Origin: an uncultured Pseudomonadales bacterium | GTDB lineage: Bacteria; Patescibacteriota; Microgenomatia; UBA1400; CAYXSR01 | Assembly (NCBI GenBank): GCA_964430265.1 | Contig: CAYSEI010000001.1 | Coordinates: 154,786 to 218,785 of the forward strand | Reading direction: 5' to 3' | DNA length: 64,000 nucleotides | In this document: in pieces, positions 1 through 64,000 of the stretch | How the letters are laid out: every line of letters starts with the position of its first letter | Position numbering within the stretch: the first letter of the stretch is position 1 | Program-made: the position numbers and the translations under genes | Notes under the pieces: generated by a model | The model's input: the letters and a program-made list of their open reading frames with translations, nothing else | Told to the model about the DNA's origin: nothing | The model's database searches: none

Positions 1-758
1 TTCCTGACATTGATGATACTTTGGCAGGACTGCAAAAAGGCAATCTAATAATTTTAGCTGCCAGGCCGGGTATGGGTAAAACAGCTCTGGCTTTAAACAT
101 CGCCCAAAATGTAGCGGTTAAAAACAATCTTCCGATTGGCTTTTTTTCTTTAGAAATGAGTAAAGAAGAATTAATTGACAGATTATTGGTTGCACAAGGT
201 GATATTGATGCATGGCGCTTAAAAACAGGCAGGTTGAGTGAAGATGATTTTACCAAACTTTCGGACGCAATGGGAGAACTTGCAGAAGCGCCTTTATATA
301 TAGATGACACTCCCGCAATGTCAATTTTGGAAATGCGTACTAAAGCTAGAAGATTAAAAGTTGAACATGGTTTGAAATTAATAATTGTAGACTATTTGCA
401 GCTGGCAAAAGCCGGAAGAAAATGGGATTCGAGGGTGCAGGAAGTTTCAGAAATATCGCAAGGTTTAAAAAACCTTGCAAGAGAGCTCAAGGTTCCTGTT
501 CTTTCTTTATCACAATTATCCAGGGCAATAGAAAAAAGAGGAAGTTCAAAACCCAAGTTGGCAGATTTAAGGGAATCCGGAGCATTAGAGCAGGATGCAG
601 ACGTGGTAATGTTTTTATATAGAAAAGACAAGGAAAATTTGGAAAATGTAAACCTATCGATTGCTAAACACCGTAATGGACCTTTAGGAATTATTAACCT
701 TTACTTCCGTGGAGATAGGATAAAGTTTTTTCCTGGCAGCGGCAGAAAAGAAGATTAA
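1..758 (+). CDS. dnaB: Replicative DNA helicase DnaB, C-terminal RecA-like domain; 5' end lies outside the window
   Basis: The frame is open from the window edge. Walker A ARPGMGKTALALN and DnaB C-domain motifs are present (SLEMS, DYLQL, SQLSR, ESGALEQDADVVMFLYR). Confidence 0.85.
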   Translation, partial: PDIDDTLAGLQKGNLIILAARPGMGKTALALNIAQNVAVKNNLPIGFFSLEMSKEELIDRLLVAQGDIDAWRLKTGRLSEDDFTKLSDAMGELAEAPLYIDDTPAMSILEMRTKARRLKVEHGLKLIIVDYLQLAKAGRKWDSRVQEVSEISQGLKNLARELKVPVLSLSQLSRAIEKRGSSKPKLADLRESGALEQDADVVMFLYRKDKENLENVNLSIAKHRNGPLGIINLYFRGDRIKFFPGSGRKED

Positions 759-810
759 AAATAATTAATTTTAAACATAATTAATATATTCAAGAGCAAA
801 GGAGGTGAAA

Positions 811-1206
811 ATGAAAAAACTTGACATTTTAGAATGTCAGCAGTGCGGACATCAGATAGAAATACTACGTGCAGGTACTGGGGAAATTGTTTGTTGTGGT
901 GAACCAATGGAAAAATTACAGGAAAAAACGGACGAAGAAGGATTGGAAGAAAAACATGTACCAGTAGTTGAAATAGAAGGGGATGATGTTTTTGTTGAAA
1001 TCGGTTCTGTTGAGCATCCAATGATTGATAAACACTATATTGAATGGATTCAGGTAATATTAGGCGATAAAAGTTATCGTCAATTCTTAAATCCCGGTGA
1101 GGCTCCTGAAGCCCATTTTGATATAGAGGAAGAGGACCTATCTTTGGAGCAAATTATTGTCCGTGAACATTGTAATATTCACGGCTTATGGAAAAAAGGA
1201 GAGTGA
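811..1206 (+). CDS. dfx: Desulfoferrodoxin-type superoxide reductase
   Basis: N-terminal desulforedoxin Cys4 site (CQQCGH...VCCGEPM). C-terminal neelaredoxin domain with HYIEWI and the CNIHGLW motif. GGAGGTG RBS at 801-807, 3 nt before the ATG at 811. Confidence 0.8.
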   Translation: MKKLDILECQQCGHQIEILRAGTGEIVCCGEPMEKLQEKTDEEGLEEKHVPVVEIEGDDVFVEIGSVEHPMIDKHYIEWIQVILGDKSYRQFLNPGEAPEAHFDIEEEDLSLEQIIVREHCNIHGLWKKGE

Positions 1207-1670
1207 AGTATTTAGTTGTATATACTTCTATACATCACAAAAATACAGAAAAAATAGCTAAAGAAATAGCTGAAGAGTTAGTTGCAGATTTAAAAAGAGC
1301 TAGGGATATAAAACCTAGCTCTTTTAAGCGTTATGAGTTAATTGGTTTTGGTTCCGGTATATACTTTGGAAAACACCACAAAAATATTCTTGAATTAATT
1401 AAAAAAGCAGATGCTTTAGCCAATAAACACGTATTTATTTTTTCAACCCGTGGAATGCCGTTGGTAGGAAAATTTTATCATAAAGAATTAAGAAAGATAT
1501 TGAAAAATAAAAAAGCTGAAATAGTTGGAGAATTTTCCTGCAGGGGACATGATACATACTATGATTTTTTAAAGAAAATAGGCGGGATAGCCAAAGGACA
1601 TCCGGATAAAAAAGATTTAGAAAGAGCAAGCAGTTTTGCAAAAAAGACAAAAGGAAAATTGGAAGATTAA
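1188..1670 (+). CDS. Flavodoxin-like protein
   Basis: N-terminal KYLVVYTSIHHKNTEKIAKEIAEEL resembles a flavodoxin FMN-binding loop. Overlaps the dfx 3' end, so probably co-transcribed. Start is ambiguous between ATG 1188 and in-frame GTG 1203. Confidence 0.55.
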   Translation: MEKRRVKYLVVYTSIHHKNTEKIAKEIAEELVADLKRARDIKPSSFKRYELIGFGSGIYFGKHHKNILELIKKADALANKHVFIFSTRGMPLVGKFYHKELRKILKNKKAEIVGEFSCRGHDTYYDFLKKIGGIAKGHPDKKDLERASSFAKKTKGKLED

Positions 1671-1676
1671 TTAATG

Positions 1677-1761
1677 TGCCGTGGGTGGGAGTCGAACCCA
1701 CACGGAGGAACACTCCACCGGTTTTTGAGACCGGCCTGTCTGCCAGTTCCAGCACCACGGC
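1677..1761 (-). tRNA. tRNA-Leu(CAA), class II with long variable arm
   Basis: Manually folded: acceptor GCCGTGG/CCACGGC, anticodon stem CCGGT/ACCGG with loop CTCAAAA (anticodon CAA), 16-nt variable arm, T-arm GTGGG-TTCGACT-CCCAC. 85 nt, CCA not encoded. Confidence 0.85.
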
Positions 1762-1798
1762 AAATCAAGATATATTATAACTGATTTTTTCTTGCAGT

Positions 1799-2452
1799 TC
1801 AGTCCTTATTTTTAGAAAGCAGTTTGATTAATAGCCATCCTGTGGCAAATCCTCCCACATGTGCAAAGTAGGCAATACCTCCGGTAGCTTGGTTCATGTA
1901 GGCTAGGCTGCCAAAACCCGAAATAAGTTCAAATATAAACCAGTAAAAAAGCATGAAATAAGCCGGTACGGTAGCGGTTCTTAAAACAAATCCAAAAGGT
2001 ATAAGAATCTCAATTTCTCTTCTCGGGTATAATACAAGATAACCTCCCATAACTCCGGCAATTGCACCGGATGCTCCCAAACTGGGAATGGTTGATCCAG
2101 TATTGATCAATATTTGTAATCCTGAAGCTCCTAGTCCGGTTATAAGATAAAATAGCAGGTATTTAAAATGTCCTAAACGATCCTCAAGGTTATCGCCAAA
2201 TATATGTAAAAAAAGCATGTTACCGAAAAGGTGCGCAAGCCCGCCGTGTAAAAAGAGTGAAGTCAATAGTGTATAAAGATTTTGCCCTTGGATAATTAAA
2301 TTCGGGACAACAGCATAATTGTTTATAAAACTTCTTAATTCGCCATTAGGAAGGGTAAAAGTAAAAAAGAAAACAATAATATTTACAGCAATTAAACTGT
2401 AGGTTACAAAAGGCAGTCTTCCTGAAGGGTTGTGATCTCTTATTGGTATCAT
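1799..2452 (-). CDS. Rhomboid family intramembrane serine protease
   Basis: Multi-pass membrane protein with the GASGAIAG catalytic Ser motif and the downstream AHVGGFATG His motif. Confidence 0.8.
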   Translation of the reverse strand: MIPIRDHNPSGRLPFVTYSLIAVNIIVFFFTFTLPNGELRSFINNYAVVPNLIIQGQNLYTLLTSLFLHGGLAHLFGNMLFLHIFGDNLEDRLGHFKYLLFYLITGLGASGLQILINTGSTIPSLGASGAIAGVMGGYLVLYPRREIEILIPFGFVLRTATVPAYFMLFYWFIFELISGFGSLAYMNQATGGIAYFAHVGGFATGWLLIKLLSKNKD

Positions 2453-2558
2453 AATGCAATTATACCACGCATTAAAGATGCAGTTATAAATAAAAATTAA
2501 GGGAGAATAATTGTATATTAAAGTTAATTTTTAATGAAGTTTTTAATTTTAAACTTTG

Positions 2559-2567
2559 TGCTATAAT
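2559..2567 (+). promoter_or_regulatory. Extended -10 promoter element TGcTATAAT, 7 nt upstream of the efp ATG (probable leaderless transcript)
   Basis: TGCTATAAT at 2559-2567, ATG at 2575. No Shine-Dalgarno sequence in between. Confidence 0.5.
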
Positions 2568-2574
2568 ATCAATT

Positions 2575-3138
2575 ATGTTTACAGCAGATGAGTTACGGAA
2601 CGGAACCACTTTTGTATATAGGAATGATCCTTACAGGGTTGTAAAATACCGCCATAGTCATATTTCGCGTAGGGGTGCTAATTATAAGGTAAAAGCAAAA
2701 AATCTAAAGACGGGTTCAGTACAAACGTTTACATTTGGTTCCAAGGATAAATTTGAAGACGCATTTTTACAAAAAAAGAAAATGCAGTATTTATACAGTC
2801 AGGATGACTCGTTGGTATTAATGGATTTGAATGATTATCAGCAAAAACAACTGGACAAAAAGAAATTTGAAAAAGCTGCAAAGTTTTTAAAAGAAGGAGA
2901 AGAAGTATATGTTTGGATTTGGGATGATGAAATTTTGGAAATAGATTTGCCAACAGCGGTTGCTTTAAAAGTAGAAAAAGCACCTCCAGGTGTTAAAGGC
3001 GACTCAGCAACCGGGGCAACAAAAAAAGTGACTCTGGAAAATGGATTGGAAGTAAGAGTCCCGCTATTTATTAACAAAGGAGAAAAGATCTTGGTTGATA
3101 CGCGTAGTGAGGAATATTTGGAAAGATTTAAAGATTAA
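2575..3138 (+). CDS. efp: Elongation factor P
   Basis: EF-P signature regions: GDSATGATKKVTLENGLEVRVPLFINKGEKILVDTRSEEY and the N-terminal KNLKTGS loop. Confidence 0.9.
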   Translation: MFTADELRNGTTFVYRNDPYRVVKYRHSHISRRGANYKVKAKNLKTGSVQTFTFGSKDKFEDAFLQKKKMQYLYSQDDSLVLMDLNDYQQKQLDKKKFEKAAKFLKEGEEVYVWIWDDEILEIDLPTAVALKVEKAPPGVKGDSATGATKKVTLENGLEVRVPLFINKGEKILVDTRSEEYLERFKD

Positions 3139-3601
3139 TAAAAGAAAGAACTGTAGCTCCTAAAGTAATTATTTGTGTTAACAATCCCCAAAAAATGTTG
3201 CCGTCCGCTTGATAATTGTGTTCAAACTGAACATATTTATCCATTAATTTATTACTGTAGTTTAAAAAATAGTAAGGGGCTTCAACCAAGTCGGGAAGGA
3301 TAGCAAAAAAAGCTCCTGTCCAAATTAAAATTACTTGCATTAATGATGCGTTTGTGAAGTAGGCGACTGCTGCAAGTGAAAGGTTGGCAACAACGACATC
3401 AGTAATAATGATTTTCAATGAATTTTTGCTAATTGATTTGCTTTTACTGTATTCAGTATAAATATGTGGATTCCAGTGGGGGATGAAAAAGTCAAAAATG
3501 AAATGGCTGAGAAAAGCCATTAATATACCAAGAAAGGGATTGTTCATTTTTAACATTAATAGCGCGCCAATTAAGGCATGGGGAGTTGTTAGCATACGCA
3601 T
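3128..3601 (-). CDS. Hypothetical multi-pass membrane protein
   Basis: ORF with four to five hydrophobic segments. No recognisable motif. Confidence 0.4.
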   Translation of the reverse strand: MRMLTTPHALIGALLMLKMNNPFLGILMAFLSHFIFDFFIPHWNPHIYTEYSKSKSISKNSLKIIITDVVVANLSLAAVAYFTNASLMQVILIWTGAFFAILPDLVEAPYYFLNYSNKLMDKYVQFEHNYQADGNIFWGLLTQIITLGATVLSFINL

Positions 3602-3654
3602 GGAGTATAGCAGAAATTGATTTCATTAGTCAACTACTATGCTATAATATTTTC

Positions 3655-4581
3655 ATGTTACCAACATTAATTCAAATTGGTCCGATTGTAATATCTTCTT
3701 TGGGAGTGCTTATAGGGATTGGGTTTTTATTTGGCAGCTTTGTATTTTGGAAAAGGGGTAAAAAAGAATACTTTAAAGAAGAAGAATTAATGGACAGTGC
3801 TATTTTAACTGCAATTGCAGGTATTTTTGGTGCCAGGCTTGGATATGTTTTTTTAAATCTTTCTCAATTTAAAGGACATTTTTGGCGGATATTTGATGTT
3901 GTAGGTTATCCTGGCTTTTGGCAGTTGTCCGGAATAGTCTCTGCTTTTTTAATGCTTTGGTATTTTGGCAAGAAAAAGGGTTGGGACTTTTTTAAGGTAG
4001 CAGACATTTTTTGTTTTGGATTAACTCTTTTTTTAATATTTTTAAGGTTTGGTCTTTTTTTAGACGGTAGTTATTATGGTGTCAAGACAGATTTACCTTG
4101 GGGTCTTAGGTTTCCCGGTTTAATAGAAAAAAGACACCCGATACAAATATATGAAATAATTTTATTTTTTATTTTTTATCAATGGCTTTTTTGGGCGGAA
4201 AAAAATTACCGTACATTTGAATGGTACCAGGGCAAAAAAGGTCAAGCTAAAGAAGGTTTTCTTTTATCTTCTTTTTTCATCTTTTTTGGTTTAAGCCGAT
4301 TTGCTGTTGAATTTATACGCGTTGATACAATATATTGGAATTCACTGAGTATTTCACAATGGACAGCATTATTGTTTTTAGTTAGTGGTTTGATAATCTT
4401 GTTTACAAGAAGCGGGCAGGAGCTGAATATTGACATGGATTTAAGCGGAAAGAAGGATAAGGATAGTAAAAAAGAAGATACGGAAGAATTAAATAAGAAA
4501 AAAGAAAGGGAGAAACCTGTTAGAAAAAGGAAGAAAGTCAAAAAGAAACGTTTTAAAACAGGGGTGGATGCAAAGAAATAA
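3655..4581 (+). CDS. lgt: Prolipoprotein diacylglyceryl transferase with Lys-rich C-terminal tail
   Basis: Lgt signature RHPIQIYE plus the GYPGFWQ and FLDGSYYG blocks. Start reassigned to ATG 3655 (MLPTLIQIGP), which is preceded by TGcTATAAT at 3640-3648. The last ~60 aa are KKE-rich. Confidence 0.8.
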   Translation: MLPTLIQIGPIVISSLGVLIGIGFLFGSFVFWKRGKKEYFKEEELMDSAILTAIAGIFGARLGYVFLNLSQFKGHFWRIFDVVGYPGFWQLSGIVSAFLMLWYFGKKKGWDFFKVADIFCFGLTLFLIFLRFGLFLDGSYYGVKTDLPWGLRFPGLIEKRHPIQIYEIILFFIFYQWLFWAEKNYRTFEWYQGKKGQAKEGFLLSSFFIFFGLSRFAVEFIRVDTIYWNSLSISQWTALLFLVSGLIILFTRSGQELNIDMDLSGKKDKDSKKEDTEELNKKKEREKPVRKRKKVKKKRFKTGVDAKK

Positions 4582-4605
4582 TAAATTAATTGTAAGGAGG
4601 CAGAA

Positions 4606-4974
4606 GTGGCTAAAGTGAAGTTTCCGTTATCAGTACTAGAACCAGTAAGAAACTATCTGCAAAAAGAGGAAAAAAAACTAAGAAAAAGGAAAAAGGAGCT
4701 TTCTAAGGAAGATCCTTTTGAAGATCCGGATAGATTAAACGACAATGCAGCGGATTCTGATGCAGCTGAAAAAATTGGGCACGACAGGGTTTCTGCACTA
4801 AAAAAAGAAATTGACAAAACTTTAATTGAAGTAAGAAAAACTTTGACTAAGATTAAGCTGGGTAAATACGGACTTTGTGAAAGTTGTGGTGAGTTAATTG
4901 ATACTGATAGACTGTCAATAAAGCCAACTGCAGATTTATGCATGAAATGCTTAAAAAAGAAAAGCAAAAATTAA
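4606..4974 (+). CDS. DksA/TraR family C4 zinc-finger protein
   Basis: C-terminal CESCGELIDTDRLSIKPTADLCMKC (CxxC-x17-CxxC) follows a coiled-coil region. GTG start at 4606 with AAGGAGG RBS at 4594-4600. Confidence 0.7.
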   Translation: MAKVKFPLSVLEPVRNYLQKEEKKLRKRKKELSKEDPFEDPDRLNDNAADSDAAEKIGHDRVSALKKEIDKTLIEVRKTLTKIKLGKYGLCESCGELIDTDRLSIKPTADLCMKCLKKKSKN

Positions 4975-5372
4975 TTACTGTTGGAATTATTGTTGCAGTT
5001 GATCAGTTAATTAAACAGCTTCTGCTAAAATTTGGTTATAATATTGTCCTCAATAAAAAGGGTTTTTTGGGTTTATTTGATTCAAACAAAATTGCTATTA
5101 TTGTATTTGTTTTTTTGTTGATCTTTTTATACTTTTTTATTATTGCAAAAAAGAAAGAACCTTCTTTAGGTTTTTTAATGGTAATGGGGGGAGGGATTAG
5201 TAATGGTTTTGACTTTATTTTGCATAAGGGAATTATTGACTACATAAAACTTTCATTTTTACCACTAATTGGTAACTATCTTCCCATATTTAATTTGGCT
5301 GATTTAGCCATATCAACAGGTGTAATTATTATTGTTATTAATATGATAATAACAGAGGAAGAACAGGATTAG
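4938..5372 (+). CDS. lspA: Lipoprotein signal peptidase II
   Basis: SPase II conserved blocks GGGISNGFDFILHKGIIDY and FNLADLAISTGVI. An alternative start is ATG 4947. Overlaps the dksA-like 3' end. Confidence 0.75.
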   Translation: MHEMLKKEKQKLITVGIIVAVDQLIKQLLLKFGYNIVLNKKGFLGLFDSNKIAIIVFVFLLIFLYFFIIAKKKEPSLGFLMVMGGGISNGFDFILHKGIIDYIKLSFLPLIGNYLPIFNLADLAISTGVIIIVINMIITEEEQD

Positions 5373-5437
5373 ATTACTTGACAAAGTAATTGGTTTTGCT
5401 ATAATTCCAACTTGTCCCAATCTAATATTGGGATTTT

Positions 5438-5980
5438 ATGTTAATAACAACTATTTTCTCCCTATACTTGGAAGCCAGAGTTGCTTTGGCGCCCAGAATT
5501 AACAAAATCCAACAAGATAGTAAATACGTGGATTTGGCTTCTTATGGCAAAATACCGCTTAAAAGTGAAAAAAAAGTATTTAAAGATAAAAAAATGGATA
5601 ATAAAGATAAAAAGACTGATAAAATAGCTCAACAAACAAGTGCTATTAATAGGCAAGTTAAGGCTGAAGTTCCGGTAAGTATTTCTTCTATTCAAGAAAT
5701 CAGGGATTTTTTTGAAAAGTACGGCAATGAATATGGATTAGATCCTAAATTGCTTGAAAAAATTGCCTATTGTGAATCAGGATTTAACAATCGGGCGGTA
5801 AATGGTCCTTATGCAGGCCTTTTTCAATTCTGTTCCAGTACTTGGGTTTCAAACAGAAGAGCATTGGGGCTTAATACTAATCCAAATTTGAGGTTTAATG
5901 CAGAAGAATCTGTAAGAACAGCTGCTTTTAAAATATCCCGTGACGGAACTGGGGCCTGGCCGGTTTGCGGAAACATTTAA
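5438..5980 (+). CDS. Transglycosylase-like (IsaA/SceD/Rpf-like) domain protein with N-terminal membrane anchor
   Basis: C-terminal CESGFNNRAVNGPYAGLFQF..STW matches the transglycosylase-like domain signature. N-terminal hydrophobic segment. Confidence 0.55.
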   Translation: MLITTIFSLYLEARVALAPRINKIQQDSKYVDLASYGKIPLKSEKKVFKDKKMDNKDKKTDKIAQQTSAINRQVKAEVPVSISSIQEIRDFFEKYGNEYGLDPKLLEKIAYCESGFNNRAVNGPYAGLFQFCSSTWVSNRRALGLNTNPNLRFNAEESVRTAAFKISRDGTGAWPVCGNI

Positions 5981-6045
5981 TTTTTCTCTGGTTAATTTGT
6001 TCATGTTTTGTAATTACTATAGATTCTTTAATGTATAATTAAGCT

Positions 6046-6816
6046 ATGCTTGAACCACAAATAATTTATGAAGACAATTCAATCCTTGTAGTTAATAAAC
6101 CTTTTGGTTTGATAGTGAATAATTCTGAAAGTGCACGTGCATTAACATTACAAGCTTGGTTAAAGAAAAATCGTGAATATCACAAAAAAATAAGTGGGAA
6201 TAAACAAATAGAAAAGGAATTTAAAAAGAGGACTGGGATAGTACATAGATTGGACAGGGAGACAAGCGGTGTAATGGTGGTAGCAAAATCAATCAAGGCT
6301 TTTAAAGAACTTAAACAACAGTTTAAAGCCCGAGAAACGAGGAAGTTATATTATTGTTTAGTACATGGTTATGTAGAACCTCAAAAAGGTCATATACGCT
6401 GGCCAATTGCAAGGAATCCCAGAAATCGGTTGCGTTTTGCAGTTCGTGCCAAGGGTAGAATGTCTGAAACATTTTACAAAGTGGAGGAGAGGTATAAAAA
6501 AGAAAACAAAGAAACTGATCATGGTAAGAAAATAAATAAAGATTACACTTTTTTAAAAGTATTTCCTAAGACTGGCAGGACACACCAAATTAGAGTACAC
6601 TTGGATTTTATTGGTCACACAATTGTTTCTGACAGTTTGTATCTAAGCGGTGATAAATATCAGGAGGATTTGAATTGGTGTCCGCGCTTGTTTCTTCATG
6701 CAGCAGAATTGACATTCTTACACCCGAAAAAAGGGAAAAAAATGACTTTTGAAGCTTTAATGCCAAAACAGCTAAACCAGGTATTAAAACAGAACTTAAG
6801 CTTGACAATAAAATAA
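6046..6816 (+). CDS. RluA-family pseudouridine synthase
   Basis: Catalytic motif HRLDRETSGVMVVAK and the HQIRVHL block. Preceded by TGTATAAT at 6032-6039, 6 nt before the ATG. Confidence 0.85.
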   Translation: MLEPQIIYEDNSILVVNKPFGLIVNNSESARALTLQAWLKKNREYHKKISGNKQIEKEFKKRTGIVHRLDRETSGVMVVAKSIKAFKELKQQFKARETRKLYYCLVHGYVEPQKGHIRWPIARNPRNRLRFAVRAKGRMSETFYKVEERYKKENKETDHGKKINKDYTFLKVFPKTGRTHQIRVHLDFIGHTIVSDSLYLSGDKYQEDLNWCPRLFLHAAELTFLHPKKGKKMTFEALMPKQLNQVLKQNLSLTIK

Positions 6817-6840
6817 GAACTTAGTTAAGATATACTTAAT

Positions 6841-7023
6841 ATGGATAAAAACAATCAGTCTGTTTTACAAGAGGAAGTACAAGAAAACGATGTTCAAGAA
6901 AACATTGAGGAAACAAAGGCAACAAATGAGGATCTTGAAAAAGCAGCGAAAACAGTGCAAGAGCAAGTAATGAAAGAGTTAAATAAAATAGCGGATACAG
7001 AAAACACCTCCCAAGACGAATAA
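6841..7023 (+). CDS. Small acidic hypothetical protein
   Basis: 60-aa Glu/Asp-rich ORF with no motif. Coding status is uncertain. Confidence 0.3.
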   Translation: MDKNNQSVLQEEVQENDVQENIEETKATNEDLEKAAKTVQEQVMKELNKIADTENTSQDE

Positions 7024-7077
7024 TACTAACGTCTTTTCAACTTATCTATTTTGTAATAGCTGTTTAGTTAGTTATTT

Positions 7078-8001
7078 GTGATATATTATTTTTATATGCA
7101 AAAGAGATCAATAAGCGGAATTATTCTTAAATGGCTTAAATTATTAATTTTTATAAGCTTTATTGTTGGAGTGATTTTTTTGCTTATACAGGGAGTAAAA
7201 GCTTTTAAAAACTCTGTGTGGGAAAAAGAAAATACTCTCAGCTATGTGAAAATAGGAGAGGAAATAGAGTTGTATTCTTTTCATCCGCAAGAAGATAAAT
7301 TTTTTATTGTAGATTTTCCTGAAGAAATTTTAATCAATACTGCTAAAGGTTTTGGGGAATATAAATTAAAAAACATCTATGCTTTAGGGGAACAAGAAGG
7401 GATAGGTGGAGGTAAGCTTTTATCTTATAGTCTACAAAATTATTTGGAAGGACCAATTGACGGCTGGATCTTAAAAAAGAAAGGAATAAAAGGGTTTGAA
7501 GTTTCTAATTTTACCTGGTGGGATAGATTAAGAATATTTTGGAAAGAAAAAAATGTTAAGTTTAATCAAAAGGAAAGGATAGACCTTGAATCGGAAGGTT
7601 ATCTTCAAAAAGAAGAATTAGCTGACGGAACTGAAGTTTGGAAGTTTAAGGAAAACCAAAAAGAGAATCTTGCAATTAGAATTTTTGGAGATTCAAAGGT
7701 TATCCCCCTTAAACCACAAATAAAAGTCTTAAATGCTACCGGAAAGTCTAAACTTGGACAACATGTTGCAGAAATGTTGAGGAATATTGGTTTCCAGGTG
7801 GTGACAGTAAAAAACAATCCGGAAATTATGTCAAAAACATCTCTTGTTGCGTTTGAAGAAGAAAATAATAGATATAATTATCCGCGCAACAAAATTAGAA
7901 AGATTTTTTCTCTTAATAGAGTAGAGGAAAGAAGAGGTTTGGAGGTTGAGTTTATACTAAATATTGGTTTGGATTATTGGAGTGAATATTGGGGGAAATG
8001 A
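7078..8001 (+). CDS. LCP-like cell-envelope protein with LytR_C-type C-terminal domain
   Basis: N-terminal TM segment. The central GFGEYKL...LEGPIDGWIL block resembles LCP family. The C-terminal KVLNATGKSKLGQHVAEMLRNIGFQVVTV resembles LytR_C. The true start may be ATG 7096. Confidence 0.4.
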   Translation: MIYYFYMQKRSISGIILKWLKLLIFISFIVGVIFLLIQGVKAFKNSVWEKENTLSYVKIGEEIELYSFHPQEDKFFIVDFPEEILINTAKGFGEYKLKNIYALGEQEGIGGGKLLSYSLQNYLEGPIDGWILKKKGIKGFEVSNFTWWDRLRIFWKEKNVKFNQKERIDLESEGYLQKEELADGTEVWKFKENQKENLAIRIFGDSKVIPLKPQIKVLNATGKSKLGQHVAEMLRNIGFQVVTVKNNPEIMSKTSLVAFEEENNRYNYPRNKIRKIFSLNRVEERRGLEVEFILNIGLDYWSEYWGK

Positions 8002-8013
8002 TATAATATAACT

Positions 8014-8742
8014 ATGTCAGGACATTCAAAGTGGAGTAAAATCAAACACCAGAAAAGTGCAGAAGACAAGAAAAGAAGCAAGGTTTTTTCCAAGCTTTCT
8101 GAAGCAATATCAACTGCTGTAAAAGAGGGCGGTGGAGATGATCCGGAATTTAATGCCCGTTTGAAAATGGAAATTGAAAAAGCAAAAGAGGCAAATATGC
8201 CAAAAGAAAATATTCAAAGCGCAATTGACAGGGGTGCAGGAAGAGGAGAATACGGGAAAACAGAAAATATTGTTTATGAAGGTTTTGCACCTCACAAAGT
8301 TGCTCTGGTTATAAAATGCAATACTGATAATAGAAACAGAACTGCTTCAGAAATTAAATACTTGTTTGATAAAAATAACGGTTCTTTAGGTGCACCCGGA
8401 TCAAGCAGTTATCTTTTTGAGGAAAAAGGTATTTTGGAAATTTTAAAAAACAAGAATGGGGAAGAGCAGGCGTTGGAGTTAATGGAGATGAATATAGAAG
8501 ACTTTGAATTAAAAAAAGAAAAAATAAAAGTATATGTATTACCAAAAAATTTAAGCGATATTAAAAATAAAATTAAAGAGTCGGGTTTTGAAATAAAAAA
8601 AGCGGGGATAGTATTAGAACCAAAATCCACAATCACTCTTTCAGAAGATAAATATAAAAAGGTTAACAACTTCATAAATGACTTAAAAGAACACGATGAT
8701 GTTCAAATGGTCTTTAGTAATATTAAACTCATAAATGGATAA
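8014..8742 (+). CDS. yebC: YebC/PmpR family transcriptional regulator
   Basis: Diagnostic N-terminus MSGHSKWSKIKHQK and the EGGGDDPEFNARL block. Preceded by TGaTATAAT at 7999-8007, 6 nt before the ATG. Confidence 0.9.
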   Translation: MSGHSKWSKIKHQKSAEDKKRSKVFSKLSEAISTAVKEGGGDDPEFNARLKMEIEKAKEANMPKENIQSAIDRGAGRGEYGKTENIVYEGFAPHKVALVIKCNTDNRNRTASEIKYLFDKNNGSLGAPGSSSYLFEEKGILEILKNKNGEEQALELMEMNIEDFELKKEKIKVYVLPKNLSDIKNKIKESGFEIKKAGIVLEPKSTITLSEDKYKKVNNFINDLKEHDDVQMVFSNIKLING

Positions 8743-9505
8743 ACGTAAACGCTTTATTATTCAATCAGCTGTTTTATCAGCAGGTTTGTTAGCAATCCAA
8801 TCATTGTCATTGGAATGGCGGTATATTGCGGTTGCAGCCTTGTCGGTTCTGGCTTATTTTGCTTCTGCTTGGAGTTTAAGGGAGGCTTTAGTCAAGATTA
8901 GTTGGTTAACAGTTCTTCCGCTTACATTGCTTTACACGGCGGCTGTCAGTCTTTTCTATTTTCTTTTGCCTTCAAGCATTATTACCAGGATTGTGATTAT
9001 TTCTTTATTTGGAGTGGGTATGTATGCTTTACTTTTAACCAAAAATATTTTTCTGGTGGCGGCAGATAAAACTATTCAGCTTTTAAGAGCTGCCCAGGCG
9101 GTGGGATTTATAATTACTCTTATAACAGTTTTTTTTCTTTTTAACACAATTTTTTCGTTTAAACTAATTCCTTTAGAAAATAGTTTAATAAGCCTTGCTT
9201 TTGTGCCCTTTCTTGTTCTGTCTTCCTTGTGGAGTGTTTCTTTAAAAAAGTATATAGGGAAGAGGATAATAAATTATACTTTGGTTTTGGCTTGGTTAAT
9301 AGCCCAGCTAACCTTTTTTATTAGCTGTTGGCCTCTGTCAATAACTACCTCAGCCTTATTTTTAGTAAGCTATCTTTATGTAATTCTTGGAATTGTCCAA
9401 AACGCGATAATGGGAAAATTATTTAAAGATGTTTTAAAAGAATATCTTCGAGTTGCAATAATAATATTTATTTTAACTTTGTTTCTTGCAAATTGGACAC
9501 AATAA
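8735..9505 (+). CDS. Hypothetical polytopic membrane protein
   Basis: About 8 hydrophobic segments. No motif recognised. Confidence 0.4.
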   Translation: MDKRKRFIIQSAVLSAGLLAIQSLSLEWRYIAVAALSVLAYFASAWSLREALVKISWLTVLPLTLLYTAAVSLFYFLLPSSIITRIVIISLFGVGMYALLLTKNIFLVAADKTIQLLRAAQAVGFIITLITVFFLFNTIFSFKLIPLENSLISLAFVPFLVLSSLWSVSLKKYIGKRIINYTLVLAWLIAQLTFFISCWPLSITTSALFLVSYLYVILGIVQNAIMGKLFKDVLKEYLRVAIIIFILTLFLANWTQ

Positions 9506-10896
9506 TGCAGAATAGAGAAGAGAGTAGTGATATATCCTATAATTCCTTGTTTAAACATCCTATAATAACTTTGTTTTCACGAATTATGCTATAATTTTTC
9601 ACGCTGGCAGCAATGCATATTAAATGCTAAGTATTTTTTTCGGGTGATATGGTTTGATATAGTGTTGTGGAAAAGTAGAGGTTAAAGGAAGAAGATGAAT
9701 AGTTAGAGAACAAATAACTAAAAATAAATAATTCAAAATAAAATAACAAAATAATTTTTCGTATTTTTAAAAATTGATTTTAGGGCTTATCTTCTCCCGC
9801 TTATATTTTGCCGTTTTTTTGCATCTTAGAGAAGGTAGATTACTGGTGTGAGTATTATGTCGCACAAGATACATTTTGCGACATTAAGCTAATGTGGGAG
9901 AAGAATCACTCTTGTTTTTTTAAATTCTAAAAAAACCGTAACATTTGCAAAAAAATCATAAAAAATAACTATTATCTGAATCTTATTTTTGTTCTACTAC
10001 TCTATTTTTTTCTTAACTTTCATTGTTTCTTCTTAGCGTCTTTGTTTACAAGTAAAAAGTTTGTTTTTAACTAAATATTTGTAGTTTTATCAAAAGTTTG
10101 GTCTTTGTTAACGACTAGTTATATATTAACTATCTTTAAAATAGCTTAGAATGGCGCTTATTGATTTATCCTCATGTGACAAGTAAAATTAACGGTTTTC
10201 ATTATTTATTTACAATAAAACCTAATGCATATGGTTTTTATTGACAACAACCTACTATCACAATACAAAAATTATTTTATACACGTTAATTTATTAAAAT
10301 TTGAATGTGAATGTTTAAAAAAAAGTGTTTGTATTTCCCAATTTTAAAATAACTCTAAATATTTTAATTGCAACATTTTGTAAATAATTGCAATTAAAAG
10401 TAAAAGTAAAATTTTTGCTCACTTTATAAATTATTGTTAAATTAAAGTTTATTAAATAAATTAAAATGAATATTTAGGATAAACTTTACACGTCGCACAA
10501 AATTTTAATTTATTGTAAACTTATATTTTATCAGATTTTATAAATTACTATTGATTATCAAAAATTCAACAATTCTTGACATTATTGTTTTTATTTGTTT
10601 TAATATCGTAGTGTCGCACAAAACACTACTCTACTCTGATAAGTAAAAGTAGTTAAAAATAGCTACACTTTAAATAATAAAAGCAAATATTTGCAAAAAA
10701 AAAGATAGTTAAACAATTTGCTTAAAAAATTTATTAATTGATTTAATAGAAATTCTTGAAATTGTAAAAAAAGTATCTATTAGAGGTATTATTCTAATTA
10801 GATATGTAACAGATAAATAACAATGTATAAAACAGGGTATAAATTTGACTGTCAAATCAATATATTATTAAATTACCCCTGTTTTAGCACTTAAAA

Positions 10897-11886
10897 ATGA
10901 TGTTTGCTAAAGATTCCACCTCTGATGACGATAAAATTACTCGAGAAGACCCAAATGCATGGGAATACTGGATTGATCAGTTTCTGGAGTATCTGGAACT
11001 TGAAAAAAATAGTTCTCCACTGACTATCAGGAATTACCGCTTGTATTTAAAGACTTTTGAAGAGTGGATTAGTGAAAAATATGACAATTTAGATTTGTGC
11101 GACTTGGATGTGGATGTAATTAAGGATTACCGATTGCATTTAAAAAGAAAAAAAACTCGCGATGGACAAACTTTGAAAAAGAAAACCCAGGCATATTATC
11201 TTACAGCTCTGCGCTCATTTCTTAAATTCCTTTCCAAGCGAGATATTGATTCAATGGCGGCTGTAAAGATAGAGTTGCCTAAAGAAGAGGAAACTCCAAT
11301 TAAGTTTTTGAATCCGGACCAGGTTCACCGATTAGTTGAAGCTCCGGAAACAACAGAAGAAGCAGATTTGCGTGATAAAGCTATTTTAGAGACCTTATTT
11401 TCTACAGGTTTACGTGTCTCTGAATTAGTCAGCTTGGACCGCGATCAGCTTGATTTTAAGCGCAAGGAACTTGGTGTAATAGGTAAAGGTAGGCGTCCCC
11501 GGGTAGTGTTTTTATCAGACCGCTGTGTTGTTTGGCTGAAAAGATATTTGCAAAAAAGGGATGATGATTGGAAGCCTTTATTTATCCGTTATTCCGGAGC
11601 TGTGGACCATTCTAGTTACGGAGAAAATATGCGGCTTTCATCTCGTTCTGTACAAAGAATTGTTAAAAAATACGGGAAAAAGGCTGGGCTTCCAATTGAG
11701 GTAACTCCTCATGTTTTGCGTCATTCGTTTGCAACTGATTTATTAGCTCATGGGGCGGATTTAAGATCTGTTCAGGAAATGCTGGGACATAAAAACGTTT
11801 CCACAACACAAATTTATACTCACGTAACAAATAAAAGGCTTAAGGAAGTACATAAGAAATTTCACTCCGGAAGTTCAGAAGATTAA
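10897..11886 (+). CDS. Tyrosine recombinase (XerC/XerD / phage integrase family)
   Basis: C-terminal catalytic region VLRHSFATDLLAHGADLRSVQEMLGHKNVSTTQIYTHV (R..HxxR..Y). N-terminal SAM-like core-binding domain (LELEKNSSPLTIRNYRLYLK). Confidence 0.85.
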   Translation: MMFAKDSTSDDDKITREDPNAWEYWIDQFLEYLELEKNSSPLTIRNYRLYLKTFEEWISEKYDNLDLCDLDVDVIKDYRLHLKRKKTRDGQTLKKKTQAYYLTALRSFLKFLSKRDIDSMAAVKIELPKEEETPIKFLNPDQVHRLVEAPETTEEADLRDKAILETLFSTGLRVSELVSLDRDQLDFKRKELGVIGKGRRPRVVFLSDRCVVWLKRYLQKRDDDWKPLFIRYSGAVDHSSYGENMRLSSRSVQRIVKKYGKKAGLPIEVTPHVLRHSFATDLLAHGADLRSVQEMLGHKNVSTTQIYTHVTNKRLKEVHKKFHSGSSED

Positions 11887-12203
11887 AGTCCCTTACAAAA
11901 AGTTCCGTCAGCTTCCATTGTTCTGCATGCTTCCGGATATTTTTCCGGATTATCGTGTACAGAGCATCTTCCAGCATCATTAAGTGCTTCGCAATCTCTT
12001 CTTAAAGTAAAAGAAAAAAGACCTTTTTTTTTATCTACCTTAATATTATTAGGTGAACTTGGATTTAATTTAGCAATTCTTAGGATAGTTGATTCAATAC
12101 CGTCTTTACCGGCTACAAAGGTTTGTCCTTTATGGCAGCAGGCTTGAGTATCACATTGACGGCAATTTTCCGATATTCTGCTCATAATAAATTTATCATT
12201 CAA
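11883..12203 (-). CDS. YkgJ-family cysteine-cluster protein (putative Zn/Fe-chelating domain)
   Basis: CRQCDTQACCHKG (CxxCx4CC) plus downstream Cys residues. Overlaps the recombinase stop by 4 nt. Confidence 0.5.
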   Translation of the reverse strand: MNDKFIMSRISENCRQCDTQACCHKGQTFVAGKDGIESTILRIAKLNPSSPNNIKVDKKKGLFSFTLRRDCEALNDAGRCSVHDNPEKYPEACRTMEADGTFCKGL

Positions 12204-13659
12204 AAGCTTTTTTTAATTCTACCCTGGCTTTGTCAGGATCTAGTTGATCTAATAATTCATTTGTTAACTTTTTGTCTTTTCCATATCTACTATATCCTTT
12301 TATAATTCTTTTCAAAAGCTCTAAATATGATTCACTTTCTTGATCTCTTCCTGATACAATAATATCAAATACAAAAGCTAATCTTGAATTCATTTCTTTC
12401 TTTTTGCCATTTGTTCTTCTCATAAAATCAACATTTAAGTCTTTTCTGGTTCCGGAGTGTTTTTCAATTGTCTCTAATAATTTTACTAAACGTGGATTTA
12501 TTTCCCCTTCTAAATTTAAAATACCTACTTTTTTTAAATACCCTTTAGCTTCTGCTGCAGATATATCAATTGTTTTTCCTGCTGTTCTTATTTGCCAGCC
12601 CTGTTTGTGTTTATAAGATAATTCATTTGGTCTATCTCCCAAATCTCTTGTACTCATTACACCACTTGGTAAAGCTAAAGAAAAAAGTCTATTTTCTAAA
12701 TCCGCTTGTTTCTCCATTAGCACAAGGAGTTTTTTTTCAAATTCATTTTCAGGAGATTCCTTTTCTTTGATTTGTGTATATTGGTAAAATAAGTAGGCTT
12801 TCTTTATAGTTTCTACATCAATATCTTTTAAATTTACATGTCTTTTATGATATCTCTTGGCATCTGACCAAGCTTTTGTAGCAATTGGTTTCAAATATTG
12901 TTTACTTATTCTTTGGGGATTCAAACTAAAATTTACAGACTCAATATTTCTGTCTTCGTCTTGAGGGAAAACTCTAACCCAGATTGGTTCATCTTGATTT
13001 TTTTCTTTTAAAACCTTTATTATAGTAGGAAAAAATTTATAAATAAAATCGTCAAAAGAAGAGATCTCTCGGATTAAATGTCCGGTAGTCGTCAGTTCAT
13101 TTCCATATTTTTCTTTATATTCTGGAAGTCCTGCATGAGTTTGATCCCTTAATCGTCCCAGTCCAATCCAAATATTATCATAATTATTAAGTAATTCTTT
13201 GACTCTTTGCCAAATTAGAGGAATATCATCTATTAAAAACCATCTAGTTTCTGGATCATTGATATTAGCTTCTGCTTGCCAATGGGCAGAGTCAATTTTT
13301 AAAGGTATAATTGTATTAATTCCGTACTCTTCTGTATGATATCCGTATCCTAATTCCTTTGATCTTTGTGTTAGCTGCTCCAAATTTTCTTCATAAGTTT
13401 GTGGTTCAGGTTCATCAAGTTCGTTTAGATAGTTTCTAATATGAAAAATAGTAAGCATATCGGCAAAGGAATAACCTTCCAAATATTTACTATATTCGTC
13501 ATTTTTGTGGATAAATTCAATAAATTCAGGAAAGTTTTCCTCAAGATGAGAGGTATTTACAAAATCATCTGGCCAGTGAATAGATTGTTTCAATCTTGTT
13601 GGAATAGTTCTTCCATGTTCTGTTTTAGGGTGGGTTAAGGGACAAAATTCTGACAACAT
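12196..13659 (-). CDS. Hypothetical 487-513 aa protein with no recognisable motif
   Basis: Long uninterrupted ORF with protein-like composition. No Walker A or other signature found. Start placed at ATG 13659 (MLSEFCPL), but the ORF is open up to 13737. Confidence 0.5.
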   Translation of the reverse strand: MLSEFCPLTHPKTEHGRTIPTRLKQSIHWPDDFVNTSHLEENFPEFIEFIHKNDEYSKYLEGYSFADMLTIFHIRNYLNELDEPEPQTYEENLEQLTQRSKELGYGYHTEEYGINTIIPLKIDSAHWQAEANINDPETRWFLIDDIPLIWQRVKELLNNYDNIWIGLGRLRDQTHAGLPEYKEKYGNELTTTGHLIREISSFDDFIYKFFPTIIKVLKEKNQDEPIWVRVFPQDEDRNIESVNFSLNPQRISKQYLKPIATKAWSDAKRYHKRHVNLKDIDVETIKKAYLFYQYTQIKEKESPENEFEKKLLVLMEKQADLENRLFSLALPSGVMSTRDLGDRPNELSYKHKQGWQIRTAGKTIDISAAEAKGYLKKVGILNLEGEINPRLVKLLETIEKHSGTRKDLNVDFMRRTNGKKKEMNSRLAFVFDIIVSGRDQESESYLELLKRIIKGYSRYGKDKKLTNELLDQLDPDKARVELKKAFE

Positions 13660-13781
13660 AAATTTTTCTATATATATTAAAAGCGAAAGAATTATATCAG
13701 ATTTATTCTGTTTTGTAAAAAATATATGAAATAACAATCTTATTTGATAAAATACAAAAAGAAATAAATTAACTTAAAAAT

Positions 13782-14276
13782 ATGAACGGAAAAAAAACAT
13801 GTCCATTTTGTAAGCTTGATCCCCTAAAATTTCAAGTTCTTTGGACAAGTAAGTATTTTGTTGCTTTTTTTGATGCATTTCCTGTGAATCCGGGACACTA
13901 TTGTTTAATTCCTAAACGTCACTGTTTGACATTAAATGAACTTGAGAAAAAGGAATGGGTTAGGTTACAAAAAGCGTTAAAGGATTCAAGAGAAGTATTA
14001 AAAAGCTTGTCTTTAGAAGAAATTTACACTAAAATGCTTAAAAATCCTATTTCTGATTATTCTAGAAATTTTTGCTTTGAAGCTTTAAAAGACAGCAGGA
14101 AATATAAAAAGATTGATGCTTTTAATATCGGAATTAATGATGGACGATCTGCCGGAAGAACAATTGATCATTTACATATTCAAGTAATTCCTAGATATAA
14201 AGGAGATGTTTCAAATCCTACAGGGGGAATTAGGAATGTAATTCCATCTAAAGCAAATTATAGACAAGATATTTAG
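13782..14276 (+). CDS. HIT (histidine triad) family protein
   Basis: N-terminal CPFCKL, the AFFDAFPVNPGHYCLIPKRH block, and the HIT motif HLHIQVIPR. Confidence 0.8.
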   Translation: MNGKKTCPFCKLDPLKFQVLWTSKYFVAFFDAFPVNPGHYCLIPKRHCLTLNELEKKEWVRLQKALKDSREVLKSLSLEEIYTKMLKNPISDYSRNFCFEALKDSRKYKKIDAFNIGINDGRSAGRTIDHLHIQVIPRYKGDVSNPTGGIRNVIPSKANYRQDI

Positions 14277-14279
14277 TTT

Positions 14280-15071
14280 TTATTGTCCAAATAGTTCAAA
14301 TGTTTTAACTAGGTTTTGTGTAGTTGTAGCTGGATCTAATTTTTCTTTCCAATCCCAACTAGATTTGTTATCTTCTAGTTCTGTAATCATTCGCCTAAAA
14401 AATTGAGAGGGAACACTTTTTTTATCATCTTCTACCACGACAAACCCTGAAGATCCTTCCTTTATCAATAAATAAGGACGGTTGTTTATATTTTCAGCAG
14501 CTTCTTCTAAATATCTATGGTTAGAAAATAATATGGGTTTAATTTCAAAATCCTCCATTGTTTGATGCAAGTCTCTTCCAATTTCTGCTATATGACTAGT
14601 CGAAACAGGTGCAATATGCCAATGTGCATGATATATTGATTTACCCAAAGCTATTTGTTTGTCTGGATTTTCTTGTGTACATCCCATACCGTGTTCAAAT
14701 TCAATAAATGTATCAATACCTTCTTTCTGACGTATTGTTCTCTTTATTTTATCTACTAAATAATAGAATTGTTGATGAGTATCATTAGGCAAAGAAATTG
14801 TAGATAATAAATGTTTTTTCGGAGTAATAACAGTATGATGTAAGGTTATTGGAGCAAAGTCTACGAATGCACGTAAATCTATAGTTTCCCCAAGAATTTG
14901 ACTATATTTTCTTAGGTTTGGATATTTTTGGTAAAATCTAACATCTCCTTCCGGATGAAATCCATGACAAAATGGGCAAAACCCGGTTGATTCTTTTTTT
15001 TCTGGTCTTAAATATATATTTTGTAATCTTTCTACTATCTTGATTTCCTTAAAATAAATTATTATAAAACA
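14280..15071 (-). CDS. Second HIT-family protein, convergent with the first; open frame with no canonical start codon
   Basis: Same-frame translation upstream of the ORF-track TTG start gives CPFCHGFHPEGDV...AFVDFAPITLHHTVITPKKH...HAHWHIAP, a complete HIT fold. The frame is open to the TAA at 15072-15074 with no ATG/GTG/TTG before codon 14792. Confidence 0.55.
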   Translation of the reverse strand, partial: CFIIIYFKEIKIVERLQNIYLRPEKKESTGFCPFCHGFHPEGDVRFYQKYPNLRKYSQILGETIDLRAFVDFAPITLHHTVITPKKHLLSTISLPNDTHQQFYYLVDKIKRTIRQKEGIDTFIEFEHGMGCTQENPDKQIALGKSIYHAHWHIAPVSTSHIAEIGRDLHQTMEDFEIKPILFSNHRYLEEAAENINNRPYLLIKEGSSGFVVVEDDKKSVPSQFFRRMITELEDNKSSWDWKEKLDPATTTQNLVKTFELFGQ

Positions 15072-15219
15072 TTAAGTTGTTTGCTATATAATTTTTTTCT
15101 AATTTATTAGCTTAAATATAACATATTTAAATAAAATTGCATAGTTAATATGTATGTTTAAATTATTTCTGCTTCTTCTATTTCATTAAATTTAAAAGTT
15201 TGTGTTATAGTATTAATAT

Positions 15220-15750
15220 ATGATTTTAAACCAGGAACAAATAATAATTATTGCAACAAAAGCAGGTAGGATTGGATTAATAATCCTTCTCGCCATTACA
15301 AGTGGAAAGATAATCGATTTTTTAGTTAAAAAATTGAGAAAGCAAATAAAACTTACAGGTATAGAAGAATCGGAAGATCAGAGAAGAAAAAGATTAAATA
15401 CAATTAATTCTTTATTAACTACCAGCAGCAGCATTATAATCAGTTTAATTGCTTTATTAATTATTCTGGCGGAATTAGGTGTTAATATTTTACCTCTTTT
15501 AACGGGAATAGGAATATTAGGTTTAGGTTTTGGTATGGGTGCAAAAACCATGATTTCTGATTTAATTGCGGGTTTTTTTATACTTCTTGAAAATCAGTTT
15601 AATGTTGGAGATCAGGTAAAACTTGGTGGTCAGTGGGAAGGAAAAGTGCAAGAAATTACATTAAGAACAGTCCATTTAAAAGACAAAAAAGGCAGAAAAT
15701 ATATTATTCCCAATTCACAAATAAATACGGTAATTATTTTAGAAGAATAA
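15220..15750 (+). CDS. Small MscS-family mechanosensitive channel
   Basis: Pore helix GMGAKTMISDLIAGFFILLENQFNVGDQVKL followed by the beta-domain ITLRTVHLKD..G.KYIIPNSQI. Confidence 0.6.
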   Translation: MILNQEQIIIIATKAGRIGLIILLAITSGKIIDFLVKKLRKQIKLTGIEESEDQRRKRLNTINSLLTTSSSIIISLIALLIILAELGVNILPLLTGIGILGLGFGMGAKTMISDLIAGFFILLENQFNVGDQVKLGGQWEGKVQEITLRTVHLKDKKGRKYIIPNSQINTVIILEE

Positions 15751-15798
15751 TAAAAATTAAAGATTTCAAGATTTGAAGTAATATTTTAAAGCCAGTTC

Positions 15799-18417
15799 TT
15801 ATTTTTTCTCTTCCTCTTCAAGTTTTCTTTTGTCCAAGCATGTGACTGCTGCAACTTTGTCATTTTTATCTTTAAAGCGCATCAGTATTACGCCTTGAGT
15901 TACCCGGCTTAATCTTGGAATATTCTTAAGCGGTAGTTTGATCACTTGGCCAGATGTTGAAGTTACAACAATATTTTTAATGTTTTGATTTACCCAAAGT
16001 GCATTAACAACTTTTCCTGTTTTAGGGGTAATTTGTCCTACTTTAACTCCGACTCCGGCACGGTTTTGTACAGGGTATTTTTTTAACGGCGTTCTTTTAC
16101 CGATTCCGTTTTTCGTTACCATAAGAAGATCATTAAAGAATTTTAAACGTCCATCTTCAGGAGGTTCAATGTCAGCAGGAATTCTTTCAGCGGAAACTAC
16201 ATAATCGTCTTTTTTCAAGTTTATTCCTTTTACTCCGGTTGTTGCTCTTCCCATTGGCCTAACGTCTTTTTCTTCAAACTTGATTGACTTGCCGTTTCTG
16301 GTGACTAGCATAACATAATCTTTTCCTGTGGTGGCCATTGCCTCTACTAGACGGTCGTCTTTTTTTAGATTGACTGCAATCAGGCCGTTGGAACGGATAT
16401 TTTCATAATCACCAATCTTAGTTTTTTTGACAATGCCTTTTTTGGTTGCTACTAAAATGTATTTTTTCTTTTTGTCTCCATTAAGTTTTAATACGGCTTG
16501 TACTTTTTCATTTTGTTCAATATTTATTAAATTAATAATTGCTTGTCCCTTACTCTGTCTTGTGCATTCTGGAAGGTTAAATGCTTTAAGGTCAAAAACT
16601 TTCCCTTTATCAGTAAAGAAGAGTAATCGGTCATGTGTAGTTGCAGACATTATATCGGCAATCACATCTTCTTCTTTAGTTTTCATGCCTTTTACACCCT
16701 TCCCTCCTCTTCTCTGTTTTTTGTAAGTACTGGTAGGGAGTCTTTTAATGTAACCGGACTTGGTAATAGTTATTAAACATTTTTTCTTGGCGACTAAATC
16801 TTCTTCACTAAATTGATCTAGTGGTTGCTTATAAAGTTTTGTTCTTCTTTCATCACCGTATTTTTCTTTAAGATCTTTAAGTTCTCCAACTATTACATTC
16901 AAGACTTCTTTTGGATCATTCAGAAGTGTAACTAGTTTATCAATTTTCTTTTTGATTTCCTTATATTCATCTTCTATTTTTTGTCTTTCTAAAGCTGCCA
17001 ATCTTCTCAACTGCATATTTAAGATTGCTTCCGCCTGAATATCTGTAAGTTCAAACTTTTCCATCAAGTTTTTACGCGCAATATCTGCATCTTTTGATTT
17101 TTTGATAGTTTCAATTACCGCATCTAAGTTGTCCAATGCAATTTTAAGACCTTCTAAAATATGGGCTCTTCTGCGTGCTTTTTTTAGATTAAACTGTGCT
17201 CTTTTAACGACAACTATTTGTCGGTGTTTAATAAATTCCGAAAGAATAATTTTTAAATTAACCAATTGAGGTGTACCGTTTACAAGTGTAACCAAGTTGG
17301 CGGGAAAACTTTTTTGTAATCTAGTTCTTTTGTATAAATTATTCAGAACTGCTTTTGGCCTTGCATTTCTTTTTAGTTCAATTGCAATCTGCATGCCTCT
17401 GCGGTCGGATTCGTCACGGATGTCAGTTATCCCGTTTATTTTTTCGTCTTTAACCAAGTCTGCAATTTTTTTAATTAAACGTGCTTTATTAACCTGATAA
17501 GGAAGTTCTTTAACTAATATTTTATGATGTCTTTTTTCCTCAACAATTTCTGTTACTGCCCGGTTAATAATTTTACCCTTACCAGTTGTATATGCTTCTT
17601 TAATTTTTTCCCAATCATACATTTCTCCACCGGTTGGGAAATCTGGTCCTTGAAGGTGTTCAAACAATTGTTCATATGTAACTTCGGAATGGAAATCTCC
17701 GGTCAGTTTTTCTGCTTCAACTTCTTCAGGTTTTGCAATTTTTTCCTTGTTCTCTTTTTCAGATTTACCATGTTTGATCATTTCTTTAACAGCATCAATG
17801 ACCTCGCTCAAGTTGTGTGGGGGGATTTTGGTTGCCATGCCAACAGCAATACCGTCAGCACCTAGTAAAAGGAGATTAGGAATTTTTGCCGGTAAGTATT
17901 TTGGTTCTTCCATTGAACCGTCAAAGTTATCAATAAATTCAACAGTTTCTTTATTAATATCTTTTAGCATTTCCTGAGAAATTTCTGCCATTCTTGCCTC
18001 TGTATAACGCATAGCTGCAGCAGAATCTCCGTCAACCGAACCAAAGTTACCGTGTCCGTCAACCAAAGGATACCTAAGAGAAAAGTCTTGTGCCATTCTT
18101 ACTAAGGCGTCATAAATTGCTGCGTCTCCATGCGGATGGTATTTCCCCATAGTTTCACCAACAATCTTTGCTGATTTGGAATATTTGCTGTTATGTGTAA
18201 CTCCCATACTATTCATGGCATATAGAATTCTTCTCTGAACCGGCTTCATACCGTCACGCACGTCAGGCAAGGCTCTAGAAACAATAACACTCATAGCATA
18301 ATCAAGGTATGCTTGTTTCATTTCATCGGTAATTTTGGTAGGAACAATCTTACCAATGCCTTTTTTCTTAATAACTCTATCTTTTAAACTGGTTTGTTCT
18401 TCTTTTTTATCGTTCAT
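15799..18417 (-). CDS. gyrA: DNA gyrase subunit A
   Basis: N-terminal YAMSVIVSRALPDVRDGMKPVQRRILYAM with active-site Tyr region, the 872-aa length, and C-terminal beta-pinwheel repeats. Confidence 0.95.
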   Translation of the reverse strand: MNDKKEEQTSLKDRVIKKKGIGKIVPTKITDEMKQAYLDYAMSVIVSRALPDVRDGMKPVQRRILYAMNSMGVTHNSKYSKSAKIVGETMGKYHPHGDAAIYDALVRMAQDFSLRYPLVDGHGNFGSVDGDSAAAMRYTEARMAEISQEMLKDINKETVEFIDNFDGSMEEPKYLPAKIPNLLLLGADGIAVGMATKIPPHNLSEVIDAVKEMIKHGKSEKENKEKIAKPEEVEAEKLTGDFHSEVTYEQLFEHLQGPDFPTGGEMYDWEKIKEAYTTGKGKIINRAVTEIVEEKRHHKILVKELPYQVNKARLIKKIADLVKDEKINGITDIRDESDRRGMQIAIELKRNARPKAVLNNLYKRTRLQKSFPANLVTLVNGTPQLVNLKIILSEFIKHRQIVVVKRAQFNLKKARRRAHILEGLKIALDNLDAVIETIKKSKDADIARKNLMEKFELTDIQAEAILNMQLRRLAALERQKIEDEYKEIKKKIDKLVTLLNDPKEVLNVIVGELKDLKEKYGDERRTKLYKQPLDQFSEEDLVAKKKCLITITKSGYIKRLPTSTYKKQRRGGKGVKGMKTKEEDVIADIMSATTHDRLLFFTDKGKVFDLKAFNLPECTRQSKGQAIINLINIEQNEKVQAVLKLNGDKKKKYILVATKKGIVKKTKIGDYENIRSNGLIAVNLKKDDRLVEAMATTGKDYVMLVTRNGKSIKFEEKDVRPMGRATTGVKGINLKKDDYVVSAERIPADIEPPEDGRLKFFNDLLMVTKNGIGKRTPLKKYPVQNRAGVGVKVGQITPKTGKVVNALWVNQNIKNIVVTSTSGQVIKLPLKNIPRLSRVTQGVILMRFKDKNDKVAAVTCLDKRKLEEEEKK

Positions 18418-18425
18418 TTATGGGA

Positions 18426-19367
18426 TTAACTTAATACTTTTTCAATTACAGGAGCGACTTCTTTTTTGCGGGACATTTTGGGTCCGATGTCAAAGATTCC
18501 TGCTGCTAATTTTTCTGCTTTTGGAAAAGCACTTTCAATCACTTGCTGGTCATTTTCCAAAGCGATTATCTTGCTGTTGACCTTTAAAATATCAGTGACT
18601 AATACATATGCTTTATCTAAATTCATTTCTTTTTTTACGGAATAAATTGTTTTTATTAATTCTTCACTTTTTTTCAAGACTTTATCTTGTTCAACTGTCT
18701 CAATTTGGTTTATAAAGACTTTCTGTCCGGCAAAGTCATAAACTTTATAATCCTTTTTAACCAATTCTTCATTACTTAAACCCTTTATACTGGATTTGGC
18801 TTTAAAAATATTAAATGTGAGATCTTTAAGATCATCTATTTGGACAATTTTATTAAGCTTTTCAACGGCTTTTTTGTCTTTTTCGGTTGTAGTAGCAGAT
18901 TTAAGGCCGACTGTATCAGAAAGAATTGCACAGATCATTAACCCGGCTAAATTTTTGTCCGGGTCTACATTGTGCAATTGCATTAAATACCAAACTATTG
19001 TAGTGGTAGATCCCCAAGGTTTAGTGGTTACAGAAATTGTTTTGTTCAAGTTTAAAGATAATTTGTGATGATCAAAAATATCGGTTATTTGATTATCCTC
19101 TACTCCGTTCAATCTTTGTGATTCTTCATTGTGATCAACTAAAACAAAGTTGTCATTATTCTCAACTTCATCCGAATTTAATACCTTGGGTATTTTGGTA
19201 TTAAATTTATCAAATACAAATTCAGTTTCCCTATTTGCAGGATCAGCAAGCACTGCCCTACTCTCTTCTTTAGAAAAACAGGGTTTATTGTCAAATAGAT
19301 ATTTCAGGCTTAATGCTGAAACAACTGAATCAACGTCTGGTTTTTTATGTCCAATAATATATTTCAT
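18426..19367 (-). CDS. ppaC: DHH/DHHA2 phosphoesterase, probable Mn-dependent (family II) inorganic pyrophosphatase
   Basis: N-terminal IGHKKPDVDSVVSA, the DHH motif FVLVDHNE, and the DHHA2 block ILSDTVGLKSATTTEKD. The 313-aa length is typical. Confidence 0.6.
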   Translation of the reverse strand: MKYIIGHKKPDVDSVVSALSLKYLFDNKPCFSKEESRAVLADPANRETEFVFDKFNTKIPKVLNSDEVENNDNFVLVDHNEESQRLNGVEDNQITDIFDHHKLSLNLNKTISVTTKPWGSTTTIVWYLMQLHNVDPDKNLAGLMICAILSDTVGLKSATTTEKDKKAVEKLNKIVQIDDLKDLTFNIFKAKSSIKGLSNEELVKKDYKVYDFAGQKVFINQIETVEQDKVLKKSEELIKTIYSVKKEMNLDKAYVLVTDILKVNSKIIALENDQQVIESAFPKAEKLAAGIFDIGPKMSRKKEVAPVIEKVLS

Positions 19368-19368
19368 T

Positions 19369-21360
<1,992 letters not shown>

Positions 21361-21441
21361 CTAGTAATATCCATTGTATCAAGTCTACATAAAAATGCAA
21401 CTTAGGATTAATGCTTCCCCAGATAAATTACATACTTTCTT

Positions 21442-22134
21442 CTATAATTCTAAAACCATATTTTCCATAGCTAGTTTAACATTTACATTCTTTTCTAAAA
21501 GATATTTTGTTCTGCGTAAAAGCTTGATTATTCTGAGAACTTCTTTTTTATTTGCTTTTTTGTCTTTGATTGCAACTTGGCGTAAAGCAAAAATTGATTC
21601 TTTACAAAACTGCACTGCTTTTTCCCTAGACTTTATATGCGGTTCAATTTTATTTATGCGTTCCCCTGCTCCACTTTTGATTAAGCTTCTTAACTTTTCA
21701 AGCTTTTCTTTTTTTCTTTTGGCATCCATATTGGTTTCTTTGTTTTGTGACAGGTTTACAATCTGACAACGGGACGTAATTGTGGGTAAAAAGTTATTTT
21801 TATGGGAGGCGGATATAAAAATGTATTTGTTGTCAGGTATTTCTTCAAGTGTTTTTAAGAATGCATTCTGTGCTTCTCTGGTCATTTTTTCGCCTTGTAA
21901 AATAACTACTATTTGTACTGAATGTTGATAAGGTTTTTTAGAAAGAAAGCTTTGAATCTTTCTGACATTATCTATTCCAATTGAATTTGGGAGATTTAAC
22001 AAAAAAAGATCAGGATTATTTTGGTTTTCCTCTATAGTAATTTCGGGGAAATCAATACTATATATATTAAGAATATTATTAATCTTTTTTAGGTTTTGTT
22101 CTTGGTCGGTGCTAATGATAAGATAAGAATGCAT
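21442..22134 (-). CDS. holB: DNA polymerase III delta-prime-like subunit, short form
   Basis: TREAQNAFLKTLEEIPDNKYIFI and the TITSRCQIVNL sensor motifs. Only 230 aa, with no Walker A. Confidence 0.7.
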   Translation of the reverse strand: MHSYLIISTDQEQNLKKINNILNIYSIDFPEITIEENQNNPDLFLLNLPNSIGIDNVRKIQSFLSKKPYQHSVQIVVILQGEKMTREAQNAFLKTLEEIPDNKYIFISASHKNNFLPTITSRCQIVNLSQNKETNMDAKRKKEKLEKLRSLIKSGAGERINKIEPHIKSREKAVQFCKESIFALRQVAIKDKKANKKEVLRIIKLLRRTKYLLEKNVNVKLAMENMVLEL

Positions 22135-22139
22135 TTACC

Positions 22140-22169
22140 TTGACATTATACTAGGATACATGTAAAAAT
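22140..22169 (+). promoter_or_regulatory. Sigma70-like promoter for the pil operon (TTGACA-17-TGTAAAAAT)
   Basis: TTGACA at 22140-22145, a 17-nt spacer, then an extended -10 at 22161-22169. ATG of pilB at 22177. Confidence 0.45.
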
Positions 22170-22176
22170 TAAACCA

Positions 22177-23907
22177 ATGTCTGCCCAATTAAAACAATCC
22201 CAGAAAAGCCTCGCAGGAATTCTTTTTGAGAAAGAATTTATTACCGATAGAATAAAAGAAAAAATTGAGCTGGAAAGTGTTAATACAGGCAAAAACCAAG
22301 AAGAGATAATTAGTGAAAATAACTATGTTTCGAAGCGTGAATTGGCCCAAGCAAAAGCTGAACTTTATGATATTCCCTTTGTTAATCTTAGTGAAACAAG
22401 TCTTTCTCCGGAAGCATTAAACTACATTCCGGAAGTTGTAGCTAGACGCTATGATTGTTTTCCTTACCAAATAGATAAGGATAGTAATACTATCCATGTT
22501 GCAATGGAAGATCCGTTTGATATGGTTGCGGTAGAGTTTATTGAGCAGAAAACCGGCATGAATATCCAAACCGGGATTGCTGTTGAGGAGGACGTTAAAG
22601 AAGCGATCAACCGCTATTATTCCCAAAGCCTGTCTTCTGAAGTTACCGAAGCGTTAAAAGAAACAGGACGTGCTGGTGGTGGAACAAGGAAAAAAGTAAT
22701 AGAAGCCAGGGATATGGGAAAAATTATTAAGGAAGCTCCAATTGCAAAGATTGTCAGTACTTTGCTTGATTTTGCAATTAAAGCAAAAGCTTCTGATATC
22801 CATATTGAACCGCAGGAAGAAAGAACACGTATTCGTTATCGTATTGACGGTATTATGCATGAAAAACTGGTTTTACCTAAAGGGGTTCATGATGCTGTTG
22901 TTTCCCGTATTAAAATTTTAGGAGGAATGAAGATTGATGAAAAGAGAATTCCCCAGGACGGCAGGTTCAGTTTTAGATCAGACGGTGAAGAAGTTGACTT
23001 GCGTGTGTCCTCGCTGCCGACTGTACATGGAGAAAAAATTGTAATGCGTTTATTAAAACAAAGTGGAAGAGTTTTAAGTTTGTCGGAATTGGGTCTTAGA
23101 GGAAAAGGCTTAAAAGACTTAAGGGATGCACTTTCCGTGTCTCACGGAATTATTTTAGTAACCGGTCCTACTGGTTCTGGTAAAACAACAACTTTGTATT
23201 CTTCTTTAACAAAACTAAATACTCCTAAAGTTAATATTATTACTCTAGAAGATCCGGTTGAGTATGAGATTGATGGTGCAAATCAGGTGCAAGTTAATCC
23301 GCAGGCAGGTTTAACTTTTGCTTCCGGGCTGAGGTCATTCTTGCGTCAAGACCCGGATATTATCATGGTAGGAGAAATCAGAGATGAAGAAACAGCAGAA
23401 CTAGCGATTCATGCTGCTTTGACAGGTCACGTGGTCTTCTCTACTCTGCACACAAATAGTGCTGCAGGAGCGCTTCCCAGAATGATGGATATGGGTTCCG
23501 AAGCATATTTACTGGCTTCTAGTATGGTATCGGTAGTTGGACAGCGTGTTGTCAGGCGTATTTGTGAAAATTGTAAGGAAGAATATGAACCAAAGGAAGA
23601 AGTTAAACAGGATATAAGAAATGTTTTGGGGGAATACTTTCCTAAAGACAAAGAAAAGATTACTTTGACAAGAGGAAAAAAATGTACAGCCTGCAATGAA
23701 ACCGGATACAAAGGTAGAATTGGTATTTTTGAAGTTTTGCCTATTGATCCAAACATAAGAAAGTTGATTTTGGAACAGGCAGCTACGTCTGCAATCGAAA
23801 AACAAGCCCGGGAAAACGGCATGCTAACAATGCTTCAAGACGGATATTTAAGGTGTCTTGAAGGAACAACAACGATTGAAGAAGTACTCAGAGTTTCTAA
23901 AGGTTAA
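22177..23907 (+). CDS. pilB: Type IV pilus assembly ATPase PilB (GspE family)
   Basis: N-terminal GSPII_E_N domain, Walker A GPTGSGKTTTLYS, Asp/His boxes, and the tetracysteine CENCKEEYEP...CTACNETGYKGRIGIFEVL. Confidence 0.9.
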   Translation: MSAQLKQSQKSLAGILFEKEFITDRIKEKIELESVNTGKNQEEIISENNYVSKRELAQAKAELYDIPFVNLSETSLSPEALNYIPEVVARRYDCFPYQIDKDSNTIHVAMEDPFDMVAVEFIEQKTGMNIQTGIAVEEDVKEAINRYYSQSLSSEVTEALKETGRAGGGTRKKVIEARDMGKIIKEAPIAKIVSTLLDFAIKAKASDIHIEPQEERTRIRYRIDGIMHEKLVLPKGVHDAVVSRIKILGGMKIDEKRIPQDGRFSFRSDGEEVDLRVSSLPTVHGEKIVMRLLKQSGRVLSLSELGLRGKGLKDLRDALSVSHGIILVTGPTGSGKTTTLYSSLTKLNTPKVNIITLEDPVEYEIDGANQVQVNPQAGLTFASGLRSFLRQDPDIIMVGEIRDEETAELAIHAALTGHVVFSTLHTNSAAGALPRMMDMGSEAYLLASSMVSVVGQRVVRRICENCKEEYEPKEEVKQDIRNVLGEYFPKDKEKITLTRGKKCTACNETGYKGRIGIFEVLPIDPNIRKLILEQAATSAIEKQARENGMLTMLQDGYLRCLEGTTTIEEVLRVSKG

Positions 23908-23923
23908 GAAAGGAATAATTGCT

Positions 23924-24979
23924 ATGGAAATAAACGAACTATTAAAAAGAACAGTTGAAACTGGATCCTCAGACCTGCATATACTTGTCGGTTATCCTCC
24001 TTATTTACGGATAAACGGAGAATTAAAGCCTTTAGGAGAAAAAAACATAACGGAAGAAGAAAGCAAAGACTTAATTTTGGGTTTATTGAATAATCAACAA
24101 AAAGACTTGTATCTGGCAAATAAGGAACTTGATTTTTCTCTTGACTTTGAAAAAAAGGCTCGTTTCAGAATTAATGCATATTTTGAAAAAGGAGAGATGG
24201 CAGCAGCCTTAAGATTATTGCCGCATAGGATAAGGACGATAAAGGAACTTAATCTTCCTGATATTTGCCTGGAATTAAGTTCTTTAAAAAGCGGCTTTAT
24301 ACTTGTAACCGGACCAACAGGGCACGGTAAATCAACAACATTAGCAGCAATAGTGGAAGAAATCAATCAAAAAAGATCAGAACACATTGTTACTATTGAA
24401 GATCCGATTGAATATGTTTACCAAGGTAAGAAAAGCATAATTTCCCAAAGGGAAATGAATCAGGATACCCATTCATGGGAAGTTGCTTTAAGATCTGTTC
24501 TTAGAGAAGATCCTGATGTTGTTTTAGTTGGTGAAATGAGGGATTACGAAACAATTGCGGCGGCACTTACTGTTGCAGAAACAGGCCACCTTGTTCTGGC
24601 AACTTTACATACAAATAGTGCTTCACAAACATTAGACAGAATTGTTGATGTTTTTCCGGAAGAAAAGCAAGAACAGGTAAGACTGCAATTGTCCAGTACA
24701 ATACAAGGGATTATCTCCCAAAGATTGATTCCGGCAACAAATGGAGGGCGTGTACCAGCAACAGAAATAATTTTGGGAACATCAGCTGTTAAAACGAATA
24801 TAAGGGAAGGGAAAACGCACCTTATTGATAATATTATTCAAACATCGGAAGCAATTGGCATGATGTCTTTGGAAAGAAGTTTGTCCAATTGGGTAAATCA
24901 AGGAATAATAACATATGAAACTGCCAGAAAATGGGCATTACACAGGGACCATTTAGACAGATTTTTAGAAAAAAAGTAA
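23924..24979 (+). CDS. pilT: Twitching-motility retraction ATPase PilT
   Basis: MEINELLKRTVETGSSDLHILVGYPP, Walker A GPTGHGKSTTLAAIV, and the AIRNLIREGKTHQ-like block (NIREGKTHLIDNIIQTS). Start reassigned to ATG 23924. Confidence 0.9.
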   Translation: MEINELLKRTVETGSSDLHILVGYPPYLRINGELKPLGEKNITEEESKDLILGLLNNQQKDLYLANKELDFSLDFEKKARFRINAYFEKGEMAAALRLLPHRIRTIKELNLPDICLELSSLKSGFILVTGPTGHGKSTTLAAIVEEINQKRSEHIVTIEDPIEYVYQGKKSIISQREMNQDTHSWEVALRSVLREDPDVVLVGEMRDYETIAAALTVAETGHLVLATLHTNSASQTLDRIVDVFPEEKQEQVRLQLSSTIQGIISQRLIPATNGGRVPATEIILGTSAVKTNIREGKTHLIDNIIQTSEAIGMMSLERSLSNWVNQGIITYETARKWALHRDHLDRFLEKK

Positions 24980-24983
24980 AAAT

Positions 24984-26186
24984 ATGCGACAATTTAATTA
25001 CCGAGCCAGGAATCAACAAGGAGAAGAAGTTAAAGGGGTTATTGAAACTACAAATGAAAAACACGCAGCTAAAATTTTACGTGACAGAAACTATATTGTT
25101 GTTTCTTTAAAAGAAAAAAAAGGGTTTACGTTATTTGGAAATATAAATTTTCTAAACAAAGTTACTAGTAAAGATGTAACTGTATTTACACGGCAATTAG
25201 GTGTGATGATCAGGACGGGTCTGACATTAACAGATGCCTTAAACATTCTTAAAAGAGATGCTAAGCCTCAACTTTCTGCAGTTTTGGAGAAGGTTACTGA
25301 AGAGATTGAAGCGGGCAGTTCTTTTCATGAAGCATTAAAAAATCATCAGGATATTTTTTCCAAGACCTATCTTGCGTTAGTACGTAGTGGAGAAAAATCC
25401 GGAAAATTGGATGAGGTTCTGATACGCTTGGCAGACAACTTGGAAAAAAAAGAGGAATTCAAAGGAAAGGTCAAAGGTGCTTTGATTTATCCTTCTATTG
25501 TTATTATTGGTATGATAGCTGTTGCTTTTATTATGATGGTTTTTGTAGTTCCCAAGCTGACAAGTATGTATGAAGACTTCGGGGTTAGTCTACCCTTGCC
25601 TACTCGTATATTGATTGGTTTATCAACTTTTATGAGCAAGTTTTGGTATCTTTTTATTCTTATGGTCGGAGGATTAATTTTCTTTTTCAACCGATGGAAG
25701 AAAACGGAAGAAGGGAGGGCTTTTATTGATAAATGGCTTTTGGAAATACCAATTATTGGAAACGTTATTAAAAAATCAATATTAACTCAGCTTTCCCAAA
25801 CAATGTCAATGCTTGTTGAAGCAGGTGTACCTATTATTGATGTTTTAGAAATTGTTGCAGAAACTTCCAACAATTATTTATTTGAAAAATCAATAAAAGA
25901 AGTTGCCGAGAGACTGGAAAAAGGTGTACCTTTAGCATCCACTTTCAGTAGCTATTTGATCTATCCTCCCCTATTTGTACAAATGGTTTCAGTTGGTGAA
26001 GAAACTGGAAAACTAGGTGAAGTTTTAGAAAAAGTTTCCTATCATTTTGAGATGGAAACAGAGACAGCTGTAAAAGGATTGACAAGCGCGATGGAACCTC
26101 TTATGATGGTAGTATTAGGTATCGGGGTGGGATTTTTGGTAATATCAATAATAACACCGATTTATCAATTGACAAGCTCATTTTAA
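24984..26186 (+). CDS. pilC: Type IV pilus platform protein PilC (GspF family)
   Basis: Two T2SF repeats. N-terminal MRQFNYRARNQQGEEVKGVIE is typical of PilC. Three TM segments. Confidence 0.9.
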   Translation: MRQFNYRARNQQGEEVKGVIETTNEKHAAKILRDRNYIVVSLKEKKGFTLFGNINFLNKVTSKDVTVFTRQLGVMIRTGLTLTDALNILKRDAKPQLSAVLEKVTEEIEAGSSFHEALKNHQDIFSKTYLALVRSGEKSGKLDEVLIRLADNLEKKEEFKGKVKGALIYPSIVIIGMIAVAFIMMVFVVPKLTSMYEDFGVSLPLPTRILIGLSTFMSKFWYLFILMVGGLIFFFNRWKKTEEGRAFIDKWLLEIPIIGNVIKKSILTQLSQTMSMLVEAGVPIIDVLEIVAETSNNYLFEKSIKEVAERLEKGVPLASTFSSYLIYPPLFVQMVSVGEETGKLGEVLEKVSYHFEMETETAVKGLTSAMEPLMMVVLGIGVGFLVISIITPIYQLTSSF

Positions 26187-26204
26187 TACAAAAAGGAGGT
26201 GAAA

Positions 26205-26696
26205 ATGAACAAAAAAGGTTTTACTTTAATCGAACTTTTAATTGTTATCGCGCTATTGGGAGTTTTAGCTGTAGGACTTTTGGCAACAATTGACCCTTTT
26301 GAACAGTTGAAAAAAGGAAGAGATACATCAACAAGAAACATGGTAGAAGAGTTTTATAACGCAGCACTGAGATATTATGCTATTAATAATGAATTTCCTT
26401 GGGAGGGAACAGCACAGAGTGGGGAAGATTTATCAGATGGAGATATGTATACTTACGTTTCAATGATTTATGATATGGGAGAGTTAAAAGAAGCGTTTTT
26501 AGATGCATCTGGTTTGGACCGTGTGTATGTAACTTCGACAGATTGTGGTGGAGTGGCTTGTGACGATTTAACTGTTTGTTTCTCTCCACAATCAAAAGCA
26601 TTTAGAGGAGATAATAATACTCAGTTCACTGTTTCAGGAGCCGAGGAGAGTCCCTGTGGACCAACTGTAGCTACTTGCTACTGGTGCATTAGATAA
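26205..26696 (+). CDS. Type IV (pre)pilin, candidate major pilin
   Basis: Class III signal MNKKGFTLIELLIVIALLGVLAV (G-1, F+1, E+5). Strong RBS GGAGGTG 5 nt upstream. C-terminal Cys pair CYWC. First pilin gene after pilC. Confidence 0.85.
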   Translation: MNKKGFTLIELLIVIALLGVLAVGLLATIDPFEQLKKGRDTSTRNMVEEFYNAALRYYAINNEFPWEGTAQSGEDLSDGDMYTYVSMIYDMGELKEAFLDASGLDRVYVTSTDCGGVACDDLTVCFSPQSKAFRGDNNTQFTVSGAEESPCGPTVATCYWCIR

Positions 26697-26721
26697 GAAT
26701 TTTTGAGTCTTAAAGTTTAAT

Positions 26722-28728
26722 TTGATGATTAAAGAGTTTAGAAAAAAGCTTTATGAAGAGAAAGGGTCCATAGGACTCTTTTTCTTTCTGTTTACTGTTT
26801 TACTCTATTTTCAGATTAAATCTGTTTATGGAGGTGATTCTGGAGACTATTTATCTGCAGCTGCTGTTTGGGGTGTTCCCCATCAGCCGGGATATCCATT
26901 ATTTACTTTTTTAGCTGCTTTAATTTATCGTTTGGTTCCTCTTTCAACACCAGCATGGAGGGTTGCTTTGCTTTCTACAATTCCGGCTGCACTAACAGGA
27001 ATGTTTTTATACAAGTTATTAGCGATTTACTTTAGGAAAATAGTTGCCTTAATCAGCAGTTTATCTTTTGTTTTTTTGTATCCGGTTTGGCTTTATTCGG
27101 AAATAGTAGAAGTTTTCAGTCTGAACAACTTTTTTACTTTGTCTTTGATTTATTTTACTTTTAAGTTTCAAATAACAAAAAAAGAAAGATTTTTTAACCT
27201 TTTTTTAGTTTTTTTAGGTTTTGCAGTTGCGCATCATCATATTATAGTTTTTATATTTCCAGGACTTTTTTGGATATGGAAGAAACATTTTAAAAAATTA
27301 TTTAGTTTAAAAAAATTGTTGTTTTTGATTCCGGGGCTTTTGTTTTATGCATATTTACCGATTGCAGCAAGCTTTAATCCCCCAATCAACTGGGGTGGGC
27401 CGTCAAGTTTAAAAAGATTTCTAGAAACAATTTTCAGGGTAGGTTTTGGTACATTTCAGGCAAACCAATTTATTATTAAAACATTATGGAACCGTATTGT
27501 TCTAGTTCTGGTTTTCTTTCAATATGTATTTTTTGACTTTGGTATCAGTGGTTTATTTTTTGTTTTGCTTGGCATCATTGGTTATTTTTCTATTAAAACG
27601 AAAGAACTAAAAACTTTCTGGCGTTTTTCAATGCTAACACTTGGTTTTTATGTCTTTTTTATTTTTTATTCCAGTTTTCCTTTGTATTCAAATTTTAATG
27701 TAGCGACTTTTGAAAGGTTTTTAATTTCTCCCTATCTTTTTTTAATCATATTAATGGCTTTTGGTTTGCATGTTGTTTTAAAGAAAGTTATAAAGCTAAC
27801 AAGTGGATTAAATAAAAAAAGTGTGATTTTAGTACTTTTTCAAGTAATTCTTTTTTCTTTTCTTCCTTTGTCAATTTTTCTCAGCAACTATCGCAAAATA
27901 TCTATCTTGAAAAATGATTTTACCGCTGAAAAGTTTTCCAAAGATATTTTGGATTCTGCTCCAGAAGGTTCAGTTGTTTTACTCATGTCTGATACTACTT
28001 GGTTTAATACTTCTTATGTTTATTATGCTTTGGAATATAGGAGGCATGAAATAAAATACATTAATCCTTTTATTCTTAACGCCCCTTATTACCAAAAGTA
28101 TTTTAGCAAAGATTTTCCTGATTTAAAATTTGCCAAGAAAGAAGACGTGCAAGAAAATATGCAGTATTTGATACGTGAGAATCCTAATGTTTTTATTATT
28201 CCCGACAATGAAGTAGAAGGATTTAAATTAATTCCCAACGGATTGCTCTTTAAATACTATCCAGAAGATAATCTTCCTTCTGTTGATGAAGTTATTGCTA
28301 TAAACGATAATCTTTGGCAGCAATATAATGATCCATTGGAAGGCAGTTTAGGAAAGTACAAGAATTTATTTTTATCTGATGTTTTAAGACATTACTGGGG
28401 CAATAGTATGGAGATGGCAGAATATTTAGTTGAAAACAAAAAATATATAGAAGCAGAAAAATATTTGAATAAAGCAGTTTACTATGGGGTGAAAGACTCT
28501 CAAATCAATTTACTTTTTGGAAGAGTTTATTTAAATACTGACCGTTGTAAAAAAGCAGAAGAGGCTTTTCTTAAAGCAAAAGAGGAACTTTCGGACAATC
28601 CCTTTCCTGATGCTTATCTTAGACAGGTTTATATCAATTGTTATCAGGATGAGAAAAAGGCAGAAGAGTTTTTAGATTCTTGTTTTGATAAAGAGAAGGA
28701 ACAACAAATACCATTGGAAGATAAATAA
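26722..28728 (+). CDS. DUF2723/PMT-like (GT-C fold) polytopic membrane glycosyltransferase-like protein with C-terminal TPR region
   Basis: N-terminal YGGDSGDYLSAAAVWGVPHQPGYPLF signature as in DUF2723/TMEM260-type proteins. At least 10 TM segments. The C-terminal ~150 aa are soluble with TPR-like helices. Confidence 0.55.
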   Translation: MMIKEFRKKLYEEKGSIGLFFFLFTVLLYFQIKSVYGGDSGDYLSAAAVWGVPHQPGYPLFTFLAALIYRLVPLSTPAWRVALLSTIPAALTGMFLYKLLAIYFRKIVALISSLSFVFLYPVWLYSEIVEVFSLNNFFTLSLIYFTFKFQITKKERFFNLFLVFLGFAVAHHHIIVFIFPGLFWIWKKHFKKLFSLKKLLFLIPGLLFYAYLPIAASFNPPINWGGPSSLKRFLETIFRVGFGTFQANQFIIKTLWNRIVLVLVFFQYVFFDFGISGLFFVLLGIIGYFSIKTKELKTFWRFSMLTLGFYVFFIFYSSFPLYSNFNVATFERFLISPYLFLIILMAFGLHVVLKKVIKLTSGLNKKSVILVLFQVILFSFLPLSIFLSNYRKISILKNDFTAEKFSKDILDSAPEGSVVLLMSDTTWFNTSYVYYALEYRRHEIKYINPFILNAPYYQKYFSKDFPDLKFAKKEDVQENMQYLIRENPNVFIIPDNEVEGFKLIPNGLLFKYYPEDNLPSVDEVIAINDNLWQQYNDPLEGSLGKYKNLFLSDVLRHYWGNSMEMAEYLVENKKYIEAEKYLNKAVYYGVKDSQINLLFGRVYLNTDRCKKAEEAFLKAKEELSDNPFPDAYLRQVYINCYQDEKKAEEFLDSCFDKEKEQQIPLEDK

Positions 28729-30856
28729 TTAACAAGAAATGGCCAGAAAGGCTAATCAATAGTCCTTTTCTGAAAACAGCTGGTTTAAATCTCAGCATAA
28801 TTTTATGATTACCAGGCGGTATTACAACTCCCATGCTATTGATATTGGTATTTAATATTTCAACTTCTTCATTATCGATAAACCCTTTCCATCCGGGATA
28901 ATTAAACTGTTTGATTACTGCTAATGTTTTATTTTGTGTTTTTGTTTCAAAAGAAATCAGACCGTCTTGAACAATTAGATTATTAATTTTGTTGGACTGA
29001 TCTTCATTTTGTGAATCAAAATTGATTTCCCTTTCTGTCAAAGCAGAATTTTCAAAAGAAAAATCTTTCTGATTGACGTATTTTACATAATCGGTAAAAG
29101 TCGAGATGTTTATGGAATCATTGACCAAATTAACCATTGGCAGGCTTTTATTAATTCGATAAACATTTGTTCCGCTTTCACTTTGATAGACCATTTCAAT
29201 CTCTAGGTTAGACGCCACTTTTAATGGAGTAATAAAATACTCTACACTGTTTTGTTGGAGAGCTTTTGTTGCATTTGGGGTTAATATTAGACTTTCTTCT
29301 TTAACATTAATATTATTTATAATGAAACTGCGTGAGAGAAGATTTCTAATCAATGGTAGTGCGTTTTCAACATTTGCTTGATTAATGTTGTAGTACAAAT
29401 TTGCGTAATTGATAGGGTCTTCCCGTTTACGGTAATAGAATTCCGGGTTCTGCCATCCCTTGGAAGAAAAGTGATCAAACCAGTCATTTTCAAATCCCAA
29501 AGAAAAAACTTTTGGATTATCTTTTTTTTCTTGCAGAAAACGTACTAATTCGGGTTTTTCAAACCATTTTTTATGGGGTTCAATTAAATGATAACTATTG
29601 AAGAAACGATACAAGTCCAAAAAACTCAAAACGATCAATAAATAAATAGTTATCTTAACAACTTTTTTTTGTCTGTAGTTTTTATCTATGAAATCTATTC
29701 CGAACATGGCAAAAAGCGCTAAAAAGACACCAGAAACTAGCAAAAAACGTGAAGGAACCCTAAATAAATTAAAAGGCCAGAATTCATAAAAGAAATATAG
29801 TGGAGAATGTTTTCCAAGTACTAAGAGAAATGAAAGGAAAATCCCCAAAGTTAGTCCTTTTTTAACTTTGCTTCTTTGTTTTTGCAGAAGGAAAAAGCCC
29901 ATTATAAACAATGGAGTTATTCCCAGGTAAGCGTTATTCTCCCAAAATATACGGACATGTGGCGTTTTAGTTACGTAAGTTCCTGTTTTTGGGCTTCCCA
30001 ATATATAAGGGTTAAGAAAAAGTAGGAAATCTTTTGGATGATAGCTGTATTGCGTAACTTCGGAAAATTTTAATCCCTTTTTTCTCAAGCTCAGATTTAA
30101 GTATTTCCGCGAAGGTAAAAGTTGTACTGAAGCTAATACTAATGCAAAAAGTAAAGAAGCAATCAGAAAAACAAAATTTATTACTAATTGTTTCTTTTTT
30201 TGCTTTGAAAGATAACAGTTGAATAAAAAGAAAATAAAGATGCAAAAAACTGAAATTAAGACTATTTGTTGACTACCGGTAAATATTTGTTGGCTGACTA
30301 CAAAGCTTAGAATCGGCCAAAAACGCGGATTTTTGAGGCTTTTTTTTACCAAGAATAATTCTAGCGTTAATAGGCTTGCTGCATGAAAAATATCCAAATG
30401 TGTTAAATGACTGATAAAGAACCCATTAAAGCTGAAAACAATGCTAAATAAAATAGCAGCCGAGTCCTTGACTTTAAATTCTTTTGCCAACAGGTATGAA
30501 AAAAGAAGGTTGATAAAAGTATTTACAAGATAGAAAATATTTATTGCAATTCCAAAAGGAAATATTATAAAGGTAAGAAAATTAATTAAGTTAAAAGTGC
30601 CGATTTGTCCTTGTGCAAGCATAGGTAATCCGTTATTTAAATTCTTTGACCACAAGGGTAGTTCAAAATTTTTTATTTTCTGCGAATAAAAATGTTTTAA
30701 GGGCAAATAACCGTGATAAATATCAGAAGACTTAAAATCGGGTGTTACAATTGTTCTTAATTCTGGGAAAAATAGTTTGTTAAAAAATAATAGATCAACT
30801 ATTAGAAGAAACAAAACAATCAATAGTGTTTTTCGTATTTTTTTGTTCAAGAACAT
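28634..30856 (-). CDS. YfhO-like large polytopic membrane protein (glycosylation-associated)
   Basis: 740 aa with many TM segments and a C-terminal beta-rich extracytoplasmic region. The N-terminal region resembles the YfhO family. Confidence 0.45.
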   Translation of the reverse strand: MFLNKKIRKTLLIVLFLLIVDLLFFNKLFFPELRTIVTPDFKSSDIYHGYLPLKHFYSQKIKNFELPLWSKNLNNGLPMLAQGQIGTFNLINFLTFIIFPFGIAINIFYLVNTFINLLFSYLLAKEFKVKDSAAILFSIVFSFNGFFISHLTHLDIFHAASLLTLELFLVKKSLKNPRFWPILSFVVSQQIFTGSQQIVLISVFCIFIFFLFNCYLSKQKKKQLVINFVFLIASLLFALVLASVQLLPSRKYLNLSLRKKGLKFSEVTQYSYHPKDFLLFLNPYILGSPKTGTYVTKTPHVRIFWENNAYLGITPLFIMGFFLLQKQRSKVKKGLTLGIFLSFLLVLGKHSPLYFFYEFWPFNLFRVPSRFLLVSGVFLALFAMFGIDFIDKNYRQKKVVKITIYLLIVLSFLDLYRFFNSYHLIEPHKKWFEKPELVRFLQEKKDNPKVFSLGFENDWFDHFSSKGWQNPEFYYRKREDPINYANLYYNINQANVENALPLIRNLLSRSFIINNINVKEESLILTPNATKALQQNSVEYFITPLKVASNLEIEMVYQSESGTNVYRINKSLPMVNLVNDSINISTFTDYVKYVNQKDFSFENSALTEREINFDSQNEDQSNKINNLIVQDGLISFETKTQNKTLAVIKQFNYPGWKGFIDNEEVEILNTNINSMGVVIPPGNHKIMLRFKPAVFRKGLLISLSGHFLLIIYLPMVFVVPSLYQNKNLKTLLPFSHPDNN

Positions 30857-31558
30857 TTAAGTACCTACTTTCCAGTATGTTCGTACTAGTAGCTGCTTTG
30901 GTAGAAACTGCTCAGCTTTGTAAAGTAATTTTATAAAAAACAAAGGCAGAAAACGATATAATAGCGGCGAAAAAAAGAAATGCTTTTCAGTGGTGTCAAT
31001 TTTTAATGATAGTTCTTTTAATAATATTTTTATTTCTTTGTCGGAATAGACGTGTATTTTTTGTGCACAGTCTCTTTTTATTAAATCTAAAAGTTTCTTG
31101 GGGCTTCGATTATGGGTTTCAAATAAAATATATCCATTTTCCTTTAGTGCTCTTTTTGATTCCTCCAGCATTTTTTTAACTTTTTTTAATGGATAATGAT
31201 GAAATATTCTTAGATGAATAACATAGTCAAATTCATTTTTGTCAAAGGGAAGATTATCAAGGTTAGCTTTAACTAGTTTTTTATATTTCTTAGTTTTATC
31301 AGCTTGTTTGAGCATTTTTGTTGAAGTATCAACTCCTAATATTTCAACTCCGGCTTTGCCTATTTTTCCGAGGCGCCCAGTTCCACAGGGTGCATCTAGT
31401 AATTTTATATTTTTCTTTTTGTTTATATTTTTTATAAAAAAAGAAAGTTCAATATTGTTAACAAAATTACCGGATTGTCCGCCAAAACGTAAATTATCAT
31501 ATTTTTTAACAACTGTTTCTTGATCATAGTAATTTATTTTCAATGATTTTTTAGGCAT
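30857..31558 (-). CDS. Class I SAM-dependent methyltransferase
   Basis: Motif I LLDAPCGTGRLG and the post-I acidic region ILGVD. Confidence 0.7.
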   Translation of the reverse strand: MPKKSLKINYYDQETVVKKYDNLRFGGQSGNFVNNIELSFFIKNINKKKNIKLLDAPCGTGRLGKIGKAGVEILGVDTSTKMLKQADKTKKYKKLVKANLDNLPFDKNEFDYVIHLRIFHHYPLKKVKKMLEESKRALKENGYILFETHNRSPKKLLDLIKRDCAQKIHVYSDKEIKILLKELSLKIDTTEKHFFFSPLLYRFLPLFFIKLLYKAEQFLPKQLLVRTYWKVGT

Positions 31559-32679
31559 TTTTTTAAAAATTTATAATGACTGTTCAATATTTTTTTTGAG
31601 GAGATACGATTTGACAGTTTGTTTAGGTTAATGCTTAATTGTCTTCTTAATTTTTTATTTTTATTAACTTCAATTATTTTATCACCAAGAGCTTTATAAT
31701 CGTTTGGTTGAACCATTAGCGAATCCACATTGTCAGTTAATAGTTCTTTTAAATGGGGCAGTTTAGTTGTAATAATAGGAATTTTTAAGTGAATGCTTTC
31801 AATAAGTATATTGGGAAAGATTTGTGTGCCAAAAGGGTGTAAGTAAGGTAATACTATTGCTTTGCTGTTTGAAAGAAATTTCGGTATATCAACAATATCA
31901 TTGAAAATAATATAATCGGAAAGTTTATATTTTTGTATTTGTTTTAATAATTCCCTTTTTTGATAGAAGTTTTTAACTGAAGCAAATTGGAATTTAATAT
32001 TTTCTTTCTTGTGTTTTTTTACTATGTAATTAATGCTTTTTATTAAAACATGTGTTCCCTTAACGTAGTTAAAGTGCCCTATATAAGAAATAACATTTTC
32101 CTTTTTTTTCTGTGGTTGGTTTGTCATTGGTTGAGAAACATTGGGTAAAAGGACAATCTTTTTTTCGGGACAAGAAAGTCCGATTAACTCTTTTTTTTGA
32201 AATTCAGAACTGACAGAATAATAGTCGGCTGAAAAATTTGACAGATTTGCGATATATCGTCCATTTACAGTATTTGATAAAATAAAATATAAGGTTGATA
32301 AGTTAAATCCGCGATTTTCTATCTTTAAATCGTGAAGACTGCTTTCAAATCTTACAATTATATTTTTATGATTTATTAAATCTGCAATATAAGCAAAAGA
32401 CGGATTAGGAAGAATGAGTAGTAACAACTTGTATTTTTTTGCATGTTTTTTTACAAAATTTATGTATTTAAAAACATTGGAGATCAAATATCTGTCTTTC
32501 CATTTGGAGTTTAAATAAGAAAGAATATTATATTCTCTGTCGGCATTTGTTTTAGGGCAAACAATGTCAAAGTCTAAATTTTTTGTATGTAAAAACCTAC
32601 AAAGGTAATCTGTACTCATTGGAGAACCGTCGTAATCCCCAATTTGGTTTCTGAGTAATGCTATTAGTACATCTTTCAT
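31540..32679 (-). CDS. Glycosyltransferase family 1 (GT4-type)
   Basis: C-terminal GT-B domain with the E-x7-E-like region (SKAIVLPYLHPFGTQIFPNILIESIHLKIPIITT). Confidence 0.7.
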   Translation of the reverse strand: MKDVLIALLRNQIGDYDGSPMSTDYLCRFLHTKNLDFDIVCPKTNADREYNILSYLNSKWKDRYLISNVFKYINFVKKHAKKYKLLLLILPNPSFAYIADLINHKNIIVRFESSLHDLKIENRGFNLSTLYFILSNTVNGRYIANLSNFSADYYSVSSEFQKKELIGLSCPEKKIVLLPNVSQPMTNQPQKKKENVISYIGHFNYVKGTHVLIKSINYIVKKHKKENIKFQFASVKNFYQKRELLKQIQKYKLSDYIIFNDIVDIPKFLSNSKAIVLPYLHPFGTQIFPNILIESIHLKIPIITTKLPHLKELLTDNVDSLMVQPNDYKALGDKIIEVNKNKKLRRQLSINLNKLSNRISSKKILNSHYKFLKKCLKNH

Positions 32680-32772
32680 TTTTTTACAATTGGTGAATTT
32701 ATAAACAGTACTATATTTTATCCAATCTATTCTTTTATTGTAAGGGGGTTTATGATAAATTGATTTTAAATT

Positions 32773-33630
32773 ATGTTTGCATATATTATCATTTTTATCT
32801 TTGGATTATGTGTCGGCAGCTTTTTAAACGTGATTATTTATCGCGAAACTGAAGGTGAAGCGGAACAGATGGAGGAAAAAGAAAAAAAAGGTTGGAAAAG
32901 ATTTCTACCTGCCTGGTCCTATGGTAGGTCGTACTGTGATCATTGTAAAAAGGAGATATCCTGGTATGACAATATTCCCCTACTCTCCTATATTTTATTA
33001 CGAGGCAAGTGTAGGCATTGCAACAAAAAAATCAGTTGGCAATACCCTTTGGTGGAGTTTCTGACAGGTATCCAATTTGTCTGGATATATTTTTTGGTTA
33101 AAAACAATCTTGCATTTTTTTCCCAGTTTGAAGGGTTTTACAGTTTTGTTAGTCTGATTTTATGGCTATTACTCGGAGGATTTTTTATTGCAATTTTTGT
33201 TGCGGATGCACGCTACCAGATAATACCCGACGGTGCAGTTTTTGGCGGTATTTTTATTACGTTGTTAAAAATTCTGGTTGATTACAGATATACTGGAATG
33301 ATTGATTTGACTGTTTTTCCCTCTGCCCTACTCTCAAGTTTGTTTTTCCTGTTTTTAATTATAATTACAAAGGGAAAAGGAATGGGTTTTGGAGACGTAA
33401 AACTGGTCTTTATTTTGGGACTTATTTTAGGCTATCCGCGGATTATTGTTGCTTTATTTTTTGCATTCTTGACAGGTGCTTTTATAGGTGTCATACTGAT
33501 GTTACTTGGCGATAGAAAGTTTAAAAGCAAGATAGCTTTTGGTCCCTTTTTAATATTGGGATTTTTAATCGCATTTATATGGGGAAGCAAATTATGGACA
33601 ATTTTTCTACAAGGAGAAGGAGGATGGTAA
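32773..33630 (+). CDS. pilD: Prepilin peptidase / N-methyltransferase PilD (A24 family)
   Basis: N-terminal GLCVGSFLNVIIYR, the Zn tetracysteine CDHCKKEISWYDNIPLLSYILLRGKCRHCNKKISWQYP, and the catalytic Asp boxes GMGFGDVKL. Confidence 0.9.
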   Translation: MFAYIIIFIFGLCVGSFLNVIIYRETEGEAEQMEEKEKKGWKRFLPAWSYGRSYCDHCKKEISWYDNIPLLSYILLRGKCRHCNKKISWQYPLVEFLTGIQFVWIYFLVKNNLAFFSQFEGFYSFVSLILWLLLGGFFIAIFVADARYQIIPDGAVFGGIFITLLKILVDYRYTGMIDLTVFPSALLSSLFFLFLIIITKGKGMGFGDVKLVFILGLILGYPRIIVALFFAFLTGAFIGVILMLLGDRKFKSKIAFGPFLILGFLIAFIWGSKLWTIFLQGEGGW

Positions 33631-34145
33631 GCAAAAAAAAAGGCTTTACGCTTATAGAAATAATTGTGGCCATGATGATTTTAGCAATTTTAAGTGTTGG
33701 ATTGCTGGGAAACTTTTTTAATACACCTCCTAAGGCCAGAGATGCCAAAAGAAAATCAGCTTTAAGGCAAGTTCTTAATTCTCTGGAAATCTATTACAGT
33801 GATAATGGACAATATCCTTATCAAGTAAGCAACCAAATTTCTTGTGATGGAACAAATGCAATTGGATGGGGAGCAACATTTGTGTGTGATAATGAAACAT
33901 ACATGAGCAAACTTCCAGATGATCCTTCCTCAAATCAAACATACTATTATGAAGTAATTGGTACAAACAGACAAGGTTTTAGAATTTATGCAAGGTTGGA
34001 AAATACAGATGACAAATGCTTTGATTCTGCTGATGAATGTTGTGCAGACGGATTTGATGGGACTTCTTGCGGGACCGGAGTGGAATGCAACTATGTTATT
34101 ACTAGTCCAAATGAAACACCAGTGGGGTTACTATGTACACCATAA
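33624..34145 (+). CDS. Prepilin-type N-terminal cleavage/methylation domain protein (pilin 2)
   Basis: MVSKKKGFTLIEIIVAMMILAIL. GGAGG RBS at 33618-33622. Cys-rich C-terminus. Confidence 0.8.
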   Translation: MVSKKKGFTLIEIIVAMMILAILSVGLLGNFFNTPPKARDAKRKSALRQVLNSLEIYYSDNGQYPYQVSNQISCDGTNAIGWGATFVCDNETYMSKLPDDPSSNQTYYYEVIGTNRQGFRIYARLENTDDKCFDSADECCADGFDGTSCGTGVECNYVITSPNETPVGLLCTP

Positions 34146-34657
34146 ATATAAACAAAAAGGGTTTTACTTTAATTGAAATTTTAGTTGCAATTGCAATAAT
34201 CGGAATTTTGGCAACAATGCTTCTTGCTAATTTTCAGGGAATTCGTGCCCGTGCCAGGGATGCACAAAGAAAAAGGGATTTAAATGAATTAAGAACTGCA
34301 CTCAGACTTTTTTACAATGATAACCAGTCATATCCCTTAAATGTTCCTAATCGTGACAGTGGAGGTAGTGAAGAAGATGAACAAAAAATTACGTGTCTAA
34401 CATCAGGCACTGCTGGTACAGGAGATGCTTTGGATTGGGGAGATGCTTTTGAATGCGGTGGAACCACATATATGCAGGAGCTTCCTGAAGACCCATTAGA
34501 GGGACATATAAGATATTATTATGAAGTGGGTAACAATGGTGACAGTTTTTCACTTTGGGCATGTTTAGAAAACCAGGCGGATCCGGATGCTGTTGGATGC
34601 CATGGTTATATGTTTGCATGTAGTAGTGGTGATTGTTTTAAAGTTTCTGCAAATTAA
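34133..34657 (+). CDS. Prepilin-type protein (pilin 3)
   Basis: NKKGFTLIEILVAIAIIGILATML. Confidence 0.8.
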   Translation: MYTININKKGFTLIEILVAIAIIGILATMLLANFQGIRARARDAQRKRDLNELRTALRLFYNDNQSYPLNVPNRDSGGSEEDEQKITCLTSGTAGTGDALDWGDAFECGGTTYMQELPEDPLEGHIRYYYEVGNNGDSFSLWACLENQADPDAVGCHGYMFACSSGDCFKVSAN

Positions 34658-34666
34658 GGAGGAAAA

Positions 34667-35071
34667 ATGAAAAAAATTAAAAAGGGATTTACCCTGCTTG
34701 AACTACTGGTGGTAATTTCAATTATTGGAATATTAATAGCAGTTGGTACAGTAGCCTACTCTACTGCGCAAAAAAAAGGAAGGGATGCAAAAAGAAAAGG
34801 TGATCTTAGATCAATCCAAAATGCTATGGAAGAATGTTATGCTCTTGACACTTCATACCCTACTTCTGTACCTGCTGTGGGGAATTCATTAACGTGTGGA
34901 GGAGAAACTATAATTGAATCTTTCCCAGAAGATCCAAAAGGAGGAAGCTGTTCTTATCATTATACTCTTTCAGCAGACAGTTATACTATTTGGGCAGACT
35001 TAGAAGGTTCATCAGCGGGATGCGATGGAAATTATGACTCTGATGATTTCAGAATCACAAACTTACAATAA
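34667..35071 (+). CDS. Prepilin-type protein (pilin 4)
   Basis: MKKIKKGFTLLELLVVISIIGILIAV. AGGAGG RBS. Confidence 0.8.
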   Translation: MKKIKKGFTLLELLVVISIIGILIAVGTVAYSTAQKKGRDAKRKGDLRSIQNAMEECYALDTSYPTSVPAVGNSLTCGGETIIESFPEDPKGGSCSYHYTLSADSYTIWADLEGSSAGCDGNYDSDDFRITNLQ

Positions 35072-35080
35072 GGAGAAAAA

Positions 35081-35494
35081 ATGGAAAAAAAAGGATTTAC
35101 TTTTATAGAAATTTTGGTGGTTACTGTTTTAATAGGAGTTTTAGCAGCTATTGGTATAGTGTCTTTTTCAGGAATAAATAAAAAAGCACGCGACGGTAAA
35201 AGAAAATCAGATGTAGAACAAATCCGCTCTGCTCTGGAAATGTATAGGTCTGATAATGGATACTACCCTACTACGGGATCACTTGTTAGTGGAATAAGTC
35301 CAGGAACTGATCCATACATAAATGATATGCCTGAAACTCCGGAAACTGGTGATTGTACGACTGGATCAAACAGTTATGAAAATTGTTATGAAGCTTCTCC
35401 TACAGGATGCGATAATACTTCAACTTATTGTTATGGTTATGAAATCGGAATTCCTCTGGAAGTCGGGTCAAGCTATGTTAAACAAAATCCTTAA
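35081..35494 (+). CDS. Prepilin-type protein (pilin 5)
   Basis: MEKKGFTFIEILVVTVLIGVLAAI. AAGGAG RBS. Confidence 0.8.
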   Translation: MEKKGFTFIEILVVTVLIGVLAAIGIVSFSGINKKARDGKRKSDVEQIRSALEMYRSDNGYYPTTGSLVSGISPGTDPYINDMPETPETGDCTTGSNSYENCYEASPTGCDNTSTYCYGYEIGIPLEVGSSYVKQNP

Positions 35495-35984
35495 GCATAA
35501 AAAAACGGGATTTACTTTAATTGAAGTTTTAATTGTAGTTTTAATTATTGGTGTTTTAACTTCAATAGGTGTTGCCTCTTACAATTCTTTTAATGAAAGA
35601 AAAAAAGTTGAAGTTGCAGCGGATAACTTTACAAAAGTGTTGCGTTCTATGCAAAGTAAAGCTGTAAACGGGCAAAAAGATTGTTCTGTTTGTGGTGGAG
35701 CAGACAGTGATTGTACAACAGATGATGGTGACGAGCGCTTGTCGGGTTGGTTTGTTAGTCATGTAAATGCACAACAGTATACTACTCACGGTGAATGCGG
35801 GGCAAGTAGTTTTGCTTCCAGGACGTATAATTTGGAAAATGATGTTAGTGTAACCGATTTTGGACAAATCCAATTTTTGCCTTTGGGAGATACAGCTCTT
35901 GGAAGCGGGCAAACAGCAGTTTTTATAAACTCCCGAGGCTATTCAGTTGAGGTGCAAATTGATGAAAACGGAAATGTTGAATAA
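35475..35984 (+). CDS. Prepilin-type protein (pilin 6)
   Basis: MLNKILKHKKTGFTLIEVLIVVLIIGVLTS. Start reassigned to ATG 35475. The ORF-track N-terminal extension is read-through of the overlap with pilin 5. Confidence 0.75.
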   Translation: MLNKILKHKKTGFTLIEVLIVVLIIGVLTSIGVASYNSFNERKKVEVAADNFTKVLRSMQSKAVNGQKDCSVCGGADSDCTTDDGDERLSGWFVSHVNAQQYTTHGECGASSFASRTYNLENDVSVTDFGQIQFLPLGDTALGSGQTAVFINSRGYSVEVQIDENGNVE

Positions 35985-36435
35985 ATCATATAAAAAAGGT
36001 CAAACAATGTTGGAAATAGTTTTTGTTATTGGGGCTACGGTTGTAACTTTAGTTGCATTAACAAGTGCAGTTGTACTCAGTTTAAGAAATATAGACCATG
36101 CCAAACGCTCGTCTCAAGCTAATAAAATTGTACAAAAGAAACTTGAAGCTGCTAGGATCTATAGAGATCAACAAGGATTTGACTGGGCCACTTCTGGAAT
36201 AAGCTGCAGGGATAATATAACAAGCTCTTCTACAGGATCAGAAATGTGTGCTGGCTCGTGTGATAATTGCAGTGTTTGGGAGCCAATAGCTTCAACTGGA
36301 TTTAATCAGCAGATTGAAATAGAATCTGTAGTTGATGAAAAGAAAATAATAACGGTCCGTGTAGCATGGGGAGAAAATAATAAACACATTGTTGATTCCC
36401 AAACAATAATCAGCAAATGGGAGAAACATGAATAA
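35974..36435 (+). CDS. Pseudopilin/minor pilin (pilin 7)
   Basis: MLNKSYKKGQTMLEIVFVIGATVVTLVAL has the G-x-x-x-x-E prepilin cleavage pattern. Same MLNK start style as pilin 6. Confidence 0.65.
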   Translation: MLNKSYKKGQTMLEIVFVIGATVVTLVALTSAVVLSLRNIDHAKRSSQANKIVQKKLEAARIYRDQQGFDWATSGISCRDNITSSSTGSEMCAGSCDNCSVWEPIASTGFNQQIEIESVVDEKKIITVRVAWGENNKHIVDSQTIISKWEKHE

Positions 36436-36892
36436 AAAGGCTTTTTCATTGATAGAGTTGCTTATTTCCGTAGCAGTTTTGGGAGTTATAATCACATTAA
36501 TTGTGGGAGTGTTTTTTGCCAATGTTAGAGGTCAAAGAAGAGTGAATTCCCAATCTTACATTAAAGACAGCGGTGATTACGCACTATTGATTTTAAAAAA
36601 GAAAATACGTAATGCTAAGGAATTGGAGACGTGTAATTCAAGCGAAGTAAGGATTTTAAATACTGAAGGTGAAGAAACAGTTTTTACATGTAGTGGGAAT
36701 ATTCTATATTATGACGGTGACACACTGATCCCCAGTGATTTGCAGTTAGACAGTGATGACTGTTTTACTTGTTATACTTCGGAGAGTCCGCCTGTTGTAG
36801 AAGTTTCTTTTACTCTTGAAAATAATAAAACTGGAATACTTGAAGGAGCGGAACAAGAGTTTGGAGCAACAATGTCATTAAGAACATATTAA
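36428..36892 (+). CDS. Pseudopilin/minor pilin (pilin 8)
   Basis: MNKKAFSLIELLISVAVLGVIITL (Ala at -1). Confidence 0.7.
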   Translation: MNKKAFSLIELLISVAVLGVIITLIVGVFFANVRGQRRVNSQSYIKDSGDYALLILKKKIRNAKELETCNSSEVRILNTEGEETVFTCSGNILYYDGDTLIPSDLQLDSDDCFTCYTSESPPVVEVSFTLENNKTGILEGAEQEFGATMSLRTY

Positions 36893-36937
36893 AAAAAGAA
36901 TTGACTTTTATACAAACTTTTATTTATTATAGTAATA

Positions 36938-37690
36938 ATGAACTTGAAGGAAAATAAATCAGGGCAAATAGCAATGATTGCTTTATTGGTAATGGTAGTA
37001 GTACTTACCGTAGGCTTGGCAGTTATCTCCCAAACAGTTACTGATATCTCAATTTCCGAGGATGAAAAAGAAGCAATACGTGCTTTTTCCGCAGCAGAAG
37101 CAGGAATAGAAGAAATTCTAAAAGAAACTAATATTCAATCTAATGCATATACAATTGATGATACTGACGTAAATGTTGAAGTAGCAGAAATTTCCGATGA
37201 TTTTACCCAAACTTTGGATAAAGGGGAAACAATGACAGTCTTCTGGAATGCTGTAGCAGGTCCGGAAGATTTGACTGTTAACTGGGTGGATGGAACTAAA
37301 GATAATGAACAAGATGATTTGGCAACTTTAGCAATATCAATTTTCCATAGTAATGGAGATGTAACAAGAACTGGATGGTCTCCTAATAATGCGCGTGCGG
37401 GACAAGAAGGATTTACAGAAGTTTCTGCGGGCGGTGCCGACGAATTTCTAAGAGGAAACACAATTGGTCTTACTACAAATGACGAATTTATAAGAATCAA
37501 AGCATTAGTTGATGAAACAACAGTTCGTGTAAGCAATGCTAACCTTCCTAAACAAGCATTTAATTTAACTTCAACTGCAGTTACTCCACAAGAAAAAGCA
37601 AGCCGAGTAGTTGTTAAAAAAACGCTTCCGGTTATGTTACCTCTATTTGATTATGTATTGTTTTCAAAAGGTAATATTACCAAGAGTTAA
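36938..37690 (+). CDS. PilX-like minor pilin (pilin 9)
   Basis: N-terminal SGQIAMIALLVMVVVLTVGLAVIS resembles the PilX_N domain. 250 aa. Confidence 0.55.
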   Translation: MNLKENKSGQIAMIALLVMVVVLTVGLAVISQTVTDISISEDEKEAIRAFSAAEAGIEEILKETNIQSNAYTIDDTDVNVEVAEISDDFTQTLDKGETMTVFWNAVAGPEDLTVNWVDGTKDNEQDDLATLAISIFHSNGDVTRTGWSPNNARAGQEGFTEVSAGGADEFLRGNTIGLTTNDEFIRIKALVDETTVRVSNANLPKQAFNLTSTAVTPQEKASRVVVKKTLPVMLPLFDYVLFSKGNITKS

Positions 37691-37698
37691 GGAGACAG

Positions 37699-38715
37699 AT
37701 GCCTGCCCACGTAGGATTAGATATCGGTGCGAAATCCATTAAATTAGTAGAAGTCCAAAAAAAATCCAACGAATTAGTTTTGGAAACTTGGGGTAAAATT
37801 GCTAACCCCGGAAATATTTATTCCACTGAAGAAGAAGAAATTGAGAAAATTGTTGAGGCAATAAAAAAAATCGTTAATGAAACTGAAGTAAATAGTAATA
37901 AAGTTGCTGTTTCCTTGTCTGAAACTTCAGCATTTTCACAAGTAATTGAGATTCCTCCCCTCTCCCCTCGTGAACTATCAACTGCAATTAAGTTTGAAGC
38001 TGAACAATACATACCAATTCCTATGGACAAGGTTCATTTGGATTATTCAATAATACATACTCCTCCCAAAGGATCAGAAAATAAAAAAATGAAAGTTTTG
38101 CTTGTTGCTGCTAAAAAAACTGCAGTAAATACAACAATCAAATTAGTAGAAAAAGCAGGCTTAGCTCCAATTATGATGGAAACAGAGATGTTAGCACTTT
38201 CAAGAATAATAGATAATTATTATCCGGATAAAAGTATATTAATGATTGATTTGGGTTACAAATCAACGGATATTTCAATAATCAGTCACGGAAAAATACA
38301 CTTTTTACGTACTGTTAAAACCGGTGGAGAAGCTTTTACACGGGCTATTGCGCAAAATTTACGGATGAGCTTTTCTCAAGCACAGCAATATAAGGAGACT
38401 TATGGTTTGGATAAAACTCAACTGGAAGGTAAAATCTTTCAAGCACTTATGCCTGTATTTGATGTAGTTACAAAAGGAATAAAAAGAAGCTTAATATATT
38501 TTCAAAAACAAAGTGGTGTTGAAAAAGTTACTCTTGGAGTTTTATCAGGAGGAGGTGCTAGGATGAGGGGGCTTCCAAATTACTTGACCGGGGAGCTTGA
38601 CCTTGAAATGACAGTTCTTGATCCTTTTGCGAATTTTACTGAGAATTCAGTTTTGGAACAACTAAGTACTCGTGAAGGATTTTCTGTTGCTGTTGGATTA
38701 GCACTAAAGCAATAA
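37699..38715 (+). CDS. pilM: Type IV pilus assembly protein PilM (actin-like ATPase fold)
   Basis: N-terminal VGLDIGAKSIKLVEV and the actin/FtsA-like phosphate loops. Confidence 0.85.
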   Translation: MPAHVGLDIGAKSIKLVEVQKKSNELVLETWGKIANPGNIYSTEEEEIEKIVEAIKKIVNETEVNSNKVAVSLSETSAFSQVIEIPPLSPRELSTAIKFEAEQYIPIPMDKVHLDYSIIHTPPKGSENKKMKVLLVAAKKTAVNTTIKLVEKAGLAPIMMETEMLALSRIIDNYYPDKSILMIDLGYKSTDISIISHGKIHFLRTVKTGGEAFTRAIAQNLRMSFSQAQQYKETYGLDKTQLEGKIFQALMPVFDVVTKGIKRSLIYFQKQSGVEKVTLGVLSGGGARMRGLPNYLTGELDLEMTVLDPFANFTENSVLEQLSTREGFSVAVGLALKQ

Positions 38716-38716
38716 A

Positions 38717-39283
38717 ATGAAAAATAATGAAATAGATTTTCTAAAAGGTAAATCTGAAGAGATTCGAAATAAAAAACGTCGTAGCAGACTTATTAAAACT
38801 TTTTCTTTTGCTATGATTATTTTGTATTTAATTGTAACCGGTGCCACATTTGGAATGTATTATCTAAAAAAGAATAATATTAATGCAGTAGATGCACAAA
38901 TCAGTTCAATTACAGATGAAATAAGTGATATGCAAACTAAGGAAACTAAGCAGATTTTACTGGCTAATAAGCTAGAAACAATTGCACCTTTATTAGACTC
39001 AAAAAAAGAACACAAATTATTAATAGGTACAGTATTTGAAATTGTACCTGAAAACGTATCTGTCAGTAATTTTCGCATAACCGAAGGAAATGTTTTGGAA
39101 TTTAGTATTAGTTCGCAAGATTTTGAAGCGATTAAACAATTTTTCTTTAATCTTAAATTAGAGAAATATCCTTTAACAATAGAAGAAGCAAAAATTGAAA
39201 ATTTCACTTTTAACAAAGAAAACAATTACTCAATGGGTATAAAGCTGAAAGTTAATCAATTGGAAAGAAATAATGAAGACTGA
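38717..39283 (+). CDS. pilN: PilN-like bitopic assembly protein
   Basis: Single N-terminal TM segment, then coiled-coil. Immediately follows pilM with a 1-nt gap. Confidence 0.6.
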   Translation: MKNNEIDFLKGKSEEIRNKKRRSRLIKTFSFAMIILYLIVTGATFGMYYLKKNNINAVDAQISSITDEISDMQTKETKQILLANKLETIAPLLDSKKEHKLLIGTVFEIVPENVSVSNFRITEGNVLEFSISSQDFEAIKQFFFNLKLEKYPLTIEEAKIENFTFNKENNYSMGIKLKVNQLERNNED

Positions 39284-39995
39284 AATGTCACCTGAGGACA
39301 GAGAAAAACTAATACCTTTAGTTACAGCTGTTTTTATATTCCTGGGGGGGGTTTTCATACTAAAACCATTTATTGCCAAAACAATTGATCTAAATGATAA
39401 GCTAAAAGACGAAAAAGTCAAACTTTCTAAATTAAAGAAGAAACTTGAAGTACTTGAAAATCTTAATGAAGAACAATTAGATGAAAATGTTAAAAAGGTA
39501 GAAACAATTTTACCATCGCAAAAACCGGTTATTACAGTATTAAACTCATTGTTTAATCTGGCCAATCAACAAGACGTAATTTTAGGAGAAATTTCTTTTA
39601 GTCCTGGAGAAATAAAGCAGGAAGAAACAAAAGAGGAAAAGAAAAAAGTAAATAAAGAAGGTGAACAATTAGCAGTAAATTTTAATATTACTGGAAACTT
39701 AGAAGATATTACAGATTTTCTGGACAAACTAGAACTGCAAACACCTTTATCCAGGCTTGAAGGATTTGGTTTAAATGTTGAAAACAAACAAGAAACAACA
39801 ACGGCACTAAACTTAAAAGTATTCTACCTTCCCCTACCTGAGACATTGGGCAAGATTAGTGATCCTTTGCCAGTTCTGAATAAAAAAGAACAAGATGTGC
39901 TTGCTGAACTGGAAAATTTTGAAGATTTTACTGCCGACGAAACAGTAGTCATAGAAACAAGCGGTGGAAAGTCAAATCCGTTTAAGCTTAACTAA
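39273..39995 (+). CDS. pilO: PilO-like bitopic assembly protein
   Basis: Single TM segment and a coiled-coil KLKDEKVKLSKLKKKLEVLENL. Overlaps the pilN stop. Confidence 0.55.
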   Translation: MKTEMSPEDREKLIPLVTAVFIFLGGVFILKPFIAKTIDLNDKLKDEKVKLSKLKKKLEVLENLNEEQLDENVKKVETILPSQKPVITVLNSLFNLANQQDVILGEISFSPGEIKQEETKEEKKKVNKEGEQLAVNFNITGNLEDITDFLDKLELQTPLSRLEGFGLNVENKQETTTALNLKVFYLPLPETLGKISDPLPVLNKKEQDVLAELENFEDFTADETVVIETSGGKSNPFKLN

Positions 39996-40002
39996 ATAAG
40001 AT

Positions 40003-40236
40003 TTATTCTTCTAAATAAAGAAAGACTTTTTTATCTGATTGAACACCTTTTACTCTGACAATCTCTCGAATAGCTTTGATTACTTTGCCATTTTTACCTA
40101 TGACTCTACCCATATCTTCTGAATTAACAGACAATAAATATTCGATTTTGTCACTGGATTCGCTTTTTTTTGTTATTTCTACGTCTTTGGGATACTCTAC
40201 AATAGAGTTTACAATATATTTAATTAGTTCTTCCAT
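40003..40236 (-). CDS. KH-domain RNA-binding protein (YlqC/UPF0109 family)
   Basis: KH GxxG loop VIGKNGKVIKAIREIV. Sits in the conserved rpsP-KH neighbourhood. Confidence 0.8.
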   Translation of the reverse strand: MEELIKYIVNSIVEYPKDVEITKKSESSDKIEYLLSVNSEDMGRVIGKNGKVIKAIREIVRVKGVQSDKKVFLYLEE

Positions 40237-40466
40237 TAGCTTTTTTCGGCCAAAGATTTAACAGTTGGAGTGGGTTTTGCACCTTTTTTAATCCATTCTT
40301 TGTATTTCTTTTTATCAAGTTTAAATTCTGCCGGTTCTTGGCGTGGATTATAGTATCCGAGTCGGTCCAAATATTTGCCGTCCCTTTTGGATTGTGCTTC
40401 TTGCACTACGATCCTAAAAGAGGGCTGATTTCTTTTACCGGTTTTTGATAGTCTTATTTTTAGCAT
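40236..40466 (-). CDS. rpsP: 30S ribosomal protein S16
   Basis: MLKIRLSKTGKRNQPSFRIVV...RDGKYLDRLGYYNP. Confidence 0.95.
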   Translation of the reverse strand: MLKIRLSKTGKRNQPSFRIVVQEAQSKRDGKYLDRLGYYNPRQEPAEFKLDKKKYKEWIKKGAKPTPTVKSLAEKS

Positions 40467-40496
40467 ATATAGATTTTATCAGTTTTCAATTAATTT

Positions 40497-41165
40497 TCAA
40501 GAGTAAGCCTTTAAAGCGTTTTTTGCTGCATTCTGTTCTGCTTGTTGTTTTGACTTTCCTTTTCCCTTAGCTAATTGTTTGTTGTTGGAGAAAACCGCAA
40601 CTTGAAAGTTTTTTCTATGATCAGGTCCGGAAGTGGAGATAACTTGATATTCAGGGGAAGGTTTACCTTCAGCTTGAATTGTTTCCTGAAGCTTGCTTTT
40701 ATAATTTTTGGGTAGTTTGTCGGAAAAAAGTTTTTCTGCAGGTTCCAGCAAGTATTTCATGGTAAATTCTTTGGCGGATTTATAACCGCTGTCTTGATAG
40801 ATTGCTCCGATTACAGCTTCGAATGTATCTGCAAGTATTGACGGATTGGTTTTACCTCCGGAACGCTCTTCACCTTTAGATAATTTTAAATAATCACCCA
40901 GATTTAATTTTTGTGCTGCTAAATTTAGTGTTTTTGTTTGTACTAATCGGGCTCTTAAAGAAGTTAGTTTGCCTTCTTCCGAATGAATATATTTAGTGTA
41001 CAAAAATTCTGAGACAACCAGCTCCAATACAGCATCTCCTAAATATTCTAATCTTTCGTTTGATTTAAGATTTTCTTCCTGATGTTCATTTAAATACGAG
41101 CGGTGTGTTAAGGCTCTGGATAAGAGGTCTTTATTATTGAATTTGTAAGGTAGATTAATCTTCAT
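40497..41165 (-). CDS. rnc: Ribonuclease III
   Basis: Catalytic signature ERLEYLGDAVLELVVSEFLY and a C-terminal dsRBD. Confidence 0.95.
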   Translation of the reverse strand: MKINLPYKFNNKDLLSRALTHRSYLNEHQEENLKSNERLEYLGDAVLELVVSEFLYTKYIHSEEGKLTSLRARLVQTKTLNLAAQKLNLGDYLKLSKGEERSGGKTNPSILADTFEAVIGAIYQDSGYKSAKEFTMKYLLEPAEKLFSDKLPKNYKSKLQETIQAEGKPSPEYQVISTSGPDHRKNFQVAVFSNNKQLAKGKGKSKQQAEQNAAKNALKAYS

Positions 41166-41511
41166 CTTTTTTCTCCCAAAAGCTTCCTAAGACTCCGTTC
41201 ACAAATTTGGGGGAATTTTCACTTCCGTATTCTTTTGCCAGTTCTACAGCTTCATCAATAACTACTTTTGGTGGTGCTTGTTTGCTGATTAATTCGTAAA
41301 CTGCCAGTCTGAGGATTGCTAAATCAACTTTGTTTAATTTTTCAATCGGCCATTCAGGAGCATACTTACGGATAATTTTATCGAGTTCTTGTTTTTTTTC
41401 CAAAATCGGTTGGATTACAGAACTATCTTCAGATTCATGAAAAGTGTATTCATAAAGCTTTTTTATTATTTTTGCCCTTTTTTTATGCCGGGGATCATGA
41501 GCGGTTTTCAT
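41155..41511 (-). CDS. nusB: Transcription antitermination factor NusB
   Basis: RRKARELALQ-like core (RHKKRAKIIKKLYE) and AILRLAVYEL. ATG at 41511 overlaps the rpmF stop (TGATG). Confidence 0.85.
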   Translation of the reverse strand: MKTAHDPRHKKRAKIIKKLYEYTFHESEDSSVIQPILEKKQELDKIIRKYAPEWPIEKLNKVDLAILRLAVYELISKQAPPKVVIDEAVELAKEYGSENSPKFVNGVLGSFWEKKDED

Positions 41512-41669
41512 CAATATTTTTTACAATTTTTACAAACCGTATGAGGTTTTTTGTAAGATTCACAATGACGGCATTTGATAAGGTTAGGGACAAAAAGGTT
41601 TTTACTTTCATCTTGTCTTCTTTTCCCTTTTCTTCTGGTTGATATTCTTACTTTTGGTACTGCACCCAT
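41511..41669 (-). CDS. rpmF: 50S ribosomal protein L32 (missed by the 60-aa ORF cutoff)
   Basis: Manual translation: MGAVPKVRISTRRKGKRRQDESKNLFVPNLIKCRHCESYKKPHTVCKNCKKY (52 aa). bL32 hallmarks are AVPK, the basic RRKxKRR stretch and the Cys4 knuckle. Confidence 0.8.
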   Translation of the reverse strand: MGAVPKVRISTRRKGKRRQDESKNLFVPNLIKCRHCESYKKPHTVCKNCKKY

Positions 41670-41693
41670 TTTTATTTTCCAATTTATTAACTA

Positions 41694-43763
41694 CTAGTTT
41701 GCTTCAATGAACCTTATTTTATAATTTTCTATCTTTTCTTTCAAGAGGGGATATTCTTTTAATTCCGGAATAATTGATTTTGCTGCTTTTCTTGTTGTCT
41801 CAATTAATTTTTGGTCAGAAAAACTGGCTATTTTAAGTTCAGGCCATCCTGATTGTTTTGTACCGTATATTTCCCCGGGTCCCCTTAGTTCAAGGTCAAT
41901 CTCTGCCAGCTTAAACCCGGAATTGTAATTTTCCATAGCTTTGAGTCTTTTTTCTGATTTTTCTGTATTGGTTTCGGCAAACAACAAGCAGTAAGACTGT
42001 TTATGTGATCTGCCGACTCTTCCTCTTAACTGGTGTAATTGAGCTAAACCAAATCTTTGCGCGTCCTCAATTATCATAATAGTAGCATTGGGAATATCAA
42101 TCCCCACTTCCACTACTTGTGTAGCAACTAAAATATCAAGATCGCCCTTTTTAAACTTATTCAACCTTTTGTCCTTTTCATCCGCTTTTATTTTTCCGTG
42201 GATTAGACCAATATTTAAGTTCGGATAAATACTTTGTGAAAGTTTCTGGTACTCAGCTTTTGCAGCCTTAATGTCCTCCATTCCTTCCTTGTCCGATTCT
42301 TCAATTAAAGGACAGATAACAAAAACCTGCGAATTTTCCTTTTTAATTTGTTTTTTAACCCATTCATAAGCTGCTCCTCTTTTTCTTTGCGGAACCAGCC
42401 ACGTTTTAACTTCCTTTCTTCCTTTGGGCATTTCGTCCAATACTGACAAATCAAGATCGCCGTACATAGTCAAAGCAATTGTTCTGGGAATCGGGGTTGC
42501 AGTCATTGTTAATGTATGCGGTGCTCTGCCCTTTTGTATTAATTTACCTCTTTGCTGTACTCCAAAGCGGTGTTGTTCGTCTATTACGGCTAGACCTAAG
42601 CGGTCAAAATCTATTTTTTCATAGATTAATGAGTGTGTGCCTACTAAAATGTCACTCTTTGCTAAGATCTCTTCTAATGATGCCTCAGAGTTTAAATTTG
42701 TTTGTGTTCTATTACTGGTAATCAAACCAATCTTAACGTCAAAACCGGATAAAAGTGTTTTTAAAGTTTTAAAATGCTGTTCTGCTAAAATTTCGGTTGG
42801 TGCCATAATCGCGGTTTGAAAATTATTTAAATATGCAGTGTAAGCTGCAATTGATGCGACCACGGTTTTACCTGATCCTACGTCGCCTTCAAGAAGTCTG
42901 TTCATCGGCTGGTTCTTATTTAGGTCACTTAAAATATCTTTAGTTACCCTTTTTTGTGCATTTGTAAGTGTAAAAGGTAAAGAATCAACAAATTCAAGCA
43001 CTTTTTCTTGGTCTACAGAAAAAGCATGGCTGACTTTGCTTTTTTTCCATTGCTTTTTGCGCAGTAAAGCATTAGTCTGCATTAAAAATAGTTCGTCAAA
43101 TCCAAGTCTTTTTTGGGCAATTTCTACTTCTTCCCTACTCTGCGGGAAATGAATCATTTTTAAAGCGTCCTGCAATGAAATCAAGTTATATTTATCAATG
43201 ATTTTATCCGGCATCCAATCATTAATATATGGAAGGAGTTTTTTTACCAACGGATGGATTCTAGACCGCAGCCATTTGGAAGAAACTCCATAAGTTTCCG
43301 GATAAATCGGCACTAAACGTCCGGTATGCAAGGTTTTTTTCCGGGATTGGTTTTTTAATATTTCATAAGTGGGAGAGGTCATCACTATTTGGTTTCTGAA
43401 GGTATCGACTTTTCCGGATACCGATACTTTGATACCGGGTTTAAGTGTTTTTTCCAGATAGGGCTGGTTAAACCAGGTTATTTTTATTTGTCCGCTATCA
43501 TCCTGCAAAAGCGCGCGTTGGATTTTTTTACCTCTTGAAGTACGTACGTTTTTACAATACATGATTTCTCCCTGAAGTGTAACTTTATCTCCGGGACGGA
43601 CTGCTTCGATTGGAGTAATTTGGCTCCTGTCTTCCCAGCGGTGGGGAAAATGGTAAAGAAGGTCCCGAGCTTTTTGAATGTTTAAACGCGTTAAACGTTT
43701 AGCATATGTATCCCCAATCATAAAAAGATCGGTTGTAGGTGTATTTAAGGTTAAGCTACTCAT
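41694..43763 (-). CDS. recG: ATP-dependent DNA helicase RecG
   Basis: Wedge/OB domain, then SF2 helicase motifs: GDVGSGKT, DEQHRFG, and the C-terminal HQLRGRVGR. Confidence 0.9.
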   Translation of the reverse strand: MSSLTLNTPTTDLFMIGDTYAKRLTRLNIQKARDLLYHFPHRWEDRSQITPIEAVRPGDKVTLQGEIMYCKNVRTSRGKKIQRALLQDDSGQIKITWFNQPYLEKTLKPGIKVSVSGKVDTFRNQIVMTSPTYEILKNQSRKKTLHTGRLVPIYPETYGVSSKWLRSRIHPLVKKLLPYINDWMPDKIIDKYNLISLQDALKMIHFPQSREEVEIAQKRLGFDELFLMQTNALLRKKQWKKSKVSHAFSVDQEKVLEFVDSLPFTLTNAQKRVTKDILSDLNKNQPMNRLLEGDVGSGKTVVASIAAYTAYLNNFQTAIMAPTEILAEQHFKTLKTLLSGFDVKIGLITSNRTQTNLNSEASLEEILAKSDILVGTHSLIYEKIDFDRLGLAVIDEQHRFGVQQRGKLIQKGRAPHTLTMTATPIPRTIALTMYGDLDLSVLDEMPKGRKEVKTWLVPQRKRGAAYEWVKKQIKKENSQVFVICPLIEESDKEGMEDIKAAKAEYQKLSQSIYPNLNIGLIHGKIKADEKDKRLNKFKKGDLDILVATQVVEVGIDIPNATIMIIEDAQRFGLAQLHQLRGRVGRSHKQSYCLLFAETNTEKSEKRLKAMENYNSGFKLAEIDLELRGPGEIYGTKQSGWPELKIASFSDQKLIETTRKAAKSIIPELKEYPLLKEKIENYKIRFIEAN

Positions 43764-43882
43764 TTACTCAATTTTACTGAAAAAAGGAAAGAATGGGTAA
43801 AAGAGAGCTGGCAAGCATTGAAAATGCTACCAGGGATATTAAAACGATCTTTATCAGTTTGATCTTTTTTTTCCTTTTCATT

Positions 43883-45073
43883 TTACTCCGTTAATTTTAT
43901 CCAACGATTTTTACCTACATTTATTATATCACCTTTTTTAACTTCAGTTTTACCTCTTTTTTTCACCTTTTCTTGGTTTATTTCCACGGCATTGTTTCTT
44001 ATCCACCTTTTAGCTTGGGATTTACTGTCAGTAAAACCGACTTCTACTAAAAGGTCTCTTAATTTCAGCGGATTTGCTGATAAATCCGCAATTGGAAAAG
44101 TTTCCATTTGACTCGGTAGATTATTGCCTTGAAAAACTTTTTCAAATTCTTTTTTGGCTTTTTTTGCTTTATCCTCGGAATGCAGCATTTTTACTATTTC
44201 AAATGCCAAATCCTTTTTTGCTTGCATTGGGTCTTTGTTAACCAATGATCGATATTTCTCTACCCTGTCTAAAGAAATAGTGGTAATTAATTTAAAGCAT
44301 GGTACAACCAATTCGTCAGGAAGACTCATGATTTGCCCGTAAAGCTCGTCTGCTGGGTTAGTAATATTTATTGCATTTCCTCCTGTTTTGCTAATCTTGG
44401 TTCCGTCGGATCCGACAAGAAGCTTTGTGGTTATAACAAACTTTTCCTTGTCCAGGATTTGTTTTTCCAGTTTTCTGCCGATCATCATATTAAACATCTG
44501 GTCCGTACCGCCGATTTCTGCATCCACTTCCATTGCTACGGAATCATATCCTTGTACCAGCGGATATAGAAACTCGTTTAAATATATTTCTCGGTTATTT
44601 TTTAATCTTTCCTGGAACATGTCTCTTTCAATCAACTGTTGTACGGTTAGCTGTTTTGCAAGTCCCAAAACATCGGCAAAATCAAGCTTTTCATTCCATT
44701 CAGAATTAAACTTTAGCTGTATTGGATTGTCGCCTGTAAAGTCCAGGATTAACCCGGCTTGTTCTTCATAAGTTTTGGCGTTTTCCAAAACTTGTTTCTT
44801 TGTCAAAGTTTTTCTGGCTGTTGTTTTACCGCTGGGGTCACCGATCATGCCGGTAAAATCACCGATTAAAAATATTACTTCATGTCCCATTTCCTGGAAT
44901 TGTTTTAATGTCAGTAATCCTACCAAATGACCAATATGTAAATTGGGTTTTGAAGGGTCAAAACCCTGGTAAATACGGATTTTTTTCTTTTTGCGCAGTT
45001 TTTCTTCCAGCTCTTTTTCTGAAGGATATATTTTTGCAATTCTTCTGGTTAACAGTTCTTTTATTTTATCCAT
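43883..45073 (-). CDS. tyrS: Tyrosine--tRNA ligase
   Basis: Class I HIGH motif PNLHIGHLVG, KMSKS variant KISKTGG, and a C-terminal S4-like domain. Confidence 0.9.
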   Translation of the reverse strand: MDKIKELLTRRIAKIYPSEKELEEKLRKKKKIRIYQGFDPSKPNLHIGHLVGLLTLKQFQEMGHEVIFLIGDFTGMIGDPSGKTTARKTLTKKQVLENAKTYEEQAGLILDFTGDNPIQLKFNSEWNEKLDFADVLGLAKQLTVQQLIERDMFQERLKNNREIYLNEFLYPLVQGYDSVAMEVDAEIGGTDQMFNMMIGRKLEKQILDKEKFVITTKLLVGSDGTKISKTGGNAINITNPADELYGQIMSLPDELVVPCFKLITTISLDRVEKYRSLVNKDPMQAKKDLAFEIVKMLHSEDKAKKAKKEFEKVFQGNNLPSQMETFPIADLSANPLKLRDLLVEVGFTDSKSQAKRWIRNNAVEINQEKVKKRGKTEVKKGDIINVGKNRWIKLTE

Positions 45074-45093
45074 TTGTGTTTCCTTTCTTAATT

Positions 45094-46182
45094 TTAGAAT
45101 AAACTAGCTGTTTTGTCTAATAATATGAAATTTTTTAAGATTTTGGCAAATGTAAACAAGCTGGGTAAATGGATTTTCTCTTTTTCACTGTGTGCTCCCG
45201 TGCCTTTAGGCGAAGTTATTATTACGGGAATTTTTAATTGTGAGAAAAATCTAGCGTCTGAAGCACCACATTCATTTACAAGTTTAATTTTTCTTTTTAA
45301 CTCTTTTTCCGCTTCATTTTTCCAGATATTAATAAATTCACTTTTTCTGGAAACCTGAAACAATAAACCTTTATCAATAAATTCCAGTTGACAGTCATTT
45401 TGAGCACATATTTTCTTAATTTTTTTGATCAAAAGACTATTTTCTGCTTTTTCTATAAGTCTAACGTCAAAAAAAGCTTTACTTTCCTCCGGAATCTGAT
45501 TAAAAGCTTTGCCGGCTTCAAGTTTTGTTAAGCACAAAGTATTGCTGTTTTTGTTGTTGTTTCTTTTTTGAAGAATTCTATTTATCACGGGGATTATTTC
45601 TTCCAGGGGGTTTTTTCCCCTCCACGGCTGTGATGCGTGAGCGGAAACGCCTTTTTTTGTGATGCAGAAATGCAAAGGCGCTTTTTGCAGTTTTACGATG
45701 TCAAAATTAATCTGTGAGTCGGGAATGACAACTACTTTACAATCTTTGAACTTCACAGCCAATTTTGCAGCACCGTTAAATCCTCCGATTTCCTCATCCG
45801 AATTAATCATCAGGGCAAGGGGCAGATCTGGCTTTTGTTTTAGAACCTTAATAAATGTAATTATTAAAGCGGCTAAAGGGCCTTTCATGTCAATTGCTCC
45901 GCGTCCCAGAATCCAGGCTTTTTTTATTTTAGGCTTAAACATTTTTTTACTTCCCGGAACAACGTCAATATGGCCGCACAAAACAAGTTTGGGTTTTTTC
46001 TTTGTCTTGGCAATTAAAGACAAAAATCCATTTATTTCACAAATCTTAATATTAATGTTTTTAAGATCTTTTCTTAATACTTCTTTTATCTTTATTAATG
46101 CTTTTTCAGTTTCTTTTTTGTTGCCTGTAACTGTATTCTGTTCAATCAGTTCCAAACAAAGTTTTTTTATCTTCTTGTTCAT
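45094..46182 (-). CDS. M20-family metallopeptidase / aminoacylase (ArgE/DapE-like)
   Basis: Metal-binding motifs LCGHIDVVPG and GRGAIDMKG, then NSDEEIGG. Confidence 0.65.
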   Translation of the reverse strand: MNKKIKKLCLELIEQNTVTGNKKETEKALIKIKEVLRKDLKNINIKICEINGFLSLIAKTKKKPKLVLCGHIDVVPGSKKMFKPKIKKAWILGRGAIDMKGPLAALIITFIKVLKQKPDLPLALMINSDEEIGGFNGAAKLAVKFKDCKVVVIPDSQINFDIVKLQKAPLHFCITKKGVSAHASQPWRGKNPLEEIIPVINRILQKRNNNKNSNTLCLTKLEAGKAFNQIPEESKAFFDVRLIEKAENSLLIKKIKKICAQNDCQLEFIDKGLLFQVSRKSEFINIWKNEAEKELKRKIKLVNECGASDARFFSQLKIPVIITSPKGTGAHSEKEKIHLPSLFTFAKILKNFILLDKTASLF

Positions 46183-47207
46183 ATTTCCTTTCTAAACAAA
46201 TTTTCTATTTTCATAATTGCTTGTTCCATTTGCGGAGAAAAGCAATCGGTTGCCAGTTCCACAGGAGCCAACAGAGTATCTTTTTTAAGCTTTCCCATTA
46301 AAAGGGTTAATGGTTTTCTCCAATCAAAACCGCAGGCAATAAAACCGCTTTCCATAAGTCTTTGGATTGAAGAAAAATTACTTTTTGTCAATTGAAGCGG
46401 TGCCAGTAAAAATTTATGTTTGGCTTCAGATAGTGCTTGAGAAAGTCTTTTTCCTTTTTTATCCGGAAGTAACACTGAAAATGGTCCTTGATTGCTTACG
46501 GAGAAAGTTGTTTGTCCTGCTTTTTCATTTGGTTCCTCAAATGAAATTTCTGTAAAAGGAAATAGAGATTGGGTAATTTTTATCAATGCTTCATAGTCGT
46601 TCAGTTGAACGGGTAGGGTAATTTTTTGAGGACAGGCAAATTTTTTCAGGATCGAGAAACAGAAAAATTCGTGTCTGTCCGGTCCTTTTGGCCCGGGATG
46701 ATGAAATGCAGGTAAAATAGCATGCGGTGTCATGCCAATATTTTTTATAGCAGTTGCTTGAGACCCTTGACCTCCTTCAATATCTTCAAAATCTGCTGAC
46801 AAGCGTATTTCAGCTGTTAAAGGTTTTGTCCTGCCCATGTGACTTTTTGCAGCTTCCATCATTAATATGCTTGCCTTTTTACCGTTTTCCGGATGATTTG
46901 CGGCTCTGCCGATTTCAACATTATCTTTATGTTGAACAAGAGCTGTACAAGCAGTAAATTCACCCAAATTATTTTGTAAAAACCAGGGTATAACTTTTTG
47001 ACTACGGATAGAGTCTTCTGTTTCCTCTATTGAAGGAAGAAGGTTGTGCCTACCGTAAACTGCAGAAAGTATCTGTGTTATTGCTTCTGCTGCTTGATCA
47101 TGCGGAATATCCCCGGGCATGATAATTTTATTATCTAAAGGGATTTCTTCCCTTTTTCTGCTAAGAGTATCCAGAAACTCTGGTTTACAATGGTTTAAAG
47201 TTTCCAT
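46179..47207 (-). CDS. Hypothetical 342-aa protein, first gene behind the putative T-box leader
   Basis: Unbroken ORF that overlaps the M20 gene start by 4 nt. No motif recognised. Confidence 0.5.
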   Translation of the reverse strand: METLNHCKPEFLDTLSRKREEIPLDNKIIMPGDIPHDQAAEAITQILSAVYGRHNLLPSIEETEDSIRSQKVIPWFLQNNLGEFTACTALVQHKDNVEIGRAANHPENGKKASILMMEAAKSHMGRTKPLTAEIRLSADFEDIEGGQGSQATAIKNIGMTPHAILPAFHHPGPKGPDRHEFFCFSILKKFACPQKITLPVQLNDYEALIKITQSLFPFTEISFEEPNEKAGQTTFSVSNQGPFSVLLPDKKGKRLSQALSEAKHKFLLAPLQLTKSNFSSIQRLMESGFIACGFDWRKPLTLLMGKLKKDTLLAPVELATDCFSPQMEQAIMKIENLFRKEI

Positions 47208-47500
47208 ATTGCCCCCTTAATTTACTAATAAAGGGGCGAAGAATGCGCGGTACCACCCTACTTCACTTTGTTAAAAGCCACAAAAAAACTCTGGTGTCAC
47301 CAGAGTTAAACAGCTTAACAAAGTCTTTTTTTGACATGCTCTGTTTCTAGTGTGACACATGTTAGCAATATCACGGTTGCAACCGTCAAGGCTTACTTTT
47401 TGATTCGGCCTTGCTGCTCCGGAGGGTATTTCCTAGAATTTATACGGCGGATCTTTCAGCAACCGTCCGCTCTCTGGTGTCACTAAATTCTATTTAGTTC
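47208..47500 (-). promoter_or_regulatory. Putative T-box riboswitch leader (translational type) for the hyp-M20-tyrS operon
   Basis: Minus-strand RNA contains UAGGGUGGUACCGCG (rc of 47255-47268). It can fold as an antiterminator: A1 AGGG/CCCU, bulge UGGUACC, A2 GCG/CGC. The alternative hairpin CGCCCCUUUAUUAGUAAAUUAAGGGGGC sequesters the SD AAGGGGG, 9 nt before the ATG at 47207. Upstream stem-loops include a perfect CUCUGGU-GAC-ACCAGAG hairpin. Confidence 0.5.
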
Positions 47501-47655
47501 TCCTCTTTCTATGCATTTGTCAATTGTAATTTAGTAGTTTAAACAAAAAGGATTTGCTTGTCAAATCCAGTTATTTAAAACAGAAGTAAAACCAGATAAT
47601 TATGAATGTTTAAAGGGTTGTATAAAAACATGGATTTTGCTAAACTAAACAGGAT

Positions 47656-50322
47656 ATGAGTTGGAAACGTACATGGAAACGACGCATCAGTAAGATAAAA
47701 TCAGGGATCTCCTTTAAAAAAGGCAAATGGAACAGGGCAAAAGTTATTAAAACCCTTGCTATTTTAGCCTTTTTGGGAGCTTTTACCCTGTTTTTTGCAA
47801 CTTTCATCCTTTTTGCCTGGTATGCAAAGGATCTTCCCAAGCCAAACAAAATTGTCAGGCATGAGGGTTTTGCAACCAAAATTTTTGACCGTGACGGCGA
47901 ACTGCTTTATGATGTTTTTGCAGATCAAAGACGTGTTCCTGTGGAAATTGATGAGGTTCCTGAAGATTTAAGGCATGCAACAATTGCAATTGAGGACAAA
48001 AATTTTTATGAACACAGCGGATTTGACCTTTTGGGTTGGGTACGTGCTCTTTACAGAATTGTAGTCTACCGCCGCTTGGAAGGTGGATCCACCTTAACCC
48101 AACAGCTTGTGAAAAATGTTTTGCTTTCTCCAAAAAGAACAATTGGCAGAAAAGTAAAAGAATTTGTTTTGGCGGTTCAAATTGAGAATAAATATACAAA
48201 AGACGAGATTTTGCAGATGTATCTTAATGAAGCTCCATATGGAGGAACTGCTTGGGGTGTTGAGGCAGCTGCGGAAATGTATTTTGGCAAACATGTTGCT
48301 GATCTGGATTTAGTTGAATCAGCTATACTCGCAGGATTGCCGCAAAGACCATCGTTTTATTCGCCTTACAGTGATCATCCGGATGCATGGAAAGGAAGAA
48401 CTCAACATGTTTTAAGAAGAATGCGTGAGGACGGATACGTTTCAAAGGAAAAGGAAGAGGAAGCTTTGGAAAAGCTTGATGAAGTTGATTTTGCCACTCC
48501 AAGCCAGGAAATGAAAGCCCCGCATTTTGTAATGTATGTTAAAAGACAATTGGAAGAAAAATACGGCAGAAGGTTGATTGAACAGGGAGGATTAAAAATA
48601 ACTACTTCCCTGGATTGGAAGCTTCAGGAAGAGGCTCAGGAAATTGTAAAAACAGAGATTGAAAAAGTTGAAGAACCACTCCATATTACCAATGGAGCAG
48701 CAATGGTAATGGATCCTACGACCGGTGAAATATTAAGTATGGTGGGTTCAAAAGATTTTTTTGCGGAAGATTATGACGGACAAGTTAATGTTACTCTTTC
48801 CAAGCGTCAGCCGGGATCCTCAATTAAGCCGATTACCTATGTAACCGCATTTAAAAAAGGATACAATCCCGCAACTATGATTGTGGATGCGGAAACACGC
48901 TTTTCCGGCGGTACGGGTGGAAAAGATTATGTTCCCAAAAACTATGATGGCAAATTCCATGGTCCTGTACAAGTCAGGCAAGCACTAGGTAGTTCTTTAA
49001 ATATTCCGGCAGTTAAGATGCTGGCAATGACAGGTTTGGAAAATGTTTTGCAAACTGCTTATGAAATGGGATTTGATTATTTAAAACCGACAGATGCAAC
49101 TATGAGAAGATTGGGACTTTCATTTACTTTGGGAGGCGGAGAGGTTAGGCTAATAGATATGGCTTCAGCCTACTCTACTTTTGCAAATAGTGGTAAAAAA
49201 GTAAGCCCGGTGTCGATTTTAAAAGTTGAAGACAGGCAAGGGAATGTATTGGAGGAATTTAAACCAATTAAAGGCGAGCAGGTTTTGTCACCCGGCGAAG
49301 CATATTTAATTACCGATATTTTATCCGACAACAATGCGCGATTATTGACTTTTGGACAAAACAGTCTTTTAAATATGCCCGGAAGAACAGTGGCGGTTAA
49401 GACCGGAACAACCGATGATATGCGTGATAACTGGGCAATCGGCTGGACGCCTAAGTTTATAACCGCAGTATGGGTTGGAAATAATGACAATTCTACCATG
49501 AAAAGAGTTGCTTCAGGAATCTCCGGGGCATCTCCAATTTGGAGACAGATTATGCTTGCCATTTTCCGGGAAAATCCGGTTAGGGAGTTTGAGGTCCCTG
49601 ATAATGTAATTAATCAGGAAGTTGATGTTATTTCCGGATATCCTGCACACGACGATTTTCCGTCAAGAAATGAATATTTTGTTAAAGGCACTATACCCCA
49701 AGGAGAAGATCCAATTCACAAGAAGATGAAGATTTGTAAAAGTGATAATAATAAATTAGCACCAAAAACATTAATTGAAAAAGGTGAATATGATGAAAAG
49801 GAATTTATAGTTTTAAAAGAAAACGATTCGGTAAGCGGAGACGGAAAAAACCGTTGGCAGGAAGGAATAAATAGCTGGATAGAAAATCAAGGAGATCAGC
49901 GTTATCACTACCCAACTGAATATTGTGATGCAGATCAAGAATTAATTGTAAAAATTAAAGACCCGGACGACAAGGAAAAAATTGACAGCAACGAAGTTAA
50001 AGTGGAAGCGGAAGTAATCAGTAACAAATCCGTTGATAGACTTGAAATTTATGTAAACGACGACAAAAAAGAAACCTTAAGAAGCAGGCCTTACAAAACT
50101 AATTTTGTATTATCCGAAGGAACATATGAAATAAAAGTGAAAGTTTATGACTCGGACGGAAATAAAGACGAGTCCAGTGTCAGAATTGGTGTTAAAAAAG
50201 AATGGGACTGGTCTCCGGATCCCTCACCTTCACCTGAGCCGACACCTGAACCGTCTCCGAATCCCTCGCCTTCTCCTGAACCAGCTGAACCGAGCCCTTC
50301 ACCTGAAGCAGCGGAAGATTAA
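47656..50322 (+). CDS. Class A penicillin-binding protein (PBP1A-type transglycosylase/transpeptidase) with C-terminal extension
   Basis: GT51 motifs EDKNFYEHSGFD and the RKVKEFVLA region. Transpeptidase motifs SGSSIKP (SxxK) and KTGTT. Also a ~200-aa C-terminal Ig-like region and a PSPEP-rich tail. Confidence 0.9.
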   Translation: MSWKRTWKRRISKIKSGISFKKGKWNRAKVIKTLAILAFLGAFTLFFATFILFAWYAKDLPKPNKIVRHEGFATKIFDRDGELLYDVFADQRRVPVEIDEVPEDLRHATIAIEDKNFYEHSGFDLLGWVRALYRIVVYRRLEGGSTLTQQLVKNVLLSPKRTIGRKVKEFVLAVQIENKYTKDEILQMYLNEAPYGGTAWGVEAAAEMYFGKHVADLDLVESAILAGLPQRPSFYSPYSDHPDAWKGRTQHVLRRMREDGYVSKEKEEEALEKLDEVDFATPSQEMKAPHFVMYVKRQLEEKYGRRLIEQGGLKITTSLDWKLQEEAQEIVKTEIEKVEEPLHITNGAAMVMDPTTGEILSMVGSKDFFAEDYDGQVNVTLSKRQPGSSIKPITYVTAFKKGYNPATMIVDAETRFSGGTGGKDYVPKNYDGKFHGPVQVRQALGSSLNIPAVKMLAMTGLENVLQTAYEMGFDYLKPTDATMRRLGLSFTLGGGEVRLIDMASAYSTFANSGKKVSPVSILKVEDRQGNVLEEFKPIKGEQVLSPGEAYLITDILSDNNARLLTFGQNSLLNMPGRTVAVKTGTTDDMRDNWAIGWTPKFITAVWVGNNDNSTMKRVASGISGASPIWRQIMLAIFRENPVREFEVPDNVINQEVDVISGYPAHDDFPSRNEYFVKGTIPQGEDPIHKKMKICKSDNNKLAPKTLIEKGEYDEKEFIVLKENDSVSGDGKNRWQEGINSWIENQGDQRYHYPTEYCDADQELIVKIKDPDDKEKIDSNEVKVEAEVISNKSVDRLEIYVNDDKKETLRSRPYKTNFVLSEGTYEIKVKVYDSDGNKDESSVRIGVKKEWDWSPDPSPSPEPTPEPSPNPSPSPEPAEPSPSPEAAED

Positions 50323-52358
50323 ACTTGTCCTTTTAACTCAGCGCCTGTTTTTTCAACATTTTTAACTATTTTTCTTCTTACATCTGTAATCATATTATCA
50401 CTGAGGTTTTGAGAAGGATGCTGGAATGTAATTTGATATGTTTGACTGTTATTATAAGTGGTCTTTAATTTCACATCTTTAACAAGGTTGCTGGTTTTAT
50501 TTATATTATCAATAATATCTTTTGCATAAGTTTCGGGTGGAACAATAAAAGTTAAATCCTCAATTACCGGTGGATATTTAGGCAGGGGTGAAAATGTTTT
50601 TAGGTTGTTGGCAAGCTTTGCTATTTTAACAAAATCCAAATAAGCACATGTTACAGAATTAAGGTCATAATTTTTACTAATATTCTTTTTTAGCATACCT
50701 ATGTGTCCAAGAACTTCTTTGTTGCTCAGGATTAGAGCTGTTTTGTTAGTGCTCCAGATGTTGTCATCTACATCTAACGGTTCAAAGCTGAATTTAATGT
50801 TTAGATTGTCCAATAAGGCTTCACAAATACCTTTTGTCTGTAGATAGTCTTTTTCACTAAATTGATTTCTAATAATTATTAACATTTGTCTTTCCCGCGG
50901 CAATTTATTTTTTCGTGGTAAATAAACATTGGAGATCTCAAAAAGTTTAATTTCTCTTTTTTGTTGTTTGTTGTTTTGCAACACTGAAAGTAAAGAAGGA
51001 ATTAAGTTAGTTCGCATATATACCCATTCTTCGGAAAGAGGGTTTAGTAATTCTAAATGTGATTTTGGTTCAAGATTGGTTTTTAAAATATCTTTTTCTG
51101 ACTGTAAAGAATTGGTATATGTTTCTATTAATCCCCAACTGCAAAGTTTATGCTTGACTTTATCTTCCCAATAAAAACTTGAGTCCGGTTTTTTAGGGAC
51201 TTTTTTTAATTCAGGAAGTTCACTGGGTAGGTCAAAATACCCATATATTCTTGCAATTTCTTCAACAATATCCACAGGGATGTCAATATCGTTTTTTCTC
51301 CAGGAAGGGACAGTAACTGTTATCTCACTTTTATTTTTTGAAGTAATGTTTAAACCTAAAGAATTGAGTATCTTTTCTACTTTAGATATTTGAATTGAGA
51401 CGCCCAGATACTCTTTTATTAATTGAAGTTTAAGCTTAATTTCTTTTTCTTTGTATGGTTCCGGATATAAATCAATAATATTGCTGGCGACTTTAGCATT
51501 TGCAACTTTTTTTAATAATTCAATTCCTTTTAACAAAGTAGGCATTACCAATTCCGGGTCTACCTGTTTTTCAAATAAAGTAGCTGCTTGGGTGCGGTGT
51601 GCAAGTTCCATGGAAGTTTTTCTAATATGTTTTGGTTCATAATTTTGTACAAATAAAAGTATTTTTTTTGTGTTTTTATCTACTCTGCTGTTTTCTCCAC
51701 CCATGATTCCGCAAAGGTCAATTAATTTGCCTGCACCGTCCTCAATAACAATGTCTCCGCCCATCAGCTTATGTGTTTTCCCGTCCAGGGTTTTAATTTT
51801 CTCGCCTTTTTTTGATTCTCTGAGAATCATTTTATTTTTTGCAATTTTTTCATAGTCAAAAACATGCACTGGTTGTCCCATTTCATGCATTAAGTAGTTT
51901 GATATATCAATAACGTTGTTTAAAGATCTATAACCTACTTTTTCCAACTTATCTTTTATCTGCTTTGGGGATTCTTTGACAAAAACATTTTCCAATACTA
52001 CTGCAGTAAATCTGGAACAAAGTTTTTGATCTTTAATCTTCACATTCAACTCCGGTATTTCTTTTTTTACTTTTAACTTATTGGTTGTGAGTTGTAATTC
52101 TTTATAGGGGTCTTGAGTTAGGAGTGAATCTTTATTAAATCTGTTTAAAATTGTATTTGCTTCTCTGGCAACACCCATAATTGACATTGCATCCGCCCGG
52201 TTGGTAGTAATTTCAATATCATAAACAAAGTCGTCTCCGACTTTTTCAATCATTTCTACCGAAGGACCGCAAAGTGAAACAAGTTCACCGATTTTATGTG
52301 GTTTAACATTTGTTTTTAAATATTCTTTTAGCCAAGAATGTGGTATAAGTATATTCAT
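50319..52358 (-). CDS. pheT: Phenylalanine--tRNA ligase beta subunit
   Basis: Typical N-terminus MNILIPHSWLKEYL, B3/4 and B5 domains, and position immediately downstream of pheS. Confidence 0.85.
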   Translation of the reverse strand: MNILIPHSWLKEYLKTNVKPHKIGELVSLCGPSVEMIEKVGDDFVYDIEITTNRADAMSIMGVAREANTILNRFNKDSLLTQDPYKELQLTTNKLKVKKEIPELNVKIKDQKLCSRFTAVVLENVFVKESPKQIKDKLEKVGYRSLNNVIDISNYLMHEMGQPVHVFDYEKIAKNKMILRESKKGEKIKTLDGKTHKLMGGDIVIEDGAGKLIDLCGIMGGENSRVDKNTKKILLFVQNYEPKHIRKTSMELAHRTQAATLFEKQVDPELVMPTLLKGIELLKKVANAKVASNIIDLYPEPYKEKEIKLKLQLIKEYLGVSIQISKVEKILNSLGLNITSKNKSEITVTVPSWRKNDIDIPVDIVEEIARIYGYFDLPSELPELKKVPKKPDSSFYWEDKVKHKLCSWGLIETYTNSLQSEKDILKTNLEPKSHLELLNPLSEEWVYMRTNLIPSLLSVLQNNKQQKREIKLFEISNVYLPRKNKLPRERQMLIIIRNQFSEKDYLQTKGICEALLDNLNIKFSFEPLDVDDNIWSTNKTALILSNKEVLGHIGMLKKNISKNYDLNSVTCAYLDFVKIAKLANNLKTFSPLPKYPPVIEDLTFIVPPETYAKDIIDNINKTSNLVKDVKLKTTYNNSQTYQITFQHPSQNLSDNMITDVRRKIVKNVEKTGAELKGQV

Positions 52359-53395
52359 TAAAACTGCCTCAAAAACTTAATATCATTGCTGTATAGCAAG
52401 CGTAAATCATCAACTTCCAAGCCTTCTTTCATTAGATATGTTCTTTCCACTCCCCAGCCAAAAGCAAAACCGCTGTACTTATTGGGATCAAGACCGCCTG
52501 CTTTTAAAACATTGGGATGAACCATTCCAGCGCCTCCCAATTCATGCCAGCCGCTCTTGCAAGTTTTACATCCTTTACCCAAGCAAAGCGGACAGTTAAT
52601 GTCAACTTCAAAAGATGGTTCGGTAAATTCAAAATTAAACGGACGCAAGCGTGTTTTTCTACCTTTTCCGTAAAAGTTTTGGGCAAAATAATCGGTTACT
52701 CCCTTAAGGTGGGCAATACTTATATTTTTATCAATCACTAATCCTTCAAACTGATGAAACATTGTTGTATGTGTAACATCTTGTTGTCTGCGGTAACATT
52801 TAGCAATATTAATCATTCGGATTGGCGGTTTTTTGAGTCGTTGCATTTCCCTAGGTTGACCTGAGGAAGTATGGGGTGTTAAAACCATTTTACCAAGCTT
52901 TGGGTGTTGCGGAGCATCAATAAAGTATGTTTCCCATTCGTCTCTTGCAGGATGGTCCTTGGGCATGTTTAATGCTTCAAATGCATACCAATCCCATTCA
53001 ACTTCCGGGTATCTGGCGCGGATAAATCCAATTTGTTTAAAAATCTCGCTAATTTCATTGATTGCTTGAGTAACTAAATGCAGATGTCCCTGCGAAGGTT
53101 TGATACCGGGTTTGGTAACGTCAAACCATTTATCCGTAGTTTTCTTTTCCAAGCGCTTTTTTTTGGAGATTATTGCTTTATTTAAGGTTTTTTTAATATT
53201 ATTTAGTGTTTTTCCAGCCTCTCCTCTATCTTCCGGTTCTAGTTCTGGTATTTTCTGGGTGAGCTGGTTTATTTTACCTTTTCTTCCGAGAATAGATGTT
53301 TCCAGTTCATTAAGTTCTTCAAGGTTACCAACATCTTCAATTAAAGCAAGCGTTTCATTTTTAAAATTGTTAAGTTGTTTTTTTTCAAGTATCAT
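52358..53395 (-). CDS. pheS: Phenylalanine--tRNA ligase alpha subunit
   Basis: Class II motifs: PKDHPARDEWETYFID, FRPSYFPFTEPS-like FNFEFTEPSFEVD, and GWGVERTYLM. Confidence 0.9.
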   Translation of the reverse strand: MILEKKQLNNFKNETLALIEDVGNLEELNELETSILGRKGKINQLTQKIPELEPEDRGEAGKTLNNIKKTLNKAIISKKKRLEKKTTDKWFDVTKPGIKPSQGHLHLVTQAINEISEIFKQIGFIRARYPEVEWDWYAFEALNMPKDHPARDEWETYFIDAPQHPKLGKMVLTPHTSSGQPREMQRLKKPPIRMINIAKCYRRQQDVTHTTMFHQFEGLVIDKNISIAHLKGVTDYFAQNFYGKGRKTRLRPFNFEFTEPSFEVDINCPLCLGKGCKTCKSGWHELGGAGMVHPNVLKAGGLDPNKYSGFAFGWGVERTYLMKEGLEVDDLRLLYSNDIKFLRQF

Positions 53396-53407
53396 GTTTA
53401 TTTCAAA

Positions 53408-53437
53408 AAAAATCCCGATTTTAAATCGGGATTGAAC
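53408..53437 (-). terminator. Intrinsic terminator downstream of rplT (and upstream of pheS)
   Basis: Minus-strand perfect palindrome AAUCCCGAUUU/AAAUCGGGAUU followed by U8. Confidence 0.6.
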
Positions 53438-53514
53438 ATTCTATTGACAATCCCTTTAACTTAGTCGCTAAAAAATTTAAATTTACTGGCGTCTGTTAAA
53501 AGGATTATTTTCAT

Positions 53515-53859
53515 TTAGGCAGTCTTTTTTACAATTTCTTTAAAAGTATCCGGGTCTTTAACTGCAATGTCTGCAAGCATTTTACGGTTTAATTCAATCT
53601 TGTTTTCTTTTAGAGCGTGGATAAAACGGCTGTATTTTTTATTTAATGGTGTTAAAGCAGCATTAATCCTCTGTATCCAAAGCCTGCGCATATCTCTTTT
53701 GCGCAACTTTCTACCCACATATGCGTGTGCATCTGCTTTAAGTGCTGTTTCGTGTGCAACCTTATATAAACGGCTGCGTGTCATACGAAAACCTTTGGCT
53801 CTTACCAAAGTTTTTTTGTGTCTTCTCCTTCTGGTGGTCCCTGTTTTTACTCTTGTCAT
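53515..53859 (-). CDS. rplT: 50S ribosomal protein L20
   Basis: MTRVKTGTTRRRRHKKTLVRAKGFRMTRSRLYKVAHE. Confidence 0.95.
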   Translation of the reverse strand: MTRVKTGTTRRRRHKKTLVRAKGFRMTRSRLYKVAHETALKADAHAYVGRKLRKRDMRRLWIQRINAALTPLNKKYSRFIHALKENKIELNRKMLADIAVKDPDTFKEIVKKTA

Positions 53860-54059
53860 TTTTCTCCCAAAACTTTCTTAATTTTTTTTGCCATTCTCCC
53901 CTCAACCTTCTTCATTCGGCTTTGCCTGCGTTTTCTTTTGCTGGTCTTATTTGCCTTAAGATGGCGTGAGTGTGTACTCCTTCTGAGTACCTTTCCGTTT
54001 TTGGTTATCTTAAAACGTTTTTTAACTGATTTTGGTATTTTTATATCTTTTTTACCCAT
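53856..54059 (-). CDS. rpmI: 50S ribosomal protein L35
   Basis: MGKKDIKIPKSVKKRFKITKNGKVLRRSTHSRHLKANKTSKRKR. Overlaps the rplT start by 4 nt. Confidence 0.9.
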   Translation of the reverse strand: MGKKDIKIPKSVKKRFKITKNGKVLRRSTHSRHLKANKTSKRKRRQSRMKKVEGRMAKKIKKVLGEK

Positions 54060-54060
54060 T

Positions 54061-54567
54061 TTATTTTGGTTTTAATACTGTTGTTAATGTTTTTCCGTGC
54101 CACTTTGGTTTGGATTCTACTTCACCAAATTCTTCTAGTTCTTCTTTTGCCCTATCAATTACTTTATAGCCGAATTCCTTTTTAGTTATTTCTCGTCCCT
54201 TGAATCTAACGCTTACTTTGACTTTATTATTCTCCTTTAAAAATTCCTTTGCTTGTTTAATCCTTGTATTAAAGTCATTGTCAGCAATAAAAGGACTAAA
54301 CCGAATCTCTTTAGTTTCCTGGGTTTTACTCTTTTTTTTGCCGGCTTTTTCTTTTTTGTTCTGTCGGTATTTAAATTTATTAAAATCAATAATTTTACAT
54401 ACCGGTGGTTTGGCATTTGGTGCTACTTCCACCAGATCCAACCCTTGTTTCCTGGCTTTAAAAAGAGCCTTGTCCAAGGTAAGGACTCCTAGTTGTTCTC
54501 CTTTAGCGTCTACTAATCGTACTTTCTTGGCTCTAATATTCTGATTTAAACGGTAATATCGTTTCAC
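54061..54567 (-). CDS. infC: Translation initiation factor IF-3 (GTG start)
   Basis: VRLVDAKGEQLGVLTLDKALFKARKQGLDLVEVAPNAKPPVCKIIDFNKFKY. A non-AUG start (GTG at 54567) is typical for infC. Confidence 0.9.
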   Translation of the reverse strand: MKRYYRLNQNIRAKKVRLVDAKGEQLGVLTLDKALFKARKQGLDLVEVAPNAKPPVCKIIDFNKFKYRQNKKEKAGKKKSKTQETKEIRFSPFIADNDFNTRIKQAKEFLKENNKVKVSVRFKGREITKKEFGYKVIDRAKEELEEFGEVESKPKWHGKTLTTVLKPK

Positions 54568-54588
54568 TACCTGTAAATAATACCAAAT

Positions 54589-56337
54589 TTATTGTTTTTT
54601 CTCAATCTCTTTTTTTATTTTGCTTTTAAACTCTTTCCAGCTCATGGATCCCAGGCGGCCTTGTTTACGGTGTCTGACCGCAACTTTATCAGCTTCCTCT
54701 TCCCTACTGCCGATAATCAGCATATAAGGGATTTTTTGTTCTTCCGCTTCTTTAATCTTTTTTTGCATACTCTCGGATCTGGAATCAACTTCTACCCTAA
54801 TTCCTTCTTTTTTTAGTAAGGCTGCTTTTTCCTGTGCATATTCAAGATTATCTTCGGTAATTGGGATAATTACTGTTTGAGTTGGTGACAGCCAAACCGG
54901 GAAATTACCGCCGGTGTGTTCAATATATATTCCCAAAAATCTTTCCAAAGATCCTAATAAAGCGCGGTGGATTACGAATGGTTCTTGTGCTTGTCCGTTG
55001 CTGTCAATATATTCCATGTTAAACCTTTTTGGCAGATTAAAGTCAATTTGGATAGTGGCAAGCTGCCATCTTCTATCCATGGAATCAACTGCATCAATAT
55101 CTATTTTGGGTGCATAAAATGCTGCACCGCCAACATCGGTTTCATAATCAGAAACATTAATTTTCTTTAAAGCTTTTCTCAAAGTTTCTTCCGCTTGCCC
55201 CCATCCTTTGTTGCTGCCAAAATATTTGTCGATATTTTCCGGGTCTCTGGTTGAGAGCTTGAATATCAAATCCTCCAATCCCAGAGTTTTATAAATATAT
55301 TGGGTCAGTTTTAAAGCGTCAATTACTTCTTTTTCCAGTTGTTTGGGAGTGCAGATTATATGGGCATCGTCTTGTGTAAAAGCACGCGGACGTGTTAAGC
55401 CGTGTAGTTCCCCCGATTTTTCGTACCTGTAAACTGTTCCCATTTCCGTGTATCTGACCGGAAGGTCTCGATAACTTATTATTTCATGTTTGTACATTTT
55501 TACATGGAAGGGACAGTTCATTGGTTTAAGCCGGTATTTTTCTTTATCTACTTCCAAGGATCCATACATGCTTTCCGAATAAAATTCCAAGTGTCCGGAA
55601 TGTTCCCATAGCTTTTCCCTGCCTATATGTGGGGTTGAAACCAGCTGGTAACCTTCATCTATATAAGTATTTAAAGCAAATTGCATTAATTGGTGTCTGA
55701 TAAACGCACCTTTTGGCAGATACAATGGCAGGCCCTGCCCTACTTCATTGTCAAACATAAAAAGCTTAAGTTTTTTACCAATTCTGCGATGGTCTCTTTT
55801 TTTTGCTTGTTCAAGTTTTTCCAAATATTTGTCCAATTCGGCTTGGGAAGCAAAAGCGGTTCCGTAGATCCGGGTAAGCATTTTGTTTTTTTCATCTCCG
55901 TGCCAGTATGCACCGGCAATAGATAAAAGCTTAAATGCTTTTATTTTTCCGGTTGATTTGATGTGCGGGCCTTTGCAAAGGTCTACAAACTGATCACCAA
56001 CCCAGTAAACCGTAGCTTTTTCTCCTTCTTTTTCTATTTCCTCAAGCCATTCCTGTTTGTAAGGATTGTTTTTAAAAATGTCTCTGGCTTTGTCTATTTC
56101 TATTTCTTCTTTTCTAATTTCCAAGTCAGCATTAATAATTTTCTGCATTTCCTTTTCTATTTTGGGAAAGTCATTTTCCGATACTTCTTCACCATTTGGG
56201 TCAAAGTCAAAATAAAAGCCTTCATCTGTTGCCGGACCCATTGCCATTTTAATATCTGGATATAATCGCAGCATAGCCATGGTTAATATGTGTTCACAAG
56301 AATGTCTGATTTTTTCTAATTCATTATTTTTTTCCAT
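54589..56337 (-). CDS. thrS: Threonine--tRNA ligase, short form lacking the N-terminal TGS domain
   Basis: Begins at the editing-domain HSCEHIL (HxxxH). Class II catalytic motifs and a C-terminal anticodon-binding domain. 582 aa. Confidence 0.9.
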   Translation of the reverse strand: MEKNNELEKIRHSCEHILTMAMLRLYPDIKMAMGPATDEGFYFDFDPNGEEVSENDFPKIEKEMQKIINADLEIRKEEIEIDKARDIFKNNPYKQEWLEEIEKEGEKATVYWVGDQFVDLCKGPHIKSTGKIKAFKLLSIAGAYWHGDEKNKMLTRIYGTAFASQAELDKYLEKLEQAKKRDHRRIGKKLKLFMFDNEVGQGLPLYLPKGAFIRHQLMQFALNTYIDEGYQLVSTPHIGREKLWEHSGHLEFYSESMYGSLEVDKEKYRLKPMNCPFHVKMYKHEIISYRDLPVRYTEMGTVYRYEKSGELHGLTRPRAFTQDDAHIICTPKQLEKEVIDALKLTQYIYKTLGLEDLIFKLSTRDPENIDKYFGSNKGWGQAEETLRKALKKINVSDYETDVGGAAFYAPKIDIDAVDSMDRRWQLATIQIDFNLPKRFNMEYIDSNGQAQEPFVIHRALLGSLERFLGIYIEHTGGNFPVWLSPTQTVIIPITEDNLEYAQEKAALLKKEGIRVEVDSRSESMQKKIKEAEEQKIPYMLIIGSREEEADKVAVRHRKQGRLGSMSWKEFKSKIKKEIEKKQ

Positions 56338-56452
56338 TGAATCCTCCTTGATAAGATTTTAACACAAGAAATTGGTTGAACGAAGTATATGACCCCCTTA
56401 AGGGGTTGTAAATAAAAAAAGACTGGTAAAAGAAAAATGTTTTTTCATTCTG

Positions 56453-56526
56453 TGGGTTCGGTTGGACTTGAACCAACGACCTTTACGATGTCAACGTAAT
56501 GCTCTGGCCAACTGAGCTACGAACCC
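56453..56526 (-). tRNA. tRNA-Val(GAC)
   Basis: Manually folded 74-nt cloverleaf: acceptor GGGTTCG/CGAACCC, D-arm GCTC-AGTTGGCCA-GAGC, anticodon stem TTACG/CGTAA with loop TTGACAT, T-arm GTTGG-TTCAAGT-CCAAC. Confidence 0.85.
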
Positions 56527-56573
56527 GCATATGAAATGATACTCGATTTAGAGGTAAAATTCAAGAGATAAGT

Positions 56574-57242
56574 TTAGCCTTTTTGTGTGACCATGTATCT
56601 TTCGTGGCTGAGCATATATTTGGTGCCGGATTTTTTGACATTACCCCAATAATGGGATTTTTTGCTATTTCGGTTCTGCCAAGTCTGCATCCAGGTTTTT
56701 GAATCTGCAATTTGTTTTCTGGCAAGTATAACAATTTGTTTAATGTGGTCAAGAAAATTTAGATGATATACTCCGGGATCAACTATTTCCTGTTTGGTAG
56801 CTTTTTTAACCTCTTTATCCAATTCATTCGTCTCTTGTGCAAGCTTTTTTAATTCTTCCTGCAGCAACTTAATTTGCTGTTCAATTTCCTTATCCCGTTT
56901 GCTTTTTACTGCTTTTTCCTGCTCTCTTTTACTTTCAAATCTCTTTCTTTCCCTATATTTGATTTGTTCGTCTCGTGATTTTAAATACTCTTCAAAATCA
57001 AAAGCTGGTTCGGAGTTGTCCCTTTGTTTGTTTTCAAATACAGTTTGTTTTCCGGAATGGCCGCTGATTTGTTCCAGTGCATTTTTAGCGGTTCCGGAAG
57101 TGACTTCTTTGGTTTGTTTTTTAACCGAATTTCCCAAATCTTTTAAAGCTTCAATAAAATTGGCCGGTTTGTCACTCCCGCCCTTCTTTTTTTTCTGCTT
57201 TGAGAAATGATTAAAATGGTTAAATGGATCTTTGTTATTCAT
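56574..57242 (-). CDS. Hypothetical Lys/Glu-rich coiled-coil protein
   Basis: Long ORF with a charged coiled-coil centre and a conserved-looking C-terminus (HYWGNVKKSG). No motif recognised. Confidence 0.4.
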   Translation of the reverse strand: MNNKDPFNHFNHFSKQKKKKGGSDKPANFIEALKDLGNSVKKQTKEVTSGTAKNALEQISGHSGKQTVFENKQRDNSEPAFDFEEYLKSRDEQIKYRERKRFESKREQEKAVKSKRDKEIEQQIKLLQEELKKLAQETNELDKEVKKATKQEIVDPGVYHLNFLDHIKQIVILARKQIADSKTWMQTWQNRNSKKSHYWGNVKKSGTKYMLSHERYMVTQKG

Positions 57243-57309
57243 CTTTCAAAAAAAGCCCCTATTGTCAGGGGCAGATTTTGTAAAAAACTTTTTAATTTTG
57301 TGTATTCTA

Positions 57310-58203
57310 TCAGAGAGAAAGTAAGAAATCAATTGCCTTTCTCTTTGCCAGGATTGACGATAAATAGGCTCTTTCCATTGGCGTATTTAATCGTTCCTGT
57401 GTTTTTTCGTCCCCTGCATTTTCTATTGTTTTGTCAATCTCTTCTTTTTTTACCTTAATATCTTCCTGTTTAATGATTTCTTGCAAGATAAACTCCAGCT
57501 TTAAAGTTCTTTCAGTCTGCTTTCTGTGCCTTTTGCGCAGGTCCTCACCGGACATATTTTTTGAAGACAGATAATCTTCTAGATTCATGTCCATTTTGTC
57601 CAATTGATCCATGAAATTGGCTAAAGCCCGATCTGTTTCATTTTTAACAAGAAATTCCGGCAGTTCAACTTTTGCTTCCTTTAAAACAGCATCCATTGCT
57701 TTATTAAGCTTTTGGTTATAGCTTTCTTCTTTTTTCTCCTTTGGTTCACCTTTGTCCGGTGTCCAAAGTTCACTTTTTTTCTTGGCTTTTTTAATTGCTT
57801 TTTTGTAGTTTCCAAGGTCGACTTCGGGAAACTCACAAGAAGTGATTTTAATTATCCAGTCATTATCTTTTGCAATTTTAATGGGAGTGACCCTAGGAGA
57901 TGCAACCGGTTTTAGTTTTTTGTCCTGAACCGCCTGTGTATATACTTGCGGAACGTAATTTTGAATTACTTGGCTGAAAATTCTTTGTTTACCGATTTTT
58001 TCCTCTGCCATGTCAGCCGGAACTTTTCCTTTGCGAAAGCCCTCAGCTTCAATGTTTTTTGCCATTTCCTTAAGAGTTTTGCTATACAAGTCTTTGATTT
58101 TTTCCCAAGGGGTTGTAATTGTTAATTCAAAAGTGCTGTTTTCTTTTTTTCCCAACTCGACTTTTGATCCGAAATTATTATTTTGCTTTTTCTTTTTTGC
58201 CAT
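57310..58203 (-). CDS. tig: Trigger factor, truncated form (ribosome-binding and chaperone domains, no PPIase domain)
   Basis: TF signature GFRKGKVP in the N-terminal domain. Only 297 aa, against about 430 for the canonical form. Confidence 0.65.
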   Translation of the reverse strand: MAKKKKQNNNFGSKVELGKKENSTFELTITTPWEKIKDLYSKTLKEMAKNIEAEGFRKGKVPADMAEEKIGKQRIFSQVIQNYVPQVYTQAVQDKKLKPVASPRVTPIKIAKDNDWIIKITSCEFPEVDLGNYKKAIKKAKKKSELWTPDKGEPKEKKEESYNQKLNKAMDAVLKEAKVELPEFLVKNETDRALANFMDQLDKMDMNLEDYLSSKNMSGEDLRKRHRKQTERTLKLEFILQEIIKQEDIKVKKEEIDKTIENAGDEKTQERLNTPMERAYLSSILAKRKAIDFLLSL

Positions 58204-58325
58204 TGAAAAACTCCTTTAATTTAATTTTATTCGTTTTAATTTTATCATATAGCCTGTTTTTTGCAATCTGATATTTGGTATTTCTTCGGAAATTATTAGG
58301 TGTGCGGTAATGTGTTTTTCTTTTA

Positions 58326-59531
58326 TTACTCATATCTAAGTGCATCAATCGGATCCAGCTGCGAAGCTTTGTGTGCAGGAGCAACTCCGAAAACTATTCC
58401 TACCAAAGAAGAGATACTGAAAGCTAAAACAACCGACCATAAAGTAATGTGTGCGGGAAAGAGTTTGTTCAAAAAAAATGTTCCGGCCCAGGCAATAATA
58501 ATGGCAATAATCCCACCGCCGATTGACAAAATAATGGATTCGATTAAAAACTGCAGCCTGATATCCGCAGGCTTTGCACCAACGGCTTTTCTTAAGCCTA
58601 TCTCTTTTGTCCTCTCGGTAACGCTGACAAACATAATATTCATTATTCCGATTCCGCCTACAACCAAGCTTATAGCGGCAATTCCGCCCAAACCCGCTGA
58701 CAAAACTCCTAAAATATTGTTTACCGAAGATAAAATTTGTTCGGTTTCCACAACCGAAAATTCGTCATCATCCAGACGTTCTGATAATACATTTTCAACT
58801 TCCTCTTTTATGTCCGGAACATAGTCTTTGTCTTTTGCTCCAATAACAATACTGCTGTATTTGTTTAAATCCAAAAGGTTTTCGGCTGCAGTGATAGGTA
58901 CATATGCAACGTTGTCAATCTGGCTTCCCAGACCGCTTCTTCCTTTTTTTTCTGCAACACCAATAACTTGATACTTAAATGGTCCAAGGGTAACTTTTTT
59001 ACCAATGGGATCAATTGGAGAAAAAAGCTCTTCTTCAACATTGTATCCAATAACCACAACTCTTTTACTATTGTCAATTTCCGATTTATTTAAAAACCTT
59101 CCTTTTCCCAAACTTGTATCAACAATTGTATTGTAGTTACTGGTTGTGCCGATTACCTGTACCATCTTTGTTTCCCCGCGGTATTCAATGGTTTCCGCGC
59201 TCTCAATTATGGGAACAACTCCCTTGATGTTTTTTACTTGGCGCTCAATCGAATTGATGTCTTCAGGCGTGAATTTAAAATTGGGTACTAAAGCTTGCCC
59301 TCCTCCGATTGCACCGCCTTCTTCGCTTAGTTCTCCCGGAAGAACCAAGACTTGGTTTGCGCCCAAGGATTCAAACTGCTGGGCAACGTATTTTTTCAAT
59401 CCGGAACCGATTGACAAAAGCATAATTACACTGGAAATACCAATAATAATTCCCAATGAAGTTAGTGCCGAACGCAATTTATTGGTTTTAAGAGCCTTAA
59501 TACTGATACTAATTGTTTTTTGTATATCCAT
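58326..59531 (-). CDS. ABC transporter permease, MacB/FtsX-like
   Basis: N-terminal TM segment, a large periplasmic MacB-like domain, and the C-terminal FtsX 3-TM bundle. N-terminus LKTNKLRSALTSLGIIIGI. Confidence 0.8.
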   Translation of the reverse strand: MDIQKTISISIKALKTNKLRSALTSLGIIIGISSVIMLLSIGSGLKKYVAQQFESLGANQVLVLPGELSEEGGAIGGGQALVPNFKFTPEDINSIERQVKNIKGVVPIIESAETIEYRGETKMVQVIGTTSNYNTIVDTSLGKGRFLNKSEIDNSKRVVVIGYNVEEELFSPIDPIGKKVTLGPFKYQVIGVAEKKGRSGLGSQIDNVAYVPITAAENLLDLNKYSSIVIGAKDKDYVPDIKEEVENVLSERLDDDEFSVVETEQILSSVNNILGVLSAGLGGIAAISLVVGGIGIMNIMFVSVTERTKEIGLRKAVGAKPADIRLQFLIESIILSIGGGIIAIIIAWAGTFFLNKLFPAHITLWSVVLAFSISSLVGIVFGVAPAHKASQLDPIDALRYE

Positions 59532-60217
59532 TAATGCTTAATTATTTTTCCGTCCTTAATATTAATAATGCGGTTTGCGTACTTGGCAATGTTTTTATCG
59601 TGAGTCACTATTACAATTGTCCGGTCTTTTTTATTTAAGTCCTCAAGTATTTTCATAATTTCCTTTCCGGTTTTGCTGTCTACATTGCCTGTTGGTTCGT
59701 CTGCCAAAATTATTTTCGGATCATTTACCAAGGCTCTGGCGATTGCTACTCTCTGCTGTTGTCCTCCGGAGAGTTGATTTGGTAAATGGTTTATACGGTG
59801 GCCTAATCCTACGGATTCAAGAACTTTCTTGGCTTTTTTGTCACGTTCGCTTTTTTTAATTTTGTCGTTATATATTAAAGGCAGTTTGACATTTTCCAAA
59901 GCACTGGTTTTTTCCAACAAATTGAATTGCTGAAACACAAAACCAATTTTCCGATTCCTTATTTCTGCCAGATCAGTCTGGCTTAACTGGGAAACTTCTT
60001 CCCCTTCCAAATACACAGAACCTTTTGTTGGTTTATCCAAAAGTCCGACTAAGTTCATTAATGTGGATTTACCGGATCCGGAAGGTCCCATAATGGAGAC
60101 AAACTCACCTTGATCTATTTTTGTGGATGCGTTGGTTAAAGCATGGACCTTGTGACCGCCCAAGTCATATATTTTGGAAGCATTTTCAAGTTTGATTAAA
60201 ATCTCTTGCTTATTCAT
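59531..60217 (-). CDS. ABC transporter ATP-binding protein (MacB/LolD-type)
   Basis: Walker [16 protein letters not shown], signature [15 protein letters not shown], Walker [12 protein letters not shown]. Confidence 0.9.
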
Positions 60218-61265
60218 TTTCCGGAATTATTACCTTATCGCCCGGACTTAAACCCTCAATTACTTCTATGTTATCTTCGGATTCAATACCGGTATTAATT
60301 TCTATTTCCTTTTTTACTTCACCTTCCAGAACCTCAACATATATTTTACTGTCTCTTTGTTTGATTGTTTCCACCGGTACAGTTAATGTGTCTTGTTTTT
60401 CTTCCAGGATTAGGTCAATATCTGCATTCATACCCAGTTTGTATTTTTCCTGGCTATTGTTAACCGGTAAATCAAAACTAATTAAGTATGCAGTCCCTCC
60501 TCCCCTAATAGTTGTGGGCGCAAAATCAATTTCTTTTACATTGGAAGTAAATTCTTCTTCCGGATAGGCATCTAAAGTGATAATGGCCTTTTGTCCTTTT
60601 TTAACTTTGCCAATATCCATTTCTTCCACTTTTGCCTGGATTTCCATTTTGTTGGGATTGGCAACCGTGATTTCCGCATTTGCCGGGGTTATATTTATAC
60701 CTGCATAAGGAGAATCAATACTGGTCACAATTCCACTTATAGGGGTGATTAAGTTACTGTATTCCAAGGCAATATTATTAACTTCCACGTCCAAAACTGA
60801 ACGGTCTAAATTAAACTGGCTTTTTTCCAAAACCCTTTTGGCAGCATCACTTAATAAATATTTATCCAGTTCATTGTTGTTTATGCTGTAATCATCGCGG
60901 GTCTGTTCCATGTCCCAGCGGGTGTTCATATAGTCAATCAGCTCTTTTTTAAGGCTTTTTTGTAGTTCCCTTTGATCCAAGGAAGCCAGCACCTGCCATT
61001 TTTCTACATAATCACCTTTGTCAACTCCAACCCAGGCCAATCTACCCGAGGTTTGAAAACGCAAATTCACTTGTTCTTCGGAAAGGATTTCTCCGGAGAC
61101 GGAAAGAGTTTTCTGAATCGGTTCTTTTTTGACCAAGGTGGTTTTAACTTTCTTTTTCTGGGAAAATACAGGAATTTTTTCCCTGAATACAAAAAAAGAA
61201 GCAGCTAAAACAGCAACAACAGCTAATATTAGAAGTTTTTTATTAAGCTTTTTAAGCATATACAA
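60210..61265 (-). CDS. Periplasmic adaptor / membrane fusion protein (HlyD/MacA family)
   Basis: N-terminal TM anchor, coiled-coil hairpin, and beta-barrel domains. Confidence 0.7.
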   Translation of the reverse strand: MYMLKKLNKKLLILAVVAVLAASFFVFREKIPVFSQKKKVKTTLVKKEPIQKTLSVSGEILSEEQVNLRFQTSGRLAWVGVDKGDYVEKWQVLASLDQRELQKSLKKELIDYMNTRWDMEQTRDDYSINNNELDKYLLSDAAKRVLEKSQFNLDRSVLDVEVNNIALEYSNLITPISGIVTSIDSPYAGINITPANAEITVANPNKMEIQAKVEEMDIGKVKKGQKAIITLDAYPEEEFTSNVKEIDFAPTTIRGGGTAYLISFDLPVNNSQEKYKLGMNADIDLILEEKQDTLTVPVETIKQRDSKIYVEVLEGEVKKEIEINTGIESEDNIEVIEGLSPGDKVIIPENE

Positions 61266-61338
61266 AACTTATTATTACACAACATAAAAGTAGATACAAC
61301 AAAGTAATAGTTTACGTGATAGATAAAGATAAAAAATG

Positions 61339-61422
61339 TGCCAGGGGCGAGAGTCGAACTCGCACGTTCGTGAGAACACACGGTCCTAAGCCGTGCCTGT
61401 CTACCAGTTTCAGCACCCTGGC
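61339..61422 (-). tRNA. tRNA-Leu(TAG), class II
   Basis: Manually folded: acceptor GCCAGGG/CCCTGGC, anticodon stem CACGG/CCGTG with loop CTTAGGA, long variable arm, T-arm GCGAG-TTCGACT-CTCGC. Confidence 0.85.
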
Positions 61423-61444
61423 TTACATATTATTTTACCAGAAA

Positions 61445-62242
61445 TTAGCTGGGGTTATAAGCTCTTTGAATTGCGGCTTTATGTGCTTGCCATTCAGATT
61501 TATCATTCAAAGGTGTTAGTTTATCAATCTGATATTTACTTTTTAAAGCCTGATAAATTAAAAAGTCAGCCAAGTGGGGATTTTTCGGCAGGATAGGTCC
61601 GTGCAAATATGTGCCAACAACATTTTTAAAAACTGCACCTTCAAAATTATCACTGCTGTTGTTTCCGTATCCTTTTTCTGCGATACCCAAAGGCTTTAAT
61701 TTGTCATATTTTTTATCTTCGTTGTTTTGGCTGCTGGTATTTAAATATGTATTACCTGAATGATTTTCAAACCCTACTAGTTTGTAATCCTCTGCTTTGG
61801 GATAAACATGCTTTACTCTTTTTTTTATATCTTCTGACAAAGAAACAACAATGTTTCCGATTTTTCTTTTATTGCCTGCAACAGTGTAATAGTCAATTAA
61901 GCCTATGCCGGGTATTTTTGCTTCAGTATTAGTTTGAAAGTATTTACCCAATAATTGATAAGTTCCACAAATTGCTAGAAAAGGCTTGTCTTTCGCTATT
62001 TCTTGCTTTATTAATTCGGATTGTTTTTTGAAATCCTTTGACACAATATCCTGCTGCTGGTTCTGTCCACCCCCACCAAAATACAGGTCGCATTTAATTG
62101 TCTTTTTTTGTCCGGGGTTAATCTCAACTACTTCAACTTCAATATTACGCCATTCACAACGTTTTACTAAAGTAATAATGTTTCCTCTATCTCCGTAAAT
62201 ATTTAAAAGATTTGGGTAAAAATGTCCAATAAATAATTTCAT
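61445..62242 (-). CDS. gatD: Lipid II isoglutaminyl synthase glutaminase subunit GatD (CobQ-like GATase)
   Basis: N-terminus MKLFIGHFYPNLLNIYGDRGNI, Cys nucleophile region AICGTYQLLG, and position immediately downstream of murT. Confidence 0.8.
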   Translation of the reverse strand: MKLFIGHFYPNLLNIYGDRGNIITLVKRCEWRNIEVEVVEINPGQKKTIKCDLYFGGGGQNQQQDIVSKDFKKQSELIKQEIAKDKPFLAICGTYQLLGKYFQTNTEAKIPGIGLIDYYTVAGNKRKIGNIVVSLSEDIKKRVKHVYPKAEDYKLVGFENHSGNTYLNTSSQNNEDKKYDKLKPLGIAEKGYGNNSSDNFEGAVFKNVVGTYLHGPILPKNPHLADFLIYQALKSKYQIDKLTPLNDKSEWQAHKAAIQRAYNPS

Positions 62243-62243
62243 G

Positions 62244-63638
62244 CTATTCAGTCCACCTTTTGTGAGTTAAATTCCATTTATTTAATATCTTTCTTGTTTC
62301 AAGCATTGCTGTATATGTAGGAAAAATAATTAAATGTTTAGTCGAACTTTTTTTATAACTTTTTAAGTTCTTCTCTAGGTCTTTACTTATTTGAAGTATA
62401 TTCTTTTTGTATTCAAAGTCAGAGTATTTAATTCTTAGTTGTAAATCATCTACTCTTCTTCCGGATAAGTAGATTTTATTTACATTTTTAAACTGGTTTA
62501 AATAATTAAAGTTGGCATCCCAAATCCAGGAAACATCTTTGCCATCAGCAATTAAATCATTTAATACAAACATTAATGCTATTTGTTTTTCTTTAAAAAA
62601 CAAAAGTGAGGTTTTCAAGGATTGGTTTAAGGCTATCGGATTTTTTGTCAAGATAATTGTTATTTTCTTATTTCCCCATTTTACTGTTTCAAAGCGTCCA
62701 AATGGCAGAGTGAAAGTATCTAATCCTTTTATAATAAATTCTTTTTCAATATTCAGTGAAGATGCTGTGGAAACAGCTGCTAAAGCATTGTAGATATTGT
62801 AAATTCCCGGTGCTTTTATACTGACTTCAAATTCACTTTTATTAGCAACTATTTGCAAAGTGGATTTATTTATTGATTCTATTTTGGCTTTTTTGCAATA
62901 GACTGTTGGTTTTGGCTGGTTTTTTTTGCATTTTGGACAGGAATAGATTCCAAGGTGTGAGAAAAATGTTTTCGTATATTTTAGGTTTGTCATGCAATCC
63001 AAACAAAATATAGAGTCTGCAGCATGTTCAATATTTTGTTTACCTAGTGATTTATCACGAATTCCATAGTAGACTATTTTTTTATCCAGTTTATTACCTA
63101 ATGAGGCAACTCTGGGGTCGTCAGAATTAAGAACAACAGTGAGATCTTTATTGTATTTACTAAATGCTTTTTGCCATTTTTTAGCTAAAGTATCAATTTC
63201 CCCGTAGCGGTCCAGCTGGTCACGGAAAAGGTTTGTTAAAACTATTAACTTTGGAGTGAGCTCCTTAAGTGCAAGAGGTACTACCGCTTCATCAACTTCC
63301 CAAACTCCAATTACTTTTTTGTTGCTATTAAGTAACATTATATGTTTTATAATTGTTGAAGCAATTCCCCTCAAAAGATTAGATCCGGAGCGGTTATGGA
63401 TTACATTATATCCGGACTCTTTAATTATTGAAGAAATCATTCTGGAAGTGGTGGTTTTCCCGTTTGTTCCACTGATTAAAACTGAATATTCCAGTTTGCT
63501 GCTTAGAATCCTAATTATGCCGGGTTCAATTTTTAAAGCAATTAGTCCGGGAGCCGCTCCCCCTTCTTTATTAAACAGCCTGAGGATATAGAAGCTAAGT
63601 TTGGAAAGAAATATTGCAAAAAAAAGTTTAGTTTTCAC
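62244..63638 (-). CDS. murT: Lipid II isoglutaminyl synthase MurT (Mur-ligase family)
   Basis: Mur ligase P-loop ISGTNGKTTTSRMI, the Cys4 ribbon CLDCMTNL...CPKCK, and a DUF1727-like C-terminal domain. Confidence 0.8.
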   Translation of the reverse strand: MKTKLFFAIFLSKLSFYILRLFNKEGGAAPGLIALKIEPGIIRILSSKLEYSVLISGTNGKTTTSRMISSIIKESGYNVIHNRSGSNLLRGIASTIIKHIMLLNSNKKVIGVWEVDEAVVPLALKELTPKLIVLTNLFRDQLDRYGEIDTLAKKWQKAFSKYNKDLTVVLNSDDPRVASLGNKLDKKIVYYGIRDKSLGKQNIEHAADSIFCLDCMTNLKYTKTFFSHLGIYSCPKCKKNQPKPTVYCKKAKIESINKSTLQIVANKSEFEVSIKAPGIYNIYNALAAVSTASSLNIEKEFIIKGLDTFTLPFGRFETVKWGNKKITIILTKNPIALNQSLKTSLLFFKEKQIALMFVLNDLIADGKDVSWIWDANFNYLNQFKNVNKIYLSGRRVDDLQLRIKYSDFEYKKNILQISKDLEKNLKSYKKSSTKHLIIFPTYTAMLETRKILNKWNLTHKRWTE

Positions 63639-64000
63639 TATATACGTATTCTAACTTAAGATAATTTAGGGATCAATTATAAAAATGTATTTTATTGGCA
63701 AAAGATATATATCTTAATACTTATATGTATTGGATGTGTTGTTCTATAAAAATAATTACAAGATACTATTTTTAAATATATTTAGCCAAAAAAAATCCAC
63801 CAGTAAACCCGGTGAGGCCTACCAATGGATCTACTTAGGATATTAACACCATAAAAAAAGCTTGTCAAGTACTAAAATTATAGGATTAAAAAAGGAAGAT
63901 ATTTTCGAGTTATTTTAGATCGTTAAGAAATTGTTTTACACATTTTGCCCAGGGTCCTCCCTTTTCCAAAGAAGGAGGTGTGTATATTTCCATCATTTCT

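Follow-up and report, generated by a model that had tools for sequence, protein, structure and literature searches.

A tyrosine T-box operon of a CPR-type bacterium encodes an unannotated protein recurrently linked to tyrosyl-tRNA synthetase

In a CPR-type (Patescibacteria-like) bacterium, a tyrosine-limitation operon encodes an unannotated 342-aa protein (X), an M20 metallo-hydrolase and tyrosyl-tRNA synthetase (TyrRS). Their control by the charging of tRNA-Tyr is well supported, the response of the leader being predicted, and the recurring linkage of X in related uncultured bacteria marks it as a new tyrosine-linked enzyme family of putative chemistry. The best overall explanation, which we offer tentatively and at somewhat less than an even chance, is that X and the M20 enzyme form an N-acylation/deacylation couple supplying L-tyrosine to TyrRS. 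In the window, by which we mean the whole 64-kb stretch of DNA that was analysed, the genes and a small neighbouring ORF are arranged as follows:

43774..43881, minus strand: small hydrophobic ORF of 35 aa (MKRKKKIKLIKIVLISLVAFSMLASSLLPILSFFQ), between tyrS and recG
43883-45073, minus strand: TyrRS (tyrS), 396 aa; ORF call, TIGR00234
45094-46182, minus strand: M20 metallo-hydrolase, 362 aa; ORF call, PF01546 and PF07687
46179-47207, minus strand: X, 342 aa, first gene of the trio; ORF call

The stop of X and the start of the M20 gene overlap by 4 nt (ATGA, 46179-46182), and a gap of 20 nt (45074-45093) separates the latter from tyrS; this is the co-directional arrangement described in an earlier reading of the DNA made from its letters alone (the sequence-only reading). 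The three genes look like a single translationally coupled unit, and the arrangement is not due to chance, since it recurs in 14 other independent loci. A scan of the window sequence found no terminator-like site between tyrS and recG. The 35-aa ORF may be co-transcribed with tyrS and is a candidate member of the unit, its belonging there being uncertain.

The region upstream of X contains the following elements:

47211..47237, minus strand: alternative 9-bp helix GCCCCUUUA/UAAGGGGGC; RNAfold and sequence
47229..47520, minus strand: T-box leader for tRNA-Tyr; RF00230 covariance model
47246..47259, minus strand: conserved T-box sequence AGGGUGGUACCGCG; T-box model and alignment
47426..47428, minus strand: specifier codon UAC (Tyr) in the Stem I specifier loop; position in the T-box model
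47536..47564, minus strand: sigma-70-like promoter candidate, TTGACA-17 nt-TAAACT; consensus scan

The leader matches RF00230 over its full length (model positions 1-219) with a score of 106.9 bits (gathering score 93; E = 1.3e-22) and is the only T-box that this search found in the window. What the sequence-only reading had called a putative T-box is thus genuine, and its UAC makes it specific for tyrosine. The codon occupies the "+0" position, 1 nt ahead of the closing helix (GGAAA-UAC-C/CUCC). The specifier frame rule for T-box leaders was taken from PMC7778990, and UAC makes up 99% of the Tyr specifiers in TBDB (PMC7778990). Homologous T-box leaders stand upstream of X in seven other loci. 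In all seven aligned leaders (alignment A5) the UAC specifier is unchanged, as are GAA-N-UAC-CCU, GGUGGUA and UGGU, while the nucleotide preceding UAC is A or U among the relatives; the leader of L014 has both UAC and UGGU too. Judging from the sequence, uncharged tRNA-Tyr would base-pair through its ACCA end with the UGGU bulge (47252-47255); in L004 and L014 the tRNA-Tyr genes carry discriminator A. The promoter candidate agrees with the consensus at 10 of 12 positions and is a pattern match only, with a placement that suits a T-box model beginning at 47520.

Structure prediction has the 9-bp helix GCCCCUUUA/UAAGGGGGC competing with the antiterminator-type helix and burying the Shine-Dalgarno sequence of X (AAGGGGG, 47212-47218). 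RNAfold of positions 47196-47262 includes this hairpin; the value of -19 kcal/mol belongs to the entire 67-nt fold and is indistinguishable from that of shuffled sequences (z = -1.14; 22 of 200 fold as well). No U-run follows the helix in the window sequence, AAUAUG standing directly after the stem, and the mutually exclusive antiterminator/terminator pair of a classical transcriptional T-box was not found in the window leader, whereas relatives carry a stem and U6-7 terminator at the same leader position. With the ribosome-binding site of X masked by the switch helix and no U-run behind it, control is probably translational, and the leader is probably a translational (sequestrator-type) variant within the T-box family, as modelled from its predicted folding. 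It resembles in this respect the T-boxes of actinobacteria, which act on translation by sequestering the Shine-Dalgarno sequence.

The comparison set consists of 15 distinct loci, namely the window and the 14 related, independent ones. A Tyr T-box precedes X in 8 of the 15, and a leader-peptide attenuator with Tyr codons in a further 3. tyrS clusters with X in 10 of the 12 loci that allow this to be judged, the TyrRS being of bacterial or archaeal type depending on the locus, and linkage persists down to 21-24% identity in X (L012, L013). In relatives, too, the gene for the 342-aa protein thus keeps company with tyrS and with a Tyr sensor, as its proposed membership in a starvation module had implied; neither finding that would have refuted the sequence-only reading, a leader other than a T-box or a 342-aa gene unlinked to tyrS, was made. 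An ArgE/DapE-type M20 gene adjoins X in 10 of 15 loci, with overlapping ORFs in 8 and in either gene order; in the other 5, X stands beside tyrS without an adjacent M20 gene. Four clusters include a tRNA-Tyr gene, directly ahead of X or the M20 gene in L004, L012 and L014 and nearby in L017, and in some relatives the T-box leader lies immediately upstream of it. L017 has two TyrRS genes in tandem, and no Tyr sensor was found there.

The three loci with attenuators (L002, L006 and L008) have no T-box; upstream of X-tyrS they carry a short Tyr-rich leader ORF (clusters YYY, YYYY and YYFYY), a GC hairpin and a T-run, with two tandem attenuators each in L002 and in L006 (Candidatus Roizmanbacteria). 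A second, independent sensor of tRNA-Tyr charging therefore controls X-tyrS in these bacteria. Attenuators of the pheST, trp and his type share the short ORF with three to four clustered codons, here for Tyr, as well as the GC hairpin and T-run; those described here differ in being Tyr-specific, in occurring in CPR and in occupying the place where sister lineages have a T-box. Genes behind T-box or leader-peptide regulons serve the supply of one charged tRNA and are reliable guides to function. Two tRNA-Tyr sensors, both types of TyrRS and some tRNA-Tyr genes converge on the unannotated X, usually in company with M20, and this convergence makes X a well-defined, cheaply testable candidate for a tyrosine-handling step. 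The hosts are episymbiotic bacteria with reduced genomes.

X had been described as lacking any recognisable motif, and at the sequence level this holds, there being no match in Pfam, NCBIfam or the PDB sequences; its predicted structure (pLDDT 88.8) nevertheless shows a GNAT fold, with these domains:

residues ~20-187 of X: N-terminal GNAT fold; predicted structure
residues ~190-342 of X: GNAT-like C-terminal domain; predicted structure

The N-domain model follows the GNAT order beta1-alpha1-alpha2-beta2-beta3-beta4-alpha3-beta5-alpha4-beta6-beta7, and the C-domain is a partial GNAT with about 73 residues aligned. Pfam and NCBIfam GNAT models gave no significant match to the 34 members of the X family (best E = 0.008, in two members). 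Profile comparison with the PDB gave a single match of the family, a weak one (E = 0.25), to the GNAT domain in N-acetylglutamate synthase (NAGS; 3e0k). Motif A of that domain (GNAT pattern Q/R-x-x-G-x-G/A, between beta4 and alpha3) aligns with a Gly-rich loop of the X family (G109, G111-G113) at the motif A position, where the pyrophosphate of CoA is bound. The loop consensus is G-x-G-G-G, with Gly in 20-29 of the 34 sequences; the window X is degenerate here (G-K-K-A-S). All invariant residues except G293 lie in the N-domain and include two Arg, two Glu and two His. In the model they appear to sit on the alpha1-alpha2 region and on strands beta4-beta7, and the Arg/Glu-rich pocket that they would form suits a small zwitterion or small charged acceptor. 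We infer that X represents a small unannotated family combining an N-terminal GNAT acyltransferase fold with a second domain that is GNAT-like but degenerate. Amino-acid-analogue N-acetyltransferases (phosphinothricin acetyltransferase/BAR, tabtoxin resistance protein, YncA/MddA, PA4866 and ArsN) are single-domain proteins of ~170 aa with Pfam GNAT signatures; X differs from these in its extra domain, its lack of a Pfam match and an identity of 10-16% in structural alignments.

The structural matches include RimI/RimL/RimJ-type acetyltransferases, NatA and Ard1. Many of these are protein N-alpha-acetyltransferases and, together with the position of X next to tyrS and tRNA-Tyr genes, they would be consistent with X being a protein or RNA acetyltransferase that acts on TyrRS, tRNA-Tyr or Tyr-tRNA-Tyr in the manner of GNAT toxins and so tunes translation, the M20 enzyme recycling N-acetyl-Tyr. 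We regard this as very improbable: linkage to TyrRS of two unrelated types speaks against a specific protein-protein target, no antitoxin-like partner is seen, and the pocket, as modelled, suits a small zwitterion.

The M20 protein matches PF01546 (8e-22) and PF07687 (4e-12). DapE, ArgE and LysK are its top NCBIfam models, and it misses all their equivalog cut-offs widely (148 of 284 bits for DapE, 106 of 288 for LysK, 75 of 460 for ArgE); in the PDB its nearest sequence is 2rb7, of unknown function, ahead of DapE entries. The catalytic and dimerisation/lid domains are both present. The residues read as metal ligands (H71, D98, E130/E131 and H331) and the lid motifs (GKSAHxS, DxR and GASDAR) are invariant in eight X-linked M20 proteins. 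By sequence the protein belongs to a distinct subfamily of the ArgE/DapE/LysK deacylase type and not of the di-/tripeptidase (PepV, PepT) type. TyrRS scores 362 bits against TIGR00234 (cut-off 113.8), matches PF00579 and PF22421/PF01479, and shows HIGH and KISKT motifs and a C-terminal S4-like domain in its translation; its sequence places it among the bacterial-type enzymes. We know of no editing domain in TyrRS.

The sequence-only reading had the module releasing an amino acid from peptides or N-acyl amino acids for charging, with X as a possible salvage enzyme. For the M20 protein, an N-acyl amino acid is a better fit than a peptide. X itself, given its predicted acyltransferase fold, is likelier to form an amide bond than to free an amino acid, and a scheme of scavenging tyrosine and then charging it leaves the most constant partner unexplained. 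One version of that scheme would make X a non-acyltransferase salvage accessory or specificity subunit of an M20 enzyme that frees Tyr from environmental peptides or N-acyl-Tyr. The T-box evidence for induction by Tyr starvation and the intact M20 active site agree with it; the overlap of the X and M20 ORFs in either order suggests a stoichiometric complex, and the organism looks like a reduced, likely auxotrophic, CPR bacterium. We still consider it decidedly unlikely, since X is the constant partner and M20 the dispensable one (five X-tyrS loci are without it), X keeps catalytic-looking invariant polar residues at the GNAT catalytic place, and the M20 protein is like deacylases and unlike PepV or PepT.

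In the acylation/deacylation explanation, the T-box with its UAC specifier would read tRNA-Tyr charging, and uncharged tRNA-Tyr would lead to expression of X-M20-tyrS. X would most likely N-acylate a tyrosine-type amino acid in its free form, with an acyl-CoA as donor, and the coupled ArgE/DapE-type M20 enzyme would strip the acyl group from the L-tyrosine form. Like ArgA/ArgE, or like the GNAT-NSAR-M20 pathway of D-to-L conversion, the two would protect and deprotect the amino acid or sort its enantiomers or analogues, and a larger or purer L-Tyr pool would be available for charging by TyrRS. In one concrete form, D-Tyr or another Tyr analogue would be trapped as its N-acyl derivative and L-Tyr recovered. 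This is supported by the Tyr-specific regulation, by the linkage of X across the loci and by its predicted fold and invariant residues. The intact metal ligands of the M20 enzyme support it too, as do its top matches, which are deacylases ending N-acyl-protected pathways. It is weakened by the futile cycle that acylation followed by deacylation alone would amount to: a racemase, lyase or oxygenase to set its direction was found in none of the 15 loci. The degenerate loop (GKKAS) of the window X, the lack of a significant Pfam GNAT model and L017, with no Tyr sensor, also count against it. The five loci that keep X-tyrS without an adjacent M20 gene indicate that deacylation is not obligatory, at least locally.

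A described pathway combines a GNAT succinyltransferase with a racemase and an M20 desuccinylase (bioRxiv 10.1101/2022.03.03.481873). It has in common with X/M20 the pairing of a GNAT-fold enzyme with an M20 deacylase on free amino acids; the window module differs in being Tyr-specific and controlled by tRNA charging, in the two-domain build of X without sequence similarity to known GNAT families, and in that no N-succinylamino acid racemase (enolase superfamily) was found in the window neighbourhood or the 14 related loci. The logic of ArgA/ArgE and DapD/DapE, with N-acyl protection first and M20 deacylation last, is likewise comparable, the M20 protein here matching DapE, ArgE and LysK best, but no enzymes of an intermediate pathway are linked and regulation is specific for Tyr, not Arg or Lys.

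A tRNA-dependent role for X also fits the tRNA-Tyr gene in four clusters and the tandem TyrRS genes of L017. X could be an aminoacyl-tRNA-dependent tyrosyl transferase, like Fem, MprF or Sbb17, that passes Tyr from Tyr-tRNA-Tyr to an envelope or small-molecule acceptor, with tyrS and in places a dedicated tRNA-Tyr co-expressed as its feed and M20 trimming or recycling the product. At ~340 aa and with two GNAT-like domains X has the size and layout of FemX; tRNA-Tyr stands ahead of X or M20 in L004, L012 and L014 and near them in L017, and the divergent neighbour is a PBP gene in both the window and L003. We think this unlikely. Induction by Tyr starvation of a consumer of Tyr-tRNA would be counter-productive, and the neighbouring TyrRS gene, with recG, nusB, rnc and pheST around it, has the look of a housekeeping copy. 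Alignments of X with the Fem/dupli-GNAT transferases FemX, FemA and Sbb17 span about one domain (145-164 residues), the C-domain being a partial GNAT only; two complete GNAT domains with Fem family signatures were not found in X, nor was a match to FemAB or any other family. All but one of its invariant residues lie in the N-domain, beside a Gly-rich loop of the CoA type, which to our knowledge Fem-type enzymes do not have.

The remaining alternative, which we judge rather unlikely, is immunity to a natural inhibitor of TyrRS, for example one that mimics tyrosyl-adenylate. Its aminoacyl amine would be N-acetylated by X and the compound cleaved by M20; inhibition of TyrRS would raise uncharged tRNA-Tyr, and the T-box would induce X, M20 and extra TyrRS. 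MccE and RimL N-acetylate processed microcin C, and duplicated synthetase genes of resistant-paralogue arrangements resemble the TyrRS pair of L017. Such inhibition would turn on T-box and leader-peptide attenuators alike, X is always tied to tyrS or Tyr sensors, and RimI/RimL/RimJ-type acetyltransferases are among its fold matches. Against this, the loci have no transporter or mobile-element context, and the deep, vertical conservation of the module in lineages with either type of TyrRS is more suggestive of core metabolism than of accessory resistance. We know of no TyrRS inhibitor for these organisms.

That X adds a new Tyr-specific step to the supply of translation, or to its quality control, in CPR bacteria, whether as an X/M20 filter that clears the Tyr pool of enantiomers or analogues or as a tRNA-Tyr-dependent tyrosyl transferase, seems to us an outcome of low probability. 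If true in either form, it would mean that a T-box regulates the tRNA that it senses and, for the transferase, that X is served by its own T-box-controlled tRNA-Tyr gene. For T-box biology, these loci place T-boxes in CPR bacteria, with a translational platform apparently having replaced a transcriptional one in a group of close relatives (the platform of the window being predicted), a Tyr leader-peptide attenuator in place of the T-box, and a T-box that can stand directly upstream of a tRNA gene. With the tyrS T-box of the Bacillus subtilis type the window leader shares Stem I, UAC, Stem III, AGGGUGGUACCGCG, UGGU and the tyrS target; it differs in its CPR-type host, in its predicted platform, which would sequester the Shine-Dalgarno sequence and has no U-run, and in having X and M20 between leader and tyrS, and the leaders of relatives differ in directly preceding a tRNA-Tyr gene. 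A further difference is the element listed below:

47280..47307, minus strand: terminator-like hairpin (AACUCUGGUGACACCAGAGUU) and U7 at the Stem III position; hairpin scan and fold

This hairpin and U-run sit inside the leader, 5′ of the T-box sequence, and may be a pause site; a comparable hairpin with a U-run is present in the leaders of L003, L004, L005, L012, L014 and L016.

The unannotated protein X is encoded by the first of three minus-strand genes, the other two specifying a metallo-hydrolase (M20) and tyrosyl-tRNA synthetase (TyrRS):

47536-47564, minus strand: promoter-like TTGACA-17-TAAACT (sequence pattern), just 5′ of a T-box
46179-47207, minus strand: X, ORF of 342 aa
45094-46182, minus strand: M20-family gene, ORF of 362 aa
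43883-45073, minus strand: tyrS, ORF of 396 aa

The X stop and M20 start overlap by 4 nt (shared ATGA), a 20-nt gap separates the M20 stop from the tyrS start, and a purine-rich Shine-Dalgarno (SD) sequence precedes each of the three starts. TyrRS matches TIGR00234 with 362 bits. The co-directional arrangement behind a T-box described in the sequence-only reading is borne out by these ORF coordinates and by Rfam. Between tyrS and recG lies a 35-aa ORF (43774-43881, minus strand) whose product is basic at the N-terminus and contains a hydrophobic stretch (MKRKKKIKLIKIVLISLVAFSMLASSLLPILSFFQ). No terminator-like site was found between tyrS and recG in the window, so that transcription may run on into recG; tyrS is followed by recG in the related locus L003 as well.

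The full-length T-box (47229-47520, minus strand) scores 106.9 bits against a gathering threshold of 93 (E = 1.3e-22) in Rfam. It is the only one in the 64-kb window, despite the presence there of other synthetase genes:

50319-53395 and 54589-56337, minus strand: pheT, pheS and thrS, without T-box or other Rfam leader

T-box control is thus reserved for the Tyr operon in this genome stretch. The specifier loop reads GGAAA-UAC-C, followed by the closing helix CUCC. According to the TBDB rule the codon lies one nucleotide before the bulge end (PMC7778990), which makes the specifier UAC (Tyr); UAC accounts for 99% of Tyr specifiers (PMC7778990). Alignment of seven leaders (window, L001, L003, L004, L005, L012 and L016) shows no variation in UAC or in the T-box sequence GGUGGUA, while the base preceding UAC is either A or U, which rules out AUA (Ile) as the specifier. 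The UGGU bulge fits a tRNA with discriminator A, and this is the discriminator base of tRNA-Tyr in L004 and L014.

The 3′ strand of the antiterminator-type helix can pair alternatively in the window (GCCCCUUUA/UAAGGGGGC; 47211-47237, minus strand). This helix buries the SD sequence AAGGGGG and is followed by AAUAUG, with no U-run, for which reason the predicted switch is most simply read as translational, through SD sequestration. A stem followed by U6-7 occupies the same position in L001, L003, L004, L005 and L012; judged by sequence, the expression platform looks to have been switched among close relatives. A terminator-like hairpin with U7 occurs within the window leader (47280-47307, minus strand) at the Stem III position, and hairpins with U4-U8 are found at that position in most related leaders (L003, L004, L005, L012, L014 and L016). 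Since it lies 5′ of the T-box sequence, where acceptor-end pairing cannot control it, a regulated terminator is ruled out; it may be a pause site.

X-family members were found at 15 distinct loci including the window, after merging L007 with L001 and L010 with L006, and pairing L015 and L018 with the close loci L014 and L017, respectively. Gene content was cross-checked by tblastn; the search with one family alignment (A1) contributed one genome locus and four metagenome loci. M20 adjoins X in 10/15 loci, the two ORFs overlapping in eight of these ten, in either order (X-M20, or M20-X in L012 and L013), and tyrS is present in the X cluster in 10 of the 12 loci with visible flank. Chance adjacency of the three genes is ruled out by this comparison, and the linkage put forward for the window alone thereby holds across relatives. 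It persists down to 21-24% X identity, L012 having the order T-box - tRNA-Tyr - M20 - X - TyrRS. Locus L006 belongs to Candidatus Roizmanbacteria. No tyrS is visible on the short L013 contig, where a 175-aa P-loop kinase-like ORF (2193-2720) overlaps the end of X and weakly resembles GntK/IdnK-type gluconokinases (E = 4e-7, under the cut-off).

The X-linked TyrRS is of the bacterial type in the window, L003, L005, L012 and L017, and of the archaeal type in L001, L002 and L006 (NF006330, 357-387 bits) as well as, by tblastn, in L008 and L009 (67-69% identity to the L001 enzyme):

L001 8099-9196: archaeal-type TyrRS
L002 6998-8116: archaeal-type TyrRS
L006 6977-8104: archaeal-type TyrRS
L008 1387-2475: archaeal-type TyrRS
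L009 1669-2817: archaeal-type TyrRS

X has been kept beside tyrS across a replacement of the synthetase type. X is highly unlikely to be an acetyltransferase with TyrRS or tRNA-Tyr as its protein or tRNA target, given that it keeps its link with both TyrRS types, which are unrelated.

Among the loci with visible upstream DNA, eight have a UAC T-box (window, L001, L003, L004, L005, L012, L014 and L016). None was found in L002, L006 or L008; these loci carry short ORFs in which Tyr codons cluster, and behind every one of them stands a GC hairpin with a T-run. The encoded peptides are MKTHFSSTYYYFQL; MKNKSKLARQVSYYYYQLLY...; MKNKKFLIKQTGYYYYQLLYGGSIF; and MKKFTVTSQYYFYYSKLS...

L006 5588-5860: Tyr-rich leader peptides (YYY, YYYY, YYFYY in this and the next two)
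L002 5730-5975: Tyr-rich leader peptides
L008 170-345: Tyr-rich leader peptides

Two such units stand in tandem in L002 and L006, and a perfect TTGACA-16-TATAAT promoter lies 5′ of those in L006. From their sequences, they appear to be Tyr attenuators of the classical ribosome-mediated kind, here in CPR bacteria and in place of the T-box. Neither device was found in L017. Our literature search yielded nothing on T-boxes in CPR bacteria or on a T-box-GNAT-M20-tyrS arrangement. Prediction and comparison support well that X, whether or not M20 and tyrS accompany it, is expressed according to how far tRNA-Tyr is charged, and that two unrelated devices make this tie.

A tRNA-Tyr(GUA) gene separates the T-box from the first protein-coding gene in three loci; in L017 one lies nearby:

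L004 1340-1731: Tyr T-box directly 5′ of tRNA-Tyr(GUA), then X or M20
L012 121-524: Tyr T-box directly 5′ of tRNA-Tyr(GUA), then X or M20
L014 2751-3080: Tyr T-box directly 5′ of tRNA-Tyr(GUA), then X or M20

The riboswitch would here control the very tRNA species that it senses. The X start codon in L004 is 2 nt past the tRNA 3′ end, which leaves no SD for X there. The L014 T-box (2751-2962) has an ultrashort Stem I, GGAGG-AAAUAA-UAC-A-CCCUCC, which reads UAC and scores only 39 bits. Its tRNA-Tyr (3007-3080) is 74 nt long, pairs C1 with G72 and has a short variable arm, features which we take to be archaeal/eukaryal-like; that of L017 (5767-5838), at 72 nt, is short too, but its pair is G1-C72. 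The L017 cluster (5767-14464) reads tRNA-Tyr - 500-aa LDH/MDH-like protein - X - M20 - PLP decarboxylase - two TyrRS. The decarboxylase, of group II, is split into two ORFs with weak matches to MfnA, PanP and TyrDC; the TyrRS genes are in tandem and of bacterial type, and the L018 cluster is similar.

The X family is tiny, with nine homologues in 5.8 billion clustered sequences; scanning 1.84 billion representatives in full with HMMER matched 63 clusters at 50% identity, and a second, word-indexed protein search added two members. No homologue has an informative name or Pfam domain, and window X matched nothing in Pfam, NCBIfam or PDB sequences (phmmer). A Pfam scan of 34 members gave GNAT (acyltransferase fold) matches only, all sub-significant. 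The observation that X lacks a recognisable motif therefore stood at the level of sequence-family matches; structure prediction, which had been proposed for it, returned a GNAT-fold model (AlphaFold2 with the family alignment; pLDDT 88.8, pTM 0.86). Foldseek concurs (E about 1e-5). Many of the top structural matches are N-acetyltransferases of free amino acids or of amino-acid antimetabolites (tabtoxin resistance protein, BAR/PAT, ArsN, YncA, PA4866 and ACIAD1637). Eleven residues are invariant in the 34-sequence alignment: L47, Y51, H54, E98, R101, R135, F168, H170, E180, F182 and G293. All except G293 are in the N-domain, where they map to the α1-α2 region and strands β4-β7 of the predicted structure; its secondary structure suggests that they lie at the acceptor-binding/catalytic site of GNAT enzymes. 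The loop between β4 and α3 is Gly-rich (Gly in 20-29 of 34 sequences; GKKAS in window X itself) and aligns with the loop that binds CoA pyrophosphate in 3e0k, the GNAT domain of NAGS and the lone, weak match (E = 0.25) of a PDB profile search with the family. No internal repeat between the N- and C-domains was found by hhalign. X is a divergent, probably catalytic protein of GNAT fold that carries a further, degenerate GNAT-like domain, and an acyl-CoA donor is likely.

The aminoacyl-tRNA-dependent Sbb17, FemX and FemA reach near-equal structural scores to X, but with one domain aligned only. A Fem-like tyrosyl transferase would agree with the tRNA-Tyr genes inside the clusters and the two TyrRS genes of L017; we consider it unlikely in view of the CoA-type loop of the family, the merely partial C-domain and the starvation logic, which runs against it. 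Genes behind T-box or attenuation devices normally boost the supply of the charged tRNA. In L014 the T-box is followed by tRNA-Tyr - X - M20 with no tyrS, which indicates that X and M20 are themselves targets of the Tyr signal.

Window M20 matches PF01546 and PF07687. Its best NCBIfam scores are with DapE, ArgE and LysK models, all far under the equivalog cut-offs, and among solved structures the uncharacterised 2rb7 is closest to it, with DapE entries next. Putative metal ligands and the lid motifs GKSAHxS, DxR and GASDAR are common to eight X-linked M20s taken from different loci; the enzyme is an intact M20 of the deacylase type. In L005 the M20 beside X (1599-2664) is split into ORFs of 147 and 221 aa, which could reflect a frameshift, a pseudogene or an assembly error.

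The pairing of a GNAT-fold X with an ArgE/DapE-type M20 recalls the ArgA/ArgE scheme of acylation and then deacylation. Our best, still tentative reading, possible but short of probable, is that X would N-acylate a tyrosine-type free amino acid and M20 would convert the L-acyl form back to L-Tyr. TyrRS lacks an editing domain and accepts D-Tyr; the couple might sort usable L-Tyr from D-Tyr or analogues, or alternatively complete a salvage route whose middle step is unlinked. N-acylation and deacylation would account for the constant link of X to tyrS across two TyrRS types, the optional M20 and induction upon falling charging. Its weak points are that acylation followed by deacylation is futile alone and that no racemase or other converting enzyme occurs in any of the 15 loci. 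Immunity to a TyrRS inhibitor, with X/M20 acting in a MccE/RimL-like manner, agrees with the regulatory logic; no such inhibitor is known and the conservation resembles that of core metabolism, and we regard it as quite unlikely. The starvation-responsive salvage module first proposed was upheld in part: its linkage to Tyr sensing stands, and scavenging with an X that is not an acyltransferase is very unlikely.

The T-box, M20 and TyrRS each belong to known families. New are the unannotated X family, on which no literature was found, its tight coupling to tyrosine sensing and the regulatory variations surrounding it.

A class IV aminotransferase follows tyrS in L002 (8170-8997); it scores between branched-chain aminotransferase and D-amino-acid transaminase, under both cut-offs, and may hint at D-amino-acid or keto-acid metabolism near X. 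The window neighbours (recG, nusB, rnc, pheST, thrS, trigger factor, murT/gatD, type IV pilus genes and a class A PBP) would fit a reduced, CPR-like genome. The window also encodes a DUF5660 protein (56574-57242). A MurT-like ligase and GatD-like amidotransferase (CobB/CobQ type) pair at 61445-63638 (minus strand) suggests peptidoglycan stem peptide amidation in this organism.

Follow-up and report, generated by a model that had tools for sequence, protein, structure and literature searches.

Organization of the locus and its host

The window, i.e. the whole 64-kb stretch of DNA that was analysed, carries on its minus strand a three-gene unit which ends with tyrS and is preceded by a long leader and a promoter-like site. 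These elements are as follows.

47536..47564 (-), promoter-like TTGACA-17-TAAACT found by the promoter scan, with a predicted transcription start at about 47529
47229..47520 (-), T-box leader, given as the extent of the RF00230 match
46179..47207 (-), gene 1, 342-aa protein with an N-terminal GNAT fold, start ATG at 47207
45094..46182 (-), gene 2, M20-family metallohydrolase (ArgE/DapE-like), whose start overlaps the gene 1 stop (ATGA)
43883..45073 (-), gene 3, tyrS, bacterial-type tyrosine--tRNA ligase with an S4 domain (TIGR00234, 362 bits)

An earlier note on this DNA had expected tyrS two genes downstream of the first gene, and it does occupy the third place in the unit; a gap of 120 nt separates it from recG, the next gene. 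The tyrS gene has a Shine-Dalgarno sequence (SD) of its own. A promoter-like TAGACA-17-TAAAAT lies just upstream of it, at 45119-45091, within 48 nt that are shared with two other loci, L013 and L014 (see below), and tyrS may be transcribed independently, in which case it would escape T-box control.

The gene 1 protein matched no Pfam or NCBIfam family, and its own family counts 10 members among 5.8 billion sequences. A scan of genome contigs with this protein gave no match, an alignment-based contig scan for gene 1 gave one Candidatus Roizmanbacteria locus, which is devoid of a T-box, and a metagenome scan for gene 1 homologues added only four loci. In the contigs with gene 1 homologues (L001-L012, of which L001 was also recovered as L009, and L008 as L012) tyrS is always adjacent, and the M20 gene is present or not. 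The family is linked to tyrS of both the bacterial and the archaeal type; the TyrRS of L008 (Roizmanbacteria) is 19% identical to that of the window. This linkage suggests that the GNAT-fold protein has a tyrosine- or Tyr-tRNA-linked function.

The closest named homologues of the window TyrRS come from Candidatus Microgenomates (59% identity), Candidatus Beckwithbacteria (57%) and the Patescibacteria group (52-56%). A closer homologue (64%) is labelled Candidatus Bathyarchaeia, which was taken as a binning error. Judged by the source names of these homologues, the host almost certainly belongs to the Patescibacteria (CPR) and is of the Microgenomates type.

Identification of the T-box leader

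The earlier note had proposed a T-box riboswitch on the basis of a 15-nt match to the conserved core, and this string, UAGGGUGGUACCGCG, was found at 47260-47246 (-). The check that it had suggested, a scan with the Rfam T-box model RF00230, gave a match at 47520..47229 (-) with a score of 106.9 bits (gathering score 93) and an E value of 1.3e-22. The alignment is full-length (model positions 1-219 of 219), and at Rfam gathering scores the 64-kb window contains no other T-box match. The span 47208-47500 that had been assigned to the leader is too short: the match reaches 47520 and the transcript would begin at about 47529, which gives a leader of about 320 nt when counted from the promoter-like site at 47564-47536. 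L013 carries an identical promoter-like site, and the other leaders have TTGACA-type sites at an equivalent position.

Equivalent T-box leaders, scoring 95-105.5 bits, were detected in eight related metagenomic loci: L001-L005, L007, L013 and L014. The recurrence of the leader in related genomes carrying the same unit, on which the proposal also depended, was thereby seen, as the T-box precedes the unit in L001, L002, L003/L004, L005 and L007. No RF00230 T-box was found in L006, L008 (Candidatus Roizmanbacteria) and L010.

In an alignment of seven leaders, double changes that preserve pairing were seen in 15 of the 17 pairs predicted for Stem I; MAFFT shifted the K-turn base by one column, and the covariation of the basal stem is a by-eye reading only. 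The variants of helix A1 (AGGG/CCCU, AAGG/CCUU, GAGG/CCUC and CAGG/CCUG) were likewise compared by eye. As expected for T-boxes, the minimum free energy (MFE) fold of the whole leader does not recover Stem I, and the structure was taken instead from the covariance model (CM) alignment and domain-wise folds.

The idea of a mere chance likeness to the T-box core, for which only the shortness of the 15-nt motif speaks, has a negligible probability: it is ruled out by the full-length CM match, the orthologous matches in eight other loci and the Stem I covariation. By its sequence, the leader upstream of the ORF at 47207 is a genuine, Tyr-specific member of the T-box family. Its predicted architecture is that of a canonical long Stem I with lineage-specific insertions, and all testable features that define a T-box are present, except for the purine 3' of the specifier.

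Stem I and predicted recognition of tRNA-Tyr

The K-turn, the specifier loop and the distal platform of Stem I, whose absence would have spoken against a T-box, were all identified.

47416..47514 (-), Stem I, about 99 nt (RF00230 alignment, motif coordinates, covariation)
Base of Stem I (-), K-turn GC-AUA-GA ... GGA-GC (RF00230 alignment, motif coordinates)
Stem I (-), specifier internal loop AGAACUA / GAAAUACC (RF00230 alignment)
47426..47428 (-), specifier codon UAC (Tyr), placed by CM position and followed by C47425
47492-47484 / 47442-47434 (-), middle helix of 9 bp, UAGAAUUUA / UAAAUUCUA (motif coordinates)
47477-47469 (-), AG bulge CCAGAGAGC, aligned to the AGAGA model columns with high posterior probability
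Stem I (-), distal helix GCGGA/UCCGC, covarying between leaders
47464-47453 (-), distal loop GGUUGCUGAAAG, aligned to the GgUUGGUGaaA model columns with high posterior probability

The specifier stands in the context GAA-A-UAC-C, which is followed by the CUCC stem strand. UACC is invariant across all related leaders and the base preceding it is A or U. UAC is the specifier favoured by Tyr T-boxes (TBDB). The tRNA-Tyr of this genome lies outside the window, and the evidence on its anticodon and discriminator comes from relatives' genes: UAC can pair with the GUA anticodon encoded by the tRNA-Tyr genes of L002-L004, whose discriminator, read by eye, is A and fits UGGU. The UGGU of the T-box bulge is, in turn, complementary to ACCA. 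With an invariant UAC specifier and tyrS downstream, tRNA-Tyr is upheld as the effector that the earlier note had named.

The codon itself had been sought elsewhere, in GCCGUAUAAAUUC (47445-47436). The UAU of this string, at 47444-47442, lies at the junction of the internal loop and the middle helix: its last U opens the 9-bp helix and its other two bases are situated opposite the AG bulge. This candidate was rejected because one of its bases belongs to a Stem I helix strand; the true specifier codon, UAC, is found at 47428-47426. The frames that follow from strict glyQS spacing, AUA and UUA (Ile/Leu), were rejected as well. They differ between orthologous leaders because the base before UACC varies between A and U, and UAC was chosen over them since it is invariant and matches both tyrS and the tRNA-Tyr genes.

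A purine 3' of the specifier codon, normally conserved in T-boxes (PMC7583486), had also been claimed. This did not hold, as UAC is followed by C47425 in the window and by C in every related leader examined. It is a deviation at one conserved position, which leaves the architecture unaffected. In the window and in L003 the C may pair with an extra G of the 5' strand.

From Stem II to Stem III

The region between Stem I and the T-box core contains the following elements.

47387..47414 (-), Stem II with an S-turn-type GAA...AGUA loop and CAAGGC/GCCUUG (RF00230 alignment, folds)
47365..47386 (-), Stem IIA ACGG/CCGU together with the IIA/B pseudoknot region (RF00230 alignment, motif coordinates)
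47386-47373 (-), Stem IIA proper (RF00230 alignment)
47380-47377 with 47368-47365 (-), IIA/B pseudoknot strands, GCAA with UUGC (RF00230 alignment)
47334..47362 (-), extra lineage-specific hairpin, CAUG/CAUG, between IIA/B and Stem III (inserted with respect to the Rfam model)
47265..47325 (-), Stem III, 61 nt (folding; -22.5 kcal/mol for the whole stem)
47307-47282 (-), top of Stem III, 9-bp terminator- or pause-like hairpin with U7 (terminator scan; -10.9 kcal/mol)

Stem II is reduced in L002, L005 and L007, where GAA/AGUA is missing. The pseudoknot covaries, as judged by eye: GCAA:UUGC in the window is replaced by GCGC:GCGC in L001, L002 and L005, and by UCGC:GCGA in L003. The extra hairpin folds in every leader, with CGUG/CACG in L001.

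The top of Stem III could have a function of its own. RNA polymerase pause sites, the first of them at position 138, have been described in the B. subtilis glyQS T-box leader (PMC13001445), and a similar pause role for the hairpin at 47307-47282 is a reasonable reading. One may go further and regard this hairpin as the decisive element, a programmed pause or partial terminator which times tRNA binding and is compatible with either expression platform. Besides the reported glyQS pauses, this proposal draws on the fact that the hairpin is called terminator-like in the window and that a GC hairpin with U5-U7, differing in sequence, recurs at the same place in most relatives (L002, L003/4, L005, L007, L013 and L014). 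However, the U-run partly pairs with upstream A's in the longer Stem III, L001 lacks such an element, and a hairpin alone cannot sense tRNA charging. We consider the proposal possible, albeit rather doubtful.

An exact 12-nt direct repeat, GUGACACCAGAG, is present at 47483-47472 (the AG-bulge region of Stem I) and at 47300-47289 (the Stem III hairpin), with 0.02 such repeats expected by chance. It is kept in L013, the exact repeat is missing in L014, and the other lineages have nothing comparable. A long-range pairing through this repeat, controlling the Stem III hairpin, is not supported, as the exact repeat does not occur in L014 or the other lineages.

The expression platform

The 3' part of the leader can form two alternative structures.

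47232..47259 (-), anti-sequestrator (antiterminator-type), AGGG-UGGUACC-GCG-CAUUCUU-CGC-CCCU, -4.4 kcal/mol
Within 47232..47259 (-), its parts: helix A1 AGGG/CCCU, bulge UGGUACC at 47255-47249, helix A2 GCG/CGC (RF00230 alignment)
47211..47237 (-), sequestrator hairpin GCCCCUUUA-UUAGUAAAU-UAAGGGGGC, 9 bp with a 9-nt loop, about -13 to -14.5 kcal/mol
47212..47218 (-), SD-like AAGGGGG inside the 3' arm of the hairpin

All strings that had been quoted in the earlier note for an antiterminator with a 7-nt bulge are present at 47259-47232, and its SD-pairing hairpin without a U-tract was recovered too: the hairpin at 47237-47211 holds AAGGGGG and is directly followed by AAUAUGGAAACUUUAAACC. The two structures overlap at 47237-47232, i.e. 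they are mutually exclusive. No U-run occurs within 25 nt after the hairpin, where the terminator scan calls nothing, and the hairpin ends 3 nt (AAU) before the ATG at 47207. The distance of 9 nt that had been given between the SD and the ATG needs correction: the last G lies 4 nt and the first A 11 nt from the ATG, and a 4-nt spacing is short.

The energies of the anti-sequestrator (-4.4 kcal/mol) and of the hairpin (-14.5 kcal/mol) are inside the published ranges for T-box antiterminators and terminators. Calculated for the 160-nt 3' domain, the probability that the SD bases are unpaired rises from about 0 in the free ensemble to 0.15-0.98 once the anti-sequestrator is imposed. The MFE of this domain is -51.2 kcal/mol when free versus -36.3 kcal/mol with the anti-sequestrator enforced, a difference that tRNA binding would need to pay, as in other T-boxes. 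No alternative SD or start codon for gene 1 was found in the sequence and the homologue alignment; its N-terminus aligns with homologues also beginning with ME-. The features of the translational T-box class, namely an SD in the competing helix, no terminator U-tract and a nearby start codon, are all present here.

On the other hand, the SD-like run is not independent evidence, because the 3' arm of a T-box terminator must be G-rich in order to be complementary to CCCU. SDs of the AAGGAG type are used by leadered and internal genes of the window, which is in line with a functional SD in front of gene 1. Overall SD use is low: 11 of the 53 ORFs of at least 150 aa have one, compared with a background of 10.7%.

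Many genes of the window have a TATAAT-like box 5-8 nt before their start codon, for instance those at 1799-2452(-), 2575-3138(+), 6046-6816(+), 8014-8742(+) and 15220-15750(+). Such boxes near the starts suggest that leaderless mRNAs may be widespread in this organism.

Platforms of the related leaders

All related leaders, including that of L013, end in a hairpin with 6-7 U, which speaks against a translational reading. In L005 the called ATG directly follows the terminator U-run; in L001 GGAGG and a second ATG follow it.

In three loci the T-box terminator is separated from the gene 1 homologue by a tRNA-Tyr (GUA) gene (L002 1647-1731, L003 517-601 and L004 437-521), and the ATG lies 2 nt after the 3' end of the tRNA, with no SD. 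In these loci the riboswitch would control its own ligand, and the mRNA would be nearly leaderless after tRNA processing.

L003/L004 and L007 carry a 38-nt insertion atop the antiterminator helix A2, yet have U-tract terminators. Insertions at the top of A2 have been reported as typical of translational T-boxes (PMC7583486).

A close strain with another platform and other genes

The TyrRS encoded by L013 is 97% identical to that of the window, and BLASTN aligned the two loci in two blocks. In the first, window 49809..47251 corresponds to L013 1..2559 with 97.4% identity and takes in a PBP1A gene and the promoter as well as the T-box up to and including UAGGGUGGUA. In the second, window 45121..43857 corresponds to L013 4687..5951 with 96% identity. 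The left identity boundary (47251; L013 2559) falls inside the universally conserved T-box core. Beyond it, L013 continues with a canonical terminator, AGCCGUCCCUUUACGGGGCGGUU plus UUUUU, with seven consecutive U, and after the terminator come about 200 nt of extra leader, a sulfatase-like gene and an MBL-fold gene. L014, whose TyrRS is 62% identical, shows an L013-like arrangement.

Both L013 and L014 contain GGGCAAUAUAGAAAC at the site occupied in the window by GGGCAAUAUGGAAAC, with which gene 1 begins. Moreover, the 48 nt before tyrS that the window shares with L013 and L014 encode the last nine residues of the window M20 protein (LDKTASLF), a tail which resembles that of the L003 M20 protein (LDKSKIFH). 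These apparent relics of the gene 1 start and the M20 tail hint that the GNAT-fold and M20 genes were present first. It is just as conceivable that such short matches result from conservation of a tyrS promoter.

On these data we tentatively suggest, well short of regarding it as probable, that the Tyr T-box gates a flexible gene slot before tyrS, that recombination swaps the read-out of one aptamer between translational and transcriptional, and that the GNAT-fold protein might act on tyrosine or Tyr-tRNA. If this slot reading is true, the platform changes with the cassette, being an SD-sequestrator beside the GNAT-fold and M20 genes and a seven-U terminator beside the sulfatase-like and MBL-fold genes, and the pair would be a natural read-out switch.

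The U-less hairpin, which in our data is unique to this genome, could also be a by-product of cassette exchange. The aptamer would then be intact and the platform damaged by recombination, with a hairpin that either constitutively lowers gene 1 translation or is inert. Such damage would agree with the break in identity to L013 in the T-box core, at 47251, and its resumption at 45121, and with the finding of the U-less version in one genome only. It is nevertheless quite improbable: the exclusivity between A1/A2 and the hairpin is precisely retained, A1 AGGG/CCCU and A2 GCG/CGC are intact across the junction, and the new 3' arm forms 9 bp without a mismatch.

Between the terminator and the sulfatase-like gene, L013 (2625-2710) and L014 (about 1905-1995) share a conserved, long and stable hairpin, GCAAUAUAGAAAC...GUUUCUAUAUUGC, with a z-score of -4.3. 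It had no Rfam match and could serve as a further regulatory RNA or as a site of processing.

Proposed translational read-out

Based on our observations, we suggest, with a probability of roughly 0.6, that the Tyr T-box ahead of the three-gene unit (GNAT-fold protein, M20 hydrolase and tyrS) acts by gating translation initiation in its Patescibacteria-type host. What we infer here is that tRNA binds, that the read-out is translational and that tyrS is affected at all. In the proposed mechanism, the UAC specifier and the distal platform of Stem I would recognise uncharged tRNA-Tyr, whose free 3' ACCA would pair with UGGU in the T-box bulge. This pairing would stabilise the otherwise weak anti-sequestrator at 47259-47232. 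Without it, the stronger hairpin at 47237-47211 would form and bury the sole SD before the ATG. The gated step would be the initiation of gene 1 translation rather than transcription termination, and gene 2 would follow via the ATGA overlap. An effect on tyrS could be only indirect, via polarity or mRNA stability.

It is the absence of a U-tract, together with the SD inside the competing hairpin, that argues for translational gating of gene 1, and translational control at this locus seems likely. The reading is also consistent with the documented existence of translational T-boxes with a long Stem I and with Stem III/A2 insertions (PMC7583486). The main competitor is an action at the transcript level, either through a U-less stop or destabilised RNA polymerase, or through Rho-type polarity or mRNA decay set off when gene 1 is left untranslated. 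Every related leader uses an intrinsic terminator at the equivalent position, and operon-wide control that includes tyrS would require a transcript-level effect; both would be accommodated by this explanation. However, no U-run follows the stem within 25 nt, and the stem counts just 9 bp around a loop of 9 nt, its energy being about -13 to -14.5 kcal/mol. We regard an action at the transcript level as unlikely and prefer the translational read-out.

Comparison with known T-boxes

T-boxes are well understood in Firmicutes and Actinobacteria. A search of one full-text library returned no paper discussing T-boxes together with Patescibacteria; Rfam-based annotation would find T-boxes in these bacteria. 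The locus described here offers a complete, covarying Tyr T-box in Patescibacteria, i.e. a known kind of element with what would be a rare platform. Together with L013 it forms a matched natural pair, in which one aptamer is joined to a seven-U terminator in L013 and to a U-less, putatively SD-sequestering hairpin in the window. The origin of translational from transcriptional T-boxes is an open point (PMC7583486), and the pair bears on how the former arise from the latter. For the GNAT-fold family, which is uncharacterised, the switch also suggests functions linked to tyrosine.

The closest likeness in the aptamer is to the Firmicutes Tyr T-boxes of the Bacillus subtilis tyrS type, with which the leader shares the UAC specifier and tyrS control (here proposed), the Stem I K-turn, specifier side loop, AG bulge and distal loop, as well as Stem II, the IIA/B pseudoknot, Stem III and the 14-nt T-box core with its UGGN bulge. 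In contrast to these T-boxes, the window has a platform hairpin that lacks a U-tract and encloses the SD, the codon is followed by C in place of the conserved purine, and the 5' side of the specifier loop reads ACUA instead of AGUA. The window leader further differs in the extra hairpin between IIA/B and Stem III and in its 61-nt Stem III, as do the Patescibacteria-type host and the two unrelated enzyme genes that precede tyrS.

With respect to the platform, the earlier note had likened the element to the translational ileS T-boxes of Actinobacteria (Mycobacterium tuberculosis, Nocardia farcinica). The SD-sequestering logic stands: an anti-sequestrator and an SD-sequestrator compete on the same discriminator, a terminator U-tract is missing, and Stem II and IIA/B are present. 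The likeness does not extend to the aptamer. The actinobacterial ileS T-boxes mostly have an ultrashort or intermediate Stem I without a distal platform, read the codon in the apical loop and are Ile-specific (PMC7583486, reviewing Sherwood et al. 2015), whereas Stem I of the window is about 99 nt long, carries its specifier in a side loop and has both platform motifs; the switch is Tyr-specific and is not of the short-stem type. Just 'a few' translational T-boxes have a long Stem I, and an insertion in Stem III, which the window shares, is a reported trait of the translational class (PMC7583486).

Finally, the staphylococcal glyS T-box resembles the present one in being the leader of an aminoacyl-tRNA synthetase gene with clade-specific insertions, and in that system the same aminoacyl-tRNA is also used by GNAT-fold (Fem) transferases (PMC4574755, PMC9177973). 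Unlike the window platform as read here, the staphylococcal glyS T-box is transcriptional, and use of Tyr-tRNA by the GNAT-fold protein of the window would be conjectural.
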